A stretch of DNA of 64,000 nt, from the NCBI GenBank assembly GCA_965217865.1, contig CBDCJO010000002.1, positions 1,440,001-1,504,000 on the forward strand, given 5' to 3'. Every line of letters begins with the position of its first letter. Positions within the stretch are counted from its first letter, which is position 1. The position numbers and the translations under genes are program-made. Below, piece after piece: positions 1-64,000 of this stretch. The notes under the pieces are model-generated. The model saw only the letters and a program-made list of their open reading frames with translations, did no database searches and had not been told where the DNA came from. This stretch comes from Candidatus Latescibacterota bacterium. GTDB lineage: Bacteria > Latescibacterota > UBA2968 > SICM01.

Positions 1-23
1 CGCGGCCGAATTAAAGTTTTGTT

Positions 24-2384
24 TCAAGAGGTTAATTGTTCTTCGCTCAAATCTGTGGGCAGAATAACCGTGAACGTCGTCCCCTTCCCAACCTCGCTCT
101 TCACCTGTATCTTTCCCCTGTGATCCTGAACAATCTGATAGCAGATCGATAACCCCAACCCAGTTCCCACACCCACGCCCTTGGTCGTAAACCCCGGATC
201 AAAAACCTTATCCAGATTCTCCTGTGGTATCCCTACACCACTATCCTGAATCGACACACGGACCCGCTCTTCCTGCAAAACCGTCCGAATCCTGATCTCA
301 CCCTTTCCTTCTATCGCGTGAGAAGCATTCACCAGAAGGTTCAAAAACACCTGATTCAACCGGCTGGGATAGCATACAATAGGGGGAATATCCCCATATT
401 CTTTTACCACTTCAATCCGGTTCTTAAGATCGTGGTGCACCAGCGGCAATGTGTTGTCGATCGCCTCGTGAATATCCACCTCTTTCAACTCCGCTTCATC
501 CAGCCTGGCAAATCTCCTCAAACTGCGCACGATCCCCGTCACACGCTCCGTGCCTGTGGCGATCACCCGGTTGGCATCTAAGATCACCTTCAACGACGTC
601 TGCATCGCCCGGTTCTCGTTGTATTCCTTTGGGAAGGTCGACGCCAGGGTGTCTTTCAGCTTCTCCACTGCACGCATGAGTGTATCGTGCATGCTGTTGA
701 TGGCGCCTATCGGTGTGTTGATCTCGTGGGCGATGCCTGCGACCAGATTTCCCAGGGATGCCATCTTCTCCGACTGTACCAACTGGGACTGGGTTTCTCT
801 CAGTTCCTGATTGGCTTTTTTTAGTTCCTCCGAAGCCGCCTTCTTGTCGGTAATGTCCCTGGCAATACCAATAAAGGAGATAACATTACCTTCCTCATCC
901 TTCAAACAGGATGCATTGGACGTATGCCACCGCAAGCTTCCGTCTTTATGTTTAACGCGATACTCGATTCCGCTCTGTTTCTTCCCTGTCTCAACCACTT
1001 TTTGAAGAAAATCCAAACACGCTTGCAGATCCTCCGGATGTATAAAAGGCGCAAATGACTTTCCCTCTGCCTCGGAAACATCGTATCCCAGGATGTCTGT
1101 CCAGTTAGGGGAAACATAAGTAAAGATGCCATCCGGTGTCAGGGAGTAGATTATATCATTTGCGTTCTCCACAATATTGCGGAACCGTTCTTCGCTCTCG
1201 GCCAGTGCCTCTTCCGCATGCTTCCGTTCAGTAATGTCGATGCCGGTGCCGATGATATGTTCAACAGAACCCTCGCTGTCGAGCAGCGCCGTGTTCGACC
1301 ACGTAATCAAGCGGCGGTCCCCCTCCTTTGTGACCCAGTAGTTTTCACCTTCATTCGGGAAGTAACCGGCTCGCAGTTCGTCAAAGATGGCTCGAACCCG
1401 TTCGACTTCTTCCGGGATCAGGAACAGGTCCCAGAACGGTTTCCCACTTACCTCGTCAAAAGTGTAGCCGGTGGTAAGCTCACACGCGCGGTTGAAGCGG
1501 ACTATCCGGCCTTGGGGATCCAGAACCACCACAAGGGCTCCGGCGGTATCCAGAACCGTGGAGACAAAATTCCGTTCGCTTTCCAGAGCCGCGTCGGCCT
1601 GTTTGTGCTCTGTAAAGTCTTCGCTCATACCGCAGATGCGGTAGATCTCGCCCGACTGATCCCGAATCGGAAAAGCGCGGGATCTCATCCAGCGGGTCGT
1701 TCCATCAGGCCGTAGAATCCGGAATTCCTGGCTCCCATCCGGGCCTACGATCCGGAACTCCTCATCTCGCATCTCGGTTTCGGGGCGACCTATTGCGGCC
1801 GACATTCTTTCGTGCACCCACCCACGGTCATCCGGATGGACGGCGCTCAGAAGGGATTCCGGATCATCGTAGAGGCTCTGGCGGCTGCGCCCGAAGATCT
1901 TCTCATAAGCCTGGCTGACATAGACAATTCGTCCCGTCTTAACATCCCGTATCCAGAAAACTTCATCTATGTTCTCCGTCAACTGCCGAAACAGGGTCTC
2001 ACTTTCCCGAAGCGCCTCCTCCGCCCTCTTTCGCTCGGTAATATCGTAGAGTCCACCGATAATAACAGGTTCTCCGTCCAATTTCGAAATAACCAGGGAG
2101 AAAATGGTCCAGAGAACCTGTCCGTCTTTATCCTTGATGCGCACCTCGTGGTCCTGCAAATACCCATCTTCCGTCAGACGCTTCAACACATATTTCCGAT
2201 CGTCGGGATCCGCATAAAAGTCGGGCGTTTCCCGCCCGATCAGCTCATCCGGCGTCAGGCCCACCAGTTCCCCGAGGTGTTTATTAGCATACAGGATTTT
2301 TCCGTCGGATACCCGGCTGATTATCAGGGGAATCGGAGAGGCCTCAAGAAGGACCCGAAGCTGTTGATCGGAACGATTCATCAT
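24..2384 (-). CDS. Multi-PAS sensor histidine kinase (4 PAS/PAC + HisKA + HATPase_c)
   Basis: Four PAS/PAC repeats ending DITERK-like; H-box SEKMASLGNLVAGIAHEINTP; N-box NQVFLNLLVNA; G-boxes DSGVGI and GTGLGLSI. Start placed at ATG 2384 behind GGTGGTGA; the ORF extends to 2414. Confidence 0.95.
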   Translation of the reverse strand: MMNRSDQQLRVLLEASPIPLIISRVSDGKILYANKHLGELVGLTPDELIGRETPDFYADPDDRKYVLKRLTEDGYLQDHEVRIKDKDGQVLWTIFSLVISKLDGEPVIIGGLYDITERKRAEEALRESETLFRQLTENIDEVFWIRDVKTGRIVYVSQAYEKIFGRSRQSLYDDPESLLSAVHPDDRGWVHERMSAAIGRPETEMRDEEFRIVGPDGSQEFRILRPDGTTRWMRSRAFPIRDQSGEIYRICGMSEDFTEHKQADAALESERNFVSTVLDTAGALVVVLDPQGRIVRFNRACELTTGYTFDEVSGKPFWDLFLIPEEVERVRAIFDELRAGYFPNEGENYWVTKEGDRRLITWSNTALLDSEGSVEHIIGTGIDITERKHAEEALAESEERFRNIVENANDIIYSLTPDGIFTYVSPNWTDILGYDVSEAEGKSFAPFIHPEDLQACLDFLQKVVETGKKQSGIEYRVKHKDGSLRWHTSNASCLKDEEGNVISFIGIARDITDKKAASEELKKANQELRETQSQLVQSEKMASLGNLVAGIAHEINTPIGAINSMHDTLMRAVEKLKDTLASTFPKEYNENRAMQTSLKVILDANRVIATGTERVTGIVRSLRRFARLDEAELKEVDIHEAIDNTLPLVHHDLKNRIEVVKEYGDIPPIVCYPSRLNQVFLNLLVNASHAIEGKGEIRIRTVLQEERVRVSIQDSGVGIPQENLDKVFDPGFTTKGVGVGTGLGLSICYQIVQDHRGKIQVKSEVGKGTTFTVILPTDLSEEQLTS

Positions 2385-2415
2385 AGGATCACCACCCATC
2401 ATCCAGCATTTCAAT

Positions 2416-4203
2416 TTACCCGTCGGTCGGTCGGGAGAAATAGCGGCCCTCGCCCATGGGAAAACCGTCGTGCGACTTCAACGGGATCTGGCGGAAGTAA
2501 TCGTCGCCCTTGCCTTCCCATCCGGCCAGCTCCTCCTTGTGCCCCAGGCGCTTGACGAACGCCCATTCACTCGCACGGTAATACCGGGTGAACGAATCCC
2601 AGAGCGCAAATCCGTCCGCGCCGGCATCGTAGTAGGTTATCGCTATTTTTCTGTACTGTCGCGGAGGCTGCCGCCGCGGGTAGATGTCGGCCATGATTTT
2701 CGTGCGGGTGCCTTTTGCCGCTTTCGCATATGCCTGGATGACTTCTCGATACGGCGATCCATCGTGCTCCCCGTAGAAGTGCAGGTGCAGCACGAGGTAG
2801 TCCACCAGTCCCTCCTTGATCCACGTGTCGGCGTCCAGGGATGCGTGCAGGGGCTCGTCGAACGGATGCACCCCCATTTCCGGGGAAAACCCGGGCTGCG
2901 CGTTGCCGTACGGCACGAGGTAGCAGTTCGGTATGTAGCGTCCCTGCTTTTGACCCACTTCGTCCAGCATGGTCCGCACCTCCCGTAGAAGCTGCGTCAC
3001 AAAGCCCGCCCGCACCTTCCAGGTCCGCCGGTCGTCCTGCGGTACCTGGGTCATATCCTCCCCATATTCCTCACGGAACCTCTCGCAGACCGGCTGCTCG
3101 TAGTAGGTGAAGGGGTAGGAGCGACCGAACAGCAGGTTGATGCCGTCGGCCTGGTAGTCTTCAGCCCACTCCCGGCACATGCGGACGTAAAAATCCCGCA
3201 CTCCCTCGAACGCGAACGAAAGATGCCGTGTGGGCTTGCCGTCCGGATAGCAAGCCATCCACTCCGGGTGATCGGCCATGAGCTGGCCGCCCTGGTGACG
3301 ACGGATGTGCTGGATGGGATACTGAGGGCCTTCGAATCGACACTGGGGGAAAAGCTTCACGCCGCAGTCGTGCGCGGCCACGATGGCCTGTTTGAGAGGA
3401 TCGATCCCTTTCGCCAACAGCCGCTGGACCGCCTTGCCGATGCCGTACGCGCCGTCGGACTCTGGCACTTCTCCCACCTTCGTGGGATAGAACGCGATGG
3501 GACCATACGCCATCGCGTAGAGGGCGATGTCGAAATCGCTGTCGCGCAGGCACTCGAACTCCGCGATGAAGTCCTCGGGCGTGGATACGTTCCACTGTTG
3601 CAGATTCCAGCCGTCGTAGTTCCCGATCAGTCGTTTCGTGTCTTCCCGCGGCTGCTCCTTTTCGAATTCGGCAAGGGCGGCCGCGTCGAGGGGCACGAGC
3701 CGGACGTATGCGATATTGGCCTCTTGATCCATTGAGGTACCGATGCTGTACGCAACCTCTACCCGCACCTCCTCCTCATCGGGCGTCATAGGCCCGGAGA
3801 TGATCAGGTCCTGACCTTGCAGGTCGGCCACCTTCCAGAACGCCTCGGAGATATGGTCGATCTTGATGACCTTTTCGGGGTAGTTCCCGTCCTTCTCGGG
3901 ACGGAGACCCTCGTTCATGATGCGCGAGAAGGAGGCGTCCGAACTGAGCTTGAGCTGTAGAACGCGGTCGGATACGAACCCGGGCCCCGAACCGTAATGG
4001 ACGCCCACATAGATCGCGTGCGGACCGGTCACGTTCAGGGCCAGGCGAAGCGAAGGCGTTCGCCGTCCGGGGGCCGCGTAGAGCATCACGCCCTCGCCCT
4101 GCTCAATTTCGTAGTCCACGGCGATCCACGTGCCGGGCTGGCCGTCGCTGGTGATCGCCTCCCTCGGGGTGCAGCGTGTCAGGTCGGTTATCCAAGTTTC
4201 CAT
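2416..4203 (-). CDS. Uncharacterised glycoside-hydrolase-like protein (N-terminal beta domain + GHL10/DUF187-like TIM barrel), paralog 1
   Basis: 595 aa; motifs DPLK..AAHDCG, HPEW, LSFAFEGVR, Y.ADGINL, ADIYPRRQ, DAGADGF.LWD; clearly homologous to 42168-43910 and 61480-63231; RBS AGGAGAG. Confidence 0.75.
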   Translation of the reverse strand: METWITDLTRCTPREAITSDGQPGTWIAVDYEIEQGEGVMLYAAPGRRTPSLRLALNVTGPHAIYVGVHYGSGPGFVSDRVLQLKLSSDASFSRIMNEGLRPEKDGNYPEKVIKIDHISEAFWKVADLQGQDLIISGPMTPDEEEVRVEVAYSIGTSMDQEANIAYVRLVPLDAAALAEFEKEQPREDTKRLIGNYDGWNLQQWNVSTPEDFIAEFECLRDSDFDIALYAMAYGPIAFYPTKVGEVPESDGAYGIGKAVQRLLAKGIDPLKQAIVAAHDCGVKLFPQCRFEGPQYPIQHIRRHQGGQLMADHPEWMACYPDGKPTRHLSFAFEGVRDFYVRMCREWAEDYQADGINLLFGRSYPFTYYEQPVCERFREEYGEDMTQVPQDDRRTWKVRAGFVTQLLREVRTMLDEVGQKQGRYIPNCYLVPYGNAQPGFSPEMGVHPFDEPLHASLDADTWIKEGLVDYLVLHLHFYGEHDGSPYREVIQAYAKAAKGTRTKIMADIYPRRQPPRQYRKIAITYYDAGADGFALWDSFTRYYRASEWAFVKRLGHKEELAGWEGKGDDYFRQIPLKSHDGFPMGEGRYFSRPTDG

Positions 4204-4356
4204 GTGTGTCTCTCCTGAGGATTAGCGGAGGTGGGGATGCGCCGAAGCTGGCCAACCCCGTGTCGTATGCGCAGCCTGGATTGCTCTTCTGACCAGACGA
4301 ATTCGTTTCGTGATACGACCAACATTTTTCGGATCCAGTAAAATTTCTCGAGATGA

Positions 4357-5795
4357 TCAAACAAGCTTTTGAATTAAATTGGACACTTGCTCGACCACCT
4401 TTTGCTCAGTTTCTGGAAGGAAGGCCACCGGTAAGGTATAGGCTTGAGCCATCAAGTCAGGTAAGGCGTAGCGTTCGTTTATTTTCCACCCACCAGCCGG
4501 ATAATCTTCGGCACGGGGCAGGTAGGCGACGCAACCATTGGAATACCCCAAGAATTGGGTATGCTTGAAGGCCGATTTGGTTTTGATGGCCAGCCCCGTT
4601 TGAAAGAACGCCTCTAGGCTGATGCTAGACAGGACAATATCGTTGATCCGAATAGCCTGGATGACGGCATCCAGCGGCGGATTTCCCTGCTGCACGGCTA
4701 CAACCAGCTTGTCCGCCCAGTCGGCGAAGCGCATGGCCACGCTAATTTCCCAATCTCTGGCATCATTGGCCCGGTCATCGGCCAGCTTTTGCTTCCACTC
4801 TTGTTGAACAGCCTCCGCCTCTGCCAGCGAGGGCAGATCCATAAATTCCAGCTTGATTGTTTCATCAATAGCGCCCAGATAGGTTGCGGTATCGCCCTCT
4901 ATTGGATCCCAGGGCCAGAACAAGATATTGGGAATGGCGCCCATCGGCTTTCTTTCCTTCCCACGCTGGACATTGGTTCGGATATTGGCCGCCACTTTGA
5001 CTACTTCACCACCCAGAATCAAACCCGTCCGATTTTTCGTGTCACGACAATCCACCTCGTAGCCGATGCCGTGGATAGGATTGACATTACCGCCACAAGC
5101 CTGCAAGAATATGGCCAACCCGCCAAAAGTATTTTCGGCCAACTCGCGAGCCGGACCTGGAAAGTCAGATGAGATCACCGTTGAGCGAGGTCCCATTGTT
5201 ACCGTGTGGCAGCCATAACTGAACAAGATAGCGATGGCCTGACCCTCTAAATCGTCAACGCGGATAACACCCACAGCCGTATCGATTGGTACATTGGGAT
5301 CTTCGCCCAGGACATCACGGCCATCGCCGCGGGGCTCACGCCGATAAATACCGATATGGGCCTCGCCCCAATCCGCGCCGGCTGTAGATGTTGGTTCGCC
5401 TCAACGGCTGCCTCCACAAGCCAACCGATCAGCTTATTTTTATAAGCATATTGGATTCTCAAATTCTCCTGCGAATCCGGACCGAAATCAGGCAAAGACG
5501 GACCACTATGGGTGTGGCTACAATTTATTAAGACGCAGGATGCTGGGGTACCCACTGCCTCCCCGATCCGGCGCCGGACTTCGTGCGCAACCGGCATATA
5601 AAGGTGGAGTATATCTATGCCGATGATGACCACTTTGCAGGTCTGATTGGAAAGGACGACCGCCGTCGCGGTCAGGTCTGTTTCAAGGGCCTGAAGCGGG
5701 TCGGCAAACAATCGGATACCCGGTCGTTTGATGCCCAAAGGCGGGTTAATAATCTTTCGGGCGGCGCCTGCGTATAGTGTGTTTGACATACTCAT
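4357..5795 (-). pseudogene. Neutral/alkaline ceramidase-like amidohydrolase, split by a frameshift near 5365
   Basis: N-part (5247-5795) has AGAARKIINPP and INCSHTHSGP; C-part (4357-5274) has YGCHTV, SSDFPG, LQACGGNVNP, GYSNG. The frame changes at CGG ATT GGG GCG AGG, where the other frame reads WGEAHIGIYRRE. Confidence 0.8.
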
Positions 5796-5821
5796 CTTTT
5801 ATTCTGGAAGTATACTGCAGT

Positions 5822-6460
5822 TTAGCTCTTTTCCGATACGATGTTTGAGTAGAGCAAAGTGGGCGGTTCTTCCTTGACTATTATCTCCAGTAAGTCAAAT
5901 GTTTCGCAGAACTGCCGCAATTTTTGTTCGCAATGAGCGGCCTCTTCTCGCGTTTCTGCGGTCTTTTCTACTTCTACCAATAAGGGCCATTTCAAGTCCG
6001 CACTATGCATGAGTTTGACATCGAGTCCCAACGGTTCAAAAAATCCAACATAGTTGTTGCCAGTAAATGACATGAACCGTTCATACCCCAGTAAACCCAG
6101 CTTTAAATCGAGATCTTGAGGTGACCTAATATCCTTCTCGCCATTGAGAAACTGCAGAATTTGGCTCTCAATGATGCCGTTGGTTACCTCCTCGCCGATT
6201 TCCTGGCGAATATTAGCGAATTCACCCTGGTCAGGTCCTTTCCAGGCAAAGAACCATCTTATTTTCTCATCCAATACAACTTTGCTGAGCCTGAGAAGTT
6301 CTCCTGATTTGAAAAGTTCCTGCCCATAAATCGTGGTCTGCCATTTGCCGTCATGCTGCAAAATTGAACGCAGAAACGGCAATACTCGGTATACTTCTTG
6401 GTGGTTTTGGAAACGAAATCTGATTTCCACTTCGTATGAGATATTTGGAACAGTCGTCAA
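5822..6460 (-). CDS. CYTH-like (triphosphate tunnel metalloenzyme) domain protein
   Basis: N-terminal YEVEIRF (ExExK/R-like), LLRL, WKGP, RQEI and C-terminal VEVE motifs. Confidence 0.65.
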   Translation of the reverse strand: MTTVPNISYEVEIRFRFQNHQEVYRVLPFLRSILQHDGKWQTTIYGQELFKSGELLRLSKVVLDEKIRWFFAWKGPDQGEFANIRQEIGEEVTNGIIESQILQFLNGEKDIRSPQDLDLKLGLLGYERFMSFTGNNYVGFFEPLGLDVKLMHSADLKWPLLVEVEKTAETREEAAHCEQKLRQFCETFDLLEIIVKEEPPTLLYSNIVSEKS

Positions 6461-6514
6461 GATCTTAAATTCCTGATGAAGTCGAAGCTGATTTCTCTAC
6501 GCCATTCGACACAC

Positions 6515-6907
6515 TCACAGCTGCCGTTGACCGAGGCAATAGCACAACCCATCCGGTGCCACAACGAAGAACACGCGGAAGGATACATCGCCGTGTTTGT
6601 CGATCCGAAAATTGGGGTCATCATGTTCCAGTCCATTGTTCTTCAATTCGTTGAAGGCGGCTTCGACATCATCCACTTCGAAAAAACAACCTTCCTGGGT
6701 CGGATCGCCTCCATTTTCTGCCAGGCCCATCCGGATGTCGTCTCTTGCGAGAACAGCGGATTTACAAGGCGAATCCTGCCGGGATGTGACCTGAAATCCC
6801 ATGATTGTTTCATAAAAAGGGATGGCTTCATCCAGTTTCTCAACCGGCAGGTTCATGGCGTCTTTGAGATATGGCGAAGCAGTTTTGAATACAGCTTTAG
6901 TTTCCAT
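6515..6907 (-). CDS. VOC/glyoxalase family protein
   Basis: 130 aa; LPVEKLDEAIPFYETIMGF, FFEVDDVE, APDG motifs; RBS GGAGA. Confidence 0.85.
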   Translation of the reverse strand: METKAVFKTASPYLKDAMNLPVEKLDEAIPFYETIMGFQVTSRQDSPCKSAVLARDDIRMGLAENGGDPTQEGCFFEVDDVEAAFNELKNNGLEHDDPNFRIDKHGDVSFRVFFVVAPDGLCYCLGQRQL

Positions 6908-6981
6908 GCTTTTCTCCGTTAATTTTTATCGATTATATTACATATTGAAGATATCGTTTGCCCCGAATTGGGTAGACCAAC

Positions 6982-7345
6982 TCACGGCTGTTGTCGGAGT
7001 TCAAATCCATTACCTTCGCAATCCTTAAAAGTGGCGACCCTTACGGGTACGCCGCCTCTGGGTTCGCGTAGTTCGATCAAGCGCCCTCCAAGACTCTCTA
7101 TATCGGCCTGAATCTCTTCAATGTTGTCTACTTCAAGATTCAGCCCTGCGTGAGGCAAAGGGCCGGCCCTCCGGTTCACTCGAGTGCGAAAGAATGTGCA
7201 GCGCTAATTCGATGGGGCCGAAATCCAGAGTCGTCCAGCCGGGAGACTCGAACGAAAGCTTGGCGTCGAACGCCCTCGTGTAGAAGTTCTTCGCGCGATC
7301 CATGTCGTGCACGTAGTGGATCACGATCGGATTCTTTGCCTTCAT
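6982..7345 (-). pseudogene. VOC/glyoxalase family protein, frameshifted by a 4-bp duplication (GGCC-GGCC, ~7162-7169)
   Basis: N-half YVHDMDRAKNFY...ELALH and C-half LNLEVDNIE...DCEGNGFEL are in different frames; removing one GGCC restores EGPLPHAG. Confidence 0.8.
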
Positions 7346-7373
7346 GTGACCTCTGCCAGGATGAAAGTGGAAG

Positions 7374-7865
7374 TCATGAGAGATTGAGCGCTCGATCAAC
7401 CACACCTCCAAGGTGTCTTAGTTTTTTGTATACAGGCTGCAGTACTGCCGCGATTTTGAGATCTTCAAACGGTGTATGACATTTGATTGGTTGAAATGAT
7501 TTCGGTGAAAGTGCGTACCCATCCCATTCCTTCATCTTAGAAGCCCCGAATTCAATTAATTGGCGATTTACATCGGTTCTACGAACTCCAAAGGAATCAA
7601 GCGAGGTTTCTATATGAAACGCAGTCGAAACAGAGCCCCTTTCTATGTCGGCGTTGCCGATCCAGGATTCGAAATGGATCAATTCGTGCCAGTTCTTCTT
7701 GTACATGAGCAAAAAAACGCCGCGAATTTTCGGCTTCCCATAGAAGTCTGCGTTGATTGACCAATCGGATGCCCACTTTTGCCGATTGAGTTCTGCGACC
7801 ACTTTTTTCAGCTCATCAAGGTAAGGCTTAAACTTGACTCGGTTGTCGGAATCTTTCTTGGCCAT
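7374..7865 (-). CDS. Hypothetical protein
   Basis: 163-aa ORF with strong RBS GGAGGAG; no family recognised. Confidence 0.65.
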   Translation of the reverse strand: MAKKDSDNRVKFKPYLDELKKVVAELNRQKWASDWSINADFYGKPKIRGVFLLMYKKNWHELIHFESWIGNADIERGSVSTAFHIETSLDSFGVRRTDVNRQLIEFGASKMKEWDGYALSPKSFQPIKCHTPFEDLKIAAVLQPVYKKLRHLGGVVDRALNLS

Positions 7866-8019
7866 ATGCTCCTCCGAAATACGTGGGTGAGTTTACACCC
7901 GCATAATTCAATGCCGTGCACCCAGCCCGCGGGTTCAGAAATCTGCTGTCGTCGCTGTCTGGATACCACCTCCGGCCTTACCAAGGACGGCTAGGCCGCG
8001 AATCGCTGGATGTGAATCA

Positions 8020-8054
8020 GAAAATGCCCGCCAAATAAGCGATCTGGCAGGCAT
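8020..8054 (-). terminator. Probable intrinsic terminator downstream of hicA
   Basis: Minus strand ATGCCTGCCA-loop-TGGCGGGCAT followed by TTTCT. Confidence 0.45.
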
Positions 8055-8085
8055 CTTCTCTTTGGAAGTCCTCTTGACATTCAGG

Positions 8086-8273
8086 TCATCTGGTAGGCGG
8101 AATGCCTAAGTCTTTACAAATCTTCCTAGCAAGATCGTTATCAATCTCGTTATGTCGGGGAACCGCCGATCTCTTGTTTTGGACTGGATTCCACCACCAC
8201 GAGTGCCTACCACCTTCTCGAACAAACTCACACCCCTGATCGCTTAATATCGAAGCAAATCTCCGCGCTTCAT
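8086..8273 (-). pseudogene. hicA: HicA-family toxin, 1-bp deletion near codon 10
   Basis: ATG at 8273 overlaps the hicB stop (ATGA). Reads MKRGDLLRY* and continues in another frame LSDQGCEFVREGGRHSWW...VPRHNEI...KICKDLGIP, the HicA signature. Confidence 0.85.
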
Positions 8274-8482
8274 ATGTTGATGGATTCTTCGATATAATCA
8301 TCGCCTGCAGCCTCAAGTGCTTCACGGCGGTTCCACTCAAGAGCCTCACGAAGTGAGATACGCAAGGTCTCCAAAAGCTCCTCTTTAGTCGCTTCCTGGC
8401 AATTAATGCCTTGAACTTCCTCAATCCAGCCAATCCACCAATCACCCGATTTCTTGGTCACAGCCGTGTAAGCCTCTTGCAT
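8270..8482 (-). CDS. hicB: HicB-family antitoxin (short form)
   Basis: YTAVTKKSGDWWIGWIEEVQGINCQEATKEELLETL; RBS GAGGAG; translationally coupled to hicA. Confidence 0.85.
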   Translation of the reverse strand: MQEAYTAVTKKSGDWWIGWIEEVQGINCQEATKEELLETLRISLREALEWNRREALEAAGDDYIEESINI

Positions 8483-8530
8483 TTCTATCTCCTCTCTCAA
8501 TCACAATATAGACAACTTTTGCTGGTGTAA

Positions 8531-8559
8531 AATGTACCCTCATCCACATGGCTTGTCAA
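8531..8559 (-). promoter_or_regulatory. Sigma70-type promoter of hicBA
   Basis: TTGACA-17 bp-TACATT about 50 bp upstream of the hicB ATG. Confidence 0.65.
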
Positions 8560-8620
8560 TAGATCATCTACGGCTGTGTACGATGCCCCGCCGACCGAGA
8601 TGACGATGAGCCGAGGAGGT

Positions 8621-9240
8621 TTAGCGACTCCTCATGAACGCGAGTCCCCGCCTGATCCGATCGTCCGGATCGTCGCCGCCCGGAAACTCGAAGCAGTAGA
8701 TAATCCTCTGAGGCAGCGCGTCGAGCGCCGCGAAAATCTCCGTCATCGGCAGGTCGCCTTCACCGGGCACGCTGGTGCCGCCCTCGCTCGGATCCTTGAC
8801 GTGCACGTATGCAGCGCGATCCCCGATGGCATCGATCGCCTCCAGCAGATCCTGATTCCAACCCGCGTAATTCCCGGTGTCGATGTTGGTCTTGAGCGTT
8901 GGCACCGGAAAATGGTCCAGGACCGCCTGAATCTCAGCCAGCGTTCCTCCGGGCTCGTTCGCATAGTTTTCGAGAGCGATAAGTATGCCCTTCGTCTCGG
9001 CGCGATCGATCACGGCTTTCGCATTTTCCCACGCCGGGTCGTTCGCATCTTCGGGCACGGGTCCGCTGAAGATACGAAGGAACGGCGATCCGATCTCTGC
9101 GGCCGTATCGACGTCGGCCAGCAGGAGATCGTAGTCCTCCCCCTCGCAGACGCCGCAATTCAACACCATCGACGCCGAGCTCGCCTGCCTTTTCAACCAG
9201 TTCCATCACGGTCAGTTTTTTAGACTCTATTGCGTCCGTG
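8621..9240 (-). pseudogene. Sugar-phosphate isomerase/epimerase (xylose-isomerase-like TIM barrel) remnant
   Basis: IALEN, TNIDTGN, VHVKD, PGEGD and CFEF motifs in 8621-9150. The N-terminal piece ELVEKAGELGVDGVELR is in another frame, with an apparent internal deletion and no proper start. Confidence 0.7.
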
Positions 9241-9346
9241 TTAGCGATTTGTCAGCGAGCCAGCATCAATTCGATTTCGACGAGGCACTCATGCGAGCCT
9301 GTAGCAGTTTCAGACGTTGGGTTAAAATAGAGAAATATCGAAACCT

Positions 9347-10144
9347 TTACGATTCCTTTATCGCTTCAACCTCAAGCCTTACCATCTGAACATGCGCTAG
9401 CCCATCTTTATCAACAGGATAACAATCCAGATATCGGTCTATCAGTTGTGTAGTGAAGCTGCTTCGCTCAGAGTCAGGAACCCTTTGTGTATAAGGAATC
9501 CAAGTCGTACGAAACCAGGCTTCAAGTCCCTCACGTCCCAGATGAGTCATGTCCTTCGGGATCAATTCTACACGTACAGGCTTCAAACCTAAATCAGCCA
9601 ACCAGGATTGATAATCCTCCGCATCATAAAATCCATACGGGAAAGTGAAATCAACAAAATAGTCACACCATTGGCTCAATGCCATCATTTCTTCGAGTAC
9701 GCTGATAATCCCAGCACCATTCCCTTTCCCTCCCATCTGAAGGAGAATACAACCACCTGGACGAAGGCTTTGTGCAATCCCTTTCAACACGGGTTGATGA
9801 TCAAGAATCCAGTGCATTGTGGCATTTGAGAAAACAACATCAAATGTATTCTCAAACGGCAGACTGCGTGCATCGGCTTGGAGAAATTGGAGGTTTGCAA
9901 ACTGGTTCTTCGAATACCGAGTTCGAGCCAGAGTTATCATTTCTTCGGAACTATCTATTCCAACCGCCAAACCTCCGTTCAAAATCTCAGCAATCTCTGC
10001 GGTTACTTTTCCATCCCCACTTCCAATATCCAAAAGATGTTCCACGCCTTTAAGGTTGAGCTTGGCGATCAATTCCTTTGCCCATTTGTGCTGTGCAGAA
10101 GAACTCCTTTCATAGTCAGCGGCATCCCAGGCATATGACTTCAT
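9347..10144 (-). CDS. Class I SAM-dependent methyltransferase (trans-aconitate methyltransferase-like)
   Basis: LLDIGSGDG, GIDSSEEM, FDVVFSNATMHW, LRPGG. Confidence 0.9.
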   Translation of the reverse strand: MKSYAWDAADYERSSSAQHKWAKELIAKLNLKGVEHLLDIGSGDGKVTAEIAEILNGGLAVGIDSSEEMITLARTRYSKNQFANLQFLQADARSLPFENTFDVVFSNATMHWILDHQPVLKGIAQSLRPGGCILLQMGGKGNGAGIISVLEEMMALSQWCDYFVDFTFPYGFYDAEDYQSWLADLGLKPVRVELIPKDMTHLGREGLEAWFRTTWIPYTQRVPDSERSSFTTQLIDRYLDCYPVDKDGLAHVQMVRLEVEAIKES

Positions 10145-10148
10145 TCAC

Positions 10149-10754
10149 TCACCCTTTTTCGATCTGTTCGCTTTCGCCTTTCAATCTCTCCAGCACGACT
10201 TTCCCACGAGGTGAGAGCCGATAGCCCGTTTCGAGACTCTCTGTCAAACCCAGGTTCTTCAGCTTTCGAACGTTTTGCTTGAACTTCACCTTCTGCTGGT
10301 CGACTATTGGTGCAAGATCCCCGGCTCGAACGGCCGCGTTGATGCCGATCAGTTCTAATACTTTCTTAGTCCACGGACCTGCCCGACTGGCCTTGTCCAG
10401 GCGTTTCAGTCGCCGCTCCACATCCTGCCACTCGTGCGCGGTCAACTCTCTCCGCTGCCGGAGTTCGATCCGTGGATCCGGGCCCGCCACTCGAAACCGA
10501 ATGCGGAACAATTTCCCTTCAAGTCGTTCGCTCAGTTCCTCCAACACTTTGTCCACACTGTCGTACCCGGCCTCGATGGCCTCCGCTTCCGTGATCTCGT
10601 CCTCTTTCACGACTTCCACGGAATCGATACTGAGCAAACCGACTGCGGTCTTCAGGAATCCTCCTCGCTTTACCGACGGCCGATTCCACTTTCGGAACGC
10701 CAATGTGATTTTACCATGTTCAATTCGATCCAGCACTTCCTTTCTAAACAGCAT
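10149..10754 (-). CDS. ASCH-like domain protein with C-terminal winged helix
   Basis: GKITLAFRKW.RP.VK.G, ITEAEAIEAG; C-terminal FKQNVRKLKNLGLTESLETGYRLSPRG. Confidence 0.75.
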   Translation of the reverse strand: MLFRKEVLDRIEHGKITLAFRKWNRPSVKRGGFLKTAVGLLSIDSVEVVKEDEITEAEAIEAGYDSVDKVLEELSERLEGKLFRIRFRVAGPDPRIELRQRRELTAHEWQDVERRLKRLDKASRAGPWTKKVLELIGINAAVRAGDLAPIVDQQKVKFKQNVRKLKNLGLTESLETGYRLSPRGKVVLERLKGESEQIEKG

Positions 10755-10790
10755 TACCAGACACCTCCCGCTTTCTCTCCATCAACCAGA

Positions 10791-11303
10791 TTATCTTGCT
10801 ACCTCCATCGCTTTGAGTTTGGGGCGCAGAAAGGTGTGAGCCGTCCGGTACTGCCGGGACGTGTTGAGCGCAATTAACTGACAAACAGGATGTTTGCCAG
10901 TCCACTCAAACACACCCGGGGTGCATAATTCGCGATCACTCAACTCGCCAATGAGGCGCAGCACGTCTTGATAGGCTTTATCGAGGCGTTGTTTGACACT
11001 GCGGTACGACTCTCGCCGGGCGCGCCGAGCAGTAGCGGCATTTAGTTTCGGAGTTTCGTTCCACTTGAAGCCCGGAGCAGGCAGATCCAACTCCCCGCCA
11101 TCCCGTGCGGTGCGGACCCAGCCGATGACGGCTTCGCTCCACCAACAGCGCACGGCAAGCAATTCTTTAACAGTCCAGTCGTCGACACAGACAACGCTTC
11201 CAAGTCGCGGGCCGCCGCGGACGAGTTCCGACTGTAACTCGGCGTATGTAGACGTCACGGCGTCAATGAGTTGCTTGCGTGTGCGAGGAACGGTAGATGC
11301 CAT
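10791..11303 (-). CDS. ClbS/DfsB (DUF1706, DinB-like) four-helix-bundle protein
   Basis: PRTRKQL, WTVKELLA, LPAPGFKWNE, F.WTG, NTSRQY motifs; RBS AGGAG. Confidence 0.75.
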   Translation of the reverse strand: MASTVPRTRKQLIDAVTSTYAELQSELVRGGPRLGSVVCVDDWTVKELLAVRCWWSEAVIGWVRTARDGGELDLPAPGFKWNETPKLNAATARRARRESYRSVKQRLDKAYQDVLRLIGELSDRELCTPGVFEWTGKHPVCQLIALNTSRQYRTAHTFLRPKLKAMEVAR

Positions 11304-11325
11304 GCCCGATTCTCCTGAAGTGAAC

Positions 11326-12152
11326 TTAATTTTCCACAAGGGAATAATGGAAAAGTGAGTAATCCAATACCCGGCTCAATTCTAGGCTCTCTGCCAGCGC
11401 CCGAGATGCCACGTTCTCTTCCATACATCCCCAGTGTGGCTCCAGTCCGCTCTCTATGCAGTGCGTGAGAAACGCGTGTGCAACGTGAAAGCCTATACCA
11501 CACCTTCGATACGGCTTCAGTGTCTCGATGTCGATCACGTGGACTCCGTCCGTGGTGAACCCCGTTAGGCAGATGGAAGCCAGAGCTGAATCCTGCGCCG
11601 CACAGAACCCTATACCAGCGCCCAGAAACGAATCTAGATTTGCCCAGAAATGGTGGATCTTTTCCTGGATGTAAGAGATACCTTCGCAGGGCGTGTTGGA
11701 GAAGAAAGTTCGGTCCAGTGAGTGGAGCGCCACGTCGACAGGAAGGGCCGGCGCACGCGGAACTGAGGGCTTCTTGAATCGGTAAATCAAGCCTGTCTCT
11801 CTTCCAAGCCCTCGGCCACAAAGGGCATGCTCTATGATGCATCCCATTCGGGTGTACAGCCTGATACTTCGAACGAATCCCGACCCATTGCTCGAGCTCG
11901 TGGGGCGATCACTTCGCGTACGGCACGATCCAACCACTCGACAAATTTACCCTGGTTCGGGGATCCTGCCAGATAATATCCTTCGGCACCTTTCGACCAG
12001 ATCAGGGCCATCTGAGGAGCCTCGTAGGAGTCCACGAATATCCATCCAGGGGAGGTACCGGCCGCTATTGACTTGGCCTCCACACCTAAGAGTGGATGCA
12101 CGAGGAGAGGGATGACTCGTGAGAAATCTTCCGAAGAGAGTTCAATCACCAT
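11326..12152 (-). pseudogene. GNAT-family acetyltransferase, frameshift near 11840
   Basis: N-part ends EVSGCTPEWDA and continues IIEHAL in another frame; C-part has IDIETLKPYRRCGIG and W.CMEENVASRALAESL. Confidence 0.75.
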
Positions 12153-12177
12153 CCGGCTTAGGTAAGTGTGGCATTTT

Positions 12178-12302
12178 AGATAACGCTCGGGGGTTGCAGA
12201 AGTGATCGTGAATAACTAAAAGATATGGAATTGGTGGAATTGGGAAAAGAAAAACCCACGGGATGGTTGGTTCCGGTGGGGGACTGCAACCCGGTGTTAA
12301 GC
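12178..12302 (-). repeat. Degenerate attC-like inverted repeat
   Basis: Minus strand GCTTAAC-acc-GGGTTGCAG ... CTGCAACCC-ccgagc-GTTATCT, 26 bp before the GNAT start. Spacers are non-canonical and no extrahelical base is evident. Confidence 0.45.
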
Positions 12303-12445
12303 GCCGTGCCGGTCCCAAAAGGGAAGACCAGACGTGGCGACAAACATAAACGGCTCCCGTAACAATAATATTACCCCAGGAGGAAACAAAGGGCAAATAC
12401 TGTTTCAGGAGCCGTCTGTAGCCAGGTGTTGAAACAGGTGGATGG

Positions 12446-12706
12446 CTAGTTCTTGGGGATCTCACTCATTAGCGCTAGAACGTTTTTGTCAACAGCCCTG
12501 AAAAAAGCCATCCAAAGCTCGTGGTCGGACATATCTGCGATCTTGTGGGGTTCGGAATCAAAGGGGACACCCCGATCTTTGAGAATCCTATATGCACCTT
12601 CGATGTCCTCCACCTTGAAGTAAATGGTGGAGCTTGGATGGTCGAGCTCAGGGGTCTCCGGCAATGAGAGCAAAATCCTGATGCCACCGCAGTCAAAGAA
12701 GGCCAT
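12446..12706 (-). pseudogene. 5'-truncated VOC-family gene
   Basis: Begins at AFFDCGGIRILL, which is mid-protein in this family; has IYFKVEDIE and WMAFF..D.N.LALM. Confidence 0.65.
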
Positions 12707-12895
12707 GTGGTTTACCCTGCCTCCCAGTAGTGAAGGGTGCTTTTTTTGTGATGAACATGGTTGGATGGTCCAAAGGGATAGGTATTCATGGGATTGCTTT
12801 TTAAGCCAGCTTTTTAAGGTGTCATTCGTGGTCCTTCAGGCAGAAGTCATTTACAGGTCATTCGACAATCAAACCGGCTATGTGCTTTTTGTTGT

Positions 12896-12989
12896 CCTCA
12901 CAATTTCCGCCAGCCCGAAGGGTTGTGGTTCCAGGCCAAGTGGCGTATGCCAGCGCAGCGGGAATTGTTGTGGTTATGTATAGTTGTAC
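12896..12989 (-). repeat. Truncated attC-like stem-loop
   Basis: Minus strand GTACAAC-tatac-ATAACCACAACAATTCCCGC ... GCGGAAATTGTGAGG; arms pair imperfectly and the right end with GTT is missing. Confidence 0.4.
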
Positions 12990-13080
12990 ACCAACCTATC
13001 GGAGAGATCGAGTACCCTGGCTCCAAGACGCCTTGTTCTACAGCGTTAGCATGCTGTGACGTGTTTCCACAAGTCTTTAG

Positions 13081-13536
13081 CTAAGAGATTTGACTCGCCA
13101 AAGGGTGACTTTCAAGACTCTCTTTCATCTCCTGATTCACGGCATAGGAGGGCATCTCAAGTTTGATTTGCCTTCTCTCCGAGTCTTTGAGGGAGATTAC
13201 CACAGCATTTGGCTGTAGATCGATTGACGAGATCTCCTTCCATTCCGTTAATCGGGTTCTCTGGAGAGGACCTGGCTTGATCTCAATACCTTTATCGTCG
13301 ATCGTGACGCGGGGCCTTCTACTTGGAGAAGCGAGAGCTGTCACGGCTAGGACCAAAACAAAAGCCGTCAAAGCGGCAAGGATCAATATTACTATAGAAA
13401 AAGTCTTATGTTCAGGCACGGAAAGCCCCTTCACGCCCTGTAACACAATTAGAGTTAGGTATGCCATGTGGAAGAACCAGAACAACTTGCTTCTCCTAAA
13501 GTCGCTCTTGTCTAGAAAGATGGTCTTGGCCTCCAT
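13081..13536 (-). CDS. Hypothetical membrane protein (2 TM + PH-like C-terminal domain)
   Basis: Two hydrophobic segments, then P.VTIDDKGI...W.EISSI; RBS GGAGG before ATG 13536. Confidence 0.65.
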   Translation of the reverse strand: MEAKTIFLDKSDFRRSKLFWFFHMAYLTLIVLQGVKGLSVPEHKTFSIVILILAALTAFVLVLAVTALASPSRRPRVTIDDKGIEIKPGPLQRTRLTEWKEISSIDLQPNAVVISLKDSERRQIKLEMPSYAVNQEMKESLESHPLASQIS

Positions 13537-13626
13537 CTCTGCCTCCAGATTTGGATTTTTACACCGCATGCCAATGCCGTAAACGGCTTGCAGCGAATGT
13601 GCGAATGCACATAGATGAGCACCACA

Positions 13627-14836
13627 TCAACTCTGCGGGTTTACCTCTGACAGATATGCAATCAGTTCTGCTCGCTCGGGCGAATCAGGATATATCTCAA
13701 CCCCCACCTTTGCCCACACCAACGGGGTTGTGCCATGCTCATCGTCCGTTGCTTCCGTATCGGCGCCCGCTTCCACGAGTATTCTCGCAATCTCAGGATC
13801 TGAACACAGGTGGAGCGGTGTCTGGCCGGCGCTCGCTCTCGCGTTGACGTCTGCCCCGCGTACGATCAGCATTTCAATCACATCGGCTTCACTGCGATGG
13901 ACAGCAGCGTGGAGCGGTGTGCCCTCGTCAGCGTGAACGCCAATCTTACCTATGAAGTGAACGGTTTCTGGGTCGTCGTCGATGTGATGTGACAGTTCGT
14001 CCAACCTGCCCAACGCTGCAAGTATACAGGGATCGACGGCCGCGCCTTGCTCTAGCATGTATTCCGCTACCGCACGACAAAGGTCACCCCGTCCTATCAT
14101 CGCACCCAGCGGATTGTTACCCATGCCGTCAACTGTGTCGAGTTCTGCTCCATGGTCAATGAGAAGCTTCGCGACGTCTATCGACGTGGCAAAGTGAAGA
14201 GGGGTTCCATCACCGAGGCCCGAACGTGTCGAGGCCTCCGGATCATCCGCCAGGATCGTCGCAACGGCCGAGGCATCTCCCATCAAACAGGCCGCAAAGA
14301 TGTCGACCACTCCTCCGTTATCGCGAAGCAAGTCAGCGACCTCTGTGTGGCCCCAGTGTGCCGCGAGATGAAGCGCAGTCCAGCCCCCGTAGGTATCGAC
14401 ACCGCTATCGGGATCCGCGCCACCCTCCAGCAGTATCCGGACGATTTCCGTTTCGCCTCGCTCGGCAGCAAGTTGAAGCGGTACGGGTCTACCGAAGTGG
14501 AAAAGTGGATGTGACCCACTGTCGTTGACGACATCCGCCTCTTCGGTCAAGGCTTCTTTGACGGATTTCAGATTGCGACCCCAGATCGCAGACCTCAGCT
14601 GCAGTCCAGCGGCTTCCCTTCGGAGCTTAAGGCCAGCTGTCATACCCATAGCTGCGCGACAGCACGAGCTGGGCGTCGGTCAGCTTAGCCTCGTCCCTGC
14701 TGACCGACCGGGGATGGCTCTGGAACTCCTCCTGGGCATCCGGATCACCCGCGCGATACGCCAGGAGAAGGTCTTTGGCTTGTTTCTTGAGCTGACCGAG
14801 GTGGGGACGGCTGGGTAGGATACGATGTGCGGACAT
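13627..14836 (-). pseudogene. Ankyrin-repeat protein with N-terminal LKKQAK helical module; +1 frameshift at ~14628
   Basis: TGG CCT T AAG CTC: removing one T joins ...YGYDSWP to KLRREAAG. Many ankyrin repeats (TALHLAA, GTPLH, GADVNA). Confidence 0.8.
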
Positions 14837-14970
14837 CGCGAACTCCTTTCCATAAGTTACCCGACATCCGCATCTCCGGGTGAGAAAGAGGCTCGCAGAG
14901 TATTTTGGATTTGCGTTGGAACGAGTGGGCTCAAGCCCTTTCCGCGGACTGGATGCGCCTCGAGGCGCTT
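14837..14970 (-). ncRNA. Candidate structured cis-regulatory 5' leader RNA
   Basis: About 134 nt between promoter and ATG, with stems GCGCC/GGCGC, CGCGGA/UCUGCG enclosing GGGC-UUGA-GCCC, and ACCCG/CGGGU; possible pseudoknot and anti-SD pairing. No Rfam family recognised. Confidence 0.5.
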
Positions 14971-14974
14971 CAAA

Positions 14975-15003
14975 AAGATAGCATCGGCTTGACCACTTGT
15001 CAA
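14975..15003 (-). promoter_or_regulatory. Sigma70-type promoter of the ankyrin gene and leader
   Basis: TTGACA-17 bp-TATCTT. Confidence 0.7.
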
Positions 15004-15266
15004 GTACAGACGAAGGAACAACCGCGGAGTGTGATTCGAAATGTCAACCTGGAGACCGAAGGGCCTCCGGAGTAAAAAGAATGGCGAGAAAACTAATTAT
15101 TACAATAGGTTATCAACATCTTGTATTTATTAACCAACCGTTCCGATAGACCTAAAGGTTTCGGAACTCCCCGACCTGGGAGTGGGGGTGCAGTATTACC
15201 GCAGATGGCATCTGATTGGTTAACTAGCTGATATTCTGTAGTTTATTGATGCCCATCAAATATCCG

Positions 15267-15324
15267 TTGACATTATACGGTTGCTAAAGTATATTAAAAT
15301 ATACTAAAATAGGTTAAACTATAT
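15267..15324 (+). promoter_or_regulatory. Sigma70 promoter overlapped by four 10-bp direct repeats (putative operator)
   Basis: TTGACA (15267)-17 bp-TATATT (15290); repeats TAAAGTATAT, TAAAATATAC, TAAAATAGGT, TAAACTATAT at 15285-15324. Confidence 0.7.
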
Positions 15325-15352
15325 TTAAGAACGTGTAACAGGAGTGTCTGCG

Positions 15353-15970
15353 ATGACGCAAGTAGACTACCGCGACCCTGAATGGGCTGCCCAGAAACTA
15401 GGTTTAGAAAAAAACACCATCTACAGATGGCTTCGTGATGGTACGTTGCCGGGACTCCTTATCGGCCGTAGATGGTTGATTTCAGAATCCCAACTTAAAC
15501 AGTTCCTGGAAGAGGAAACCCAACACCAAACCCAACTTCGAAGAATCATAGCATCTAAGAAACCCTCTGGGCAAAAGATCATGGACCTTGCTATCGAAGC
15601 AGCCCGGACGTACCGTCATGACTGGATAGGGCAGGAACACCTCCTGATTGGTTTATCCCAATTGGGAGATGGCATTACGGCAACTCTTGCTGGATGTGGT
15701 GCTGGTGAAGAGAAACTTCGGAACGCGTTAGAATCGGTACTTGACCCCGGTGAGACCCCCACAAGGTCTAAGCCGCGTATGACACCGAGGGCCCGGAGAG
15801 TAGTGGACATGGCTGAGAAACAGGCTAAGAAGCGTGGTGAAAAAAACTATTCGTCTGAGGATCTGGTGCGGGCTATGTTTACCCTCGGCGAAGGAATGGG
15901 ATTTGACCTCCTTCGAACACTTGGCGTAGACGAACAACGTTTCGCTGACACCGCTCAAACGCCTCAGTGA
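15353..15970 (+). CDS. HTH_17 (excisionase/BldC-like) DNA-binding domain fused to a Clp N-terminal repeat domain
   Basis: AAQKLGLEKNTIYRWLRDGTLPG..IGRRWLI, then EAARTYRHDWIGQEHLLIGL and TPRARRVV.MA..QA (two ClpN repeats); RBS AGGAG. Confidence 0.85.
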   Translation: MTQVDYRDPEWAAQKLGLEKNTIYRWLRDGTLPGLLIGRRWLISESQLKQFLEEETQHQTQLRRIIASKKPSGQKIMDLAIEAARTYRHDWIGQEHLLIGLSQLGDGITATLAGCGAGEEKLRNALESVLDPGETPTRSKPRMTPRARRVVDMAEKQAKKRGEKNYSSEDLVRAMFTLGEGMGFDLLRTLGVDEQRFADTAQTPQ

Positions 15971-16010
15971 ATCTCGGTTCTGGATGGGATCCATTCTTCT
16001 TTACTGTGAA

Positions 16011-16829
16011 TTATCCGGCCTCGCCGGGAGACATACCTAAGAGTCTTGAAAAAGCCTCCTCTGCCTTCGTCTTAAGATTCGTCCCCTTCGAATCCACTCC
16101 GAACCCGAGAACCTCTGCGCGCTCCCAAGGCCCTCCGATTGGCTCCAAAACAAGGTCTGTCAATTTCTCTGATAAGCTGAGCTTCAGTTTTAGGCTCGTT
16201 GTTTCGAAAAACGCCTCAATTTTTGCGGCTATGTCGGGTTCCTTCCGTCTGATCCAATCCAATGCAACCTTCTCTCCAGGGAATTTCTTATACCTCACTT
16301 TGTAATAGATGTGCAGCAACCAGGTGATATTTATGGACAGCAACATGTTGCAGAAAACCGGGTCAGCTTCTATTCTCCCTTTAACCTTCTCAAGTACGTG
16401 TTGCTGGTAGAATCGAGTCAGGACGACCTCGGACTCGGGTAGAGGGTTTATAGGTTCAGTCCACCTGTCTGCAGCAGCACCCACCAATTCCTGCAATGTA
16501 CCGGTCCGATCGAATAGAATTTCCCCATCAGCCAATCCTGGATCGATGTAAGAGAGTGGCTTTTCCTGTTCGAGATCGTGTAGCGTGCGGAGACCAAGAT
16601 CCACAGGCGTTTGGCCCCAATAGAAGTGGATGCTTTCCAGATCCGGATCTCTCATCTGCACGATAACAAATAGGTCAAAGTCACCACCCTTCGAATTGTC
16701 TTGGATAGTGCGACTCCCATATCGGACTATTCCAAGGACCTCTGGGCTGGCCTTGAGACGCTCGATCAGATCTGAGATGCGGAAATCCACTGAGGCGTTT
16801 ACTCCTCTTATCTTAGTTTGCTCCCTCAA
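16011..16829 (-). CDS. Nucleotidyltransferase-domain protein (Pol-beta-like)
   Basis: YGS.......GDFDLFVIV motif, GEILFDRTG; start codon uncertain. Confidence 0.75.
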   Translation of the reverse strand: MREQTKIRGVNASVDFRISDLIERLKASPEVLGIVRYGSRTIQDNSKGGDFDLFVIVQMRDPDLESIHFYWGQTPVDLGLRTLHDLEQEKPLSYIDPGLADGEILFDRTGTLQELVGAAADRWTEPINPLPESEVVLTRFYQQHVLEKVKGRIEADPVFCNMLLSINITWLLHIYYKVRYKKFPGEKVALDWIRRKEPDIAAKIEAFFETTSLKLKLSLSEKLTDLVLEPIGGPWERAEVLGFGVDSKGTNLKTKAEEAFSRLLGMSPGEAG

Positions 16830-16869
16830 GCAGAGGGTTGGCGCCCAACATTTTGAACCTGCAAAGGGG

Positions 16870-17871
16870 TCATGAACTTGGAGAAATATACGCCCAAGTT
16901 GCCCTCCAAGGCGGAAAAAGCACCTCCCAAAAGATCTTCATATTCCTCATCTCAGGTATCTGGATTGAGTGTCGAACGGCTCCTGCATATCTGAGAAGCT
17001 CATTATCTGGATACGCAACTATTCTGTCGTCCCTTGGTTTGGGTTCTTCAGGTTCGTACCCCAGTTGTTTGAGATGTTCCAGGTAGATGGCCTCGATCTG
17101 AGATTCTATTTCAATTCTCTCCTTCAACTTCTGAAACCCTTCTTCAATCAGAGCATGTGCTTGTGGGGCTATTACAGGAAGTTTTAGAAACTCCTGATAA
17201 AGCCACTTATGATACGGTGCGTAACGATGAATTAGAAGGAACCCAACTTTCATAGCATAAGTTGAGAACCTACTCCAATACATACTTGCTGATATCAAGT
17301 CCCCTCGACGCTCGGCCCTGTGCAAATGCTTTCGACCCCATTCCCACATCCATGCCAGGCACGCGCTCAGTCGTTTTCTCCAGACATCTTCTGGATATTG
17401 AATGAATGATTCAAACCTACTGGTGACTTCACCCTCAGCATCATGAAAGATCCTCCGTGGAGTAACCTCAAACAAAGACTCTTCTGGCATATGTAACCAA
17501 TCAATAGGGGCCTCAGGAGGTGTTTCACACCCAACAGTTGATTTGATGTAAGTGCCGACCTCGACTACTCCGCAGGTCCTCGGTCGCGAGTCTCTCCAGC
17601 GATATCCCAGGTATTCTTGAGGAAGCGCGTCTAAGATCGCTTGAAGGGGTTCTGCGAATTGATCATAGTCTTCCTGAGCCAACCATACGGTAAACCCAGG
17701 CCCCCAGCCATGATCTCGGGATATCTCATCATCGTTTCCGTGACTTTGAGAGCCTCCAGACAATCCTACGGCCAAACGAGGAACACACTCAGACAAACTC
17801 TGCTCGATCGCAGGGAGTCCAATTTCCTCGAAAAATTTCTGGCAAAGTTCAAAACCTTTCACTCGTATCAC
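16870..17871 (-). CDS. DUF4037-domain protein
   Basis: KGFELCQKFF, GS...G.DDEISRDHGWGPG, YPEDVW.KR, YAPYHKWL. Confidence 0.8.
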   Translation of the reverse strand: MIRVKGFELCQKFFEEIGLPAIEQSLSECVPRLAVGLSGGSQSHGNDDEISRDHGWGPGFTVWLAQEDYDQFAEPLQAILDALPQEYLGYRWRDSRPRTCGVVEVGTYIKSTVGCETPPEAPIDWLHMPEESLFEVTPRRIFHDAEGEVTSRFESFIQYPEDVWRKRLSACLAWMWEWGRKHLHRAERRGDLISASMYWSRFSTYAMKVGFLLIHRYAPYHKWLYQEFLKLPVIAPQAHALIEEGFQKLKERIEIESQIEAIYLEHLKQLGYEPEEPKPRDDRIVAYPDNELLRYAGAVRHSIQIPEMRNMKIFWEVLFPPWRATWAYISPSS

Positions 17872-17894
17872 TCCTTATAAGTTGATAATTCATA

Positions 17895-18371
17895 TTAAGT
17901 CCTTTTACTTGATGACCAGTCGAAAGATTTCTCGGGAACCCCTTCGGGTCCTGGGGGCGAATCTTCAAAAGGTATGAATCCCATCTTCTCGTAGAATCTG
18001 CGTGCAGGGAGCCCTTCTGAATTATCTTCTCCGAAAGTCCTGACAAGAATATATGCAGGTGGCTCAACGAGTCCGACTACATGCTCTACCAGCAACGTTC
18101 CGACTCCCTTCCGACGCCATCTTTTTGCAATGGAAAGCCAGCCTATCTGATACACTGGGGGCTTGGCAGAGAAGAATAACCCTCCCATCAGACGAGTCCC
18201 GGGCAACCTGTCCTGCTCCCGGACACAGTATGCACTGGCTCGATCAATATTCTTACGAAGGGCAGCGTGAAAGTTCGGATTATTCACCATTGGTCCGAAG
18301 AGAAACTCAACCTCCTCTGCCAGATTAAGCCAGTTGGAAATATCATCAGTAGTGGCAACCTGCACGAGCAT
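17895..18371 (-). CDS. GNAT-family acetyltransferase (possible frameshift in the last ~10 codons)
   Basis: WRRKGVGT.L, ARRFYEKMGF. One extra G at ~17940 would give a GGSREIFRLVIK* ending. Confidence 0.8.
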   Translation of the reverse strand: MLVQVATTDDISNWLNLAEEVEFLFGPMVNNPNFHAALRKNIDRASAYCVREQDRLPGTRLMGGLFFSAKPPVYQIGWLSIAKRWRRKGVGTLLVEHVVGLVEPPAYILVRTFGEDNSEGLPARRFYEKMGFIPFEDSPPGPEGVPEKSFDWSSSKRT

Positions 18372-18469
18372 TGTGCGCCTTCTACATGATTTTCCCTGCC
18401 AGTATCTTCTAACGAGGCCGGCATCCAGTCGCTTTGAATCTTTCCGTGCCTGCCCTCAAGGATCAGTCG

Positions 18470-19030
18470 CTAAAGCGCCTTGATGTGTTCCAGGATCTTG
18501 TCTCTCAAATTCTCCAATGTGGTCCACCCATCCAAGATGAGATCGCTGGTATCTTTATGCTTAATTGCATCCAGATATGGGTATCTGGCCTTTTCAAGGT
18601 AATGGCCCATTTCTTCTTTCAATTTCTCGGATCTCTCTTCGACTGCAATTTCAGATTCTGTCGTATAGTCCCTGAGTATTCGGCGAGCCATGGCCACATC
18701 CAAAGGGGTATCGATGAAAACCGATAGGTCGATTAGATCACGAAACATCGGGTGATCGCGACCAAAGGGATAGTCGAGGACGATATAATCCGCCTTCCCA
18801 TCGTTAATCTCTTTCCCGACGGCATCGCCCATTCCAGGGCAATCGAATTCTAAAAGATTTGCTCCCCGCTTGCTCCAATCATAGAAATCATCTGGATATA
18901 AGTTGGTGTCATCAAATTCGTCGAAGCAAAATAGCTTAGATTTAGGCAGCGATTCCGCCAGGAGCTTTGCTAAAGCGGTTTTACCACCACCTGATACGGC
19001 GTTGATTGCGATGATGTAAGGCTTTTTCAT
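18470..19030 (-). CDS. P-loop kinase (uridine-kinase-like)
   Basis: Walker A AVSGGGKT; FIDTPLDVAMARRILRD. Confidence 0.8.
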   Translation of the reverse strand: MKKPYIIAINAVSGGGKTALAKLLAESLPKSKLFCFDEFDDTNLYPDDFYDWSKRGANLLEFDCPGMGDAVGKEINDGKADYIVLDYPFGRDHPMFRDLIDLSVFIDTPLDVAMARRILRDYTTESEIAVEERSEKLKEEMGHYLEKARYPYLDAIKHKDTSDLILDGWTTLENLRDKILEHIKAL

Positions 19031-19098
19031 TAAAACATGCTATTAAAGGGAAAGAATTCGCATGTCCAGGTTGTTGGGCATCTAAGCGCTGGTTGGTT

Positions 19099-19932
19099 TT
19101 AACTATAGCATTTAAGCAGGAAAGCAGAAACTGCACCCGAACTTCCTGGCGCTCCCGGCAGGACACAGACGACATTCTCTCCATATTCTCCATCTTGATA
19201 CCCAACCTTGAATCCGTTTTCTTCAATATCTGATCTCAGAGTTTCTGCCGTCAAATGCCTCCGGTTGAGAAGATACCAGGACTCGCCAATCCTGAGCGTA
19301 CCGTCATACTCGGTTGGTTTACCTTCCAATGGCTCGTAGACAAGTCCCGTTTCTCTGTCCAGAAGGCCATCACCTCGGTACCGGTGGAAAGTTGTCCCGT
19401 TCTCAGGATCAGTAACGATATCCTCAGCATGGATTCTATCCTCATTGCGCATGGCCGTACTGATCAGATAATATCCATTCCGTTTCAGCCGTGCTTGAAC
19501 TGCCAAAAATACCTTCCGACGGTCTGCGTCGGTGACGATCCCTTGTAGACAAAAGCTGTCTACGATCAAATCATACTTCCTGCCTTCGTGGGGTAACTCG
19601 CAGATGTCCTGCACCCAATAATGGATATCAAGACCCCGCTCACGCGCAATCTGCTTAGCTAACTCAATAGCCGTGGGAATCAGATCAATCGCGTCGACCT
19701 CGAACCCCCTCTCCGCCAGAAAGCAAGCCCCCGGACCGGTGCCGCAACCGTATTCAAGCACCTTGGGTCTGGAAACGGAGAATTGTAATCGAGGCAGAAT
19801 CCTCTCCAGAAAGCCGCGAGATGAGAACTGCTCGAACCCGTCCGGGGCTCCGTGAATTTCGCCCCACGATCTTTTCCCTTCTGCTTTGATTCTCTCGTAG
19901 CCTGTCAGGTGTTCTGGATAGTAATACTTCAT
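19099..19932 (-). CDS. Class I SAM-dependent methyltransferase
   Basis: VLEYGCGTG, AIDLIPTAI, YDLIVDSFCL. Confidence 0.85.
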   Translation of the reverse strand: MKYYYPEHLTGYERIKAEGKRSWGEIHGAPDGFEQFSSRGFLERILPRLQFSVSRPKVLEYGCGTGPGACFLAERGFEVDAIDLIPTAIELAKQIARERGLDIHYWVQDICELPHEGRKYDLIVDSFCLQGIVTDADRRKVFLAVQARLKRNGYYLISTAMRNEDRIHAEDIVTDPENGTTFHRYRGDGLLDRETGLVYEPLEGKPTEYDGTLRIGESWYLLNRRHLTAETLRSDIEENGFKVGYQDGEYGENVVCVLPGAPGSSGAVSAFLLKCYS

Positions 19933-20119
19933 GGTTCTTTGCGGTTAAAAAACAAATGAAGGCTCAATCGGTGGCAGCAGGGAGAGGGTTTCGGTAGGAT
20001 CTGTGACCAAAGTGCCGTTGGCGGCGTGGAGTGGGCTGGCGGGGATGGATATTGTACGGGACCATTGAGGTGAAAGGCGATGGTTCGAGGACCACCTAGA
20101 ATTTTATGGGACGTCTTCT

Positions 20120-21538
20120 TCAAAGCGCGACTACCAGCCCCCCATCCCTCAGGCCGATGACCGTCTTTTCAAACGCCGTCGTTGCCTGCTCAATATCCCT
20201 TTCGGTGTGGGCAGCCGACAGCACTCCACCCGTGGAACTCATAATATCCACCCCGTGAAAGCGCAAATGGCGCTGGTACTCGTCGATCAGCTCTGCCGGC
20301 ATGCCCTTGAGCCGCTTCGCATCACCGGTATGAAGATCCTCCCGGCTTGCAGCCACGCGTACCCTTTCCGGATCCGTCTCAAAATAAACGTGAAAGGTGG
20401 AGCACGGTCCGTACACGTAGCCGGCGATGCCGTGGCGCTCGAGCACCTTATCCCAGGCATCGCGCAGATTTTCAGCCAAGGCATTGGCACGTTCGATCGG
20501 CTTGCCGGTGGCCACGCTTTTGAGCACGGCCACACCAGCTGCGGCTGAAAGCGGGGCCCCATTGAAGGTGCCCTGGTGCGCCACCCGTTCAAAGCGGTCG
20601 TGGCGGGGATCCCCCGTCATATCGAAGAGGGCCAATATCTCCGCCCGTCCCACCACGGCCCCACCCGGCATGCCGCCGGCCAGGATCTTGGCAAAACAGG
20701 AAAGATCCGGCATCACGCCATAGAGCTTCTGCGCTCCACCCGGACTGAAGCGAAACCCGGTGACCACCTCGTCCAGAATCAACTGCACATTGTGCTGCGC
20801 CGTCAACGTCCTCAAACCGCGCAAAAACTCCGGATCCAGAGGGATCCGCCCCCACGAGGCTCCCGACGGTTCCAGAATAGCAGCCGCGATATCTTTCTCC
20901 TGTTCGAGTACCTTCTCAACCAGCTTCAAGTCCCCGTCGGGAATCCGCACGATATTAGCGCTCACCTGCGGGGGGATCCCCAGCGACCCATCCGCGTCGA
21001 ACGGCGGTTGAAAACCGTGAATCACATCGTCGTGCCACCCGTGAAAGTGCCCCTCAAAGCGCAGAATCTTGTTGCACCCGGTAAACGCACGGGCGAGACG
21101 CAAAGCCAGCAAGGTCGCCTCTGTGCCCGAATTGACAAACCGCACCCGCTCGGCCGACGGCACCAACTCCTGCACCTGTTCTGCCCACTCGATGTGCAGT
21201 GGATGATCGCTGCCAAAATGCGTCCCTCGGCCCACCGCCTCGGAAATTGCCTCGACGACTTCCGCGGGCGCGTGCCCCAAAAGCAGTGCCCCGTTGCCCA
21301 GCAAAAAATCAATATATTCATTGCCATCCACATCCCACTTGCGCCCTCCGGCCCCTCGCTCAATGTAGAGCGGCATCGGGGCGAAGTAGCGCAAATCGTG
21401 CCCGGCTTTACCGCCCAGCGTATTGCAAGCACGTGCAAAATACTTCGCCGACTTCTGTCGCGCTGCCCCATAGGCCTTGAACAATTCGTTGTTGATCGCC
21501 ATACGGTATCCCTTCGAATGACTTGATTGTTCAATCAA
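20120..21538 (-). CDS. Class III PLP aminotransferase (glutamate-1-semialdehyde aminomutase-like)
   Basis: WDVDGNEYID, RFVNSGTEA, FEGHFHG, LILDEVVTGFR, PDLSCFAKILAGG, GTFNG. Confidence 0.9.
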   Translation of the reverse strand: MIEQSSHSKGYRMAINNELFKAYGAARQKSAKYFARACNTLGGKAGHDLRYFAPMPLYIERGAGGRKWDVDGNEYIDFLLGNGALLLGHAPAEVVEAISEAVGRGTHFGSDHPLHIEWAEQVQELVPSAERVRFVNSGTEATLLALRLARAFTGCNKILRFEGHFHGWHDDVIHGFQPPFDADGSLGIPPQVSANIVRIPDGDLKLVEKVLEQEKDIAAAILEPSGASWGRIPLDPEFLRGLRTLTAQHNVQLILDEVVTGFRFSPGGAQKLYGVMPDLSCFAKILAGGMPGGAVVGRAEILALFDMTGDPRHDRFERVAHQGTFNGAPLSAAAGVAVLKSVATGKPIERANALAENLRDAWDKVLERHGIAGYVYGPCSTFHVYFETDPERVRVAASREDLHTGDAKRLKGMPAELIDEYQRHLRFHGVDIMSSTGGVLSAAHTERDIEQATTAFEKTVIGLRDGGLVVAL

Positions 21539-21602
21539 GTCGTCTCCTCAACCTGAACCACGATGGTTCACCACGATCGGCCAGGAGGTGCACGTCCATT
21601 TT

Positions 21603-22595
21603 TTAGCCTTCGTCCATGACTGCCTGAATCATGGCCTGGATATAGCCGAACTCGTAAGCCCAGGCCTGTCGCATACTGTGCGGGTCCTTGTGCCCGGGTG
21701 CGTGGTCGGGCACGCACATGTGTTCGTAGCCGACCTCTTTGAGTGCCTGCATGTTGCGATGCATGTTCATCACACCCTCGTCGGGCCAGACTTCCTGAAA
21801 CTTGTTGCGCTTGCCAACGATGTTGCGGAAGTGGCAGAGGAAGATCTTGTTGCGCGAGCCGAGGGAGCGGATGATGTCGGGCACTTCGTTCAAGGGATCT
21901 TCGACGCTTTCGGCCATGCATCCCAGGCAGAGGTTGACGCCGTGATAGGGGCTGGGGCAGATCTTGATAAATCTCTTGAAGCCATCAAAGCCGCCCATTA
22001 CCCGGTCGACTCCCTTATAACCGGACGGCAGCCAGGGGTCGCAGGGGTGGCAGGCCATGCGCATCTTGCATTCGGTGGCTACGGGGATCACCCGTTCAAG
22101 GAAGGTGGTGATGCGCCGCCAGTTTTCCTCTGCAGTGACGGGCTCGTCGTAGCGCTGCTTTTCGGCGTCGGCCTTTTTTAAATCCCAGGTGCTGTAGATC
22201 GAGTTGCCTCGTCCGAGCGGTAAGCTCTCGGTGCGCTGGTTTTCGAGGACGCAGAGGTAGTATTTGATGGCCGGGATGCCGGCCTCAGCCGCCTGGCGTA
22301 CCATGCTGCAGACCAGTTCGATCTCCTTGTCGCCCTCTTCGTAGTTGCCCATCATGAAGTTGGGGACGCTGTCGCCGTTGATGTTGAAGTGGGCCATGGG
22401 CAGGGCGACCATTTCCATGTCGATGCCGAAGCGCGAACACTTCTCCTTCTTCTCGACCAGCTCTTTGACTTCCCAGCCGTAAGCGCGGTGGAATGTAATA
22501 AAGTTTTCGTTCTTGTTGGCCACCCCGTGTCGTGCCAGGTACTCGAGATCTTCGTCTGAGGTATTGAAATGCTGAGTGCCGACGTGCATGGGCAT
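21603..22595 (-). CDS. Mannonate dehydratase (UxuA) family protein
   Basis: FLERVIPVA...MACHPCDP, NLCLG, HFRN, PDHAP, G(Y)IQA motifs. Confidence 0.85.
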   Translation of the reverse strand: MPMHVGTQHFNTSDEDLEYLARHGVANKNENFITFHRAYGWEVKELVEKKEKCSRFGIDMEMVALPMAHFNINGDSVPNFMMGNYEEGDKEIELVCSMVRQAAEAGIPAIKYYLCVLENQRTESLPLGRGNSIYSTWDLKKADAEKQRYDEPVTAEENWRRITTFLERVIPVATECKMRMACHPCDPWLPSGYKGVDRVMGGFDGFKRFIKICPSPYHGVNLCLGCMAESVEDPLNEVPDIIRSLGSRNKIFLCHFRNIVGKRNKFQEVWPDEGVMNMHRNMQALKEVGYEHMCVPDHAPGHKDPHSMRQAWAYEFGYIQAMIQAVMDEG

Positions 22596-22768
22596 TCGCC
22601 TTGATGGTATGGGAAATATCTGGTTTTACGTTTTAATCGATATTGGCCGGAGCGGATTTGCGGACATTCTGAGCTGTGCTATTTCGCCTTTGCATCCTTT
22701 GAAGATCCCCTTGGCTATGAGCGTTCGCGAAACGCGAGACGTGCCTCACACTTCCATACCGGCTGTGG

Positions 22769-24454
22769 TCATCCTGACGGCAGGTGCTGTTCAAGTAGCT
22801 TTCTGATTTCGCTATTGTCTCCCTTCTTCGCCCAGTAAAGCGGCGTTGCCCAATCCGAGTCGGCTGGGACGGAGGCATCGGCGCTTTGTTCGAGTAGAAA
22901 ACGCACCATATCCCCATTTCCCTTCCGTACTGCTCCTGCCAACGGTGTGCCGCCCCGCTCCAGTTCGATCGCATTGATGTCGGCTCCGTACTCCAGGAGG
23001 ACCTTGACGTTCTCGATGTCGCCCCTTTCGGCCTCCTTGTGCAGGAACGTCCGGCCGATCCAGTTCGGGCGATTCGGATCGAGGCCTGCATCAAGAAGCT
23101 TCCTGACGCACTCAGGATCTTCGGGAAGACATACTCCATAGAAGCCACCCGGCCTCAGTTGGTCTGGCGCTCTAGGAATGCGGCTCAGGACCAGATCGAT
23201 CAGATCGCTGTCCGCTTTCCCGAACAGGTTCAGGAATTCGTACTCGCTGGATTCGTCCAGGTCTCCTGCACGTACGGCCTCCTTCAGTTGATCCAACGAC
23301 ATCGCATACGTTGGCATCCGTGCCCCGAACTCTCTGAGCAGATCCTGCATCGGACCGCAGGCATCCGGGTGGCGGTGTTCGACGATTGTCGAGCAGGTGC
23401 CGGATGAGTCCCCCCCGGCGTTCGGGTCTGCGTCGTTCTCCAGGAGCAGGCGAGCCATTTCGATGTCGTTGCGGGCAGAAGCCTCAAAGAGGGCTAATCC
23501 ACGGGGGGCGAGTTCCTCGGGCCTGTTCGGGTCCGCCCCCTGTTCCAGAAGGAGTTTCACGATGTCGGTGTAGCCCTGTTTGGCTGCGCACGCAAGAGGG
23601 CTCCGCCTGGCGGAATCGAGACGATTGGCCTGTGATGGATCCTCTTTCAATATCTTCTGAATGGTCTCGACGTCGCCGATCGAACAGCCCACCGTGAGTG
23701 GACAGTACGCACCCCGGGCCAGCAAGTAGCCGACGACGATCCATTTGTTCTTGGTGGCTCCATGGTCGCGATCCCAGTAGTCCCCGTACACTGTGTACTG
23801 GACGGGTGTCTGGCCGTCCGCCCGGTTTGCATTGATGTCGACCCCCAGCTCCAGGAACCGGTCGATGAGCCCGTGCTGACGCGTCAACGCAGCCGTGTGC
23901 AGGCCGGTGGTCCCAAAGGCGTTGCTTCGGGTCGCAAGATGAGGAGCTTCATCAAGAACTCGCTCAACTGCTTCTGCATCTCTGGATCTCACGGCGTCGA
24001 AGACCCGATTGAACTCAGGATCGTAGTTGAACCTCTCGGACATCGCCTGTGCCAACAGCTGCTTCACGGTGTCGTACCCACGCTCTTCTGAGACCGCCAG
24101 CAGCTTGTCCCAACTGCTGTACGTGAACCGAGACTGCCCTGGATCCGCACCTCGTTCCAGCAGCAGCTGTACGACGTGGCCGTGTCCCTCACGCACGGCC
24201 ATGTGGATGGGGAACTCATAGGAATGTTGAGCATTAACGAGGGCGGGATCTCGATCCAGGAGGGCCTGGACCCGCTGCATGTCGCCGGCTGCTGCCGTGC
24301 ACATCAAGGCCCAGGCATCGTGTCCGTCCACCGGTTCGACACCGTATACGTACGAGTCCGTCTTCATGTCGCCGGGCTGTATCATACGTGATAGCTTATC
24401 TGCGAATTCGCTATCATGCGAAGAAGCATTTTCGGTCAGTTTTCGTTTGCCCAT
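22769..24454 (-). CDS. Ankyrin-repeat protein
   Basis: Multiple ankyrin repeats (PIHMAVREGH, SPLACAAKQG, GTPLAGA, ATPLYWA). True start MGKRK at 24454 with RBS GAGGAG. Confidence 0.9.
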   Translation of the reverse strand: MGKRKLTENASSHDSEFADKLSRMIQPGDMKTDSYVYGVEPVDGHDAWALMCTAAAGDMQRVQALLDRDPALVNAQHSYEFPIHMAVREGHGHVVQLLLERGADPGQSRFTYSSWDKLLAVSEERGYDTVKQLLAQAMSERFNYDPEFNRVFDAVRSRDAEAVERVLDEAPHLATRSNAFGTTGLHTAALTRQHGLIDRFLELGVDINANRADGQTPVQYTVYGDYWDRDHGATKNKWIVVGYLLARGAYCPLTVGCSIGDVETIQKILKEDPSQANRLDSARRSPLACAAKQGYTDIVKLLLEQGADPNRPEELAPRGLALFEASARNDIEMARLLLENDADPNAGGDSSGTCSTIVEHRHPDACGPMQDLLREFGARMPTYAMSLDQLKEAVRAGDLDESSEYEFLNLFGKADSDLIDLVLSRIPRAPDQLRPGGFYGVCLPEDPECVRKLLDAGLDPNRPNWIGRTFLHKEAERGDIENVKVLLEYGADINAIELERGGTPLAGAVRKGNGDMVRFLLEQSADASVPADSDWATPLYWAKKGDNSEIRKLLEQHLPSG

Positions 24455-24486
24455 GTTCAGGATCTCCTCTCTCAGCCGCTTACGGG

Positions 24487-24604
24487 CATGACTGCCTGAA
24501 TCATGGTCTGGACTATAGCCGAACTCGTAGGCCCAGTCCTGGCGCATTTTGTGCGGGTTCTTGTGGCTGGGTGCGTGGTCGGGCACGCACATGTGTTCAT
24601 AGCC
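24487..24604 (-). pseudogene. 3' fragment of a second uxuA-like gene
   Basis: About 118-bp diverged copy of 21615-21731 (GYEHMCVPDHAP...WAYEFGY) with a 1-bp insertion. Confidence 0.8.
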
Positions 24605-24707
24605 AAGGCAGCTATCCCATCTTTGAGTGTGGTCTTACTTCTTGTTCAAAACGCTCTGAAAGGATGTCCTCTGCCTGATCGAGTTCATAGTCCATTTGAA
24701 GCCCTAG

Positions 24708-26233
24708 CAGCCTGTTGAAAAAGTGCGTTTATGCCAAGATGACTGTTGTCTTTCCTTGTGGTTTGGTCCTATGATATATCAGGTTCAAACTGAGAAGGGA
24801 GGACGAGCAAATGGCAATGGGAAAACGAGGACGACAGAGACAGGAAAACCTGTTCATCGCATCGAACACTTTGGTGAAATCTCCGGGTCATCCGTTCTAC
24901 GAGAAGCTGAATCAGGTATTGGGGGCGAACGGCTTCGACGAGTTCGTCGAGGGGCTTTGCCAGCGGTATTACGCTCCTCATATGGGTCGCAAGGGCATTC
25001 CGCCCGGGGTTTATTTTCGGATGCTTTTGATTGGGTATTTCGAGGGACTTGATTCGGAACGTGGGATCGAATGGCGTGTATCTGACTCGCTGACGTTGCG
25101 CCGGTTTTTGGGGTATGCCCTTGACGAACAGACCCCGGATCATTCCAGCCTGTCTCGCATCCGGCATCGGCTTCCCTTGGAAGTTCACGAAGCGGTTTTC
25201 AAGTGGATCCTGAGGGTCTTGTGCAAAGCGGGTCTGGTGAAGGGGAAGACGTTGGGCGTGGATGCTACGACACTGGAGGCCAACGCCGCGATGCGCAGCA
25301 CTGTACGCCGTGACACGGGTGAAGGCTACCAGGCATTCCTTGAGAATCTGGCCAAGGCCTCGGGCATTGAAACGCCTACCCGCGAGGACTTGTCCAAGAT
25401 CGATAAGAAGCGACCGAAGAAGGGATCGAACCAGGACTGGGAGCACCCGCACGACCCGGATGCCAAGATCGCTAAGATGAAGGACGGTCGCACGCACATG
25501 GCGCACAAGGTGGAGCACGCGGTGGATCTGGACACCAATGCCATTGTGGCAGTGGCGTTGTCGGGAGCAGATGAAGGAGATACCGAGTCGTTGCCCTGGA
25601 CGCTGCTCGAGGCGCCGCTCAATCTCAAGCAGGTCGCGAAGGACGAAAAAGCTGCCAAACGTTTGCACAGACAGCGTATACGGGAGGTGGTTGCGGACAA
25701 AGGATATCATAGCAACGATGTATTGACCAGTCTGAAGCAAGGCGGCATCCGGAGTTACATTTCAGAACCGGATCGGGGACGCCGCAAGTGGAACGGCCGA
25801 CGAGATGAGCAGGCCGCGGTATATGCGAATCGACGCCGGATCAAGGGAGATCGCGGCAAGGCCTTGCGCCGAAGTCGTGCAGAACGGGTGGAAAGAACCA
25901 TCGCTCACACATATGATACCGGTGGCATGCGCAGGTTGCACTTGAGAGACCGCGGCAATATCCTCAAGCGTTTGCTGATCCACATCGGGGGCTGCAACCT
26001 GGCTCTGCTCATGCGCAAAGTGATGGGCGTAGGTACTCCGAAGGCCCTCCAGGACCTGGCCAAGGCCTTGCAGCGTCTACTGCTCGTCCTACAATCACGT
26101 TTGCTGCCCTCGGTCACCTTTTTAACCTCTTATCAGCGTCTCCTGCTCAATCTCCTTACCTTGATTTATCCGACCCGCACTCCAGGCGTCTTTTCCGTTT
26201 ATGTGTGTTGAAAGGTAGTTCTTCAACGGGCTG
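24708..26233 (+). mobile_element. Complete IS1182/IS5-like insertion sequence, 1526 bp, CTAG target duplication
   Basis: IRL CAGCCTGTTGAAAAAGT vs IRR (revcomp) CAGCCCGTTGAAGAACT; CTAG at 24704-24707 and 26234-26237; single transposase. Confidence 0.92.
24811..26211 (+). CDS. DDE transposase (DUF772 + DDE_Tnp_1-like)
   Basis: GRKGIPP, SERGI, TPDHSSLSR, GVDAT, DPDA, VADKGY, R...VER motifs; RBS GGAGG. Confidence 0.93.
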   Translation: MAMGKRGRQRQENLFIASNTLVKSPGHPFYEKLNQVLGANGFDEFVEGLCQRYYAPHMGRKGIPPGVYFRMLLIGYFEGLDSERGIEWRVSDSLTLRRFLGYALDEQTPDHSSLSRIRHRLPLEVHEAVFKWILRVLCKAGLVKGKTLGVDATTLEANAAMRSTVRRDTGEGYQAFLENLAKASGIETPTREDLSKIDKKRPKKGSNQDWEHPHDPDAKIAKMKDGRTHMAHKVEHAVDLDTNAIVAVALSGADEGDTESLPWTLLEAPLNLKQVAKDEKAAKRLHRQRIREVVADKGYHSNDVLTSLKQGGIRSYISEPDRGRRKWNGRRDEQAAVYANRRRIKGDRGKALRRSRAERVERTIAHTYDTGGMRRLHLRDRGNILKRLLIHIGGCNLALLMRKVMGVGTPKALQDLAKALQRLLLVLQSRLLPSVTFLTSYQRLLLNLLTLIYPTRTPGVFSVYVC

Positions 26234-26458
26234 CTAGCCAGAACTGAGGCGGCATGTTGAAATAGCGAGCTAAGCGCAGTGCTGTATCGGCCGTGATACC
26301 CCGTTTACCTAAAACAATTTCATTAATACGTCGAGGTGATACGCCCATATCTAAAGCCAATCTGTTCTGACTAAGCTCCATAGGCTTGAGGAAGTCTTCT
26401 ACCAAGACTTCACCTGGATGTAGAGGAGCTCGTTTCTTCTTCGACATAACGACCTCTC

Positions 26459-26497
26459 CTAATGATTATCTACAATCTCGACATTGGAGGCGCCCCG
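26459..26497 (-). pseudogene. C-terminal remnant of a HigB toxin
   Basis: Reads ...ASNVEIVDNH* just upstream of higA, matching the HigB C-terminal VEIVDYH motif; the rest of the gene is absent. Confidence 0.65.
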
Positions 26498-26526
26498 TCA
26501 AAGATCATAAATCGCCTCTCTATCAT

Positions 26527-27189
26527 TCATTCATCCCATTTTACGATCAAACCGAGATATTCGGAAAGCCTGGCAGCCTGGTAGGGTTCCACGACGATTC
26601 CATCGATGGATTCCGGATTGATGTGTATGCCGTCTATGGAGGAGCTCGAAAAGTCGACGCCTTTCAGGTTTGCATGCGAGAACTGTGCCTTATCGAGATT
26701 GCAATCGGCGAACAGGACCCCCGGGAGGTCGGCGCCGTGAAAGTCTCCGCCGTCGAGTTTGCACTCATCGAACCGCGCATTCTTAAACCCGGACATCCTG
26801 AACTGCGCCATTTCGCCTTTGCATCCTTTGAAGATCACGTCCCGGAATATCGCTTCGATGGCCTTAAACCCGGTAATGCGGCATTCGATAAATTCGGTTC
26901 TGTAGAATACGGCCTTGCTCAAGTCCGCATTGGCCATGTCGCAGTTCTCAAAAATGGCATCTGTGGCTTCAAGTTTATGCAACTCGCTGTTGGCCAACTT
27001 GACGTTCTTTACACGAACCGAGTCGAAGATGAGTCCCTTCGCCTTCTGGCCGGCGAAGTTGCAATTGGACAGAAGGCCATTTTCGATTCGAATTTCATCA
27101 GCGATCTTCCCTAAGGTAATTTCCGAAGGATTCGGGTCCAGGCCCGGTTTTGCGATTGTTCTTTTCGGAGGCTTGGAGGGTTGTTTCAT
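26527..27189 (-). CDS. Pentapeptide-repeat protein
   Basis: Tandem A(D/N)LXX / F..C.L repeats. Confidence 0.9.
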   Translation of the reverse strand: MKQPSKPPKRTIAKPGLDPNPSEITLGKIADEIRIENGLLSNCNFAGQKAKGLIFDSVRVKNVKLANSELHKLEATDAIFENCDMANADLSKAVFYRTEFIECRITGFKAIEAIFRDVIFKGCKGEMAQFRMSGFKNARFDECKLDGGDFHGADLPGVLFADCNLDKAQFSHANLKGVDFSSSSIDGIHINPESIDGIVVEPYQAARLSEYLGLIVKWDE

Positions 27190-27447
27190 CTGAAAATATC
27201 CCGGAGGAGAGTGATTCGGATGTGAAGGTTACCGGCCTGGTGAGGTCAGGGGCGTCGAAAGACGAGGAGATGATCCTTTTCATGAAAGTATTTGAACTTG
27301 GATACCCCTTCCTTTGGAAGGGGAGGAAAAGTTTAGCTTGCTGAGGGTAAGCTAAAAGGCTGTTTTGTCCGTACCGTAGTCGAAAAGGTAACTTCTAAAG
27401 TGATCAGAGGATATATTCGGTTTCATCTTCAAGAGCAGAAAGGGCCC

Positions 27448-28146
27448 CTACAGTTGGATCTGTTTGGGGAGGGGAGTGGTTAATGCCCCGCCCTTTGGGC
27501 GGGGTGATTTACTCATCGATTTCGAGCTTTCCAGGGGGAGATACTCTCCCACGACGTGAATCACAAAGGCTACGGTCCAAAAATATGATGGGTATTCAAA
27601 TTGCCCGGAACCGGGCACGTTGATTTTGCCGAGGTGTTGACCCGTGGACCTCTCGTGCGGATCTCCGCCTTTCAGGATGGCTTTGTCGAGCCCATCGCGC
27701 ATGGTCAGAATGAAGCGTCCGCTGGAGCGGAGTATTCTCCTCAGGGTTCTGGCGATTCCTGCGGCTTCACCGTAACCGCATTCGACAATGTTCTTGACGA
27801 ATATGGCCAGATCGAAACTGCCTTCTCGAAAAGGCATGCGCGCGTAGTCCGCCTGGATGAACAGAGATCGACGGTCCGTATCCTGAGCGATTTCCCGAGC
27901 GAATCGGATTGCCTCGAGCGAGCAGTCGATTCCCGTGGCATCGGCTCCAAGCTCTTCTGCTTTGAATGTCATTTTTCCGGATCCGCAGCCGAGGTCCAGG
28001 AGCCTGGCGCCTTTGTGGATATAGGACGCGAGGTGCTCGTCCATCCATGCCGTGTATTTCCTGGCTTCCTCCGTACGGAAGTCCATCCGCGCGTGTCGGG
28101 TGCGGGCCATGGCGTCGATCATTACGCGGGCTTTGTCGATTTCCAC
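27448..28146 (-). CDS. Class I SAM-dependent methyltransferase (3' end probably replaced by a hairpin element)
   Basis: LLDLGCGSG, GIDCS, MPFREGSFDL; RBS AGGAGG. Confidence 0.8.
   Translation of the reverse strand: MEIDKARVMIDAMARTRHARMDFRTEEARKYTAWMDEHLASYIHKGARLLDLGCGSGKMTFKAEELGADATGIDCSLEAIRFAREIAQDTDRRSLFIQADYARMPFREGSFDLAIFVKNIVECGYGEAAGIARTLRRILRSSGRFILTMRDGLDKAILKGGDPHERSTGQHLGKINVPGSGQFEYPSYFWTVAFVIHVVGEYLPLESSKSMSKSPRPKGGALTTPLPKQIQL
27485..27512. repeat. IS200/IS605-end-like or REP-like hairpin
   Basis: GCCCCGCCC-TTT-GGGCGGGGT followed by GATTTAC. Confidence 0.5.
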
Positions 28147-28213
28147 GGTCCCCTCCTGTGCGATTCAACACAGGTTGTTGATTGAAGCAAAGGGCATCGT
28201 CGTGTTCCGTGAG

Positions 28214-28747
28214 TTATTCTAAGAGGTTTGCGATTTTCCGGTATTTGTCCACGGCCGATCTATCCCCTTCGAATGCCAATATTCCATCGCCAATTTCGTC
28301 AGGATGGACAAGCACGAATTCATCGATATCATCCCGGGCTTCCGCCTTTGAGAGGTCATCGGCCTTTACCGTGAAATATGCAATTGTCGTGAAATACACC
28401 ACATCCAGATACAGGTATTTTCCACCGTGCGAACACAGATAAACGGGTGCGGAGACGACAAGGTTCAATTCCTCACGCAGTTCACGGATGAGCGCTTCTT
28501 CCAGGGTTTCGCCGTAGTGGACAAATCCACCCGGAAATGAAAACATGCCTTTATGGGGTTCCTTTGCACGCTTCGTGATGATAACCTTTCCCTTAACCTC
28601 GATAATGCCGACGGCGGCCGCAACGGGGCTGATGTAGTAGACGAAATTACACGAAAGGCAGACGAGAGACTGGGTGTCATTCTGTCGGAGACGGTCCTCC
28701 CCGCATCTCGGGCAGTGCTTGAATTTTACGATGTCCAGCAATTCCAC
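28214..28747 (-). CDS. NUDIX hydrolase with N-terminal zinc ribbon
   Basis: CPRCG...CLSC; Nudix box PGGFVHYGETLEEALIRELREELN. Confidence 0.92.
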   Translation of the reverse strand: MELLDIVKFKHCPRCGEDRLRQNDTQSLVCLSCNFVYYISPVAAAVGIIEVKGKVIITKRAKEPHKGMFSFPGGFVHYGETLEEALIRELREELNLVVSAPVYLCSHGGKYLYLDVVYFTTIAYFTVKADDLSKAEARDDIDEFVLVHPDEIGDGILAFEGDRSAVDKYRKIANLLE

Positions 28748-28775
28748 GGGGTTACCTTATAAATAAGTCTCGACC

Positions 28776-29591
28776 TTACCGACTTCCACTTTTTTGGGCC
28801 ATACAGGTTATCATCGCCATGCGACTCGAATCGATCCCATCCGGGTCCACCTTCAAATCTTCTTCTATCATAGCTATTCCCTCCCGGTATTCGTCTTCAG
28901 AAATAATCCATAATTGAGAGGTGTCTCTGTTTAAGAACTTCTGCAATCTCTCGGACAGTTTTTTTTCGGATATGAGTGGCGCTATGTTCAGGGTTACGTT
29001 GAACCCCCTTTTCTTCAATTCGTCATAAAGCAGATCCGCTTTCCAGAATCGCTTCATGTCTTCTCCGTATGCCGCGGGAAAATATCGATAAACAATCCAA
29101 TCCGTCATCTTTTCAGGCTGGATGTTTACCATCTTCATGGTCCCGCCCACGGATAGGACACGGTATATTTCGTCCAATGCCCTGGGTTTATCCGTGAAAT
29201 GATGGAAGGTGAATTGTGTCGTTATGAAATTGAATGCGCCCGATTCATAGGGCAGACTTTCGGCCCGTCCCTTCATCAGGTTTACGCTTTTTACTTTATC
29301 CTTAGCGATCCGCAGCATGGCGTCGGATGGGTCCATGCCGATCCATCTTATGTTGTAGTCCTTGAAATATTCGATCTGAACTTCCAGGTAATTCGCGGTG
29401 CCGCATCCGAGATCGAGTGCCGTGAAGGTGGCCCCGGCATGGGTCCTGAGAATCCCCTCCAGATCGGTGTCCGGCTTTACGAGCTCTCTTCTAAACCTGT
29501 CGAACCGGCTTGCGATTTTTGAGTAATCCACGGATTTCAAGAGCGTCATCTTTCGAAATCGGGGGGGGGCGGATTCATTTTGACTTCGCAC
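28776..29591 (-). CDS. Class I SAM-dependent methyltransferase
   Basis: ALDLGCGTA, G.DPS.AML, AESLPY, FHHF.D...ALDEIYRVL; the true start is probably further downstream (~29549 or later). Confidence 0.85.
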   Translation of the reverse strand: MRSQNESAPPRFRKMTLLKSVDYSKIASRFDRFRRELVKPDTDLEGILRTHAGATFTALDLGCGTANYLEVQIEYFKDYNIRWIGMDPSDAMLRIAKDKVKSVNLMKGRAESLPYESGAFNFITTQFTFHHFTDKPRALDEIYRVLSVGGTMKMVNIQPEKMTDWIVYRYFPAAYGEDMKRFWKADLLYDELKKRGFNVTLNIAPLISEKKLSERLQKFLNRDTSQLWIISEDEYREGIAMIEEDLKVDPDGIDSSRMAMITCMAQKSGSR

Positions 29592-29654
29592 TTTTTGGTT
29601 TTATATTCTTCTCAAACTTCCATGTAATGTACCCAAAACCGGGGTCTCTCGACA

Positions 29655-30542
29655 GTGAATTTGGTCTTTCTACACGGATTGCCGGGGGTTGGTAAACTCA
29701 CGGTCGCTCGAGAACTTGCCCACCTGACAGGATACAGGGTTTTCCACAACCACTTGACGGTTGACCTGGTCGAGGCGATGTTCGAGTTCGGTACAACCCC
29801 CTTCGTCCAGCTCCGAGAGTCGATATGGCTTTCGGTTTTCCGACAGACTGTGAAAGCCGAGCTTCCTGGCCTTATCTTCACTTTCGTTTTCGAATCAACG
29901 GTCAGAGATTACTTCCTGAGCGATGTGCTCGATGTTATTGCGCCCGGCGGGGGAAGTGTATTGTTTGTGGAGCTCAAATGTCATCAGGAAGAGCTTGAGA
30001 GGCGCCTGGTCGATCCTTCGAGGAGGAAATTTGGCAAGCTTAGTGATGTGGAGATTTTGAGGCGATCGATCCGTGAAGGAAAATACACCACTCCTGAAAT
30101 TTTCAAACAGAACCTGGTGATCGACACGACGGCGTTAGAACAGGCCGCGGTATATGCGAATCGACGCCGGATCAAGGGAGATCGCGGCAAGGCCTTGCGC
30201 CGAAGTCGTGCAGAACGGGTGGAAAGAACCATCGCTCACACATATGATACCGGTGGCATGCGCAGGTTGCACTTGAGAGACCGCGGCAATATCCTCAAGC
30301 GTTTGCTGATCCACATCGGGGGCTGCAACCTGGCTCTGCTCATGCGCAAAGTGATGGGCGTAGGTACTCCGAAGGCCCTCCAGGACCTGCCCAAGGCCTT
30401 GCAGCGTCTACTGCTCGTCCTACAATCACGTTTGCTGCCCTCGGTCACCTTTTTAACCTCTTATCAGCGTCTCCTGCTCAATCTCCTTACCTTGATTTAT
30501 CTGACCCGCACTCCAGGCGTCTTTTCCGTTTATGTGCGTTGA
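29655..30542 (+). CDS. Chimeric ORF: P-loop (AAA_33/shikimate-kinase-like) protein fused in frame to the transposase C-terminus
   Basis: GLPGVGKLT and FHNHL motifs up to VIDTT; from 30141 the sequence matches IS 25810-26233. Confidence 0.85.
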   Translation: MNLVFLHGLPGVGKLTVARELAHLTGYRVFHNHLTVDLVEAMFEFGTTPFVQLRESIWLSVFRQTVKAELPGLIFTFVFESTVRDYFLSDVLDVIAPGGGSVLFVELKCHQEELERRLVDPSRRKFGKLSDVEILRRSIREGKYTTPEIFKQNLVIDTTALEQAAVYANRRRIKGDRGKALRRSRAERVERTIAHTYDTGGMRRLHLRDRGNILKRLLIHIGGCNLALLMRKVMGVGTPKALQDLPKALQRLLLVLQSRLLPSVTFLTSYQRLLLNLLTLIYLTRTPGVFSVYVR

Positions 30543-30564
30543 AAGGTAGTTCTTCAACGGGCTG
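30141..30564 (+). mobile_element. Right-end fragment (424 bp) of the same IS
   Basis: Near-identical to 25810-26233 (three substitutions seen), ending in IRR followed by CTAG at 30565-30568. Confidence 0.92.
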
Positions 30565-30764
30565 CTAGAGAAATCCTCTTCTATTTTTCCATCGTGATAC
30601 ACACTCGAATCGGAACCGGATACTATGGATGGCTTATGGGAAAAGGCGCGCGCAAAATCTCTATTCTGCGTGACGGCACTACCGGGGTTCAGCCGATTCA
30701 GGTTTCCGTATGGTGATCCATGGTACCAGGGGCGACAATAATCCAGTGCTCCATGTTTTTTCAC
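30565..30764 (-). pseudogene. 5' fragment of a hypothetical gene cut at the IS end
   Basis: WYHGSP..L..L.PGS.VTQ.R.FA.AFSHKP; the ORF runs into the IS IRR at CTAG. Confidence 0.55.
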
Positions 30765-30928
30765 TTTCGGTCGAGAACAGTTGCAAATCGATGTAGAGAA
30801 TCCCTGCCGGACAATTTCACCAGCAGGGATTTGAGACGGAACATCATTGCTTACCCGCGGTCATGACCCCTATGTGTAGACCCTCGCTCGAGCTTCTTCG
30901 ATCTGATCTGTGAATTCCCTATCTATTC

Positions 30929-31690
30929 TCAGCTTCCTTGACTCGCAGAGGCCTCGGTCTCCGTGATCCCCAGGAGTTCCTTGGCCTTCTCGACGCACGC
31001 GATCGCATCGTTGCCGTATGCGTCGGCCCCCATCTCTTTGGAGAGCTCCAGGTTCAACGCGGCACCGCCGGCCATTGTTTTGATCTTTTTCCGGAGTCCC
31101 ACCCGTTCAAACTCCTTGATCGTCTTCCCGATGTTCACCATCGTGGTCGTGAGGAGGGCGGACATCCCCACGATCTGCGCGTCATACTTTTTCACGGCCT
31201 CGATGAATTCTTCGGACTCCGTGTTAACCCCAAGATCGTGAACCTTGAACCCGGCGCCGGAAAGCATCATAATACAGAGATTCTTTCCGATGTCGTGTAG
31301 GTCTCCCTTGACGGTACCCATGATCACGGTGCCGATCGGATCGATGCCGGACGCTGAAAGGATGGGATCCAGATGGGCCATTCCGGCCTTCATAGCGCGC
31401 GCGGCAACGAGCACTTCGGGGACAAAGATGATATTGTCGCGGAACTTAACGCCTACCACGGACATACCGGAGATGAGTCCGTCGTCAAGGATGGTGTGCG
31501 CTTCGAATCCATTATCCAGAGCTTCCCGGGTCAACCGGTCCACCTCGTGCTGATCGCCTTGGATCAGGTTATAGGCCATGTCCTGCATGATGGAATCGAC
31601 TTTTTCGAATACGCCACGTATCCGGCTGTTCTCATCGGGCCTCGTGACCCATTTCATTTCCTTTTCGAGCCCTTCGTTGGTAATCGGCAT
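30929..31690 (-). CDS. Corrinoid (B12-binding) methyl-carrier protein
   Basis: Cap domain GM..VG.KF....FVPEVL.AA.AM; GTVKGDLHDIGKN (DxHxxG); SALLTTT; GGA. Confidence 0.93.
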   Translation of the reverse strand: MPITNEGLEKEMKWVTRPDENSRIRGVFEKVDSIMQDMAYNLIQGDQHEVDRLTREALDNGFEAHTILDDGLISGMSVVGVKFRDNIIFVPEVLVAARAMKAGMAHLDPILSASGIDPIGTVIMGTVKGDLHDIGKNLCIMMLSGAGFKVHDLGVNTESEEFIEAVKKYDAQIVGMSALLTTTMVNIGKTIKEFERVGLRKKIKTMAGGAALNLELSKEMGADAYGNDAIACVEKAKELLGITETEASASQGS

Positions 31691-31785
31691 TCAGAAGCCT
31701 TTCCTATTTCTGGAATGAATATTTAAGATTTCGATTCTTCCCAGTTTCCGTTGGAAAGCGAGGTTCTGCGAGGCGACGCATCATC

Positions 31786-32040
31786 GGGCCAACGGCCCGT
31801 GATTCCCAGTCCAACGGGCTGGGTTTGAATGTGGACGAATCAAGCGGGCCAACGGTCCGCGATCCGGATCAATCCCACACATACCGTTCATCGTAGGCCA
31901 CTCGATACCATCCCAACAACTGTCAGGATACGGGACAGGGAATGGGGCTTATCGCGGCCTTTCAGACCGCAAAACGCTATTGCTTTCCAAGGACCCAGGG
32001 CGTTGCCCTTGGTTGAGGGATAACGCGCCGTTGGCGCTGA
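31786..32040. repeat. REP-like intergenic palindromic cluster
   Basis: GGGCCAACGGCCC, CCCAG..CCAACGGGCTGGG, GGGCCAACGGTCC, CAGGGCGTTGCCCT and GCGCCGTTGGCGC hairpins. Confidence 0.55.
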
Positions 32041-32136
32041 AAGAAGACCCTGACTTTAGTCTCGGCTTCTCGATTAGCTCGAAGGGCCGAGTGTCGCGAA
32101 GACAGGGTCCCCTATATTCCACAGAAAGCCAGGATG

Positions 32137-33267
32137 TCAACTGAGCGCTATCGGGTACTTCCCATATTTGTACGTGGCTTCGAGCATGGCGGCATAGTTG
32201 TCGATCGGCACGTACTCCGGGATGGAGTTTCCGGAAGAGACGCAGTAACCTCCGCCGGGGGCGAGGTCGCGTATCCGTGTGCGCACCTCTTCGTCGACTT
32301 CCTGAGGTGTTCCCTTTGTCAGGGTATATTGAAGATCGATGTTGCCCAGCAAGGCGATCCGATCGCCGTATTCCGCCTTTACCTGATTAATGTCGTGAGC
32401 CTGCTTTTCCACGGGATGCCAGCCGGTGATTCCCGTGTCGATGAGCTCGTCGATGATCATGTCGATTTTCCCGTCCGTGTGATAGATCATGGGCTTGTCC
32501 ACGGCTTTGGCCATATCACACATCGTCTTGTAGCAGGGAAAAACGAACTTTCGATAATGATCGGGGTGGACGAGGGGGCCGTTCTTTCCTGAAAGATCGT
32601 CTGCGTGAAAGGTCATTCCCACGGCCGGATGCTCCATGGCGGCTTCCATGGCTCGCTGCTGCAGTGGGACAATTTTTCCGTATATCATCTCGATGAGCTC
32701 GGGGTCATCCAGACAGCTCAGCATGAAGGTTTCCAGGCCCATCATGAACCAGACGCCGGTGAACACTTTTCCGATGATGGCGGTGATCTTCATTCCGGGG
32801 GGGAGCAGCGCGCCGACCTCGTCGAGAACGGAGAAGTCCAGATTGTCCGGTTCGGGCCAGGGGAACTCTGCGAACTCCTCTTTGGTGGTGATCACCCCCT
32901 GGTGCATTTCCGCCCAGTAGCGTTCCGTATAGGCCTCCAGTTCCGCACGATAAGTGCTTGTGGTATGGCTGGAGACAGCCACCTGGTCGGTTCTTTCGAC
33001 TTCCCGACGTTTGGCGTGGACACTGATAACAGTGAGCGACACGGGGTAGGAGTCGTAACCGGCTGTTCGGAAGAATTCCATCTCCTCAGCGTGTCCCTTG
33101 AGCGGCCTTCCCATGAACTGCTCCTTGATCTCAGGCTCGATGCTCATCTCAACAATGGGAACGAAGTCCGGCTCCTGATGGTTCAGGGCGGCCTTCAGTC
33201 GGTCAAAGTCCGGCTTTCTGTCGCCTTTCGCATCCAGGGCCCTCTGTACTGACTCTGAAAACGCCAT
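32137..33267 (-). CDS. Uroporphyrinogen-decarboxylase (URO-D/MtaA-CmuA) family protein
   Basis: EPDFVP, FPWP, HADDL, YHTDG, GNID, GTPQEV, PGGGY..SSGNSI; RBS GGAGG. Confidence 0.9.
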   Translation of the reverse strand: MAFSESVQRALDAKGDRKPDFDRLKAALNHQEPDFVPIVEMSIEPEIKEQFMGRPLKGHAEEMEFFRTAGYDSYPVSLTVISVHAKRREVERTDQVAVSSHTTSTYRAELEAYTERYWAEMHQGVITTKEEFAEFPWPEPDNLDFSVLDEVGALLPPGMKITAIIGKVFTGVWFMMGLETFMLSCLDDPELIEMIYGKIVPLQQRAMEAAMEHPAVGMTFHADDLSGKNGPLVHPDHYRKFVFPCYKTMCDMAKAVDKPMIYHTDGKIDMIIDELIDTGITGWHPVEKQAHDINQVKAEYGDRIALLGNIDLQYTLTKGTPQEVDEEVRTRIRDLAPGGGYCVSSGNSIPEYVPIDNYAAMLEATYKYGKYPIALS

Positions 33268-33403
33268 TGACGTAACCTCCATTGTATACGAATTCTACAA
33301 GGATGTGGGATCACAATATATGCACTTCTAGAGATCCTGCAAAACAAATTTTCCGTGGGAAGGACCCTGTGTTTGAATGAACAAAGGCCTTCCTTTCTGG
33401 CCG

Positions 33404-33982
33404 CTACGCCCACCCCAAGGCGTTCTTGATCTCCTCGCGGCCGTCGAGCTCTGGAGGGGGAAATTCTCCTGCGCGAACCATATCGATGAGTTCTTGAGTG
33501 ACCTTCAGGATGCCAACGAGTTTCGTGCCTGTCACTAGACCGAGTTCGTAAGCCTGGCCGAGGTCGTCGAGATCCAGGACGCTGTGGGTCCTGAGGTCAT
33601 CCTTTATGATGATATCCGCGAAATGGTCCGCAAAAACCCAGGTGTTGTGCGCTTGATAGTAATCCGTATCTCCTACGTGAACATACCAGGTCCATTCTCT
33701 CCCAAGGCCGGAAAAGTGGATATTTTCCATGATTGTACAGCTTCGATCAAGAAGGTAGTAGACTATGGTCGTAGGACCGAAACCTTCCCCAGGGAAAGGC
33801 TTTTCGACGATCAATTTCTCCGAGGGTTGGTACCATCGCCAGTCGTCGTCGTTAGTCTTCCTGAAGGCCTCGGCTTTTTTTCGAATGTGCGCGGACACCA
33901 CTTCGGGTGAATTGACCTTGAACTCCGGTCCTTCTCCGTGTTCTTTTCCAAATCTACGCCATACCACCAAGGTTTTTTTCAT
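33404..33982 (-). CDS. DUF402-like protein
   Basis: WYVHVGD...DHFADIII...VLDLDDL acidic motif; start MKKTLVV at 33982. Confidence 0.65.
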   Translation of the reverse strand: MKKTLVVWRRFGKEHGEGPEFKVNSPEVVSAHIRKKAEAFRKTNDDDWRWYQPSEKLIVEKPFPGEGFGPTTIVYYLLDRSCTIMENIHFSGLGREWTWYVHVGDTDYYQAHNTWVFADHFADIIIKDDLRTHSVLDLDDLGQAYELGLVTGTKLVGILKVTQELIDMVRAGEFPPPELDGREEIKNALGWA

Positions 33983-34076
33983 TTTTGCGAAGCCTTTCGA
34001 TGGTCTGGGTTGGATTTTTGGTGAAGAGAATTGGGGCCTTCCGGCGGATATCAGTGTGCCGAATTCCGGCTCCCAA

Positions 34077-34508
34077 TTATTGGACTCCAAGCAATTCCAC
34101 TTCAAAAATCAGGATGGCGCTTTTCGGGATCCTCGGCGGGTGGCCCCTGAGACCATACCCCAGGGAAGGGGGGACCTTTAACTGCCGGATTCCACCCACC
34201 TTCATCGACAGCACACCTTCGTCCCAACCCTTGATCACCTTCTTCCGTCCGATTTCAAACGTGAAGGGTTGCTTCTTCACAGCCGAACTGTCGAACCGCT
34301 TCCCGTCAGTCAGCCACCCCGTGTAATGCACCGTCACCCGCGCCCCCGGACTCGGAGACGCTCCCACACCGACTTTGATGTCATAATACTGCAGTTCGCT
34401 TGCGGTCTTCACGTAATCCGATTCTGCAACCTGGGTGGGAGCCACGATCCCCACGCCTTGCTTTTTATCCTCAGTCCCCCCCGAAAACAGACGGCTCAGC
34501 CAGCCCAT
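34077..34508 (-). CDS. FKBP-type peptidyl-prolyl isomerase
   Basis: VTVHYTGWLTDGKRFDSS, VIKGWDEG, PPSLGYG, LIFEVELL. Confidence 0.95.
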   Translation of the reverse strand: MGWLSRLFSGGTEDKKQGVGIVAPTQVAESDYVKTASELQYYDIKVGVGASPSPGARVTVHYTGWLTDGKRFDSSAVKKQPFTFEIGRKKVIKGWDEGVLSMKVGGIRQLKVPPSLGYGLRGHPPRIPKSAILIFEVELLGVQ

Positions 34509-34738
34509 GATTTCTTCCCCTTTCGAAAAGAATTAAACGGATTCAGATTTATTCGTCTCCACTAAAGCCGAAAAGGTACGCGATTTTCACTTTGGAGGAG
34601 GATGTATTTCAAAGCCCGCCGGAAAGGGAATCCAAGCGGGCTCTGTTTTGAACGATGTGTTCAGAAAAACGATCGTTTTTCGAGATCCGAAAGCTTAAGC
34701 TTACAGCGCCCACTGAGCCCGAGTCGACAGCAACAAGA

Positions 34739-35134
34739 TTATGATTTGTAGATCAGTGAAGAAACAATTCCGGAACCGAGTCCTTTTAAGACTCCGGCCG
34801 CCACCCATCCCAGTGTGAGGGTAAGCGGTATAGGCAAATAACAGTATGTGGCCAACTGGAGAGAACCCAGAAGCAATCCCAAATATAAACCGAAGCGGAA
34901 CCCTTCGCAAATCCCTTTGCCCTCAGCGTTTCGTGTAAAAATGAACACCGCGATGAAGGAAAAGAAGATCTGGCTCATGAGAATGAAGGCCATCTTTTGT
35001 TCCCCCTCCGGGCGCCACAAATGCGCTGTCTCTTCATAGAGGCCCTTCAGGAGAAGAGTATGGAACAGAAATTCGAACAAGAACACGAAAATAAATACAG
35101 CGATCGAAGAAATTATAAAACGCGGAACGTTCAT
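34739..35134 (-). CDS. Four-TM hypothetical membrane protein
   Basis: Four hydrophobic helices; RBS AGGAGG before ATG 35134. Confidence 0.75.
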   Translation of the reverse strand: MNVPRFIISSIAVFIFVFLFEFLFHTLLLKGLYEETAHLWRPEGEQKMAFILMSQIFFSFIAVFIFTRNAEGKGICEGFRFGLYLGLLLGSLQLATYCYLPIPLTLTLGWVAAGVLKGLGSGIVSSLIYKS

Positions 35135-35254
35135 GACAGCCCTCCTTTGATATGGATTCATTGAATATCGAATATCGGGGAATTGAATATTTGAACAATT
35201 TACGACTTTCTTAGTGATCTTCCAATCTTCAATTTCCTCCTGCCCCTGCCCGGG

Positions 35255-36037
35255 TCAAGCCCGCACCTTTTGTAGGATTCTGGCTTGAAGCAGCCTTTGC
35301 GCGGACATCTCTCCGAAGGATGCGCCGCAGTTCCTTAGATCCTCCACGACTTTGAAGTGGTCATATTTCAACCGGTGGTTCTCCACTTGCCATTCGTTAT
35401 CCTTCCAGGTTACGGTTGCATATCCAGCCCGGGGATCCCCGTCAAACGGAAAACCGACCGAATCGATGATTGCGTACCGCTGGCAGCACGGGAAGCCATA
35501 TGAAGCATAATGGAGATGGCCCGCCAGAATCAGGTTTGCCTTCACATCTCCGAGCAGGACCCTGGCCTCCTCTTCGGGCGTTACCTCCAGGTTCCTGAGC
35601 TTGTCGGCCTTCAATACCAGGACACCGTTAGCATCGGTGGGTGTTGCGTGCACAATGAGAAGGTCGTCTTGGGGAGACTTTCCTCCGGGCGGTGTGATCC
35701 TGTGTTCGAAGGGAAGGCCCTTTATATAATCTACCCCGTCTCTTCCGATCTTTTCCCGGACCCAGTCGAGGTCATCCCCCGAATACGCTCTGTCAACCAC
35801 AAACAGATCTGCGTTTCCGTGGATGATCGGGCATTTCAAGTTGCCCAAGAGGTCGAGGCTCTGAACCGGTTTCGGTCCGGAAAGGACAAGGTCTCCGGCA
35901 ATCACCAGGGCGTCATACGATCGGTGCTTGAGATCGTCCAGCACAACCTCGAGAGCGTCGGCGTTGCCGTGAATATCCGCGATGACTGCCACCGAGTATG
36001 GATGATCGCGAGTCTCTTCACTTATCGAATGGTTCAC
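35255..36037 (-). CDS. Metallophosphoesterase (calcineurin-like)
   Basis: DIHGN, GDLV, GNAD, H, GHLH motifs; C-terminal DGDPRAGY. Confidence 0.9.
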   Translation of the reverse strand: MNHSISEETRDHPYSVAVIADIHGNADALEVVLDDLKHRSYDALVIAGDLVLSGPKPVQSLDLLGNLKCPIIHGNADLFVVDRAYSGDDLDWVREKIGRDGVDYIKGLPFEHRITPPGGKSPQDDLLIVHATPTDANGVLVLKADKLRNLEVTPEEEARVLLGDVKANLILAGHLHYASYGFPCCQRYAIIDSVGFPFDGDPRAGYATVTWKDNEWQVENHRLKYDHFKVVEDLRNCGASFGEMSAQRLLQARILQKVRA

Positions 36038-37038
36038 GCCGGAACGCCCTCAACGATACTCACCCAGGTCGCTGTCCGGGCGATTCGGGTGAGTTTCAAT
36101 CCTGCCTTAGACAGGAGATCCCGATACTGCGCTTCCGTGCGCTCCAACCCCCCGGTCACCGCCATCATGTTTATGTCCATCAACTCACCGATCCCGGACA
36201 TGTTCTCCAGGGGCACAACAATCTCAATCACCAGGACTCTGGCCCCCGTGGGCATCGCGGTTCGGCAGTTCTCGAGGATTTTTACCGCGCTTTCATCGTT
36301 CCAATCGTGGATGATGCGTTTCAGGAGGTATGCATCGTTGTTTTCGGGTACGGCCGTGAAGAAGTCTCCGCCGATGACCCGGCAGCGATCGGCCAGACCC
36401 TCTTTCTCGAACAGCTCGGATGCGCCTTCCGTCACTGAAGGTAAATCGAAAAGGACCCCCTTGAGCGATGGAAAGCCCTTCAATAAGGCGGCCAGAAGGA
36501 AACCGTGTCCGCCGCCCACATCGACAAGGGTACCAAAACCCGAAAAGTCATAGGCCTCTAGGACGGCCTCCGCATCCAGCGTGGAAGCGGATGTCATGGC
36601 TTCGTTGAAGACGGCATGCTCATCGGGCCTGCTTTGTAAATGTTTAAAAATATTTGTTCCAAACACGCTATCGAAAACAGGTTCTCCGGTTTCAACACCG
36701 TGAAGAAGATGGGGCCAGACGCGGTACATCGATTCGCTCCCGTGCATGATGGCATACCCGCGCAAGGAGCCAGGGGTGTCGGTTTTCAACAGCTCCGCTT
36801 GGGGGGTGAGGGCGAACCGGCGGGGCTCCGGTTCCGCGTATATGTCCAGGCTGGACAGCGCCCGCAGGACACGGTAGAGTGACGGCACGTGGGTGCCGGT
36901 GGACTCTGCGAGTTCTTCGACGGATTTTGGACCGTCTTTCAAAAGATCGCTTATGCCCAGCCCTGCGGCTACCGCTATTAATTGTGTTTCTATCTTTCCG
37001 TAGATTCCCCGCAATAATCGTTGTGCCGGGTCTGTCAT
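36034..37038 (-). CDS. O-methyltransferase (Methyltransf_2 + dimerisation domain)
   Basis: LVDVGGGHG, LFDLP, GDFF, IIHDW.D, ERT..QY. Confidence 0.93.
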   Translation of the reverse strand: MTDPAQRLLRGIYGKIETQLIAVAAGLGISDLLKDGPKSVEELAESTGTHVPSLYRVLRALSSLDIYAEPEPRRFALTPQAELLKTDTPGSLRGYAIMHGSESMYRVWPHLLHGVETGEPVFDSVFGTNIFKHLQSRPDEHAVFNEAMTSASTLDAEAVLEAYDFSGFGTLVDVGGGHGFLLAALLKGFPSLKGVLFDLPSVTEGASELFEKEGLADRCRVIGGDFFTAVPENNDAYLLKRIIHDWNDESAVKILENCRTAMPTGARVLVIEIVVPLENMSGIGELMDINMMAVTGGLERTEAQYRDLLSKAGLKLTRIARTATWVSIVEGVPA

Positions 37039-37059
37039 TCGGATTTTTCCTTCATGACA

Positions 37060-37172
37060 CCCCTCCCCCGGCCCCTCCCCGATGCGGGGAGGGGAGGTAA
37101 TGCGATTGTAGTTTAGCTAAATTAAAGGCTTTATCCCCCTTCCCGTTTCGGGAAGGGGGTTTGGGGGTTAGG
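37060..37172. repeat. REP-like paired GC-rich hairpins
   Basis: CCCCTCCCCG-ATG-CGGGGAGGGG and CCCCCTTCCCG-TTT-CGGGAAGGGGG, the latter followed by GGGGGTTAGG. Confidence 0.6.
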
Positions 37173-37228
37173 TTTGACTCCTTGCCCAATTTTGTACGTC
37201 CGTCAAGTATATTCTGTAATGAAAGACT

Positions 37229-40123
37229 CTAACCCTTGAGGGTGGACATAGTGATCTCTCCCGGTTTGAATCTCACCAGAATTCCATCGTCAATCCGCTT
37301 GAGAAGGTCCGCCCCTCTTACATCCTTAAAGCTTCTCCCTGACAGTTTAATTGAGGCAGTGAAATAGAGTTCGGGAGGGATTCTTTTCGTCCAGGGTGGA
37401 AGGGAGGCGGTGAACTTCAAAGTATTTTCCCGCCATTCCGTTTTGTTGATGCAAGCGGATGTTCCCGATATGTGAGGAACAATCTCTCCCTGATGCGATA
37501 CCTTCAGCTCGTAAATTCCTTTTCGGTTTGGGAGAAACAGTTGAACTCCGTCAAAGTAATGCCAAGAACGTCCGTTGACCTCGGCCCGGGTTATCGGGCT
37601 ACTGAATGCCACTCGAGGGGCAAAGATGAAAGGCGTCACTGAAAAGACTTTCACGGTACACCTGCTTCCTCCTCTGATCTTCGCAATGTCCTTCATGGCA
37701 AGGATATACTGACAGCCCCAACCCGGTTTCACCAGCCCCTTGATGAATCCTTCCTTTTGCACCCAGGCGCTCCCGTGGGGTGGGAGGTACAACTTCAGAA
37801 AGTCGCTTTTCCTGTCCTCTTTGCTCGGCTGGGCGCCTCTGTAGAACCACCAGCCAAACTCCTGAACCAGATAGGGATCGCGGCCGGCACCGGCGATCTT
37901 GACGACCTTCGACAAGGGAATCGGATGCCGATTCCGGACTCTTTTGGGCGTCATGTCGACTTTAATGGTCGTCTCTTTCCGCAGTTCTTTTCTCAGTGCG
38001 ACCAGATCCTTCCGTTTGTAAAGGTCGGTCGGCACCACGAAGGCAAGCTCTATCTCTTCCTCTTTGACGTTTGGGCTTTCCAACACAAGGTTTTTCGACA
38101 AGGTCCAGATCAGATTCTTAACCCTCCCCCTTTTCAAGATGAGGACGGCCAGATCGGGTTTCAGGCCTCTGCTGTCTCTCAGTGTAAACTCGTCATCGGG
38201 CAGGTTCGTTAATCCGATGTGGCAGTCCTTCCTGAAAACCCGCTTTCCGATGAGCAGCCGGTCATATCCCTCCGCCCCGATGGCGGTGCCGATATCCTGA
38301 GTCGCACCGGCCACAGTCCTCCTGATTCCGAGGCGAAGGCAGGGACTGTCATTCCCCACGCTGAACCGGCGAATCTCTTCATATTTTGAACCGTTGACCG
38401 TCATCGTCGAGGTGGAGCGAATCACGGCTTTGTGTCCGCCCGCCTCTGTGATTTCGGTCTTTTGCTGACGCCCTTTTGTCTTTCCGGTGATGATTGCCCT
38501 GATGAATTCCCCGGTTATCTGAACGCTTAAAGAATTGCTGTCAAAATGGGCAAGGCGCTCCACATCGTAGACAAGGGCCCCGCCGTCTTTCCGGGGATGA
38601 ATATAGGCTCTCAGGTAATTGTTCTGGATAACGCACGTTCTGGCGGGATATTGACTTCTTTCCCTCCAGCCCGTTACCTCGGTCGGACCGATTTCGGGAT
38701 AGGCCTGTCGCGTTTTTGCCAGGATACCGTCTACCCCGCTGACTAACAGGTTATAGGCCAGCGCGCACCTGATGGGGTCCAGGCCGAGCGCATAGACATA
38801 TTGTCTTGTCTCATCGGGACAGATGTTCTCCGCCTCGTTTAGCCAGACAATAGCGGTCTCGTGAGCCGTGTCCCTGTTCCTGGCCCTCGGTCTAAAGGCA
38901 TCGTTGCATTGCTTGATGACCCAATCCGGGTAGGTCCCACCGCTGGCCTGCGTGAAGTATTCGCCCCATACTTTTCTGTTCGCCTTGTTGGTCCTGGCAT
39001 CCAGCTGGTAGAACACGAATCCCTGTCCGTATTCGCTCTGCGGATTGATCCATCCGTATCGGGGTTCTTTGTCATCATACCCCGACATGAATATGCTCTC
39101 GTCGCGGACGCGGCCAAGGTGGATCAGGGTGGGAATGCCAGTGACATAATTCGGAACGGGAAGGGCGAAGGACGGCGTAAGCCAAAAATCCTGATAGAAT
39201 CCGAGAGACAAACCGGGGTTATACTCCCACATGATGGTATTGACCCACGGAAAATCGTCCGTCCATCCGTGTGTTTCAGCGTGAAATCCGTCAATGGCTG
39301 AATCCCAGCCATGTTCCGAGGGGTTTGAGAAGTCCCGGGAAATCTTCCGCAGGAATCTCTCCATCAATTCTGCGCGCGCCGTTTTATCTTCTAAGGTGGC
39401 GCTCTTCTTGCTCAAGTCCAAAGGGGCATGGGTGAGGTACCAGTGAATCAGCATGTTCCGGCCATGCGTATAACTCGTGAGTTCCGAAAACTCAGCTTCT
39501 TTCCATTTGGGATTATCGAGATACAGATAGTGGCTCGTGGTCTTGATCGGGTCTTCCTCGTCCCAGGGAAAGGGGAGGCAGTCCCGGTGGCGAGGGGGGG
39601 AAGCGTGGGCCGGAGAGAAGACAAGCAAATTTGCGCCCCATTTGTAGCTTTCATCGATCGCCCGGTGCTTGAAATAGTCGAGATCGACACCATACACGCC
39701 TGCAGGCCGATTCCTTTGATAGTACATCTCGCAGTCCCACCCCCAAACATCCAGACAGATCCTTCCGGGATGCTCCGTCTGGAGCGAGTGGTCCACGGGC
39801 TTAGCCGTATATGATGTTAAGGAGAGGCTTGTTACTGTACATTTGCTTTGTCCCTTTTTAGCTGTCAAAGAAAAGGTGTGACTGCCTCCCTCTGTGCAGA
39901 TGAAGGGTGCCAGCGCCAGGAAGCTGCGGTTCTTATCCCTTTCACGTTGGGGTGGAATGCTGAAGACCCCGATTTCCCGGCCGTCGAATTGGACCATGCA
40001 GAGATTGTGGTCCTTTTCCTTTTTGATTCTCAATTTGAGACGATAACAGCCCGGCTCGACGTCGTGCTGAAAGTTCAGGGGCCGTTTGCCAATGTCGGAT
40101 TTCACCTCTTTGCTGAATTGCAT
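37229..40123 (-). CDS. Large hypothetical multidomain protein (possible glycoside-hydrolase-like)
   Basis: Intact 964-aa ORF in a CAZyme cluster; beta-rich ends and a central region with WGANLLV and IDGFHAE; no family recognised. Confidence 0.7.
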   Translation of the reverse strand: MQFSKEVKSDIGKRPLNFQHDVEPGCYRLKLRIKKEKDHNLCMVQFDGREIGVFSIPPQRERDKNRSFLALAPFICTEGGSHTFSLTAKKGQSKCTVTSLSLTSYTAKPVDHSLQTEHPGRICLDVWGWDCEMYYQRNRPAGVYGVDLDYFKHRAIDESYKWGANLLVFSPAHASPPRHRDCLPFPWDEEDPIKTTSHYLYLDNPKWKEAEFSELTSYTHGRNMLIHWYLTHAPLDLSKKSATLEDKTARAELMERFLRKISRDFSNPSEHGWDSAIDGFHAETHGWTDDFPWVNTIMWEYNPGLSLGFYQDFWLTPSFALPVPNYVTGIPTLIHLGRVRDESIFMSGYDDKEPRYGWINPQSEYGQGFVFYQLDARTNKANRKVWGEYFTQASGGTYPDWVIKQCNDAFRPRARNRDTAHETAIVWLNEAENICPDETRQYVYALGLDPIRCALAYNLLVSGVDGILAKTRQAYPEIGPTEVTGWRERSQYPARTCVIQNNYLRAYIHPRKDGGALVYDVERLAHFDSNSLSVQITGEFIRAIITGKTKGRQQKTEITEAGGHKAVIRSTSTMTVNGSKYEEIRRFSVGNDSPCLRLGIRRTVAGATQDIGTAIGAEGYDRLLIGKRVFRKDCHIGLTNLPDDEFTLRDSRGLKPDLAVLILKRGRVKNLIWTLSKNLVLESPNVKEEEIELAFVVPTDLYKRKDLVALRKELRKETTIKVDMTPKRVRNRHPIPLSKVVKIAGAGRDPYLVQEFGWWFYRGAQPSKEDRKSDFLKLYLPPHGSAWVQKEGFIKGLVKPGWGCQYILAMKDIAKIRGGSRCTVKVFSVTPFIFAPRVAFSSPITRAEVNGRSWHYFDGVQLFLPNRKGIYELKVSHQGEIVPHISGTSACINKTEWRENTLKFTASLPPWTKRIPPELYFTASIKLSGRSFKDVRGADLLKRIDDGILVRFKPGEITMSTLKG

Positions 40124-40218
40124 ATGCCACTCTCGTTGCCGTTAAGTGTGAGCGGATGGGCCTGTGGGCAACTGAAGGCCCTGCTTGCAGGGGTGGGATG
40201 AACCGGGGTCATCCTGTT

Positions 40219-42159
40219 TCAGATTGGTCTGCCGCTTCGAAGCGGATTGGATCTGCTGAAACGCGTTTTCCTCACACCGTCGATTTTCAGCCAGGACCTG
40301 TATGGTGTTCCCGTTTCACCTGCGCTGGCGAAGTCGCAAAGGCGGACTTTTCGACCGTCGGGGGCCTGGACCTCCATCAACATGAACGGGGGATGCCAGT
40401 CCCTGTATCGAAGGAATCGGCCTTTCAGCGTCCCGGCTTCAAGGGTCGGGATGTCATCCCTGACGAAGGGCACATCGGGCTCCAGTTCGGTTCCCCCAAC
40501 GGTCACGGGATCAGGCAGCGGCACGTCGCCGGGGGGAAAGTCGTTGTAGCGCCGATCGTAGGCCATCAGGATGGGTCCGCGATACATCGAGGCCTTCCCT
40601 TCACATTCCTTTGCGCCCGCCCAGAAATGCCAGGACATGTCGAGAGCGATCTCCACCCGATCTCCCCGTTTCCAACGGCGGTCCAGGCGCAGGTACTCGC
40701 CCGGTCGGACGTTCCCGATTCTCCGGCCGTTCACGCGCACACGGGATTCTTTCGACCAGCAGGGGATCCGCAGTTTCAGCACGAACTGCGCCACCCTGGA
40801 AGGCGAAACCGTCAGGCGGATCGTTCCCTTCCGTGGATACTCGGTTTCCTGTTTAAGGGTAATGGTCAGCCCCGATCGAATTTCGGCTTTCATCCTGCAC
40901 GGACCGTAATAGTTCAGGAGAACCCCCTCCTCATCCCGCATGATCGCCCAATCGCTGATCTGGCCGAACCCACGCGGGGCGTTGGCCGAACAGCAGTTGA
41001 ACTCGGCTGTCCCTCTTCGCGCCTGCCAGTTTTTGCTCATTTTGAACAGGTCCCTGATCCCATCCATGGGGGTGTCATAGGTCACCCATCTCCCGGAGGA
41101 CGAGAACAGTCCCGCCACGGAGTTCAGCGTCGAAAGTTCGATCTCGTCAGCGACGATAGAATTGGCCGTCATGCGGAGCATCTCGATGCTCATGGCGATC
41201 CAGGCAATCGTGCAGCATGTCTCGATCGAGCCGGGATGATAGGGGTTCCCCGCGGCTTCCTCATCGGAGCTGAAGGCTCCGTTATTGTGGCGATCCAGCT
41301 TCGCAATGCCCCACCAATAATGCGTGAACACACGGAGGTAGACGTCCTCCCCGGTCGCCGTGTAGAGTTCTCCGATGCCCATCAGCACGTGGAGCATCTC
41401 CCAACGGGGATTCGCGGTCTGGTACAACTCCCGGCCCTCGAGGGCGTCCTCGATGTAGTTCCCGGCTGGGCGTCCCTCCCGGGTGGTCCGGGGGAAATCC
41501 TCTGTGATCTTCAATGCGAGCCTGAGATAACGTTCGACACGAGTCTTCCTGTAGAGTATAGCCAGGGCGTGAATGGGGCTCAGGTTCACCGGGATGCCCG
41601 TGTCGATCAGCCTCCGATCACCATCCAGGTAGATCCGGCACAACAGGTCAGCCATCTTGCGGACACAATTCAAGGCCTTCCGATCACCGGTTTCTTCGTG
41701 CCAGAGCATGAGGGCGTACATCAAGTGGTAATGTCCCCAGGCGTCCCAGGTCTTCCCCGGTCCGTGATGGGTCATCGCATTCTTTGAGACCACGCAGTTG
41801 GGCGCGTAGCCGGTCAGACGAGATCCTTTTGGCCACGGACCGAGGTAGCCGTCATCGTCCTGGTAGGCGATCAGGGTCTGAACGAATTCCTCCAGGACGC
41901 GATGGAGTTCTTTGTCGTGGGTCAGCCGGAGCATTTCGATCGCCCCGGTCAGGTACTTTCCCGGGTACTCGCCCTCGTGTCCCCAGTGTCCCCGGAGGGG
42001 TAAACGGTCGCGGTCTCTTAACATTTCGAGCACTCCGGGATTCGACCCGGGCGCCACCTTGAGCCAGCGCTCAGTGATATTTCGAACGTAATCGCCGACC
42101 CATCCATTCAAATCGTAACGACACCTCGGTATCCGCTCACATTTAGGTTGTGCAGGCAT
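40219..42159 (-). CDS. GH127-like beta-L-arabinofuranosidase domain protein
   Basis: GKYL, QDDDGYLG, ETCCT..W, LNCC-like FNCCSAN.PRG, QETEYP, LRIPCW, W..GD.V. Confidence 0.88.
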   Translation of the reverse strand: MPAQPKCERIPRCRYDLNGWVGDYVRNITERWLKVAPGSNPGVLEMLRDRDRLPLRGHWGHEGEYPGKYLTGAIEMLRLTHDKELHRVLEEFVQTLIAYQDDDGYLGPWPKGSRLTGYAPNCVVSKNAMTHHGPGKTWDAWGHYHLMYALMLWHEETGDRKALNCVRKMADLLCRIYLDGDRRLIDTGIPVNLSPIHALAILYRKTRVERYLRLALKITEDFPRTTREGRPAGNYIEDALEGRELYQTANPRWEMLHVLMGIGELYTATGEDVYLRVFTHYWWGIAKLDRHNNGAFSSDEEAAGNPYHPGSIETCCTIAWIAMSIEMLRMTANSIVADEIELSTLNSVAGLFSSSGRWVTYDTPMDGIRDLFKMSKNWQARRGTAEFNCCSANAPRGFGQISDWAIMRDEEGVLLNYYGPCRMKAEIRSGLTITLKQETEYPRKGTIRLTVSPSRVAQFVLKLRIPCWSKESRVRVNGRRIGNVRPGEYLRLDRRWKRGDRVEIALDMSWHFWAGAKECEGKASMYRGPILMAYDRRYNDFPPGDVPLPDPVTVGGTELEPDVPFVRDDIPTLEAGTLKGRFLRYRDWHPPFMLMEVQAPDGRKVRLCDFASAGETGTPYRSWLKIDGVRKTRFSRSNPLRSGRPI

Positions 42160-42167
42160 GGGTTACC

Positions 42168-43910
42168 TCATCCGTCGGTAGGCAGGCCACCCTCGACCTG
42201 CACCATGAATCCATCGAGTGAAATGATCGGCACGACGCGGAACAGGTTCTCCGCATACGATTTCATCTCCGGGAGTTCCTCCTTGTGTCCCATCAGTCGG
42301 TGCAACGCCCAGGAGCTCAATCGCAACGCACGCCCCTGACAGTCCCAGAAGCAGAGGCCGTCCACACCCGTCTCGTAGCACGCCATCGATCGAACCCGGA
42401 ACGATTCGGCCGACTGACGCCGCGGATACAGATCGGCATAGACTTTCGTATCCGTTCCTCTGGCCAGGTCGACGTAGGCCCTGATCAACGGTGTGCGATC
42501 GCTTGCATCGGGCGTGCCCACGCCTTCGATGTGGACGATCAGGTGATCGACCAGGCCCTCTTTCACCCACGTTTCAACCTCGATCCCGCGCGATTTCGGC
42601 GTCGTGAACGGTCCCAGATCGGGACAACCCGGGGCCGTGTATGCATCGGCGGCGATCACGTAGCATGTGCCCAGGCGAATCCCTCTTTCCGAGCCCACCT
42701 GGTCCAGCATCTGCCGCGTTTCTCTCAAAAGTTGGGTGAGAAAACCCGCCCTGTGGTTCAGCACCCGCTCGTCGAACGGGTCCTGATCCTTCATGACCAG
42801 GCCGTATTTTTCCATAAAAGAATTTGCAACGGGTTCTTCGTAGAGGACATACGGAAAAGAGCGGCAGAAGATGATGCATACGCCGTCACCCTCGTAGTCC
42901 TCCACCCATTCGCGGAAAAGCTCGACATACTTGGCACGCACTTGGGGAAAGGCCTGGCTGAGGTGACGGGCTTTATAGCCTTCGACCGTCCTGCAGCGCC
43001 ATTCGGGATGCTGCGTCTGGAAATCGCCCGGGCCGGAATATCCCAGATGGTGGGGAGGGAGGCGTTCGCCCATCATTCGGACCTGGGGATAGATTTCAAT
43101 TCCGATGTCGTGTGCGCACTGCACGGCGGATCGCAAAGGGTCCAGGCGATAGCGACGATAAAGATCGATCGATTTCAGGCGCGACCCCATTCTTCGCGAA
43201 AGGCCATAGGACCATTCCAGTTCGGAGCCGACGTTTGACGGATAGAATGTGGCAAAGGAGCCGGCGCAGCCCCAAAGCGCGATTTTGAAGTCGGAGTCGG
43301 CCAGGGACTGGAACTCATCGACAACGTCCTGATGGGTGGTATAGCTCCACATGGTGTGCTGGCCTGAATCGTAGTTGGCGATGAGCGTACGGGTATCGCG
43401 GTTGGCCTCCCACGCAGGTTCGGACCCGGAGACCGGCACGATGCGGATGTAAGCGATGTTGGCGACTGTCTCAGACATCTCGCCTTCCGCGGGGCGGTGG
43501 AAGAGGATGTCCTGACCGGTCAGGTCCGCCGTCTTCCAGTAGGCTTCGCTCAGGTCCGTAAGGGTGAACAGCATCTCCGGTTCCACGAGATCCTTATCAG
43601 CCCGAAACGTCTCAGGTGTGGCACGGGTGTACCCCGGGTCATTGCTGAGCTTCAGCAAAAGGCAAAATTGATCGTAGCCCAACTGAGCGTAGGTGCCCAC
43701 AAAGATGCGATGCCGGCCGGTCGCCCCAAGTTTAAGCCGAACCGGAGGGGCCTTGATATCGCGCCCGCAAAAGAGCATGCGACCCGCGCCGGCCTCGATC
43801 TCGTAGTCCACGGCCGTCCACTTTCCTCTCTCGAACTTGCGTGAGATCGCGCTTGCAGGCTCGCAGGAGGCCATGTCCAGCAGGTATATGGATTCATTCT
43901 CACTGTCCAT
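42168..43910 (-). CDS. GHL10-like protein, paralog 2
   Basis: 580 aa, homologous over its full length to 2416-4203 and 61480-63231. Confidence 0.75.
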   Translation of the reverse strand: MDSENESIYLLDMASCEPASAISRKFERGKWTAVDYEIEAGAGRMLFCGRDIKAPPVRLKLGATGRHRIFVGTYAQLGYDQFCLLLKLSNDPGYTRATPETFRADKDLVEPEMLFTLTDLSEAYWKTADLTGQDILFHRPAEGEMSETVANIAYIRIVPVSGSEPAWEANRDTRTLIANYDSGQHTMWSYTTHQDVVDEFQSLADSDFKIALWGCAGSFATFYPSNVGSELEWSYGLSRRMGSRLKSIDLYRRYRLDPLRSAVQCAHDIGIEIYPQVRMMGERLPPHHLGYSGPGDFQTQHPEWRCRTVEGYKARHLSQAFPQVRAKYVELFREWVEDYEGDGVCIIFCRSFPYVLYEEPVANSFMEKYGLVMKDQDPFDERVLNHRAGFLTQLLRETRQMLDQVGSERGIRLGTCYVIAADAYTAPGCPDLGPFTTPKSRGIEVETWVKEGLVDHLIVHIEGVGTPDASDRTPLIRAYVDLARGTDTKVYADLYPRRQSAESFRVRSMACYETGVDGLCFWDCQGRALRLSSWALHRLMGHKEELPEMKSYAENLFRVVPIISLDGFMVQVEGGLPTDG

Positions 43911-43980
43911 CTATGATCGCTCCCGAAAATGGTTTTGTAAGGAACCGCGTGTCTTCTGGCTGCTGATGCAGCACACCAGC

Positions 43981-46900
43981 TTATGCTTCGACAGGTAAAG
44001 CGGTCATCTCCACGTGCGTATGAAACCGCAATTCCACCGGACCGAGAAGACCCGACACGGTCTGTCCCTCGTAGACGAATTTGGTCGGGTAGGTGCTCAT
44101 ATGATTTGCGAGCGTGTTGACGACTTTAACCTCGATTATGTTTTCTCCCTGCACCACGAGGTCCCCGATATCGAATCGGTATGGCCTGCCCATCCTGACT
44201 CCGGCGGATTTTCCGTTGACGCGGAGGTCGGCCAGCGCCGCCGCCCGCCCCAGGTCCAGTACCACCGGGCCCTGAAGGTGCCGCTGCTCGAGGCTCACGG
44301 TCGTGGTATAGACGGCGCCGCCGGAATACGTCATAAGCCCGCTGTTGCACCAGTCCCCCAGACGGATCACCCCAGGGTCGCACTCGAACATCACGGGTGT
44401 AAGGAATGTTGCCCCGCCATAGAAACCGGGCTCCTGTTCGACGCAGAGCACGACCTGCGACATTTGCGGCTTTGGGTCCTCCAGACAGACCCTCAGTTCT
44501 CGGGACGGGTCGACTCGCAGGGCCCCTTCACTGACAGGATGACCGTCGACCCATGCCCGGACGGAACGTGCGGTGAGCTTGAATCGCATGGCTCGAAGGC
44601 CGGGTGGGGCCTTGAAACGGTACCACCCCACTGGGGCTTCGAGATCAGGCCTGATGTTGTAAGTCAGCTTGTGCGGTTTTACAAACCATCGCAGCAGGGG
44701 GATGTAAGGGTCGAGGAAGGGCTTTTCAGTGGGGGAATGAAAAATCGCGTAGGTATCCACCCGCTTGCCCTCCGGCTGAATGATCTTCAGCAAGACGGAG
44801 GAGAGGCCTTTTCTGAGACGGACCCTTGTCCGGGCCTCTGATTCCGGTGAGGAAACCGAGATGACCGGGTCGCCGTTGATCCAGGCCTGCCTGTGGAGTT
44901 CGGCCTTTCCCCCAAAGTCGAAGATGTAGTCCTGTTCGTCGGGGGAATAAACGTGGGTGAGCAGAAAGCGTGTGGGGCTTTTGAAACCTTCCACTCCTTC
45001 GAGGACAATGAAGTTCTCCGGCACACCGTTCAGCTCTCTCGGGATTCCAACCCCTTCGTAGCCGAACTGCCTCGAATAGCTGTACCGGTGCCATTGGACC
45101 TCGCCCCCCTTGTCCTCGTAACCCCCATTGAGGTCCGTCTCACCCGGCCCGGGTACCCTGAGGATTTCCTCCGGCTCCGCGCCCTCCTCAAAGGGACCGA
45201 TCATCCACCAGTAGGGGCCGTAGGAATAGGTGACCGTTTCCCAATCCGAATCGTCGATGTCAGGTTCGTGCCACCTGAGCTCCGTTCCTTCCCTTCCGTC
45301 GTTTTCCATATAATGGAATCGTCGAGCCTCGGGGCCTATGAATTCATCGGATGCCGGATACCGGAAATCCCCCCAGCGGTTGTCCATGGTGGGATCCAGA
45401 CGAATTCCCCAGGGCCCTTCCAGACTCATGGGCTCCGGCGGGTCATCGCAGGTAAGCTCAGAACCGTACTCCCTTCCCCTGTGCACAAGCCTCAGACTTT
45501 TTGTCCCGCCTGCATCGCAGGATCCGCGGACCCGGATCCCTGCATCCGAGGACTCCACGGAGGCTATCCCTGACAGGTTGTCCTCCAGGACACTGGGTCC
45601 CCCCCGGGGGGGCCGAAGAATGACCAAGGCCCCCTCGTTGGGCCCCATGTCCAGACGTATTGTGGTGCGGCCGTCTCGACTTTCGAAGCGATGGAGGGGT
45701 ATGGCTTCACCCGTGAAGGCGTTCCAGACCTCCGGTTCGCCGGATGCCCTCAAGTCAGCGGAGATGCGGTTACCTTCCTGCCCGGCATTGTACAGGAAGT
45801 AGATTTCCACTTCCCCCATCTTCTGATGCGTGTGGAGTATGTCCGGGTCTGAAGTGATGACGTCCAGGTCGATGGCTTTGGAGATGACCTCCGGGAGGCG
45901 ATCCATATCGCCGGGCACGAAGATGGCCTTGCCTCCGAGCCGGTTCTCACGCTGCGAGATATCGTCGACGTCCTCACCGGGCGAGATGCCGAAGATCTCC
46001 CTGAAAAGGGCCAGCAGCTCCGGGTCATCGCGCCCGTTCTCCTGTGAGGCGTCAGGCAATCGGCCGAAGGCCAGGACGGTTCCTCCGCCCTCGTAGAACG
46101 CTTTGATCTTAGTCGCTGTCTCGGTTCTGATGGTTGTCATCGGGGGCAGGAGGAGGGCGCGGAACTCGAGGCCCGAAACTTCCAGCTTCCCGTCGGAGAC
46201 CTCTGCACGGCATAGGGACGGGTCGTCGATGTAGTCGAAATCGATTTGGCTCATGAAGATGTGCCGGGCCAGATCGCCTGTGACCGAAGCGGCCTCCTGC
46301 GCGGGTTTGGTGAAGTTGTGGTGGCCTGACCATCCCGCGTGAATCGTGGACAGGGGATAAAGGATGGCGACGTCGGGGACGTGTACGCCCCGGCTCATGA
46401 TGTAGCTGAGTCTTCTCACGTAATCTGCGAAGTGCTTCCAGTATCCCCAGTAAGGCTGACGGAAGTGCACGGCGGGGGGGACCCACTCGTACCAACCGCC
46501 CAGGGTGGTGTACAGGACGCCGTGGCGGTTGTAGAAGTTGACCCCGTAGACGAAGTTTTCGTTCGTCCAGGCCAGGTTCTCCTCCGTGGTATGTCCCCAA
46601 CCGGAACCCCAGTAGGCGCAGACTCCGACCCGGCTGTGCCCATAGAGATGGGCGATGGAGCTGGCGGTTTTTGCGAAGAACGTGAGGTTTACGGGCCGGC
46701 GCATCTGCTCTTCGGATCCGGGTATGTCGAAGTGGCCCATTCTTCGGAAAAAATCACCGAAATGATAGGTCTGGGTCAGTAGATCCCCGTCCTTCCCGTA
46801 TGGGCAGAAGGCGGTGTAGAGCATTCCGTGATCTTTAAGCCACTTTGGGATAGCCTGGTTCCAGTTCTCGTCCAGAAGGGAAACCATGACTTCGTAGTAG

Positions 46901-47760
46901 TCGCATCTGATCTTATCCGTCACGGGACCGGTGTCGTGGAAGATGCCGACCAGGTGATCGAGAGGATCGTATCCCTTCTCCTCTTTGAACTGCACCACCA
47001 GCGAATCGGAGTACAGGATATTGCCGTTCAGTGTGATCATTTCGTCAGGCCCATAGGCCTCAAGCGTGCCGCCCAGAAGGCCTTTCAGCCGTTTCCTGTA
47101 AGCCTCCATCGAAACTTCGAGCCACCGCTCCGCAACATTCCGGTTGAGGTAGTCCAGATCGTGAGGCTGGCTGGCTACGACCGTCACCAACCACCCGGGC
47201 TCGGGCGCCTTCCAGCTCAGCCTGTTGTCCTCAACCGCGTCTGTGAGGTCTTTGCGCGAGGCGGTATCCAGGCTCCCGTTCTCTTTCCGATAGGCCGCGG
47301 CCTGGAGCACCTTCTCCTCGGACGGGAGTTCGATGTGAACGGGTTCTTCACCGTTGGACTCCGCCTCGCGGATCACGAGCCGCTGCCCTGTCAGGGAAGG
47401 GTACTTTTCGCGATCCTCTCTGACCATATTCTGAAAAAACTTGTGAGCGGTCCAATCTGAAAACCATGCCCGGAGACCAAGTCTCCGGTGCTCTTCCATG
47501 GCGAACTTCGTAAACTCCCACCATTCCTCCGACCAGTAAGGCGGATCCGAGCAGAGCGGCTCCCCGAAGCTGAATCTCGGATAATACCAGGTGCCGGATA
47601 TGCCCTTGGCCTTCAGCTCCTCGAGCTGCCAGGTCATCTGTTTTCTGTCAAGGCGTCCGGCTTCCCACCACCAGCAATCGAGGGGCGCGTAGTCTGAAGG
47701 TGGGTTCGCGAACTCACGCAACATCATTTCTCTGGATATCTGTGTCGCCTTATCTTCCAT
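43981..47760 (-). CDS. GH106-like (alpha-L-rhamnosidase-like) glycosyl hydrolase
   Basis: F.NPP.DY.P..WWW, SEEWWE, DYL, K.ASS.AH.YG, DVAILYP, LDLG, N.IE.KV.NTLAN, SGLLGPV. Confidence 0.85.
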   Translation of the reverse strand: MEDKATQISREMMLREFANPPSDYAPLDCWWWEAGRLDRKQMTWQLEELKAKGISGTWYYPRFSFGEPLCSDPPYWSEEWWEFTKFAMEEHRRLGLRAWFSDWTAHKFFQNMVREDREKYPSLTGQRLVIREAESNGEEPVHIELPSEEKVLQAAAYRKENGSLDTASRKDLTDAVEDNRLSWKAPEPGWLVTVVASQPHDLDYLNRNVAERWLEVSMEAYRKRLKGLLGGTLEAYGPDEMITLNGNILYSDSLVVQFKEEKGYDPLDHLVGIFHDTGPVTDKIRCDYYEVMVSLLDENWNQAIPKWLKDHGMLYTAFCPYGKDGDLLTQTYHFGDFFRRMGHFDIPGSEEQMRRPVNLTFFAKTASSIAHLYGHSRVGVCAYWGSGWGHTTEENLAWTNENFVYGVNFYNRHGVLYTTLGGWYEWVPPAVHFRQPYWGYWKHFADYVRRLSYIMSRGVHVPDVAILYPLSTIHAGWSGHHNFTKPAQEAASVTGDLARHIFMSQIDFDYIDDPSLCRAEVSDGKLEVSGLEFRALLLPPMTTIRTETATKIKAFYEGGGTVLAFGRLPDASQENGRDDPELLALFREIFGISPGEDVDDISQRENRLGGKAIFVPGDMDRLPEVISKAIDLDVITSDPDILHTHQKMGEVEIYFLYNAGQEGNRISADLRASGEPEVWNAFTGEAIPLHRFESRDGRTTIRLDMGPNEGALVILRPPRGGPSVLEDNLSGIASVESSDAGIRVRGSCDAGGTKSLRLVHRGREYGSELTCDDPPEPMSLEGPWGIRLDPTMDNRWGDFRYPASDEFIGPEARRFHYMENDGREGTELRWHEPDIDDSDWETVTYSYGPYWWMIGPFEEGAEPEEILRVPGPGETDLNGGYEDKGGEVQWHRYSYSRQFGYEGVGIPRELNGVPENFIVLEGVEGFKSPTRFLLTHVYSPDEQDYIFDFGGKAELHRQAWINGDPVISVSSPESEARTRVRLRKGLSSVLLKIIQPEGKRVDTYAIFHSPTEKPFLDPYIPLLRWFVKPHKLTYNIRPDLEAPVGWYRFKAPPGLRAMRFKLTARSVRAWVDGHPVSEGALRVDPSRELRVCLEDPKPQMSQVVLCVEQEPGFYGGATFLTPVMFECDPGVIRLGDWCNSGLMTYSGGAVYTTTVSLEQRHLQGPVVLDLGRAAALADLRVNGKSAGVRMGRPYRFDIGDLVVQGENIIEVKVVNTLANHMSTYPTKFVYEGQTVSGLLGPVELRFHTHVEMTALPVEA

Positions 47761-47781
47761 CTGAAGGGTCCCTTTGCTTCA
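47747..47781. repeat. 35-bp perfect direct repeat, copy 1
   Basis: GCCTTATCTTCCATCTGAAGGGTCCCTTTGCTTCA, identical to 50712-50746; includes the GH106 start codon. Confidence 0.9.
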
Positions 47782-47901
47782 TGGCATGCCTATTGTTAAT
47801 CGACTCGAAATACACATCCAAAATAGCGGAAGTCATCGAAAGTCCAGGCCCCCCCTCATTTCTCCCGTACCACCCCGGCGAGGAGGGAGGCGCGGAAGTC
47901 C

Positions 47902-49482
47902 TCAAGGGATATCGACTCGAACCTCCGCTTCCTGTACGATGACGTTCTCTCCGTCAACGGCATGCCCCTCGCGAAGCGCAAAGCCGATCTCGTTCCAGCC
48001 GTCACGGAGCATGCCATCCTGGAGCCTAAATTCCGCGTACAGGAATCCCTCCCCCTCGTGAGGAATCAGCGACAATCCCTTGGTGGAAACTTCCTTTCCG
48101 TTGACGTCTACCAGCAACGAGCCGATGTTGTCCAGATGGCGCGCTTTGAAACGCACCCACGCGTCCACTTCCTTCAGGTTCTCGTGCAGGCGACACGGAA
48201 CAGCCTTCCGCTCCGATGAGCCAGCCTCGAATTCGAGGCGGAGGAAACGCTGCACACAGTAAAGTGGCGCCTCTTTCAGATAGGTGTAGCGCCGTTCCTT
48301 CCCTTTTATGCCCTCGGGCAGGCAGATGTCGGGCAGAGGAAAGAGGTGGTGGTACGCGCATTCGTAGAAATTGAAGAACGATACGCCATCGGCCCCTTCT
48401 GCATAGAATCCGTGGACCAGAGCGCGAATGTTTTCACGTGTCACTTTCGTAATGCCTTCGCCCTCCATCTCGTATTCTTCCGGTATGCATACATCCGTCG
48501 CGAACGATGTGGCGCCTGTGATCCCGGGAAGCACGGCGCAGGACGTGCCGGAAGCCAGCTTCACCCAAGGCTCGATGGTCATCCTAAAGTCTGAGAGGAA
48601 ATTCTCTGTGGGGCTCACGTAGTCGAGCAATCCGTCTCTAATCCACTTCTCGACCTCGAGACCTATCACCCGGCAGAAATCCGGGTCCCACGGCACCATG
48701 GCACCTAAGATCGGCTTGGATTTCCCTCGCTTGCTCACGGTCTCATCTACGATCTTGCGGCATTCGGCGACGAACGATGTAAGGTGATGTGCGTTCTTCG
48801 AAGGAAAACTCACACAAAACAATGTGCGCAGGAAATTGAGCGTCAGGCCCTGGAGATCGTAGCGTTGCATGAATTCGCGCACAATTGCCAAGCGGTGTTC
48901 GCGTACCTGCGGCACGGCGTAGTCAAGCAGGTGGGGGCGGACCTCCTTAATAAAAGCAGGGACCAAGGTATTGGGACCACCAACGCAGGGGTGGGATTCA
49001 AAGGATACCTCACCACCAGCCTTCTCCTCCATGCTGCCTATTCTCCATTCCGGGTGGTCAAGCCAGAACTGGCTTGCCATCCCCGGGAAGCCAGCCTCAG
49101 CCACGTGGTGGGCGTCATTCACACGCATCTTCGCCAGTACGGTGCAGCCGTCTTTGCGGAATTGATTGACCGCGACCCCGAAAGGATCCACACCCGCTGC
49201 GGTTAATACCTTATACGCCTGGACGACGAGATTCACCGGTAGCCCAGTTCCGAAGGCTAATGCGGCCGAACCTTCGGTTGATCCCCAAACTTCCCCCACA
49301 TGTGCCGGGTAGTAGTAGCATACTTCCGGGATGGCTGCACACAGACTGATCATGTCTGCTCTGCTCTTCAGCAACCGTTGGGCGGCCTCTGCCAGTTCCG
49401 CCCGCCCGTCCTCTCCGACGGGCACGCCCAAAAAGCCGGAATCGTCGTGGATTACGATCTGTTTCCTGCTACGAGCATCCAT
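47902..49482 (-). CDS. GHL10-like TIM-barrel protein with C-terminal beta domain
   Basis: IHDD, DPFG, RVNDAHH, HPEWR, LDYA.P.VR, YDLQG..LNFLR, EGADGV.FFN. Confidence 0.75.
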   Translation of the reverse strand: MDARSRKQIVIHDDSGFLGVPVGEDGRAELAEAAQRLLKSRADMISLCAAIPEVCYYYPAHVGEVWGSTEGSAALAFGTGLPVNLVVQAYKVLTAAGVDPFGVAVNQFRKDGCTVLAKMRVNDAHHVAEAGFPGMASQFWLDHPEWRIGSMEEKAGGEVSFESHPCVGGPNTLVPAFIKEVRPHLLDYAVPQVREHRLAIVREFMQRYDLQGLTLNFLRTLFCVSFPSKNAHHLTSFVAECRKIVDETVSKRGKSKPILGAMVPWDPDFCRVIGLEVEKWIRDGLLDYVSPTENFLSDFRMTIEPWVKLASGTSCAVLPGITGATSFATDVCIPEEYEMEGEGITKVTRENIRALVHGFYAEGADGVSFFNFYECAYHHLFPLPDICLPEGIKGKERRYTYLKEAPLYCVQRFLRLEFEAGSSERKAVPCRLHENLKEVDAWVRFKARHLDNIGSLLVDVNGKEVSTKGLSLIPHEGEGFLYAEFRLQDGMLRDGWNEIGFALREGHAVDGENVIVQEAEVRVDIP

Positions 49483-49641
49483 GTTATCGTCCTTTGTTCA
49501 GTGCGGAAGTTGACGACGATCCGCACCGTCCGAGTCCGCAGCGTAGACCTCGTGCGTCCGTTCAGATCATTGTGTTCGCCGAAGTCGCGGACTGACGGAC
49601 ATGCCGCCTTAACAATACCATAGGCTGTGGAACGGAAAAGC

Positions 49642-50688
49642 TTATTCTGCGCATGGCTCACGTTTCACGCGGAGCTTCGCGCCCAGAAGTGCGGCGCGAA
49701 AGTCCTCCAGGGGCAGCTTGTCGTCCGCCATGGCCACGGTTGTGTAATGCGTTGTGTGGGCGCCGCAGCCGACCTGCATCGTCATCTTGCCGTAGAAGTA
49801 ACGGTGCGGGTAACAGATCAGGCCGCGCGATTGCCAGATCGGATTGCCGAAGATGTTGCATTCCATGACCGATTCCGGCGGAAACTCGACCTCCATCACA
49901 TGCGGCGGGTCCGTGATGCCGCGCATCCCCTCCCAGTATTGGGCCACGTATCGGCCGTAGGTCGGTCCGCTGTTTGCCGTTCTTAGGATGAACAGCCGAA
50001 TGTTTTCGGGCATGGCAAGATTCTCGTCCACGACTGTGGCGTTCATCAACATGGGGCTCCAGTCCGGATTGATCCAATCAAAACGGCGCTCGATCGGTCG
50101 AGCCAGCCCGAACGCACGACCCATGTGTATGGGAAATGTGGCCACGCAGCCCATCCAGTTTGCCCCGAACGCGATGAATTCCGCTGTGGCCGGATCGAAC
50201 GTGTACCCTTGCTCATTGAGTTGTTCGGTCAGGTCGATGGTCCACGCCTTTGAGCGTCCCCACGCACTGAATTCATTGTCCGGCACGTCGCAGCCGCGAT
50301 TCTGGATGGCCAGGCGCCGGTCTTCGAGCCCTTTCTCGAATTCGGGGCCCATTACGCGACAATTCTGCGCAAGATCGTTCTCCAGGCGGCAGACCACGCA
50401 GCGTGGCCCGAATTGCTCGCGGGCCAGTTCAACCAACTCTGGATTGGACTCCAGAACGAAGATGCCTTCGTGCGCTTGAGCTTTGCGGATCAGGCGGTAA
50501 TAATTTTCGCGTAACTGAAGGGCGCGGCGGTGGCACACTTCAGCCCGGTCGGGCCAGTAATCCCACACGTGACCGAATCGCCTTCCGCGCTCCGCGTCGT
50601 CTAGCCGGAAGATGTCCAGCCATCCCAGTGCGTGACAGCACAAGTAGATGCGGCGAAGCTTCTTAAGCGATTGATCAATTTTGAGCAT
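49642..50688 (-). CDS. Hypothetical protein
   Basis: 348-aa ORF with RBS GGAGG, co-oriented in the cluster; no family recognised. Confidence 0.7.
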   Translation of the reverse strand: MLKIDQSLKKLRRIYLCCHALGWLDIFRLDDAERGRRFGHVWDYWPDRAEVCHRRALQLRENYYRLIRKAQAHEGIFVLESNPELVELAREQFGPRCVVCRLENDLAQNCRVMGPEFEKGLEDRRLAIQNRGCDVPDNEFSAWGRSKAWTIDLTEQLNEQGYTFDPATAEFIAFGANWMGCVATFPIHMGRAFGLARPIERRFDWINPDWSPMLMNATVVDENLAMPENIRLFILRTANSGPTYGRYVAQYWEGMRGITDPPHVMEVEFPPESVMECNIFGNPIWQSRGLICYPHRYFYGKMTMQVGCGAHTTHYTTVAMADDKLPLEDFRAALLGAKLRVKREPCAE

Positions 50689-50711
50689 CCTCCATCGCCT
50701 CCTGTTGCGTT

Positions 50712-50746
50712 GCCTTATCTTCCATCTGAAGGGTCCCTTTGCTTCA
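50712..50746. repeat. 35-bp perfect direct repeat, copy 2
   Basis: Identical to 47747-47781; lies 4 bp after the fucosidase stop. Confidence 0.9.
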
Positions 50747-50750
50747 ATCG

Positions 50751-51713
50751 TTAAAAAGCCCGCTCTTTCAGCCGACGTCCGACCTCGGCAAGCACGTTTG
50801 CGTCCTCATCCTGAATCAATCCGCGGTCGGTTGGGGGGACGTTCAGCAGCAGATTGCCTCCGCGACCCCAGGCGATCTTGAGCCAGTCGATAATCGTGTC
50901 CGGAGGATGGGGGGTGTCCTCGGGCGTATAGAACCAGCGACGGTGTATGCTATCGCACGTCTCGATCGGTAAATAGCGGAAGTCGTCTCCGCGCACCATC
51001 CTTCGGATCGGTCGCGTGTCGGGGATGTAGAGCTGGTCACCCACCATTTTGTGCACACGCTCGATGCAGTTCAGGTCGACGGGGGAGAGGGCCAGCTCGC
51101 CTCCGTTCATCTTTCCCGGATTGCAAAGCACAAGGCAATCCGGCTGCAGGGACTTGATGTGGTCGTAGAGCTCACGCCAGTGCCACCGGGTCGCATCGTG
51201 CCATCCCCACCATCCCTTCTCCCAGCCAGCGTCGAACCATATTTCGAGTATGGGGCCGTAATCGGTCAGGAGCTCGGTCAACTGGCGCTTCATAAATTCC
51301 GCGTACGCCGCGTCATCCTCGTAGCTCGGCTCGTGCGTGTCCCACAGGGAATAGTACAACCCGATCTTGATCCCCCTGCTCTCGAAGGCCTCGCAGATCT
51401 CCTTCAAAATATCTCGACGCATCGGGGTCGTCATGATGTTGTAATCGGTCAGGCTGGTGTCCCAGATGCAGAACCCTTCGTGGTGCCTGGTCGTAATCAC
51501 GGCGTATTTCACTCCGCCAGCGTCGGCGACCTCGGCCCACTGATGCGGATCGAAGTCAACCGGGTCGAACTTGGCGGGATCTTCCTCCCCGGTTCCTGCT
51601 TCGATGTGGTAGAAGGTATTCAGGTTGAAGCAGACAAACAACCCGAATCGGAGGTCCATCCAGGCCTTCTGGGCCTGCGTGGGTCCTATGCGTTCAGGCT
51701 GATCGCCATGCAT
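50751..51713 (-). CDS. GH29 alpha-L-fucosidase
   Basis: FGLF, FDP.QW, TTRHHEGFC.W, GLYYS.WD, QLTELLTDYG, WFD nucleophile, NLLLNVPP. Confidence 0.92.
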   Translation of the reverse strand: MHGDQPERIGPTQAQKAWMDLRFGLFVCFNLNTFYHIEAGTGEEDPAKFDPVDFDPHQWAEVADAGGVKYAVITTRHHEGFCIWDTSLTDYNIMTTPMRRDILKEICEAFESRGIKIGLYYSLWDTHEPSYEDDAAYAEFMKRQLTELLTDYGPILEIWFDAGWEKGWWGWHDATRWHWRELYDHIKSLQPDCLVLCNPGKMNGGELALSPVDLNCIERVHKMVGDQLYIPDTRPIRRMVRGDDFRYLPIETCDSIHRRWFYTPEDTPHPPDTIIDWLKIAWGRGGNLLLNVPPTDRGLIQDEDANVLAEVGRRLKERAF

Positions 51714-51772
51714 GATTCGTGTCCTCCTCCTATTTGAGCAAGCCTGGGTTCAAATGCCATTCTGGCGTGTGG

Positions 51773-53005
51773 TTATCCGGTGCGACTTTGCCCAATGGAG
51801 ATGCGTTCATCTTCTGTTGTTCCCCGTTCCACTTGTCGCGTTACTTTCTCAAGATTGTTCAAAAACTCCGGGATGACCTCTTCGTGGTGGGGCATAACAA
51901 CGAGGCGCAAGCATTCTGGGTTCCGCATCCGTCCATCCCCTTCCACCCCAACCTGTCCATTCCCTCTGCAATGGAAGATACGCCGATTCTGTTTGTTGTG
52001 GATATGACCGGAACGATGTTGATCTCAGGTTCAACGGCGATATCGAGGCCCCGAACCTTTCGGACACCCGTAATCAGTGCCTGCGTATTCTTCATCACCT
52101 TGTCCACCACCTTCAAATAGCCTTCTTCGCCGAGAAGGTTGAGGGCCGTCCAGGCACTTGCGATTCCTGAACCCGAATGGCTTCCCTCGATAGCCGGACT
52201 GCGATAATCTCCGCCGACCCAATTCGTCATATTGAAACCCTGAAGGCGGAACAGCTCCTCAGTTCTATAAAGTTGAACGCCGGTGGGATAAGCAGCCAGC
52301 CCCAGCTTATGGGGATCAATCGATATCGAACTGACGGCTTTCACCTGAAAGTCCCAATCATCCGGAAGGGGGTGAGTTTTTTGGCGAAGGGGATGATGAA
52401 GCCGCCAAGGCAGGCATCCACGTGGAGAAACAGGCCGTGCTTTTCAGCGATCTGACCCAGGTCAACGACGGGATCGATTTGTCCGTGGGTGGGTGTTCCA
52501 GCAGTGCAAAATATGGCGATGGTATTCTGATTGATCGCCGCTTCAATCGCCTCCGGATCCGCCTTGAAGTTCTTGTCAAGAGGTGTCCGGATAATATCCA
52601 CCCCCATAAGGGTTCCGCCCTTTTCGACCGATGGATGCGCTGTTTCGGGTGCGACAATGTTGGGGGATTCAATCTCAGGATGTTTCTTGCGTGCATTCTC
52701 CCGAGCTACAAGGACAGCCTGAATGTTACTCATGGTCCCACCGGGGGTAACATTCCCGGCCGCGTCCGGATGACCGAGGAGGTCTCCGACCATGGAGACG
52801 ACTTCCTTTTCCAGTTTCGTACAGCTTGGGAATGCAGTGTGGAAGAAATAGTTCTTTCCATGAACTGCACGGAGGCTTTGATCACCACCTCGTCGAGGCG
52901 GTGAGTGCTTGCCCACACTCGCTCAAGAGGAGCGTCATCTGCTTCAAACGTCTTCAGTGCGGCTGTAATCTCAGGCTCTCTCTTGCCTTTCGCAGGGAGC
53001 TTCAT
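51773..53005 (-). pseudogene. Group II PLP decarboxylase / sphingosine-1-phosphate-lyase-like gene with three frameshifts
   Basis: GGTMSN, AH.SV.K, G.IDP, LHVDACLGG and SIDPHK motifs spread over several frames (shifts near 52855, 52375 and 51920). Confidence 0.85.
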
Positions 53006-53122
53006 CTCCTCAACCTCCTTACAAGCTGCGATCAGGATTCTTCCTGTTCGGCGTTTCGCATTGGAACTTGAGCAAGGTGGCAAGAGCCGGTATCAATATC
53101 GAAAAGGAATGTTCAGGCAGGC

Positions 53123-54532
53123 TCACCGCTGACCGATGGCGTCCGTGAAGCTCATGCCACGATAGTCCGGCAGCTCCCCTCCGGCATCCTGCATCGCGCG
53201 CTCATAGGCCATCTTCACCTCGTCATGACGTTGTTCGACGAGATTGTTCCGGCACCTCGGGTCGCTTCGCGGGTCGAACACTTCACCGGCAACCCCGTCG
53301 AGGTCCATGAGGACGAAGTTTTCGTGGTCGCGATACCAGAGGGAATCGCGATAGCGACTTGTGAGGTACTCCCTGGGGTGCCACCCGCCGCCGTGGATAA
53401 GGGGGGTGAGATCGCTTCCGTCGATCGAAAGGTCGGACCCCATGGCCTGTGCGACGCCGCTCTGATGGTAGAGCGTGGCCACGATGTCGGTGTTATAGAC
53501 GAGTTCGTCGAAGCGCTTTCCGGATCCAGCGCCTCCAGGGAATCGGATGAGAAGCGGCACGTGTACCACCCCCGGATACATCGCGTGGTGGGGTTTGCCG
53601 AGGATTCGGCGGGGGTTGTCCGCGAAGTTGGTGCCGTGGTCGGAAGTGAAGACGATCACGGAGTTGTCATAGAGGCCGACGCGCTTGATCGTGTCGATCA
53701 GCCGGCCGAACCATGTGTCGACCAGGGACACGAGTCCGGCGTAATGGGCCTGGACGTGCCGGAGTTCCTCCTCGTTCAACTGCCCGCCAATCTCGGCGTA
53801 ATGGATATGCAGCGCGGTTCGGCCGGCGTAGTTCGGGTCGGCATACAGGCGGAGGTAGGACGGTGGGGCCTCCCATGGCTCGTGGGGCGCGAACGAATCG
53901 GCCAGAAGATAGATCGGCTGATATCCGGTGTTCTGCTCGACGAACTCCGCCGCCCATCGGAATACCTGTGCGGTGCGGGTGTCCTCCTCGTTCTTCTCGT
54001 GGGCCGTGTTGGCCAGATGCCGGGCGATCAGTCCCCCGGGCAGCTTTTTTGCCTCCTCATCCGGATCTCCGTAGTTCGCGATCTTCTCCCGGGGGACGAT
54101 AGCGGGAGATTTCCAGCGGTCCTGCTGCATCCCTCGCACGTAGTGCCACTGCCAGAAGCCGCGGGTGAAGTTCATGCCGGGCGCGAAATAGGGGAGGGTG
54201 TCCGTGACGAAGCCGGTGTAGTAACCGCGGTCGGCCAGGTTCTCGGCCAGAGTGTCCTCAGCGTTGTCCATGGGCTGCCATCCGGGCAAATTGACGATGT
54301 CCCATTTGAGGGGCTTCCAGGTACGGATCGGAAAGATTCGTCTCCCGGTGTGGAAGGACCGCCTGTATGGGATTGTCGGGAGAACCTCAGGGTAGCAGGA
54401 ATCAAAAAGTGCGGCATCGCGGGCGAAGGCTTCGATGTGAGGGGTCCGGATTCGCCCGTTGCCATAGCAGCCCAGGTAGTCGACCCTGAGGGTGTCCGCG
54501 ATCACCACAATAAGGTTCGGTTTTTTCACCAT
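53123..54532 (-). CDS. Sulfatase-like hydrolase with Thr at the usual Cys/Ser position
   Basis: PNLIVVIADTLR.D.LG.YG, TIPYR.S.HTG, PHEPW, FTSDHG, VPLLIR.P. Confidence 0.88.
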   Translation of the reverse strand: MVKKPNLIVVIADTLRVDYLGCYGNGRIRTPHIEAFARDAALFDSCYPEVLPTIPYRRSFHTGRRIFPIRTWKPLKWDIVNLPGWQPMDNAEDTLAENLADRGYYTGFVTDTLPYFAPGMNFTRGFWQWHYVRGMQQDRWKSPAIVPREKIANYGDPDEEAKKLPGGLIARHLANTAHEKNEEDTRTAQVFRWAAEFVEQNTGYQPIYLLADSFAPHEPWEAPPSYLRLYADPNYAGRTALHIHYAEIGGQLNEEELRHVQAHYAGLVSLVDTWFGRLIDTIKRVGLYDNSVIVFTSDHGTNFADNPRRILGKPHHAMYPGVVHVPLLIRFPGGAGSGKRFDELVYNTDIVATLYHQSGVAQAMGSDLSIDGSDLTPLIHGGGWHPREYLTSRYRDSLWYRDHENFVLMDLDGVAGEVFDPRSDPRCRNNLVEQRHDEVKMAYERAMQDAGGELPDYRGMSFTDAIGQR

Positions 54533-54560
54533 TGTGAATTCCCCGGGGATTTTCCCGCCT

Positions 54561-56147
54561 TCATCTCTTGTGCTCCAGCTGAACGGCCAGCCAGTATGGG
54601 TAGGTTTCATCACGATGCGTGATCTCGACGTCCACTTTCCGCACCTCCGCGGGCTCAGGCTTGGGAAACTCGTGAACTCCCGGGGTGGCCCGCAGCGTGA
54701 ACGCCAATCGGTTCAGGCCGCACTTGATCAATTTCGGATCGACGATGGCCTGGAGGTGGCAGGCCTCGTTATCCTCGGGGTGATCCGTGACCGTGAGGGG
54801 GAGGGTGATTCCCTGTTCCCGTTCCACAGGGACCTCCCCGCCGTTGACTTTCAGGGTCACTTCGGCCACGGATGTCACACGGGTGACGTTGATCAGGAAC
54901 CTGACCCCCACAGGAGCGCCGGCGGCCAGGCCCCCCGGGATGTCGTCGGGGATGTCGATCTCCATTTCCCCTTCTCCGCCTTCGGCGCGGGGTCCCAGGA
55001 CCAGGGGCAGGGCCATCTGGAAGACGTAGGTCTTGTTGGCGTCTCTCATCCGCTCCGGGTCGCCGAGCTCACGGAACACCTCCCACTGCAGCTCGTGGTT
55101 GCGGACCAGGTAGTCGTAGAAGAAGATTCCGTCCACGCCCTGTTCATACAGCCTGTGCGCAATCGCGCGGTGCTGAAGGCGGTTGGTCCGACTTGCCGGG
55201 AAACCGTCGACCAGACCGCCACGGCCGAACTTGAAGCGCGTGGGTTTTCCGGGCCCGGCCGCAAGGCTGCAATTCGTGCCCTCGATCGCCTTCCGCCAGC
55301 CGGACATGTCCATCTCGTAGAGTGAGGCCGCGCGGCAGTGTGCGATGAGGATGTCTATGAGACCCTCTCGCGCCCAGGTGCGAACGTCCAGACCGATCTG
55401 GAAAAGGCCTTCGATATCATCGTGGTTTCTGTCGTCGAGCTCCTTCCAGATCGTGTCCTCGGTGTAAAACTGTGCGGAGAGCCCGAGCCGCTTGCCCTTC
55501 TTGGCGCCCACCTCGTCCAGCATGGCGCGGATATTGCGCAGGTGCTGGTTCATGGTCTCGCGGCCCTTCTCCGTTTCATCGGGATTGAAATACGGGGGCA
55601 TCCGCGTATAGTCCAGGTCGATGCCGTCCACGTCCCAGGTCTCGGCCACCTCTCTCAGCAGAGCCAGGTGCTGTTCGGCGATTAGCGGCTTGTTCCAGTC
55701 GTAGGTGGCGGAAAGCTGGTGTGCGGGGACCGACTTCAGCCGCAGCTCCGGGTGTTCTTTATAGAACTTGGGTTGCGAGTAATCCAGCCCCGCGTAGGTG
55801 TGGTGCGCATCGTTCATGCGGCAACTGCCCCAGGCCTGGATCCCGCACCTGTGACATTCGTCCACGAAATAGACCATGGGATCTTCGCCCGCCTCGATCC
55901 ACGCCAGGATGCCGGGACGGGGTTCAAGACCGGGAACGCTGGTTTTCTGGGCGACCCCCGGCATTCCGATGCAACGCTGAAAAATGCCGATGTGAGATCC
56001 TTCGATGCTCTGGACCAGGGAGCGAAGCTGCCGCTCCGCGGTTTCGGGACCCGCTCCGGTTTCGTCCCCGTCGTAGGTCATGATCAGTCGTTGACGCGGG
56101 TGGAGATGAACTACCTGGTCTTGATCCTGCTTCTTCTTGTTTGGCAT
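54561..56147 (-). CDS. GHL10-like TIM-barrel protein with C-terminal beta domain
   Basis: TYDG, DPM..FV..CH..G, RMNDAHH, HPEL, WDVDGIDLDYTR, GLDVRTW, GVDGIFFYD; related to 47902-49482. Confidence 0.78.
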   Translation of the reverse strand: MPNKKKQDQDQVVHLHPRQRLIMTYDGDETGAGPETAERQLRSLVQSIEGSHIGIFQRCIGMPGVAQKTSVPGLEPRPGILAWIEAGEDPMVYFVDECHRCGIQAWGSCRMNDAHHTYAGLDYSQPKFYKEHPELRLKSVPAHQLSATYDWNKPLIAEQHLALLREVAETWDVDGIDLDYTRMPPYFNPDETEKGRETMNQHLRNIRAMLDEVGAKKGKRLGLSAQFYTEDTIWKELDDRNHDDIEGLFQIGLDVRTWAREGLIDILIAHCRAASLYEMDMSGWRKAIEGTNCSLAAGPGKPTRFKFGRGGLVDGFPASRTNRLQHRAIAHRLYEQGVDGIFFYDYLVRNHELQWEVFRELGDPERMRDANKTYVFQMALPLVLGPRAEGGEGEMEIDIPDDIPGGLAAGAPVGVRFLINVTRVTSVAEVTLKVNGGEVPVEREQGITLPLTVTDHPEDNEACHLQAIVDPKLIKCGLNRLAFTLRATPGVHEFPKPEPAEVRKVDVEITHRDETYPYWLAVQLEHKR

Positions 56148-56930
56148 GAGTTATCCTTTCTGTAGGTTTTTTCTGGAATGCTCAACCGGCCGTGGAACTC
56201 TGAACCTGCGCAGTAGCTTGCAGCAGTCCGAGCGACCTCAGGGAGCGAGAAGAGATCCGTTGTTAAGGGTCGTATTGTTTTTATCCTAAAGGAGGGGAGA
56301 AAGGAGCGGACCATCACCCTCTATCTAGGTTTGTGTTTTTTCCCCCCAAAACAGAAATGCTCATTGCAGAGAATCCCCGCCAGTCAACCTATCCAGCGGG
56401 GATCTATATTGAGAAAAGTGTTTGATCATGTGAAGTGGGAGGCGGTTGACAGAGCGCTTTGGCAGGTTCACTGGCTTTGAGGGGCCGATGGAGGCTCACG
56501 CGATCACTTGAGATCGCCCGAAAAAACCGAAGTAAGGTTGAATCTAGATAATGGTTGTATGTAGGTTGAGAAGGGATACATATTTTCATATATCCCTGAC
56601 CCACAGGAGGACTAAAGATGCAGCAAACCCACCTCGAAAAGTGACCCGATCAAGAAGCGCAGGATCTTACCCCCGGAATAAGACTATGAGGTTTAACACC
56701 AGCCCGGGAGATGTTTCGGTTGCACAAGTGCTGCGGAATTGAGAGTCCACTCTGGCCCAAATATATTCGCTGGACCAATAATTTCCTTCATATTTGCCGC
56801 CTCAAAGATATATTGTCCACCACTGGTGAATTTCGGGATCGCTCTTTAAGATAACTCACTATATTGAGGTGTATCAAGAGAAAAAACCCTTAATTCACCT
56901 TGTCTTCCACAGGACAGAGAGGATTCTGAC

Positions 56931-57965
56931 ATGAACTCTAACCCCATCAGCATCAACACCTACACCGCCTTGCGCGATGAAGTCGCAAAGGTTTTAAGTG
57001 CCGGAAAAGCCCGGGCCCGTCAGGCCGTGGAACGGGAAAAGGCCAGGACCTACTGGGAGGTTGGGGGCTTGATCCAGGCGCACTTGCTTGCAAATAAGGA
57101 CCGGGCCGACTACGGAAAACAGTTGGTTCCCCGGCTGGCAAATTTCGTGGGGACCAGCGAGAGGGTTTTGTATGAATCCCTTCAATTCTACCGCTCGTTT
57201 CCAATTCTGCGCGCGCGCGCAGAATTGACCTGGTCACACTACCGTACACTGATGAAAATCCCGTCTGAAAAAAAACGGTATCTCTTTTAAAAAGAAGCAG
57301 ATAGACGGGGTTGGACCAGCCGGGAACTGGCCGCCCAGATACAGGCCGGAACCCTCCCCACGAAGAGCGTTCAGCAACCCGAAAAGGGTCCGGTGGCCCG
57401 ACTCCAGGCCAAGCGGGGACGGCATTATACCTACCGGCTGATCGAAGCGCCGGGCGGAAGGGGATTGCGGCTGGATCTGGGGTTCGGAATCCTTCTAAAA
57501 AGGCCGTTGAATCGGCTTGAAAAGCCCCGGGAAGGCACGTTCGTGGAGGTGGTTCGGCGTCCGGGTGACGGCGAACCGTTTTTCAGGCTTCGGACAATTC
57601 GCGACAGGCGCGCCTTTTATTCCTACCGGGCCTACGTGGAGCGCGTGATCGACGGGGACACCCTATGGCTGGACGTGGACTGCGGATTCCAGGTGTGGAC
57701 CCGGCAGAAAGTGCGGCTGAGAGGGATCGACACGCCCGAACTTCGGACCTGGGAGGGTCAGGAAGCCAGAGCATTCGTATCGTCTGCGCTTTCAGGGAAT
57801 GGGTCTGTAGGCGTCACGACGACCAAACCGGACAAGTACGATCGGTATCTGGCGGACGTTTTTTACCTGCCGGGAAAAGGGGAACACGAAGAGGGGCTTC
57901 GAAACGGACGGTTTTTGAACGGGGAGTTGTTGAGGAAGGGATACGCGAAAAGAATTGAAGGTTGA
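56931..57965 (+). pseudogene. DUF1016 N-terminal (YhcG-like) domain fused to a thermonuclease (SNase) domain, with in-frame TAA at 57288-57290
   Basis: TYWEVG..I, RADYG, FYRSFP, LTWSHYR.L; the frame stays open after TAA (KEADRRGWTSREL..QI) into RVIDGDT, RLRGIDTPE, DKYDRYLADV. Confidence 0.82.
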
Positions 57966-58106
57966 CACCATCAGGCCACATCAATATTCAATTCTCCGAT
58001 ATTCAAATATTCAGTGATTCTTCTTGGCGACATAAGTAATTGCACATGTTGTCCAGTTAGATTCGCTTCAACGAGCCTGCTCTTTTCTTGAAGCAAACCT
58101 CCGGCT

Positions 58107-58268
58107 CCTGCCTTTCCCGTTTGACGTTTCACGTTTGCCTCTCACGTTTTTCCTAACCTCTGACCCCTCGCTTTTTTTGATCTTCTTCTGACTTCTGTAT
58201 TCTATATTCTGTATTCTCCGATCCTGCCCCCTGCCTTTCCCGTTTGCCGTTTACCGTCTCACGTTTTC
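58107..58268. repeat. Degenerate heptamer tandem repeats
   Basis: (CGTTTGA/CGTTTCA/CGTTTGC)n in two blocks, each preceded by CCTGCCTTTCC, plus (TTCTGAC/TTCTGTA/TTCTATA)n. Confidence 0.7.
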
Positions 58269-58693
58269 CCTGACATTTTGGCCTCCATCCGCTGGCACTG
58301 CCGGACGCTCATGGTCACATCCCACTCCTGCCGGATTAACGCCGCCAGCGTCTTGCCTTTCCAGACATTTCCGTTCAACCCGAACTCCGCGGGAGTCTTC
58401 CTCAAAGCAGCATGGATCTTCGCAGTTTGCTTTTCACTCAACCGCCGTGGGCGCCCGGATCGCTTTCCCCTCACCAGCCCCGCCAGCCGCCCCTGTTCGA
58501 ACCTTTCCACCCAGTTGGCCACGGTTCGATGGGCAACACCGAGTATTCCGGCAACCTCCCTGCAGCTGTTCCCCCGGGCGACCAGGAGGATGCCGTGCAG
58601 CCGACGGTCATACCGGGACTCCGGAGACCGCCGGATCTCATCCTGTAGCGCAAGAATGACACGCTCAGAATTAGCTATCGTAAGCTTTTTCAC
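58259..58693 (-). pseudogene. IS630-family transposase N-terminal HTH fragment
   Basis: EVAGILGV..RTV.NWV.RF..G.LAGL...RSGRP..L, W.GK.L...I...W.V.MS; no DDE domain follows. Confidence 0.8.
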
Positions 58694-58847
58694 GTCAAAA
58701 CAAAGATAACAAACCTTGACCTTATATGCAATTACTTATGTCGTTTAGCAGAATAGGAATTTGATGAACACGGTTCGGTTGCCTACTTATGAAAAGCCCT
58801 CAGCATTCACATTCGGCTAATGCAAAAGTACCGTTTAGGTATCAGAG

Positions 58848-59467
58848 TTACCTTATTTTATTGCTGGATACAGATTTCGCGAGAATCATCACTCGCACAA
58901 GGGTCCGGTCTTCGGTCACCCCGGGAGTCTGGAAACCGCCGAGGACCTGGTCCACCTGGGATCACGCAACTTCTTGACCTCTCGAAAGTCAAAACGCTGG
59001 TAAATCGTATTGCACATCTGCCCCATCCACTGAAGGAGCTCATGCGAGCCCGAGGGAAAAGCCCATGATATAAGACCGCCAATGACTTCTTGCGATCGGT
59101 ACCATTCAACCAGGGCTTTCAGCAAGGCGGTACCGATCCCCTGGCCGAAAAGCTTTGCACGGTTTCGCCCGAGACAATATCCAACATGGTAGCAGCCGAG
59201 TGTCAAGAAACGGCCGTGAAGGTCGAGCGGCTCCGCGATCTGGAAGTCGGCGAACGGACGGTGACCGATCCATCCCTTCGGGTCTGAGAAACCAGGGTCG
59301 TACTCCTGAAGGTACAGCTGTCCGACACAGCGATCTCCATCGAAAGCCAACATCGATGCAATGCTCTGCTTCTCAATGAACTGTCGGACGTGCTCTGCCG
59401 ATTTCCAATGGCAGCTCTCGACGACTCCGAAATCGCTCGGTAGCATTTGGCGACATCGAATCTCCAT
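58848..59467 (-). CDS. GNAT-like acetyltransferase (cassette-like gene; possible 3' frameshift near 58953)
   Basis: LAFDGDRCVGQL, GQGIGTALL, Y.RFDF.E; ATG 20 bp after GTTATGT. The ORF-track stop is at 58916; an alternative frame ends at 58848. Confidence 0.65.
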
Positions 59468-59486
59468 GCTTACCCTCACTGTGGGC

Positions 59487-59629
59487 ACATAACTTATAAT
59501 TAAACAGCCTAAAAGAAAACCGCAAACACTGCGATCTTGGCAGTATATTTGGTGAGGCAGTCTACTGTTAGATTACTATTTTCAGTTGGTTAAATCAAGA
59601 ATCCATTTCGGGATCAGACTGCGAAGCGT
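59487..59629 (-). promoter_or_regulatory. Promoter + attI-like module, copy 1
   Basis: TTGATT (59598-59593)-17 bp-TAATCT; ends TTTAAT-TATAA-GTTATGT; diverged direct repeat of 61234-61376. Confidence 0.65.
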
Positions 59630-59643
59630 GGGGTAAACGGTCT

Positions 59644-59700
59644 CTAAGTGGCCAGGGCATGAGCACCTACGACTAGAAACTCAACCCCATGAGCGTTGAA
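59644..59700 (-). pseudogene. N-terminal remnant of a nucleotidyltransferase gene
   Basis: A second frame reads FNAHGVEFLVVGAHALA*, typical of the MNT-like partner of the small upstream gene. Confidence 0.55.
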
Positions 59701-59893
59701 TTCGGACAACAGATCTCTGAAGTCGCGGTTCACCATCGTTTGCTTCCCACATCAGACAAAGCAGAGTGAGTTCCCACACGGCATTGATCCGCTCCTCAGG
59801 TGTGGAATCCTCCCATTCCCAATCCTTGCGGACTGCCGCTCCCGGTCGAATCACACGGGTTCTAACGCTACGATCCTTTTCGGCCGATTTCAT
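59681..59893 (-). CDS. Small hypothetical protein (type usually paired with a nucleotidyltransferase)
   Basis: 70 aa; W...TPEERI.AVWEL and RLQRSVVRI motifs. Confidence 0.6.
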   Translation of the reverse strand: MKSAEKDRSVRTRVIRPGAAVRKDWEWEDSTPEERINAVWELTLLCLMWEANDGEPRLQRSVVRIQRSWG

Positions 59894-59959
59894 TGATCCT
59901 GGTATATCACCTCGTCAGGCTGAGCTCTGGAGAATACGACGCCTACAGTATGCCTTCAG

Positions 59960-60056
59960 AATAAACTCCGAATGTTCGTTGCGGACGCCTGGCGCTGGCC
60001 GTGCTGGACCAAGGGCCGTGACAGACGATCCGTTCTGCCCGGGGTGTTTGTTAGAT
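59960..60056 (-). repeat. Degenerate attC of the PIN cassette
   Basis: R'' ATCTAAC contains the stop codon of 60051-60227 and complements the cassette start GTTAGATT; internal GTCACGGCCCTTG..GCACGGCC.GCGCCAG resembles long attC cores; right arm eroded. Confidence 0.55.
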
Positions 60057-60227
60057 TTGCTCGGGCGAAGCAGGGGTAACTCTACCTGCCCGCTTCCTCA
60101 GTCTGTCGCTGTGAACCTGCTGCCGCCGAAGGTAGTATGCCACGAGCTTCTGTGGATCGTGTTCCTGCTCTTGCGATATGATGTGCCGGGCTGAGCGTAC
60201 CCGTTTGATGACAATATCATCCTTCAT
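60051..60227 (-). CDS. Small putative antitoxin downstream of the PIN gene
   Basis: D.VI.RVR.ARH.IS.E..HDP.KLV.YY...Q; overlaps the PIN stop. Confidence 0.65.
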   Translation of the reverse strand: MKDDIVIKRVRSARHIISQEQEHDPQKLVAYYLRRQQVHSDRLRKRAGRVTPASPEQI

Positions 60228-60663
60228 CTTCAGTCTCCCCAAGCAATTCGAGTGGTGTTACCAGCGTTGGAACATAAACTCGCTGAATATGACTGTATTT
60301 ATTGCCATTGGCCAGATGGTTGCAGTTCCAGGTAAGAAGGAAGTCACACTTGTGATAGGATGCCAAAGCAAGGTGTAAGGCATCCCCTACAGGATCTCGC
60401 TGCATCACACGATGTTGAATGTAGGCCTCGACGATCTCAGCAATCTCCTGTTCGATCGGCAGCAAGGGGAGGGCCTCGACCAGCGAAATAGCGTCCATTT
60501 TGTTCGGATATTCCCCTCGGCTTAGTTCGTCCAGAACGGCCTCGCTCGTGACTACATCGTAAACGGATCGATGGCTGTCCCACCAGTCGCGCGTCCACTG
60601 ACGGCGAGCGACCATATCGGGCTCCTTACGTGTTTCGATGTACACAAGAGGTATTGTTGCCAT
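60217..60663 (-). CDS. PIN-domain (VapC-like) toxin, apparently with two in-frame deletions
   Basis: VYIET, TSEAVLDEL, DALHLALA, LLTWNC.HLAN, VTPLEL motifs. Confidence 0.8.
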   Translation of the reverse strand: MATIPLVYIETRKEPDMVARRQWTRDWWDSHRSVYDVVTSEAVLDELSRGEYPNKMDAISLVEALPLLPIEQEIAEIVEAYIQHRVMQRDPVGDALHLALASYHKCDFLLTWNCNHLANGNKYSHIQRVYVPTLVTPLELLGETEDEG

Positions 60664-60714
60664 GACTTCCTGATCCCTCAATCCTCGTGCGTGTTGGGCG
60701 CCCTTCTGATGTCA

Positions 60715-60843
60715 ATCTAACGTATCGACATTAAGTTGCCGGCCTTACGACGGTGCCGGCATCGATAGTATTATATGATTACCATTTCGTCTCGATCACG
60801 TAGCGCGGGACCGTGGCCGGACAACTTCAATGTCCGGTTAGGC
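60715..60843 (-). repeat. Integron attC recombination site (129 bp)
   Basis: R'' GCCTAAC (containing the VOC stop TAA); arm GACATT-g-AAGTTG-t-CCGGCC pairs with GGCCGGCAACTTAATGTC leaving two extrahelical bases; R' GTTAGAT. Confidence 0.85.
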
Positions 60844-61206
60844 GTCCCGACTTTGGACAAAACGGAATTCGTGGCCATCTGGCCCCGACGCATCGAAGAA
60901 ACGTTCGGACGCTGAGGAATGAATCGTGCCAACGAGGACGGCCTTTGACTTCAGATAGTCATGCATCGTGTCCAGATCGTCGGATTGAAAGATGAGCTTT
61001 GGCTGTCCACCTGTTCCGGTTCCGACTGGATGGTGCAGGGCGATCTGAACATTACCCGCGTCGAACACGATCCAGCCTTCGTCGCGTTGGTCATCCAGCA
61101 CCGGAAACTCGAGCACTTGCTCGTAAAATGCCGCGAGCTCCTTCAGATCAGCCGGATGCAACATGACGGTCTGTGTGGATGTGATGGGCAGTTTCGTCTT
61201 AATCAT
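60838..61206 (-). CDS. VOC/glyoxalase family protein on an integron cassette (60721-61239)
   Basis: L..FYEQVL.F, IALH, F.SDDLD, GPDG; RBS GGAGG; cassette begins G/TTAGGCGTC and ends GACGCCTAAC. Confidence 0.87.
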   Translation of the reverse strand: MIKTKLPITSTQTVMLHPADLKELAAFYEQVLEFPVLDDQRDEGWIVFDAGNVQIALHHPVGTGTGGQPKLIFQSDDLDTMHDYLKSKAVLVGTIHSSASERFFDASGPDGHEFRFVQSRDA

Positions 61207-61233
61207 GGCTTTGCCTCCAGATACCAGGCTGAC

Positions 61234-61376
61234 GCCTAACTCAAAGTTAGACAGCCTAAAAAGAAACCGCAAACACTGCAATCTCGGGGGGATTATTTGT
61301 CGAGGCAGTTTACTGTTAATTTACTTTTTTCAGTTGGTTAAATCAAGAATCCATTCGGGATTAGGCTGCGAAGCGT
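61234..61376 (-). promoter_or_regulatory. Promoter + attI-like module, copy 2
   Basis: TTGATT (61346-61341)-17 bp-TAAATT; ends GTCTAAC-TTTGA-GTTAGGC (simple site); no long attC-type stem upstream. Confidence 0.7.
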
Positions 61377-61479
61377 AAAAGGCAATACTCCCCCTCAGCG
61401 CATATGAGACTGATGTCAGGATTGCCTAAAGGATCGCACGGAGTGTGCCAGGGTGATCCCTCCGCGCCGATCGCACGGC

Positions 61480-63231
61480 TCACCCGTCGGTGGACCGGCA
61501 GTCCTCGTGTTGGACCATGATGCCTTCCAGCGAGATGAGCGGAACCACGCGGAACAGTCCCTCCGCGAATCGTTTCAACTCAGGCAGGTCTTCCTTATGA
61601 CCCAGCACTCTGTGCATGGCCCACTCGGCCAGACGCATCGGCCGGGCATTGCAGTCCCAGAAGCCCAGACCGTCAACGCCGGCGTCGTAGCAGGCCAACG
61701 CACGCACGCGCAAGGAATCCGGGGACTGGCGACGGGGATACAGGTCTGCGTAGACTTTTGCCTCCGTGCCCTTGGCCAGGTCCACGTAGGGCCTGATCAG
61801 CGGCGGGCGATCGCTGGCGTCGGGGGCCCCGACTCCCTCCATGTGTACGACCAGGTGGTCTAGGAGGCCCTCCTGCACCCAAGTCTCGATGTCCATTCCC
61901 AGAGATCGCGGCGTCGTGAAAGGCCCCAGGTCCGGACAACCCTTGGCCTTGTAGCTGTCATCGCCGGGAACCACGTAACACGTACCCAGCCGCCGTCCCC
62001 GCTTTTCGCCGACTTCATCGAGCATCCGCCGCGTCTCACGAAGCGTCTCGGTCAGGTAGTGCGCCCGGTGGGCCAGAACGCGTTCGTCGAACCGGTCCAG
62101 GGCCTTCATGTCCAGGCCGTATTTGTCCTTGAAGGACCGGACTACGGGCTCCTCGTAGAACACGTAGGGGAACGAACGAACGAAGATGATGCACACACCG
62201 TCGGCCTCGTAGTCGTCCACCCACTCTCGGAAAAGCTCTACGTATTTCGCTCTGACCTCGGGGAAGGCGTGACTCAAGTGCAGGGTGTCGTAACCCTCCA
62301 CGGTCCTGCAAAGCCATTCGGGATGGCGGAAATGAAAGTCGCCGGGTCCGCCATAGCCGAGATGGGAGGGTGGCGGTCGAACCCCGGTCATACGAACCTG
62401 CGGATAGATTTCCATCCCGATCCCGTGGGCGGCCTGTACGGCGGAGCGCAGCGGGTCAAACCCGTGGCGGCGCCGGCGGTCCCGGCCCTCCAGCGCGTGC
62501 CGTGTGTTGACGAGCCCGGGTGTCCATTCCTCCTCGGAGACGACCCGCGACGGGTAGAGGGCCGCCAGGGCGCGCGCGCAGCCCCACAAGATGATCTTAA
62601 AGTCGCTCTCCGCCAGACTCAGGAATTCGTCGACCATCTCCTGCTGCGTGGCGTAGCCCCACATGAAGTGCTGGCCGCCGTCGTAGTTGGCGATGAGCCG
62701 TCGGGTGTCGTCTCGCGGCCGCAGGGTGTGATAGAGGTTTCGCTCGGGATCGGACATGGGCACGAGGCGGATGTAGGAGATGTTGGCGATCGATTCGCCC
62801 ATCATTGCCACCGAAGCCCGGTGGAAGATGATGTCCTGGCCGGTCAGGTCCGCGGACTTCCAGTAGGTCTCCGCCAGATCCGTATCAGACGCGACCATCT
62901 CGGGGGGAACCAGGTCTTTGCCCGGCCTGAATGTCGGCCGCGCCATCCGTGTATATCCCGCGTCCCCGCTGAGCTTCAACAGCAGACAGTGCTGGTCGGT
63001 GAGCCAGGCATGAGTTCCCACATAGATGTGAAACCAACCCGCGACGTCGGGTTTCAAGCGAATCGGCGGCACGTTGGAGCCTGGACCGGAGAAGAGCATG
63101 GAGCCGTCGCCCGATTCGACCGTGTAGTCCGCCGCTGTCCATTTGCCCGGCTCGAACTTGCGTGAGATCGCGGCTGCAGGCTCACAGGCCGTCATGTCCA
63201 ACAGGTATATGGATTCATTCTCTCTGTCCAC
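61480..63231 (-). CDS. GHL10-like protein, paralog 3
   Basis: 583 aa, closest to 42168-43910; GTG start with RBS AGGAGG. Confidence 0.75.
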   Translation of the reverse strand: MDRENESIYLLDMTACEPAAAISRKFEPGKWTAADYTVESGDGSMLFSGPGSNVPPIRLKPDVAGWFHIYVGTHAWLTDQHCLLLKLSGDAGYTRMARPTFRPGKDLVPPEMVASDTDLAETYWKSADLTGQDIIFHRASVAMMGESIANISYIRLVPMSDPERNLYHTLRPRDDTRRLIANYDGGQHFMWGYATQQEMVDEFLSLAESDFKIILWGCARALAALYPSRVVSEEEWTPGLVNTRHALEGRDRRRRHGFDPLRSAVQAAHGIGMEIYPQVRMTGVRPPPSHLGYGGPGDFHFRHPEWLCRTVEGYDTLHLSHAFPEVRAKYVELFREWVDDYEADGVCIIFVRSFPYVFYEEPVVRSFKDKYGLDMKALDRFDERVLAHRAHYLTETLRETRRMLDEVGEKRGRRLGTCYVVPGDDSYKAKGCPDLGPFTTPRSLGMDIETWVQEGLLDHLVVHMEGVGAPDASDRPPLIRPYVDLAKGTEAKVYADLYPRRQSPDSLRVRALACYDAGVDGLGFWDCNARPMRLAEWAMHRVLGHKEDLPELKRFAEGLFRVVPLISLEGIMVQHEDCRSTDG

Positions 63232-63298
63232 GAATGTTCACCTCCTGAAAAGTGGTTTGTAGGAACAATGCCTCGATCGCGATCTTCTTTGGGATCAG

Positions 63299-64000
63299 TC
63301 AATTCCTGAATTGAAACGCATAGAGTTTGCAGTCTCGCATCACAAATCGGATTCTGACAGGCCTTCCAGCCAGCCCGCTCACGTCACGGCTCCCGCCCCA
63401 CGAGACGGGCATGCGCAAGGCGTTGCCGTTCAGCCGGTCGGCCTGGGGTGCACCGAATCCTTCGACGGGTTTCCCGTTTGTGTCGAGCAGTTCGACCAGG
63501 ATCGACCCGCCGACGGAGGTGTCGAGGTTTAGTTCCAGGAATCCGCCGTCGAATGTGAAGGGGGGGGTCACCAGCTCACCACCGTCGGAGGACGCGTCGG
63601 CCGAGACAAACCCGTCGAGGCGCATAACGGCGCGGCTGATGGCGGCGAGACGCCGGCCTCCAGGGGCGGACGGATCGATGATGCTGTTGTGATCCTGATT
63701 CATCCCCACGTAGTAGATCCAGATTTCGTCGCCCATCCGGACGGGGTTCGGCATCGCCCAGATCATCTTCGAGTCAAACCGGCCGGCCGGACCGAGACGC
63801 ATGAACGGCGCCCGATCGCCAACGTGTTGAAATGTCCTGTTGTCACGACTCACCAACAGGCGCACGTCGAACGTGGCGGGGCCGATCTCCCCGCTGTCCG
63901 TTATTTTGACATCGGGATTTTCATTACCCCGGGATTGGCTCGGTTCCGGCTTGGCGTTGATCCGTTCGAAGTGCCAGTAGGACTGGGCAAGCATGATCAC
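63299..64000 (-). CDS. Partial (3' part) beta-propeller glycoside-hydrolase-like protein
   Basis: SRD...F, G.FD, DEIWIYY.G, MRLDGFVS, GELVT.P, LYAFQF; continues past the window edge. Confidence 0.7.
   Translation of the reverse strand: MIMLAQSYWHFERINAKPEPSQSRGNENPDVKITDSGEIGPATFDVRLLVSRDNRTFQHVGDRAPFMRLGPAGRFDSKMIWAMPNPVRMGDEIWIYYVGMNQDHNSIIDPSAPGGRRLAAISRAVMRLDGFVSADASSDGGELVTPPFTFDGGFLELNLDTSVGGSILVELLDTNGKPVEGFGAPQADRLNGNALRMPVSWGGSRDVSGLAGRPVRIRFVMRDCKLYAFQFRN

Follow-up and report, generated by a model that had tools for sequence, protein, structure and literature searches.

The window analysed here, a 64,000-nucleotide stretch of a Candidatus Latescibacterota contig, carries on its minus strand a predicted sigma-70-type promoter (14975-15003), a leader RNA of 135 bases (14834-14968), an open reading frame (ORF) of 69 codons (14627-14836) and an ankyrin-repeat remainder (13627-14626) that is out of frame with it. 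The promoter-like site, listed as TTGACA-17-TATCTT in the initial annotation and present exactly there, consists of a -35 hexamer (15003-14998) followed after 17 nt by an extended -10 element (TG-n-TATCTT, hexamer at 14980-14975); it has 10 of 12 hexamer matches plus the TG, and its predicted start is at about 14968-14970. Among 99 homologous loci, TTG-type hexamers fall 37-39 nt before the first helix (P1) of the RNA in 31 matches and at any other distance in four at most, a peak which indicates that the RNA probably starts at the transcript 5' end. The leader is a whole copy of what we call the class I double-pseudoknot leader RNA, assigned on covariance and on a match to our covariance model R1 (14834-14973, 77 bits, with the window copy itself in the R1 training set). 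According to a family profile, the short ORF is an N-terminal basic helical module without its last helix, and the ankyrin part (Pfam Ank, E 7e-35) is 96% identical to residues 62-402 of protein P0001. Adjoining the leader locus is a divergent plus-strand gene with HTH_17 and Clp_N domains (15344-15970), which has a TTGACA-17-TATATT promoter-like site of its own (15267-15295) and which contains, on the opposite (minus) strand, a terminator-like hairpin with a T run (15416-15431), some 430 nt upstream of the leader promoter. The window holds a second ankyrin-repeat gene (~22820-24388, minus strand), where neither module nor RNA is matched.

The module ORF is ended by one extra base (14629-14630, minus strand), which at 14629 stops the frame after Trp68-Pro69. 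This frameshift had been placed at the module boundary; it actually lies inside the module, just past the invariant Trp68, so that the final helix of the predicted fold (residues 68-78) is lost. Short-read contigs of four sequencing runs from two studies contain the extra base (X1-X4, one of which may be the assembly source), those of X7, X10 and X11 from three other studies do not, and the contigs of one run break at this very spot. An assembly error was rejected on these data. As for the question whether homologues are split at the same codon, they are not: the nearest protein, P0001 (94-96% identical), is a single 402-residue chain, P0001-P0008 are all fused and close relatives lack the extra base. 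Furthermore, 67 loci with 1 kb of room include five ORFs below 130 residues, none ending at the Trp68-Pro69 codon. The fused homologues, the other end points and the relatives without the base together rule out a programmed +1 frameshift. The frameshift is a real strain-level insertion, and the broken allele probably makes only the shortened module in this strain.

Taken singly, the leader folds no better than shuffled sequence (z -0.83; 39 of 200 shuffles fold as well), so that support for the RNA is comparative. In an alignment of 100 model-aligned copies, fitted to the nested helices and not to the knots, 36 pairs in seven helices are 84.6% paired and 31 of them change on both sides; slid controls are 37-54% paired and none of 500 shuffles equals the observed covariation. 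The covariation for which the initial annotation had suggested searching upstream regions is thus well above controls, and a plain MAFFT alignment of 44 copies gives the same picture (82.3% paired). Across 50 disjoint nearest-neighbour pairs, double changes are compensatory in 20 of 30 cases for knot 1, 8 of 9 for knot 2, 8 of 8 for P3, 29 of 43 for the Shine-Dalgarno (SD) helix and 1 of 5 for the outer pair of P2. The invariance of the core is partly built in, because the DNA search pattern fixed several core positions.

From its 5' end, the RNA begins with hairpin P1 (14955-14968; 14968-14965 with 14958-14955, loop CUCGAG), whose four pairs are all compensatory and whose mean helix length of 4.32 compares with 3.41 for partner-swapped sequences. 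Through its loop, P1 engages in pseudoknot 1 (14922-14962), where CGAG (14962-14959) meets CUCG (14925-14922) in the bases following P3; all five model pairs covary, 80.8% of cells are paired and RNAalifold picks three of the pairs. P2 (14941-14953) joins UCC (14953-14951) to GGA (14943-14941), with two inner pairs that are 98-99% paired and nearly invariant and an outer one that is weak. Its loop, GUCCGC (14949-14944), pairs with GCGGAU (14871-14866) in the loop of the 3' hairpin, P5, to form pseudoknot 2 (14866-14949), which is paired in 99.5% of cells and has three compensatory pairs; a fourth compensates in a copy from the same genome (C2:3496472). Hairpin P3 (GGGC-UUGA-GCCC, 14927-14938) is 99.2% paired with 26 compensatory changes at its closing pair, and is flanked by invariant unpaired adenines, AA on the 5' and A on the 3' side (alignment columns 43, 44 and 69). 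P5 (14859-14881), whose loop is the 3' strand of pseudoknot 2, is 58% paired in the model alignment, and a helix of at least 5 bp is possible in 89 of 100 copies. Such low values in fixed columns for P5 and for P1 (67%) stem from register shifts, and per sequence both helices exceed partner-swapped controls. Finally, an anti-SD segment (14892-14884) pairs with the SD GAAAGGAG (14850-14843) in a helix (14843-14892) that is 91.5% paired, compensatory in eight of nine pairs and part of the minimum free energy fold of 66 of 100 copies. As predicted from these alignments, all seven helices, with the SD paired, are mutually compatible in one closed state.

With regard to the structure drawn from the single sequence, its three hairpins (14968-14955, 14938-14927 and 14881-14859) are present where they had been placed, and its CUCUUUC segment (14890-14884) is complementary to the SD and belongs to the covarying anti-SD helix. 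Other elements did not hold. A proposed GCAUC:GAUGC pseudoknot has three of five columns paired in only 28 of 100, 48 of 98 and 22 of 85 copies and a helix length equal to the partner-swapped control (2.67 versus 2.75); the real knots are different ones. A knot that competes with the first hairpin, as had been thought, is likewise not supported, for the real knots are others and all seven helices are mutually compatible. We also rejected a CGCGGA/UCUGCG stem, whose 3' arm falls into an unconserved linker of 13-41 nt and which shows no covariation, with a mean best helix of 3.76 versus 3.48 in shuffled linkers.

Rfam 15 gave no match in the window at the gathering threshold and, at a relaxed E-value, chance matches only for the leader and for 15 class I and II loci, so the idea of an RNA outside existing families stands. 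In the genome the window comes from, a nucleotide profile search with the leader found five further matches, all directly before the same module, and model R1 raises the total to seven copies, each of them before a module start. Seen from the protein side, seven of nine near-complete N-terminal modules in this genome have the RNA, and two modules without an intact RNA keep the basic residues described below. Across the phylum, R1 matches 42 of 121 genomes with up to 12 copies in each. A protein-blind DNA pattern run over species genomes yielded at least 120 loci, and a module begins within 150 nt after 107 of the 120 matches listed; of the 13 that remain, 11 show nothing more of the RNA on visual inspection and are apparently chance matches, and two are real RNAs whose module start is broken or cut off. 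When loci were picked by the model instead, a module was detectable at 23 of 26 among the matches listed. Starting from the protein in relatives, the RNA lies within 60 nt of 32 of 43 module matches and within 1.2 kb of four more; seven have none, one of these following an insertion-sequence-like element and two keeping only the 3' half of the RNA. Among the matches listed, the record titles place the RNA in what we take to be roughly ten phyla, and carriers include cultured Bradyrhizobium, Rhizobium, Burkholderia, Variovorax and Streptomyces strains. Viral pattern matches are real in only 1 of 18 cases; an IMG/VR viral contig (L167) that is possibly host DNA carries a real RNA and a module-ankyrin start at its end. 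In none of these searches was the RNA seen away from module genes, and it always ends at the start codon. Since 20 loci examined by crude ORF calling (47 of 60 neighbour ORFs scanned) had no conserved operon or shared neighbours, the leader appears to act on no gene but the one it precedes. Hence the core of the initial annotation, an unnamed, conserved, SD-pairing leader coupled to an N-terminal module, is strongly supported by occurrence and covariation.

The module (~75 residues) is itself widespread, its profile collecting 9719 clusters at 50% identity (E 0.001), and the predicted fold of an intact homologue has four helices (pLDDT 86). At E 0.1, Pfam gives no match to the window module. 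The nearest family, PF20066 (Glyoxalase_8), matches weakly in 7 of 25 members (best E 0.0024, below the curated cut-off), and profile comparison shows the module to be homologous to the N-terminal part of PF20066 (HHalign 96.9%, E 2e-10, 52 columns), which bears out the tie to glyoxalase-associated proteins named in the initial annotation. Structure searches returned no significant solved relative or known nucleic-acid-binding fold (best Z 4.4 and 5.2). In N-terminal copies (n=258), Lys or Arg occupies position 16 in 96% and position 20 in 99%, and Gln56 is kept in 96%. Internal copies (n=124) keep Ala55, Ala60 and Trp68 at 94-97% but positions 16, 20 and Gln56 at only 25%, 39% and 27%, and the charge of helix 1 drops from about +2.5 to -0.2, a comparison that is biased because the profile was built from N-terminal copies, that includes only 28-30 internal copies covering helix 1 fully and in which, of 11 'internal' rows taken from RNA loci, four are probably halves of a first module that has been split. 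Behind class I modules, ankyrin repeats follow in 24 of 30 proteins scanned (out of 64 eligible), with VOC and kinase domains among the others; a scan of 28 of the top 150 representatives adds FliG, Lon-N, a bifunctional nuclease domain and Clp_N combined with a ClpX zinc finger. Protease substrate-recognition domains without an ATPase occur in 2 of these 28 and are absent from the window gene, whose cargo is ankyrin. That the fused domains are unrelated argues against a single metabolic pathway. An anti-phage system was considered and rejected, PADLOC giving, for 86 members, three single-member matches near E 0.01. NCBIfam PRK05973, a 'DNA helicase' family that may represent another, third branch of the module, is weakly matched by two of 25 modules (E 4e-4).

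PF20066 genes, whose N-terminal ~55 residues are the homologous module, have a leader of the same plan, here called class II. It stands before each of the 11 PF20066 genes that 22 genomes yielded, as a rule downstream of a TTGAC-type hexamer, and was recognised by eye within 215 nt of 13 of 14 further PF20066-type genes. Like class I, it combines a P1-loop knot, a second knot to the 3' hairpin loop and an anti-SD:SD helix; pairing reaches 87% across its 40 pairs, with covariation in both knots. The two classes differ in that the window module has an inserted helix and its RNA another sequence and another place for the short-hairpin insertion. There is no Rfam match to class II either, and R1 does not detect it. 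A class II pattern gave 120 metagenome matches, 11 with too little room; 104 of the 109 others precede a Glyoxalase_8-type module, five have neither type behind them and a class I module follows none, and at each of the 108 class I loci the class I module is the better fit. RNA class and module class stay matched, without a single cross-pairing. Among 32 class II proteins, out of 58 eligible ones, the cargo is Clp_N (15), Lon-N (10) or a ClpX zinc finger (4), so that 29 of 32 carry a protease substrate-recognition domain; since these 32, picked for variety, come from one pattern-defined subgroup with many close kin, more weight attaches to the three kinds of domain than to their numbers. In both structural searches, the top match to the class II module is DUF1244/SMc04008-like (PDB 2o35, 3fyb): Foldseek gave probability 0.92, TM 0.57 and rmsd 1.6 over 41 columns at a non-significant E of 0.82, and the second search Z 5.2 and rmsd 2.4 with 47 aligned; against the class I module, DUF1244 ranks third (Z 3.8). 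DUF1244/SMc04008-like proteins have been described as interlocked oligomers (PMC2954204), and we take the likeness of the modelled folds as a lead only. A further class II leader variant with different knot sequences accompanies short stand-alone Glyoxalase_8 genes (L207, L208, L339-L346).

From these comparisons we consider it probable, if some way from assured, that the double-knotted leader is bound by the module of its own gene and so limits its own translation. In such autogenous repression, the leader would pair its own SD in the closed fold, and the basic N-terminal module would bind and stabilise that fold, presumably contacting the RNA with the Lys/Arg side of its first helix (positions 16, 17, 20 and 24) plus Gln56. 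Given that the SD helix is compatible with the conserved fold, binding would favour the closed state. The locus has the hallmark of an autogenous leader, with conserved structure overlapping the ribosome-binding site of the candidate binder's own gene, and this reading, already raised in the initial annotation, fits best since the module is the only downstream constant, the RNAs are class-matched and the basic residues are kept only in first modules. The exclusive pairing of RNA and module could, admittedly, come from linkage alone, because both are adjacent on the DNA. Against this reading also speak the modules without an intact RNA, two in this genome and 7 of 43 in relatives, and the structure searches, which turned up no RNA-binding fold.

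Linkage is what a new translational riboswitch would call for, where a small molecule or ion, bound by the knotted core, would lock the SD helix, the module co-occurring as part of a shuffled cassette of promoter, RNA and first domain. The leader has riboswitch-like traits in a covarying, aptamer-like core joined to an expression platform, and the invariant core with its three invariant unpaired adenines also fits a small-molecule pocket. OFF-type pseudoknot riboswitches are built in the same way from an invariant core, knots and an SD helix, and the SAM-II and preQ1-II/III riboswitches combine pseudoknots and SD pairing in one closed state, as does our leader; it differs from them in having no Rfam match and downstream genes with no metabolic theme. 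Those genes share nothing except the module, however, each of the two RNA sequence classes stays with its own module class and the basic residues are retained only in RNA-adjacent module copies, so to our minds a riboswitch is unlikely.

Rather improbable, too, is the reverse sign of control, where a leader closed by default has its SD freed by the module or by client-bound protein (positive feedback). Pairing of the SD has a probability of 0.80 versus 0.56 with shuffled upstream sequence, and opening it costs a median of 7.3 kcal/mol even without protein or knots, so that an activator might be needed to turn on a leader whose ground state is off. In the window copy, moreover, a GGAAAGGG segment can capture the anti-SD for only 3.2 kcal/mol. 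Against this, the GGAAAGGG-type alternative helix does not covary (6.50 versus 6.53 partner-swapped), just 10 of 100 SD-open folds use it, a search for a conserved alternative ON fold came up empty and all conserved helices fit the one closed state. A general factor or condition (heat, ribosome state or a host RNA-binding protein), or a lasting RNP in which the RNA is a subunit alongside the protein, low basal expression being all that the SD helix determines, seems most doubtful: the protease-related cargo of the sister class points to proteotoxic stress and simple repression would not require so elaborate a fold, yet one would expect to meet a general sensor in front of unrelated genes, the RNA was seen only at module genes, where it ends at the start codon, and a U-run terminator at its 3' end is found in 0 of 100 copies.

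Autogenous repression by the module would be new in its RNA and domain parts; the logic has known analogues. ANTAR domains (PF03861) act on leader RNA at a two-hairpin motif and resemble the module in being small, helical and attached to varied partners, with leader RNA as the putative target here; that target is a double pseudoknot instead, and homology to ANTAR was not supported (HHalign 0.3% and 1.6%, against an ANTAR profile of only seven sequences). Ribosomal protein S15 leaders share with ours a structured 5' leader over the ribosome-binding site, before the gene of the likely binder (PMC4137082). Binding is established for S15, whereas the binder here is putative, non-ribosomal and fused as a candidate binding domain to many unrelated domains, and its leader has no Rfam match and up to 12 copies per genome. 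Mycobacterial ClpC2 (PMC10030653) keeps the promoter of its own gene repressed as long as its Clp domain is free of ligand; once ligand is bound, the protein serves as a sponge. Common to ClpC2 and to the Clp/Lon/ClpX-fused members of our families are a protease substrate-recognition domain without a working ATPase and self-repression (putative in our case), and the recruitment of three unrelated domains of this kind (Clp_N, Lon-N and ClpX zinc-binding), fused to modules with no conserved neighbours, recalls ClpC2. By analogy, the sister-class fusions suggest a ClpC2-like self-repressed decoy operating at the RNA level. ClpC2 binds promoter DNA; the operator here would be an mRNA fold, the cargo in the window is ankyrin repeats and release by ligand is our extrapolation. 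The divergent HTH_17-Clp_N gene next to the leader is a DNA-level counterpart of the ClpC2-like design.

With less confidence than repression itself, we envisage the fused part as the input (ankyrin here; Clp_N, Lon-N, ClpX zinc-binding, VOC or FliG elsewhere), so that capture of a ligand or client might make the protein release the RNA and more protein be made, as with ClpC2 at its promoter. A wider and decidedly tentative proposal is that these loci form a large, undescribed superfamily of RNA-operated one-component sensors, in which a portable promoter, a double-pseudoknot operator and its cognate domain, in at least two orthogonal classes, are set on bait domains (ankyrin, Clp/Lon/ClpX, FliG, VOC), and capture of damaged, toxin or phage proteins would lead to more bait.

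No characterised family includes the RNA or the domain, although the latter extends over ~9,700 clusters at 50% identity. Within openly accessible literature we found no paper on ankyrin or glyoxalase RNA motifs and none naming PF20066; among the RNA-motif papers listed, only a plant UTR review mentions 'ankyrin repeat'. Neither 'ankyrin' nor 'glyoxalase' appears in the main text of PMC11109978 and PMC8632094 or in the readable supplements of PMC8632094 and PMC6429828, and supplements of PMC5737381 and PMC11109978 may list the motif. If the module does bind its leader, thousands of proteins now listed as hypothetical or misnamed 'glyoxalase superfamily' would gain a function, and the module would be a new RNA-binding domain offering two natural, apparently orthogonal RNA-protein pairs for translational control. 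Were the RNA a riboswitch instead, it would be a widespread orphan.

Several copies elsewhere merit mention. In the same genome, a divergent seventh RNA copy (C2:3496472-3496596; L175) precedes a divergent module and has a compensated change in a knot 2 pair that is invariant across the 100-copy alignment; another (C2:4457898-4458021) stands before a truncated module, a pseudogene, and a tandem module-ankyrin cluster without RNA (C2:4090614-4094700) is split by a transposase-like ORF. RNAs before broken or truncated genes were also seen at L012, L062, L191-L193, L201-L203 and L206, and broken genes behind so many RNA copies suggest fast cassette turnover or assembly errors. At L398 (3457-4977, minus strand), an ECF-type sigma factor fused to ankyrin repeats lies directly downstream of a module-ankyrin gene.

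Follow-up and report, generated by a model that had tools for sequence, protein, structure and literature searches.

Probable eroded inverse-integron attI pads in a Latescibacterota chromosome and their likely continued exchange of gene cassettes

What receives and expresses gene cassettes at a chromosomal locus that has no integrase gene? This question is raised by a 64,000-nucleotide stretch of DNA from Candidatus Latescibacterota bacterium (contig CBDCJO010000002.1 of assembly GCA_965217865.1, positions 1,440,001 to 1,504,000), referred to here as the window. A first-pass annotation made from the letters alone had described two diverged direct repeats within it as stand-alone, multiplied attI-like modules served by an integrase in trans. 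By BLAST, the repeats (59490-59629 and 61237-61376) are 85.1% identical over 141 nt (E 9e-38), in agreement with the earlier estimate of about 85%. On the minus strand their similarity ends, as had been noted, at a core site, which reads G|TTATGTG in the first copy (w1, G at 59493) and G|TTAGGCG in the second (w2, G at 61240). Pad w1 occupies 59487-59629 on the minus strand, with the crossover G|TT at 59493 and a 5' end that cuts into the preceding gene. Pad w2 (61234-61376, minus strand) is a 5'-truncated inverse-integron spacer ending in an attI-like simple site, composed of L (GTCTAAC, 61252-61246), the spacer TTTGA and R (GTTAGGC, 61240-61234), with the crossover G|TT at 61240. This simple site had been recognized previously, and at the sequence level its L-5 nt-R arrangement with a G|TT crossover at the head of an array is that of an attI. 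The first ATGs lie 26 and 34 nt past the core G, i.e. 19-27 nt past the 7-nt core, which bears out the claim that a gene starts shortly after each copy.

Neither copy resembles an attC. Folding z-scores are +0.6 for w1 and -2.2 for w2, compared with -3.3 for the true attC of the window (60715-60843), and the end-to-end attC stem (the R''-L''...L'-R' bottom-strand hairpin) is absent from the folds of both copies, as the first-pass annotation had held. It was also right that no tyrosine recombinase gene lies in the window, since none of the 18 matches to PF00589 in the genome falls there. A search of positions 44000-64000 against Rfam returned only two chance matches, both below the gathering score. 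The repeat pair is not a misassembly, because the stretch 57665-61357 is reproduced with 0 differences in sequencing runs X1 and X3, either of which may itself be the source sample of the assembly. The promoter proposed for both copies (TTGATT-17-TAA(A/T)(T/C)T) fared less evenly: it reaches a consensus score of 8/12 in copy 2 and stays below 8/12 in copy 1, and the promoter scan picked other hexamer pairs, two of them where 2.0 are expected by chance. Hexamer pairs scoring 8-10/12 occur in all six pad copies scanned, at chance frequency. A cassette promoter (Pc) within the pads is thus plausible as a prediction.

In minus-strand order, the locus comprises a GHL10-like gene, w2, a glyoxalase cassette, a PIN cassette, a 70-aa ORF with a stump, w1, a GNAT-like gene and an IS fragment. 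The GHL10-like host gene (61480-63231, minus strand) lies outside the integron and flanks w2 upstream at a distance of 104 nt, where a GH-like gene about 100 bp away had been reported. Cassette 1 (60721-61239, minus strand, 519 bp) carries a glyoxalase/VOC gene (61206-60838) and an attC; it begins with TTAGGC, which is exactly complementary to the cassette's R'' (GCCTAAC). The attC is intact and 129 nt long (60715-60843, minus strand), with R' GTTAGAT and an R'' that overlaps the stop codon; it folds with z-scores of -3.3 and -3.1, and one of 200 shuffles folds equally well. The presence of real attC sites between w1 and w2 had been overlooked in the earlier annotation. Cassette 2 (59981-60720, minus strand) consists of a PIN-domain gene (60663-60217) and a small downstream ORF ending at 60051, a pair that may be toxin-antitoxin-like. 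Its R'', ATCTAAC, likewise complements its own start, G|TTAGAT. The right arm of its attC has been lost; over the first 76 nt, this site shares 76% identity with an intact attC at C2:4980751. The array of the window thus contains one intact attC and one half. The attC-bounded cassettes share one orientation, and R' and R'' are complementary in cassettes 1 and 2. A cassette start that complements its own R'' is the mark left when a circular cassette integrates at G|TT by the established integron mechanism.

The remainder of the array is damaged. Just before w1 lies the remnant of a two-gene unit (59630-59893, minus strand), made up of a 70-aa ORF (59893-59681), which matches nothing in Pfam or NCBIfam, and a stump of 30 codons (59736-59644) that resembles the N-terminus of a nucleotidyltransferase. 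The motif GTTAGAA at 59866-59860 was considered as a cassette core and rejected, as it sits within the 70-aa ORF. The first gene behind w1 is a GNAT-like ORF (58916-59467, minus strand) whose Pfam match is weak, falling slightly short of the cut-off (E 5.5e-4); within 3 kb there is no R'' to match it, so its attC has been lost. The array ends in an IS fragment (58017-58754, minus strand), which we take to be IS630-like, with an HTH_29/HTH_32 ORF (58693-58259) between 40-nt inverted repeats.

The pads of the window are members of a dispersed family. Seven copies were found by BLAST and by a profile search alike, at 840.7k, 841.3k, 1499.5k, 1501.3k, 2613.6k, 4241.8k and 5457.6k on contig C2, and the six that were compared are 78-93% identical. 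The 5' end and the downstream DNA differ in every copy. Five pads have a GTT core, and in three of them a matching R'' is found at the stop of the first gene; of 1496 random GTTA sites, 18 show such a match. The attC has been lost after w1, b and c. Copy d lacks the attI and copy e the GTT. Copy d (C2:5457585-5457782) now precedes an aldo-keto-reductase-like gene, and copy e (C2:4241753-4241803), which keeps 50 nt, precedes a desaturase-like gene (both labels assigned by eye); the two are possible cases of promoter domestication. The GC skew was too irregular for the copies to be oriented relative to replication.

The origin of the repeat is revealed by copies a and d, which run upstream into the last ~20 codons of intI on the cassette strand. 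In copy d this tail reads YNHVLNRGGRGVRSPQDSL-stop, and copy a carries the same tail with a 1-nt deletion; a third variant appears as a loose end in contigs of runs X9 and X10. An intact IntI gene of a class-level relative (L017; 469 bits against a TIGR02249 cut-off of 265) matches both tails at the DNA level (E 2.8e-5 and 6.4e-4) and copy d by tblastn (14/19, E 4e-5). The distance from the intI stop to the attI-like site is 175 nt in copy a, and an attI-like site was seen by eye 164-211 nt past the intI stop at four of 12 IntI loci in 168 genomes of the phylum. The attI-like site of one intact integron (L095) aligns with the pads. The intI tails upstream of copies a and d show that the repeat is the spacer between intI stop and attI of an inverse (Treponema-type) integron. 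Copies a and d thus have the inverse layout themselves; w1 and w2 carry no intI tail, and their own link to intI would run through these two copies. The modules are therefore not stand-alone in the sense first proposed, as two of them retain an intI 3' tail directly upstream.

The idea that a resident IntI acts in trans is not supported either: no IntI in the whole assembly exceeds the TIGR02249 cut-off, and when nine intact IntIs were compared with the genome by tblastn, the only IntI-specific match was the 19-aa tail. At 96% completeness and 9% contamination, the assembly could lack an intI that the organism possesses. An intact ancestor of this exact spacer was found in none of 60 relatives; two metagenome scans gave no match, and genome contigs gave five unrelated ones. 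The genome-wide BLAST suggested in the first-pass annotation returned a mixed outcome, in that all seven copies have different downstream DNA, as anticipated, and intI stands beside a pad only in the form of ~20-codon tails. Remnants of intI directly upstream had also been named as a sign of just two decayed ordinary integrons. Such remnants are there at copies a and d, elsewhere in the genome, so this refuting condition applies in part; the description is nevertheless too small, since seven plus ten copies in two families, the inverse layout and the turnover after integrase loss in relatives amount to more than two such integrons.

In order to determine whether the pads are in use, we compared four sequencing runs with the window, including X8 (depth 2) and X9 (depth 10) from two other studies. 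Both X8 and X9 join 60721 to 61241, which places the PIN cassette directly behind w2, with exactly the 519-bp glyoxalase cassette missing at G|TT. The X8 contig continues past the 5' end of w2 into the flanking host gene, and the X8 population is therefore also without intI there. In X9, a w1-like pad precedes the glyoxalase cassette at a distance of 1311 nt. As GTTAG is common to both cores, slippage deletion could produce the X8/X9 joint too. A joint removing 59494-61240 is not listed among the four runs, and contigs drop rare variants. The sequences thus suggest that the pads are likely to be still swapping cassettes, by means of an enzyme from elsewhere. The proposal of multiplied attI-like landing sites stands, given seven copies, different DNA after each and evidence of cassette gain or loss at the integrase-less w2. 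Most of the evidence for cassette turnover after integrase loss comes from a second family and not from that of the window.

The second family lies behind a different recombinase. The best TIGR02249 match of the genome (118 bits) is a tyrosine recombinase at C2:1657172-1658351, which is frameshifted in this assembly near C2:1657430 and behind which come a spacer of ~150 nt and G|TTA. Nine further pads of this family, each consisting of the recombinase 3' end plus spacer, lie on C2 at 1789.4k, 1982.8k, 1990.1k, 2034.7k, 3496.4k, 3803.3k, 4235.1k, 4801.6k and 4999.6k. The copies are 78-98% identical, and there are four additional fragments without the site. Canonical attC cassettes follow these pads: a matching R'' lies within 46 nt of the stop of the first gene in three of the ten, and a foldable attC is present downstream in five. 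The first ~920 coding bases of the recombinase have no match in the genome outside one near-full copy, which fits arrival in an already truncated state as well as later erosion. An unbroken 368-aa protein, 99% identical to it and possibly not independent of the assembly, is present in the protein database. Compared with the IntI of L095, the second recombinase has a gap of ~36 residues where IntI has its ~35-residue insertion near patch III, and it is not an IntI, as the broken copy scores 118 bits and an intact relative 215 bits against the cut-off of 265. In the available text of PMC8138268, the IntI insertion is described as not fully conserved in an integron-like subgroup but as essential for integron function. 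Related intact recombinase genes with a downstream GTTA site are present in many genomes of the phylum.

Relatives show both erosion and turnover. In relatives of family f4 we analysed 40 regions, which gave 37 pads of the second kind. At least 44 matches extend as far as the G|TT core; they come from 15 of the 22 genomes, 13 of which have two or more; among the f4 matches listed, only two span most of the recombinase gene. A query from the 3' part matched five of five genomes, and a query from the 5' half two of five. At one orthologous f4 locus the truncation points vary by species (q916, 1061, 1144-1155), which indicates erosion in place. One deletion junction shared by four genomes is followed by three different first genes, and a second junction likewise by three among four; other orthologous f4 pad pairs keep an identical cassette. 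Conversely, the same cassette gene is found behind pads with different junctions in different genomes. None of the five tested genomes with shared-junction pads has an IntI over the cut-off. A comparable series for a true IntI is preserved in genome G098, which contains an intact integron, another copy from which 286 bp are missing internally, and a 50-bp piece that consists of the attI alone. In genome G097, six cassettes that are 97-100% identical reside in pads that are mostly 60-86% identical. Here (L180-L185), and at two loci of G098 (L186 and L187), the element is a tyrosine recombinase plus an IS91-family transposase (450 bits) and is itself an integron cassette, starting at G|TTGAAC and ending in a 55-75 nt attC-like site with R'' GTTCAAC. 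We had considered the six G097 recombinase copies as mobile integron platforms and rejected this, as they are IS91-like cassettes. A heuristic scan of 39 loci (six unparsable) for an integrase inside a cassette gave only a few weak upstream folds and did not support that arrangement. Outside these lineages, Psychromonas sp. PT13 carries a 231-bp unit twice (L025 at 2131.7k and L028 at 1565.2k), 90% identical and ending at GTTA before different sequence; neither 6-kb locus contains an IntI match, and the unit is possibly another duplicated attI pad.

Taken together, we consider it probable that the pads are eroded inverse-integron attI sites that were likely copied around the chromosome and that likely still exchange attC cassettes through a tyrosine recombinase supplied in trans. 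Under this explanation, whole integron platforms would have been duplicated or re-acquired first and eroded afterwards, with intI lost from the 5' side. The last 140-250 bp would have been retained because they hold the predicted cassette promoter and the attI. The enzyme acting in trans could be a transient incoming IntI or the second recombinase of the genome, which is frameshifted here and of which the unbroken 99% version exists. In a broader version, a Latescibacterota-like chromosome holds dozens of live, inherited attI-promoter pads of two integron lineages, and the enzyme acting on them in trans lacks the IntI insertion considered essential for attC recombination and can itself move as a cassette, as in G097. 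This is possible, and we put it forward tentatively, leaning against it. If it were true, such a distributed cassette system would constitute a class of integron that IntI-based searches cannot see, and many CALINs would be active.

The most serious competing explanation, which we judge unlikely, is that the pads spread as cassettes of the delta-attI type, whereby the segment that separates two pads, or an attC from a pad, leaves as a circle carrying promoter and attI and is reinserted elsewhere, the copies being truncated from birth. The corresponding attI-ORF-delta-attI layout, in which the downstream pad cuts a cassette gene, is present in both tandem pairs (w2-w1, 1747 bp; a-b, ~585 bp), and the order of an ORF followed by a partial attI in place of an attC is seen from a to b and in the unit before w1. 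In addition, in one relative a G|TT core is followed after 25 nt by a pad, pad remnants are strongly 3'-polarised, and IntI1 is able to excise and insert units of this type, one of them a 244-nt delta-attI2 (as described in the available text of PMC12901181). However, copies lying in tandem are not the ones most similar to each other (w1/w2 84.7% versus w1/b 91.5%; a/b 91.6% versus b/d 93.3%), which also led us to reject local tandem duplication as the source of the pairs. Several dispersed pads (w2, i6, i8 and i9) lie directly behind host genes and lack an upstream cassette body. We also rejected excision from secondary GWT sites within the recombinase gene, as none of nine truncated second-family 5' junctions begins at a GWT (by eye). 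Insertion by attI1 into genomic sites of E. coli is given only at background rate in the text available from bioRxiv 2022.09.11.507474.

A second alternative, to which we assign a still lower probability, is that the pads are dead relics of independent old integrons and that the strain differences arose by slippage deletion or homologous replacement with no integrase involved. The absence of an intact IntI from the assembly and the damage to most arrays, described above for w1, b, c, d and e, agree with it. Pads at the orthologous locus are 81-90% identical, a level similar to or lower than that of their coding flank (81-92%), which does not demonstrate strong selection, and in Xanthomonas the loss of intI usually froze the arrays (bioRxiv 2025.06.18.660453, as far as its available text goes). 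Against this stand the cassette-exact difference at w2 in two studies, with the same cassette behind another pad in X9; the new, near-identical cassettes in old, divergent pads of G097; and the one cassette gene behind pads with different junctions in different genomes. The remaining reading, the module as an IS/MITE end, an atypical attC or the cargo of IS91-like one-ended transposition, is hardly credible: upstream of copy a, part of the module does recur as an inverted repeat (17/19), and IS91-like elements sit at pads in G097 and G098, but the inverted repeat occurs only at copy a and overlaps the intI tail, which itself largely refutes an IS/MITE end, the 5' ends differ in all copies, there is no attC-type fold, the source genome has no IS91 transposase match, and the G097 elements are nearly identical whereas their pads are not, so that the pads are targets and not cargo.

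Judged from its sequence, the pad appears to function as the attI platform of an integron does. Having no intI, it does not make up a complete integron, and it is neither an attC nor an IS end. Inverse chromosomal integrons of the Treponema denticola type have been described (PMC3607928, PMC4889954), and an attI downstream of intI is also reported from archaea (PMC9668308). As in inverse integrons in these partially available accounts, intI is transcribed toward attI, the simple site lies 160-210 nt past the stop, and the attC cassettes share one orientation. Inverse integrons, however, have one attI each, beside intI, whereas here there are seven copies, none with more than ~20 intI codons. 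The arrays are like CALINs and SALINs in consisting of attC cassettes without a neighbouring integrase and unlike them in being headed by recognisable attI pads. In the text available to us, CALINs are defined by attC only, and attI is searched for only if it is of class 1-3 (Cury et al. 2016, PMC4889954). The same source finds intI pseudogenes near only 15 of 279 CALINs and none near 95%; intI tails of ~20 codons, or spacer-only remnants, would likely escape that pseudogene test. Integrase loss and action in trans are among the proposed origins of CALINs and SALINs (PMC4889954; Loot et al., bioRxiv 2022.09.11.507474).

The delta-attI cassettes of class 1 and 2 integrons (PMC12901181) also resemble the pads, being partial attI sites of variable 5' length within arrays, and there they can be used by the integrase. 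In the text at hand they are mostly 14-18 nt long (one of 244 nt) and belong to mobile resistance integrons that keep intI, whereas the pads are 50-250 nt long, chromosomal and dispersed, and also head arrays beside host genes. In Xanthomonas, as here, intI is deleted or truncated while the arrays are retained, and CALINs are found at several conserved loci; there, according to the available part of bioRxiv 2025.06.18.660453, intI is at a single ilvD locus and arrays are more stable after its inactivation, whereas here there are many pads with signs of later turnover. Within the full-text literature searched, which took in few subscription journals, we found no description of many dispersed attI pads with intI tails; besides the systems compared above, it yielded insertion at attG, and PMC9892861 contained nothing relevant. 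The favoured explanation provides a concrete origin for integrase-less cassette arrays, in which the integrase is eroded to 20 codons or none while its docking site survives and appears to keep exchanging cassettes. Two questions can now be tested directly with short synthetic sites: whether an enzyme in trans serves an orphan attI, and whether attC cassettes can be recombined by an enzyme that lacks the IntI insertion.

We also observed several features of the surrounding DNA. The window contains two paralogous GHL10-like genes (42167-43945 and 61479-63266), ~71% identical and 19.3 kb apart. A DUF1016_N plus SNase gene, split into two ORFs in the window (56931-57965), recurs beside pads and the second recombinase (C2:1659687-1660715; G097 loci L183 and L184). 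Low-complexity tracts of short repeated words (CTCTGACC, GCCACTGC, TCACGATC) occur in the window at 58080-58280 and at 44 other places in C2. They cluster near accessory DNA, and in three cases a fragment of the second recombinase runs straight into such sequence. Nine of 21 pad copies or fragments lie within 10 kb of a heptamer-like tract, versus 12.6% of random sites, a comparison that is circular since the motifs were chosen from the same loci. Finally, an unrelated multicopy element, identical around GGATAAATCAAG, is found at ~25 places in C2, with one copy in the window near 26160, and is probably an IS in recent expansion.
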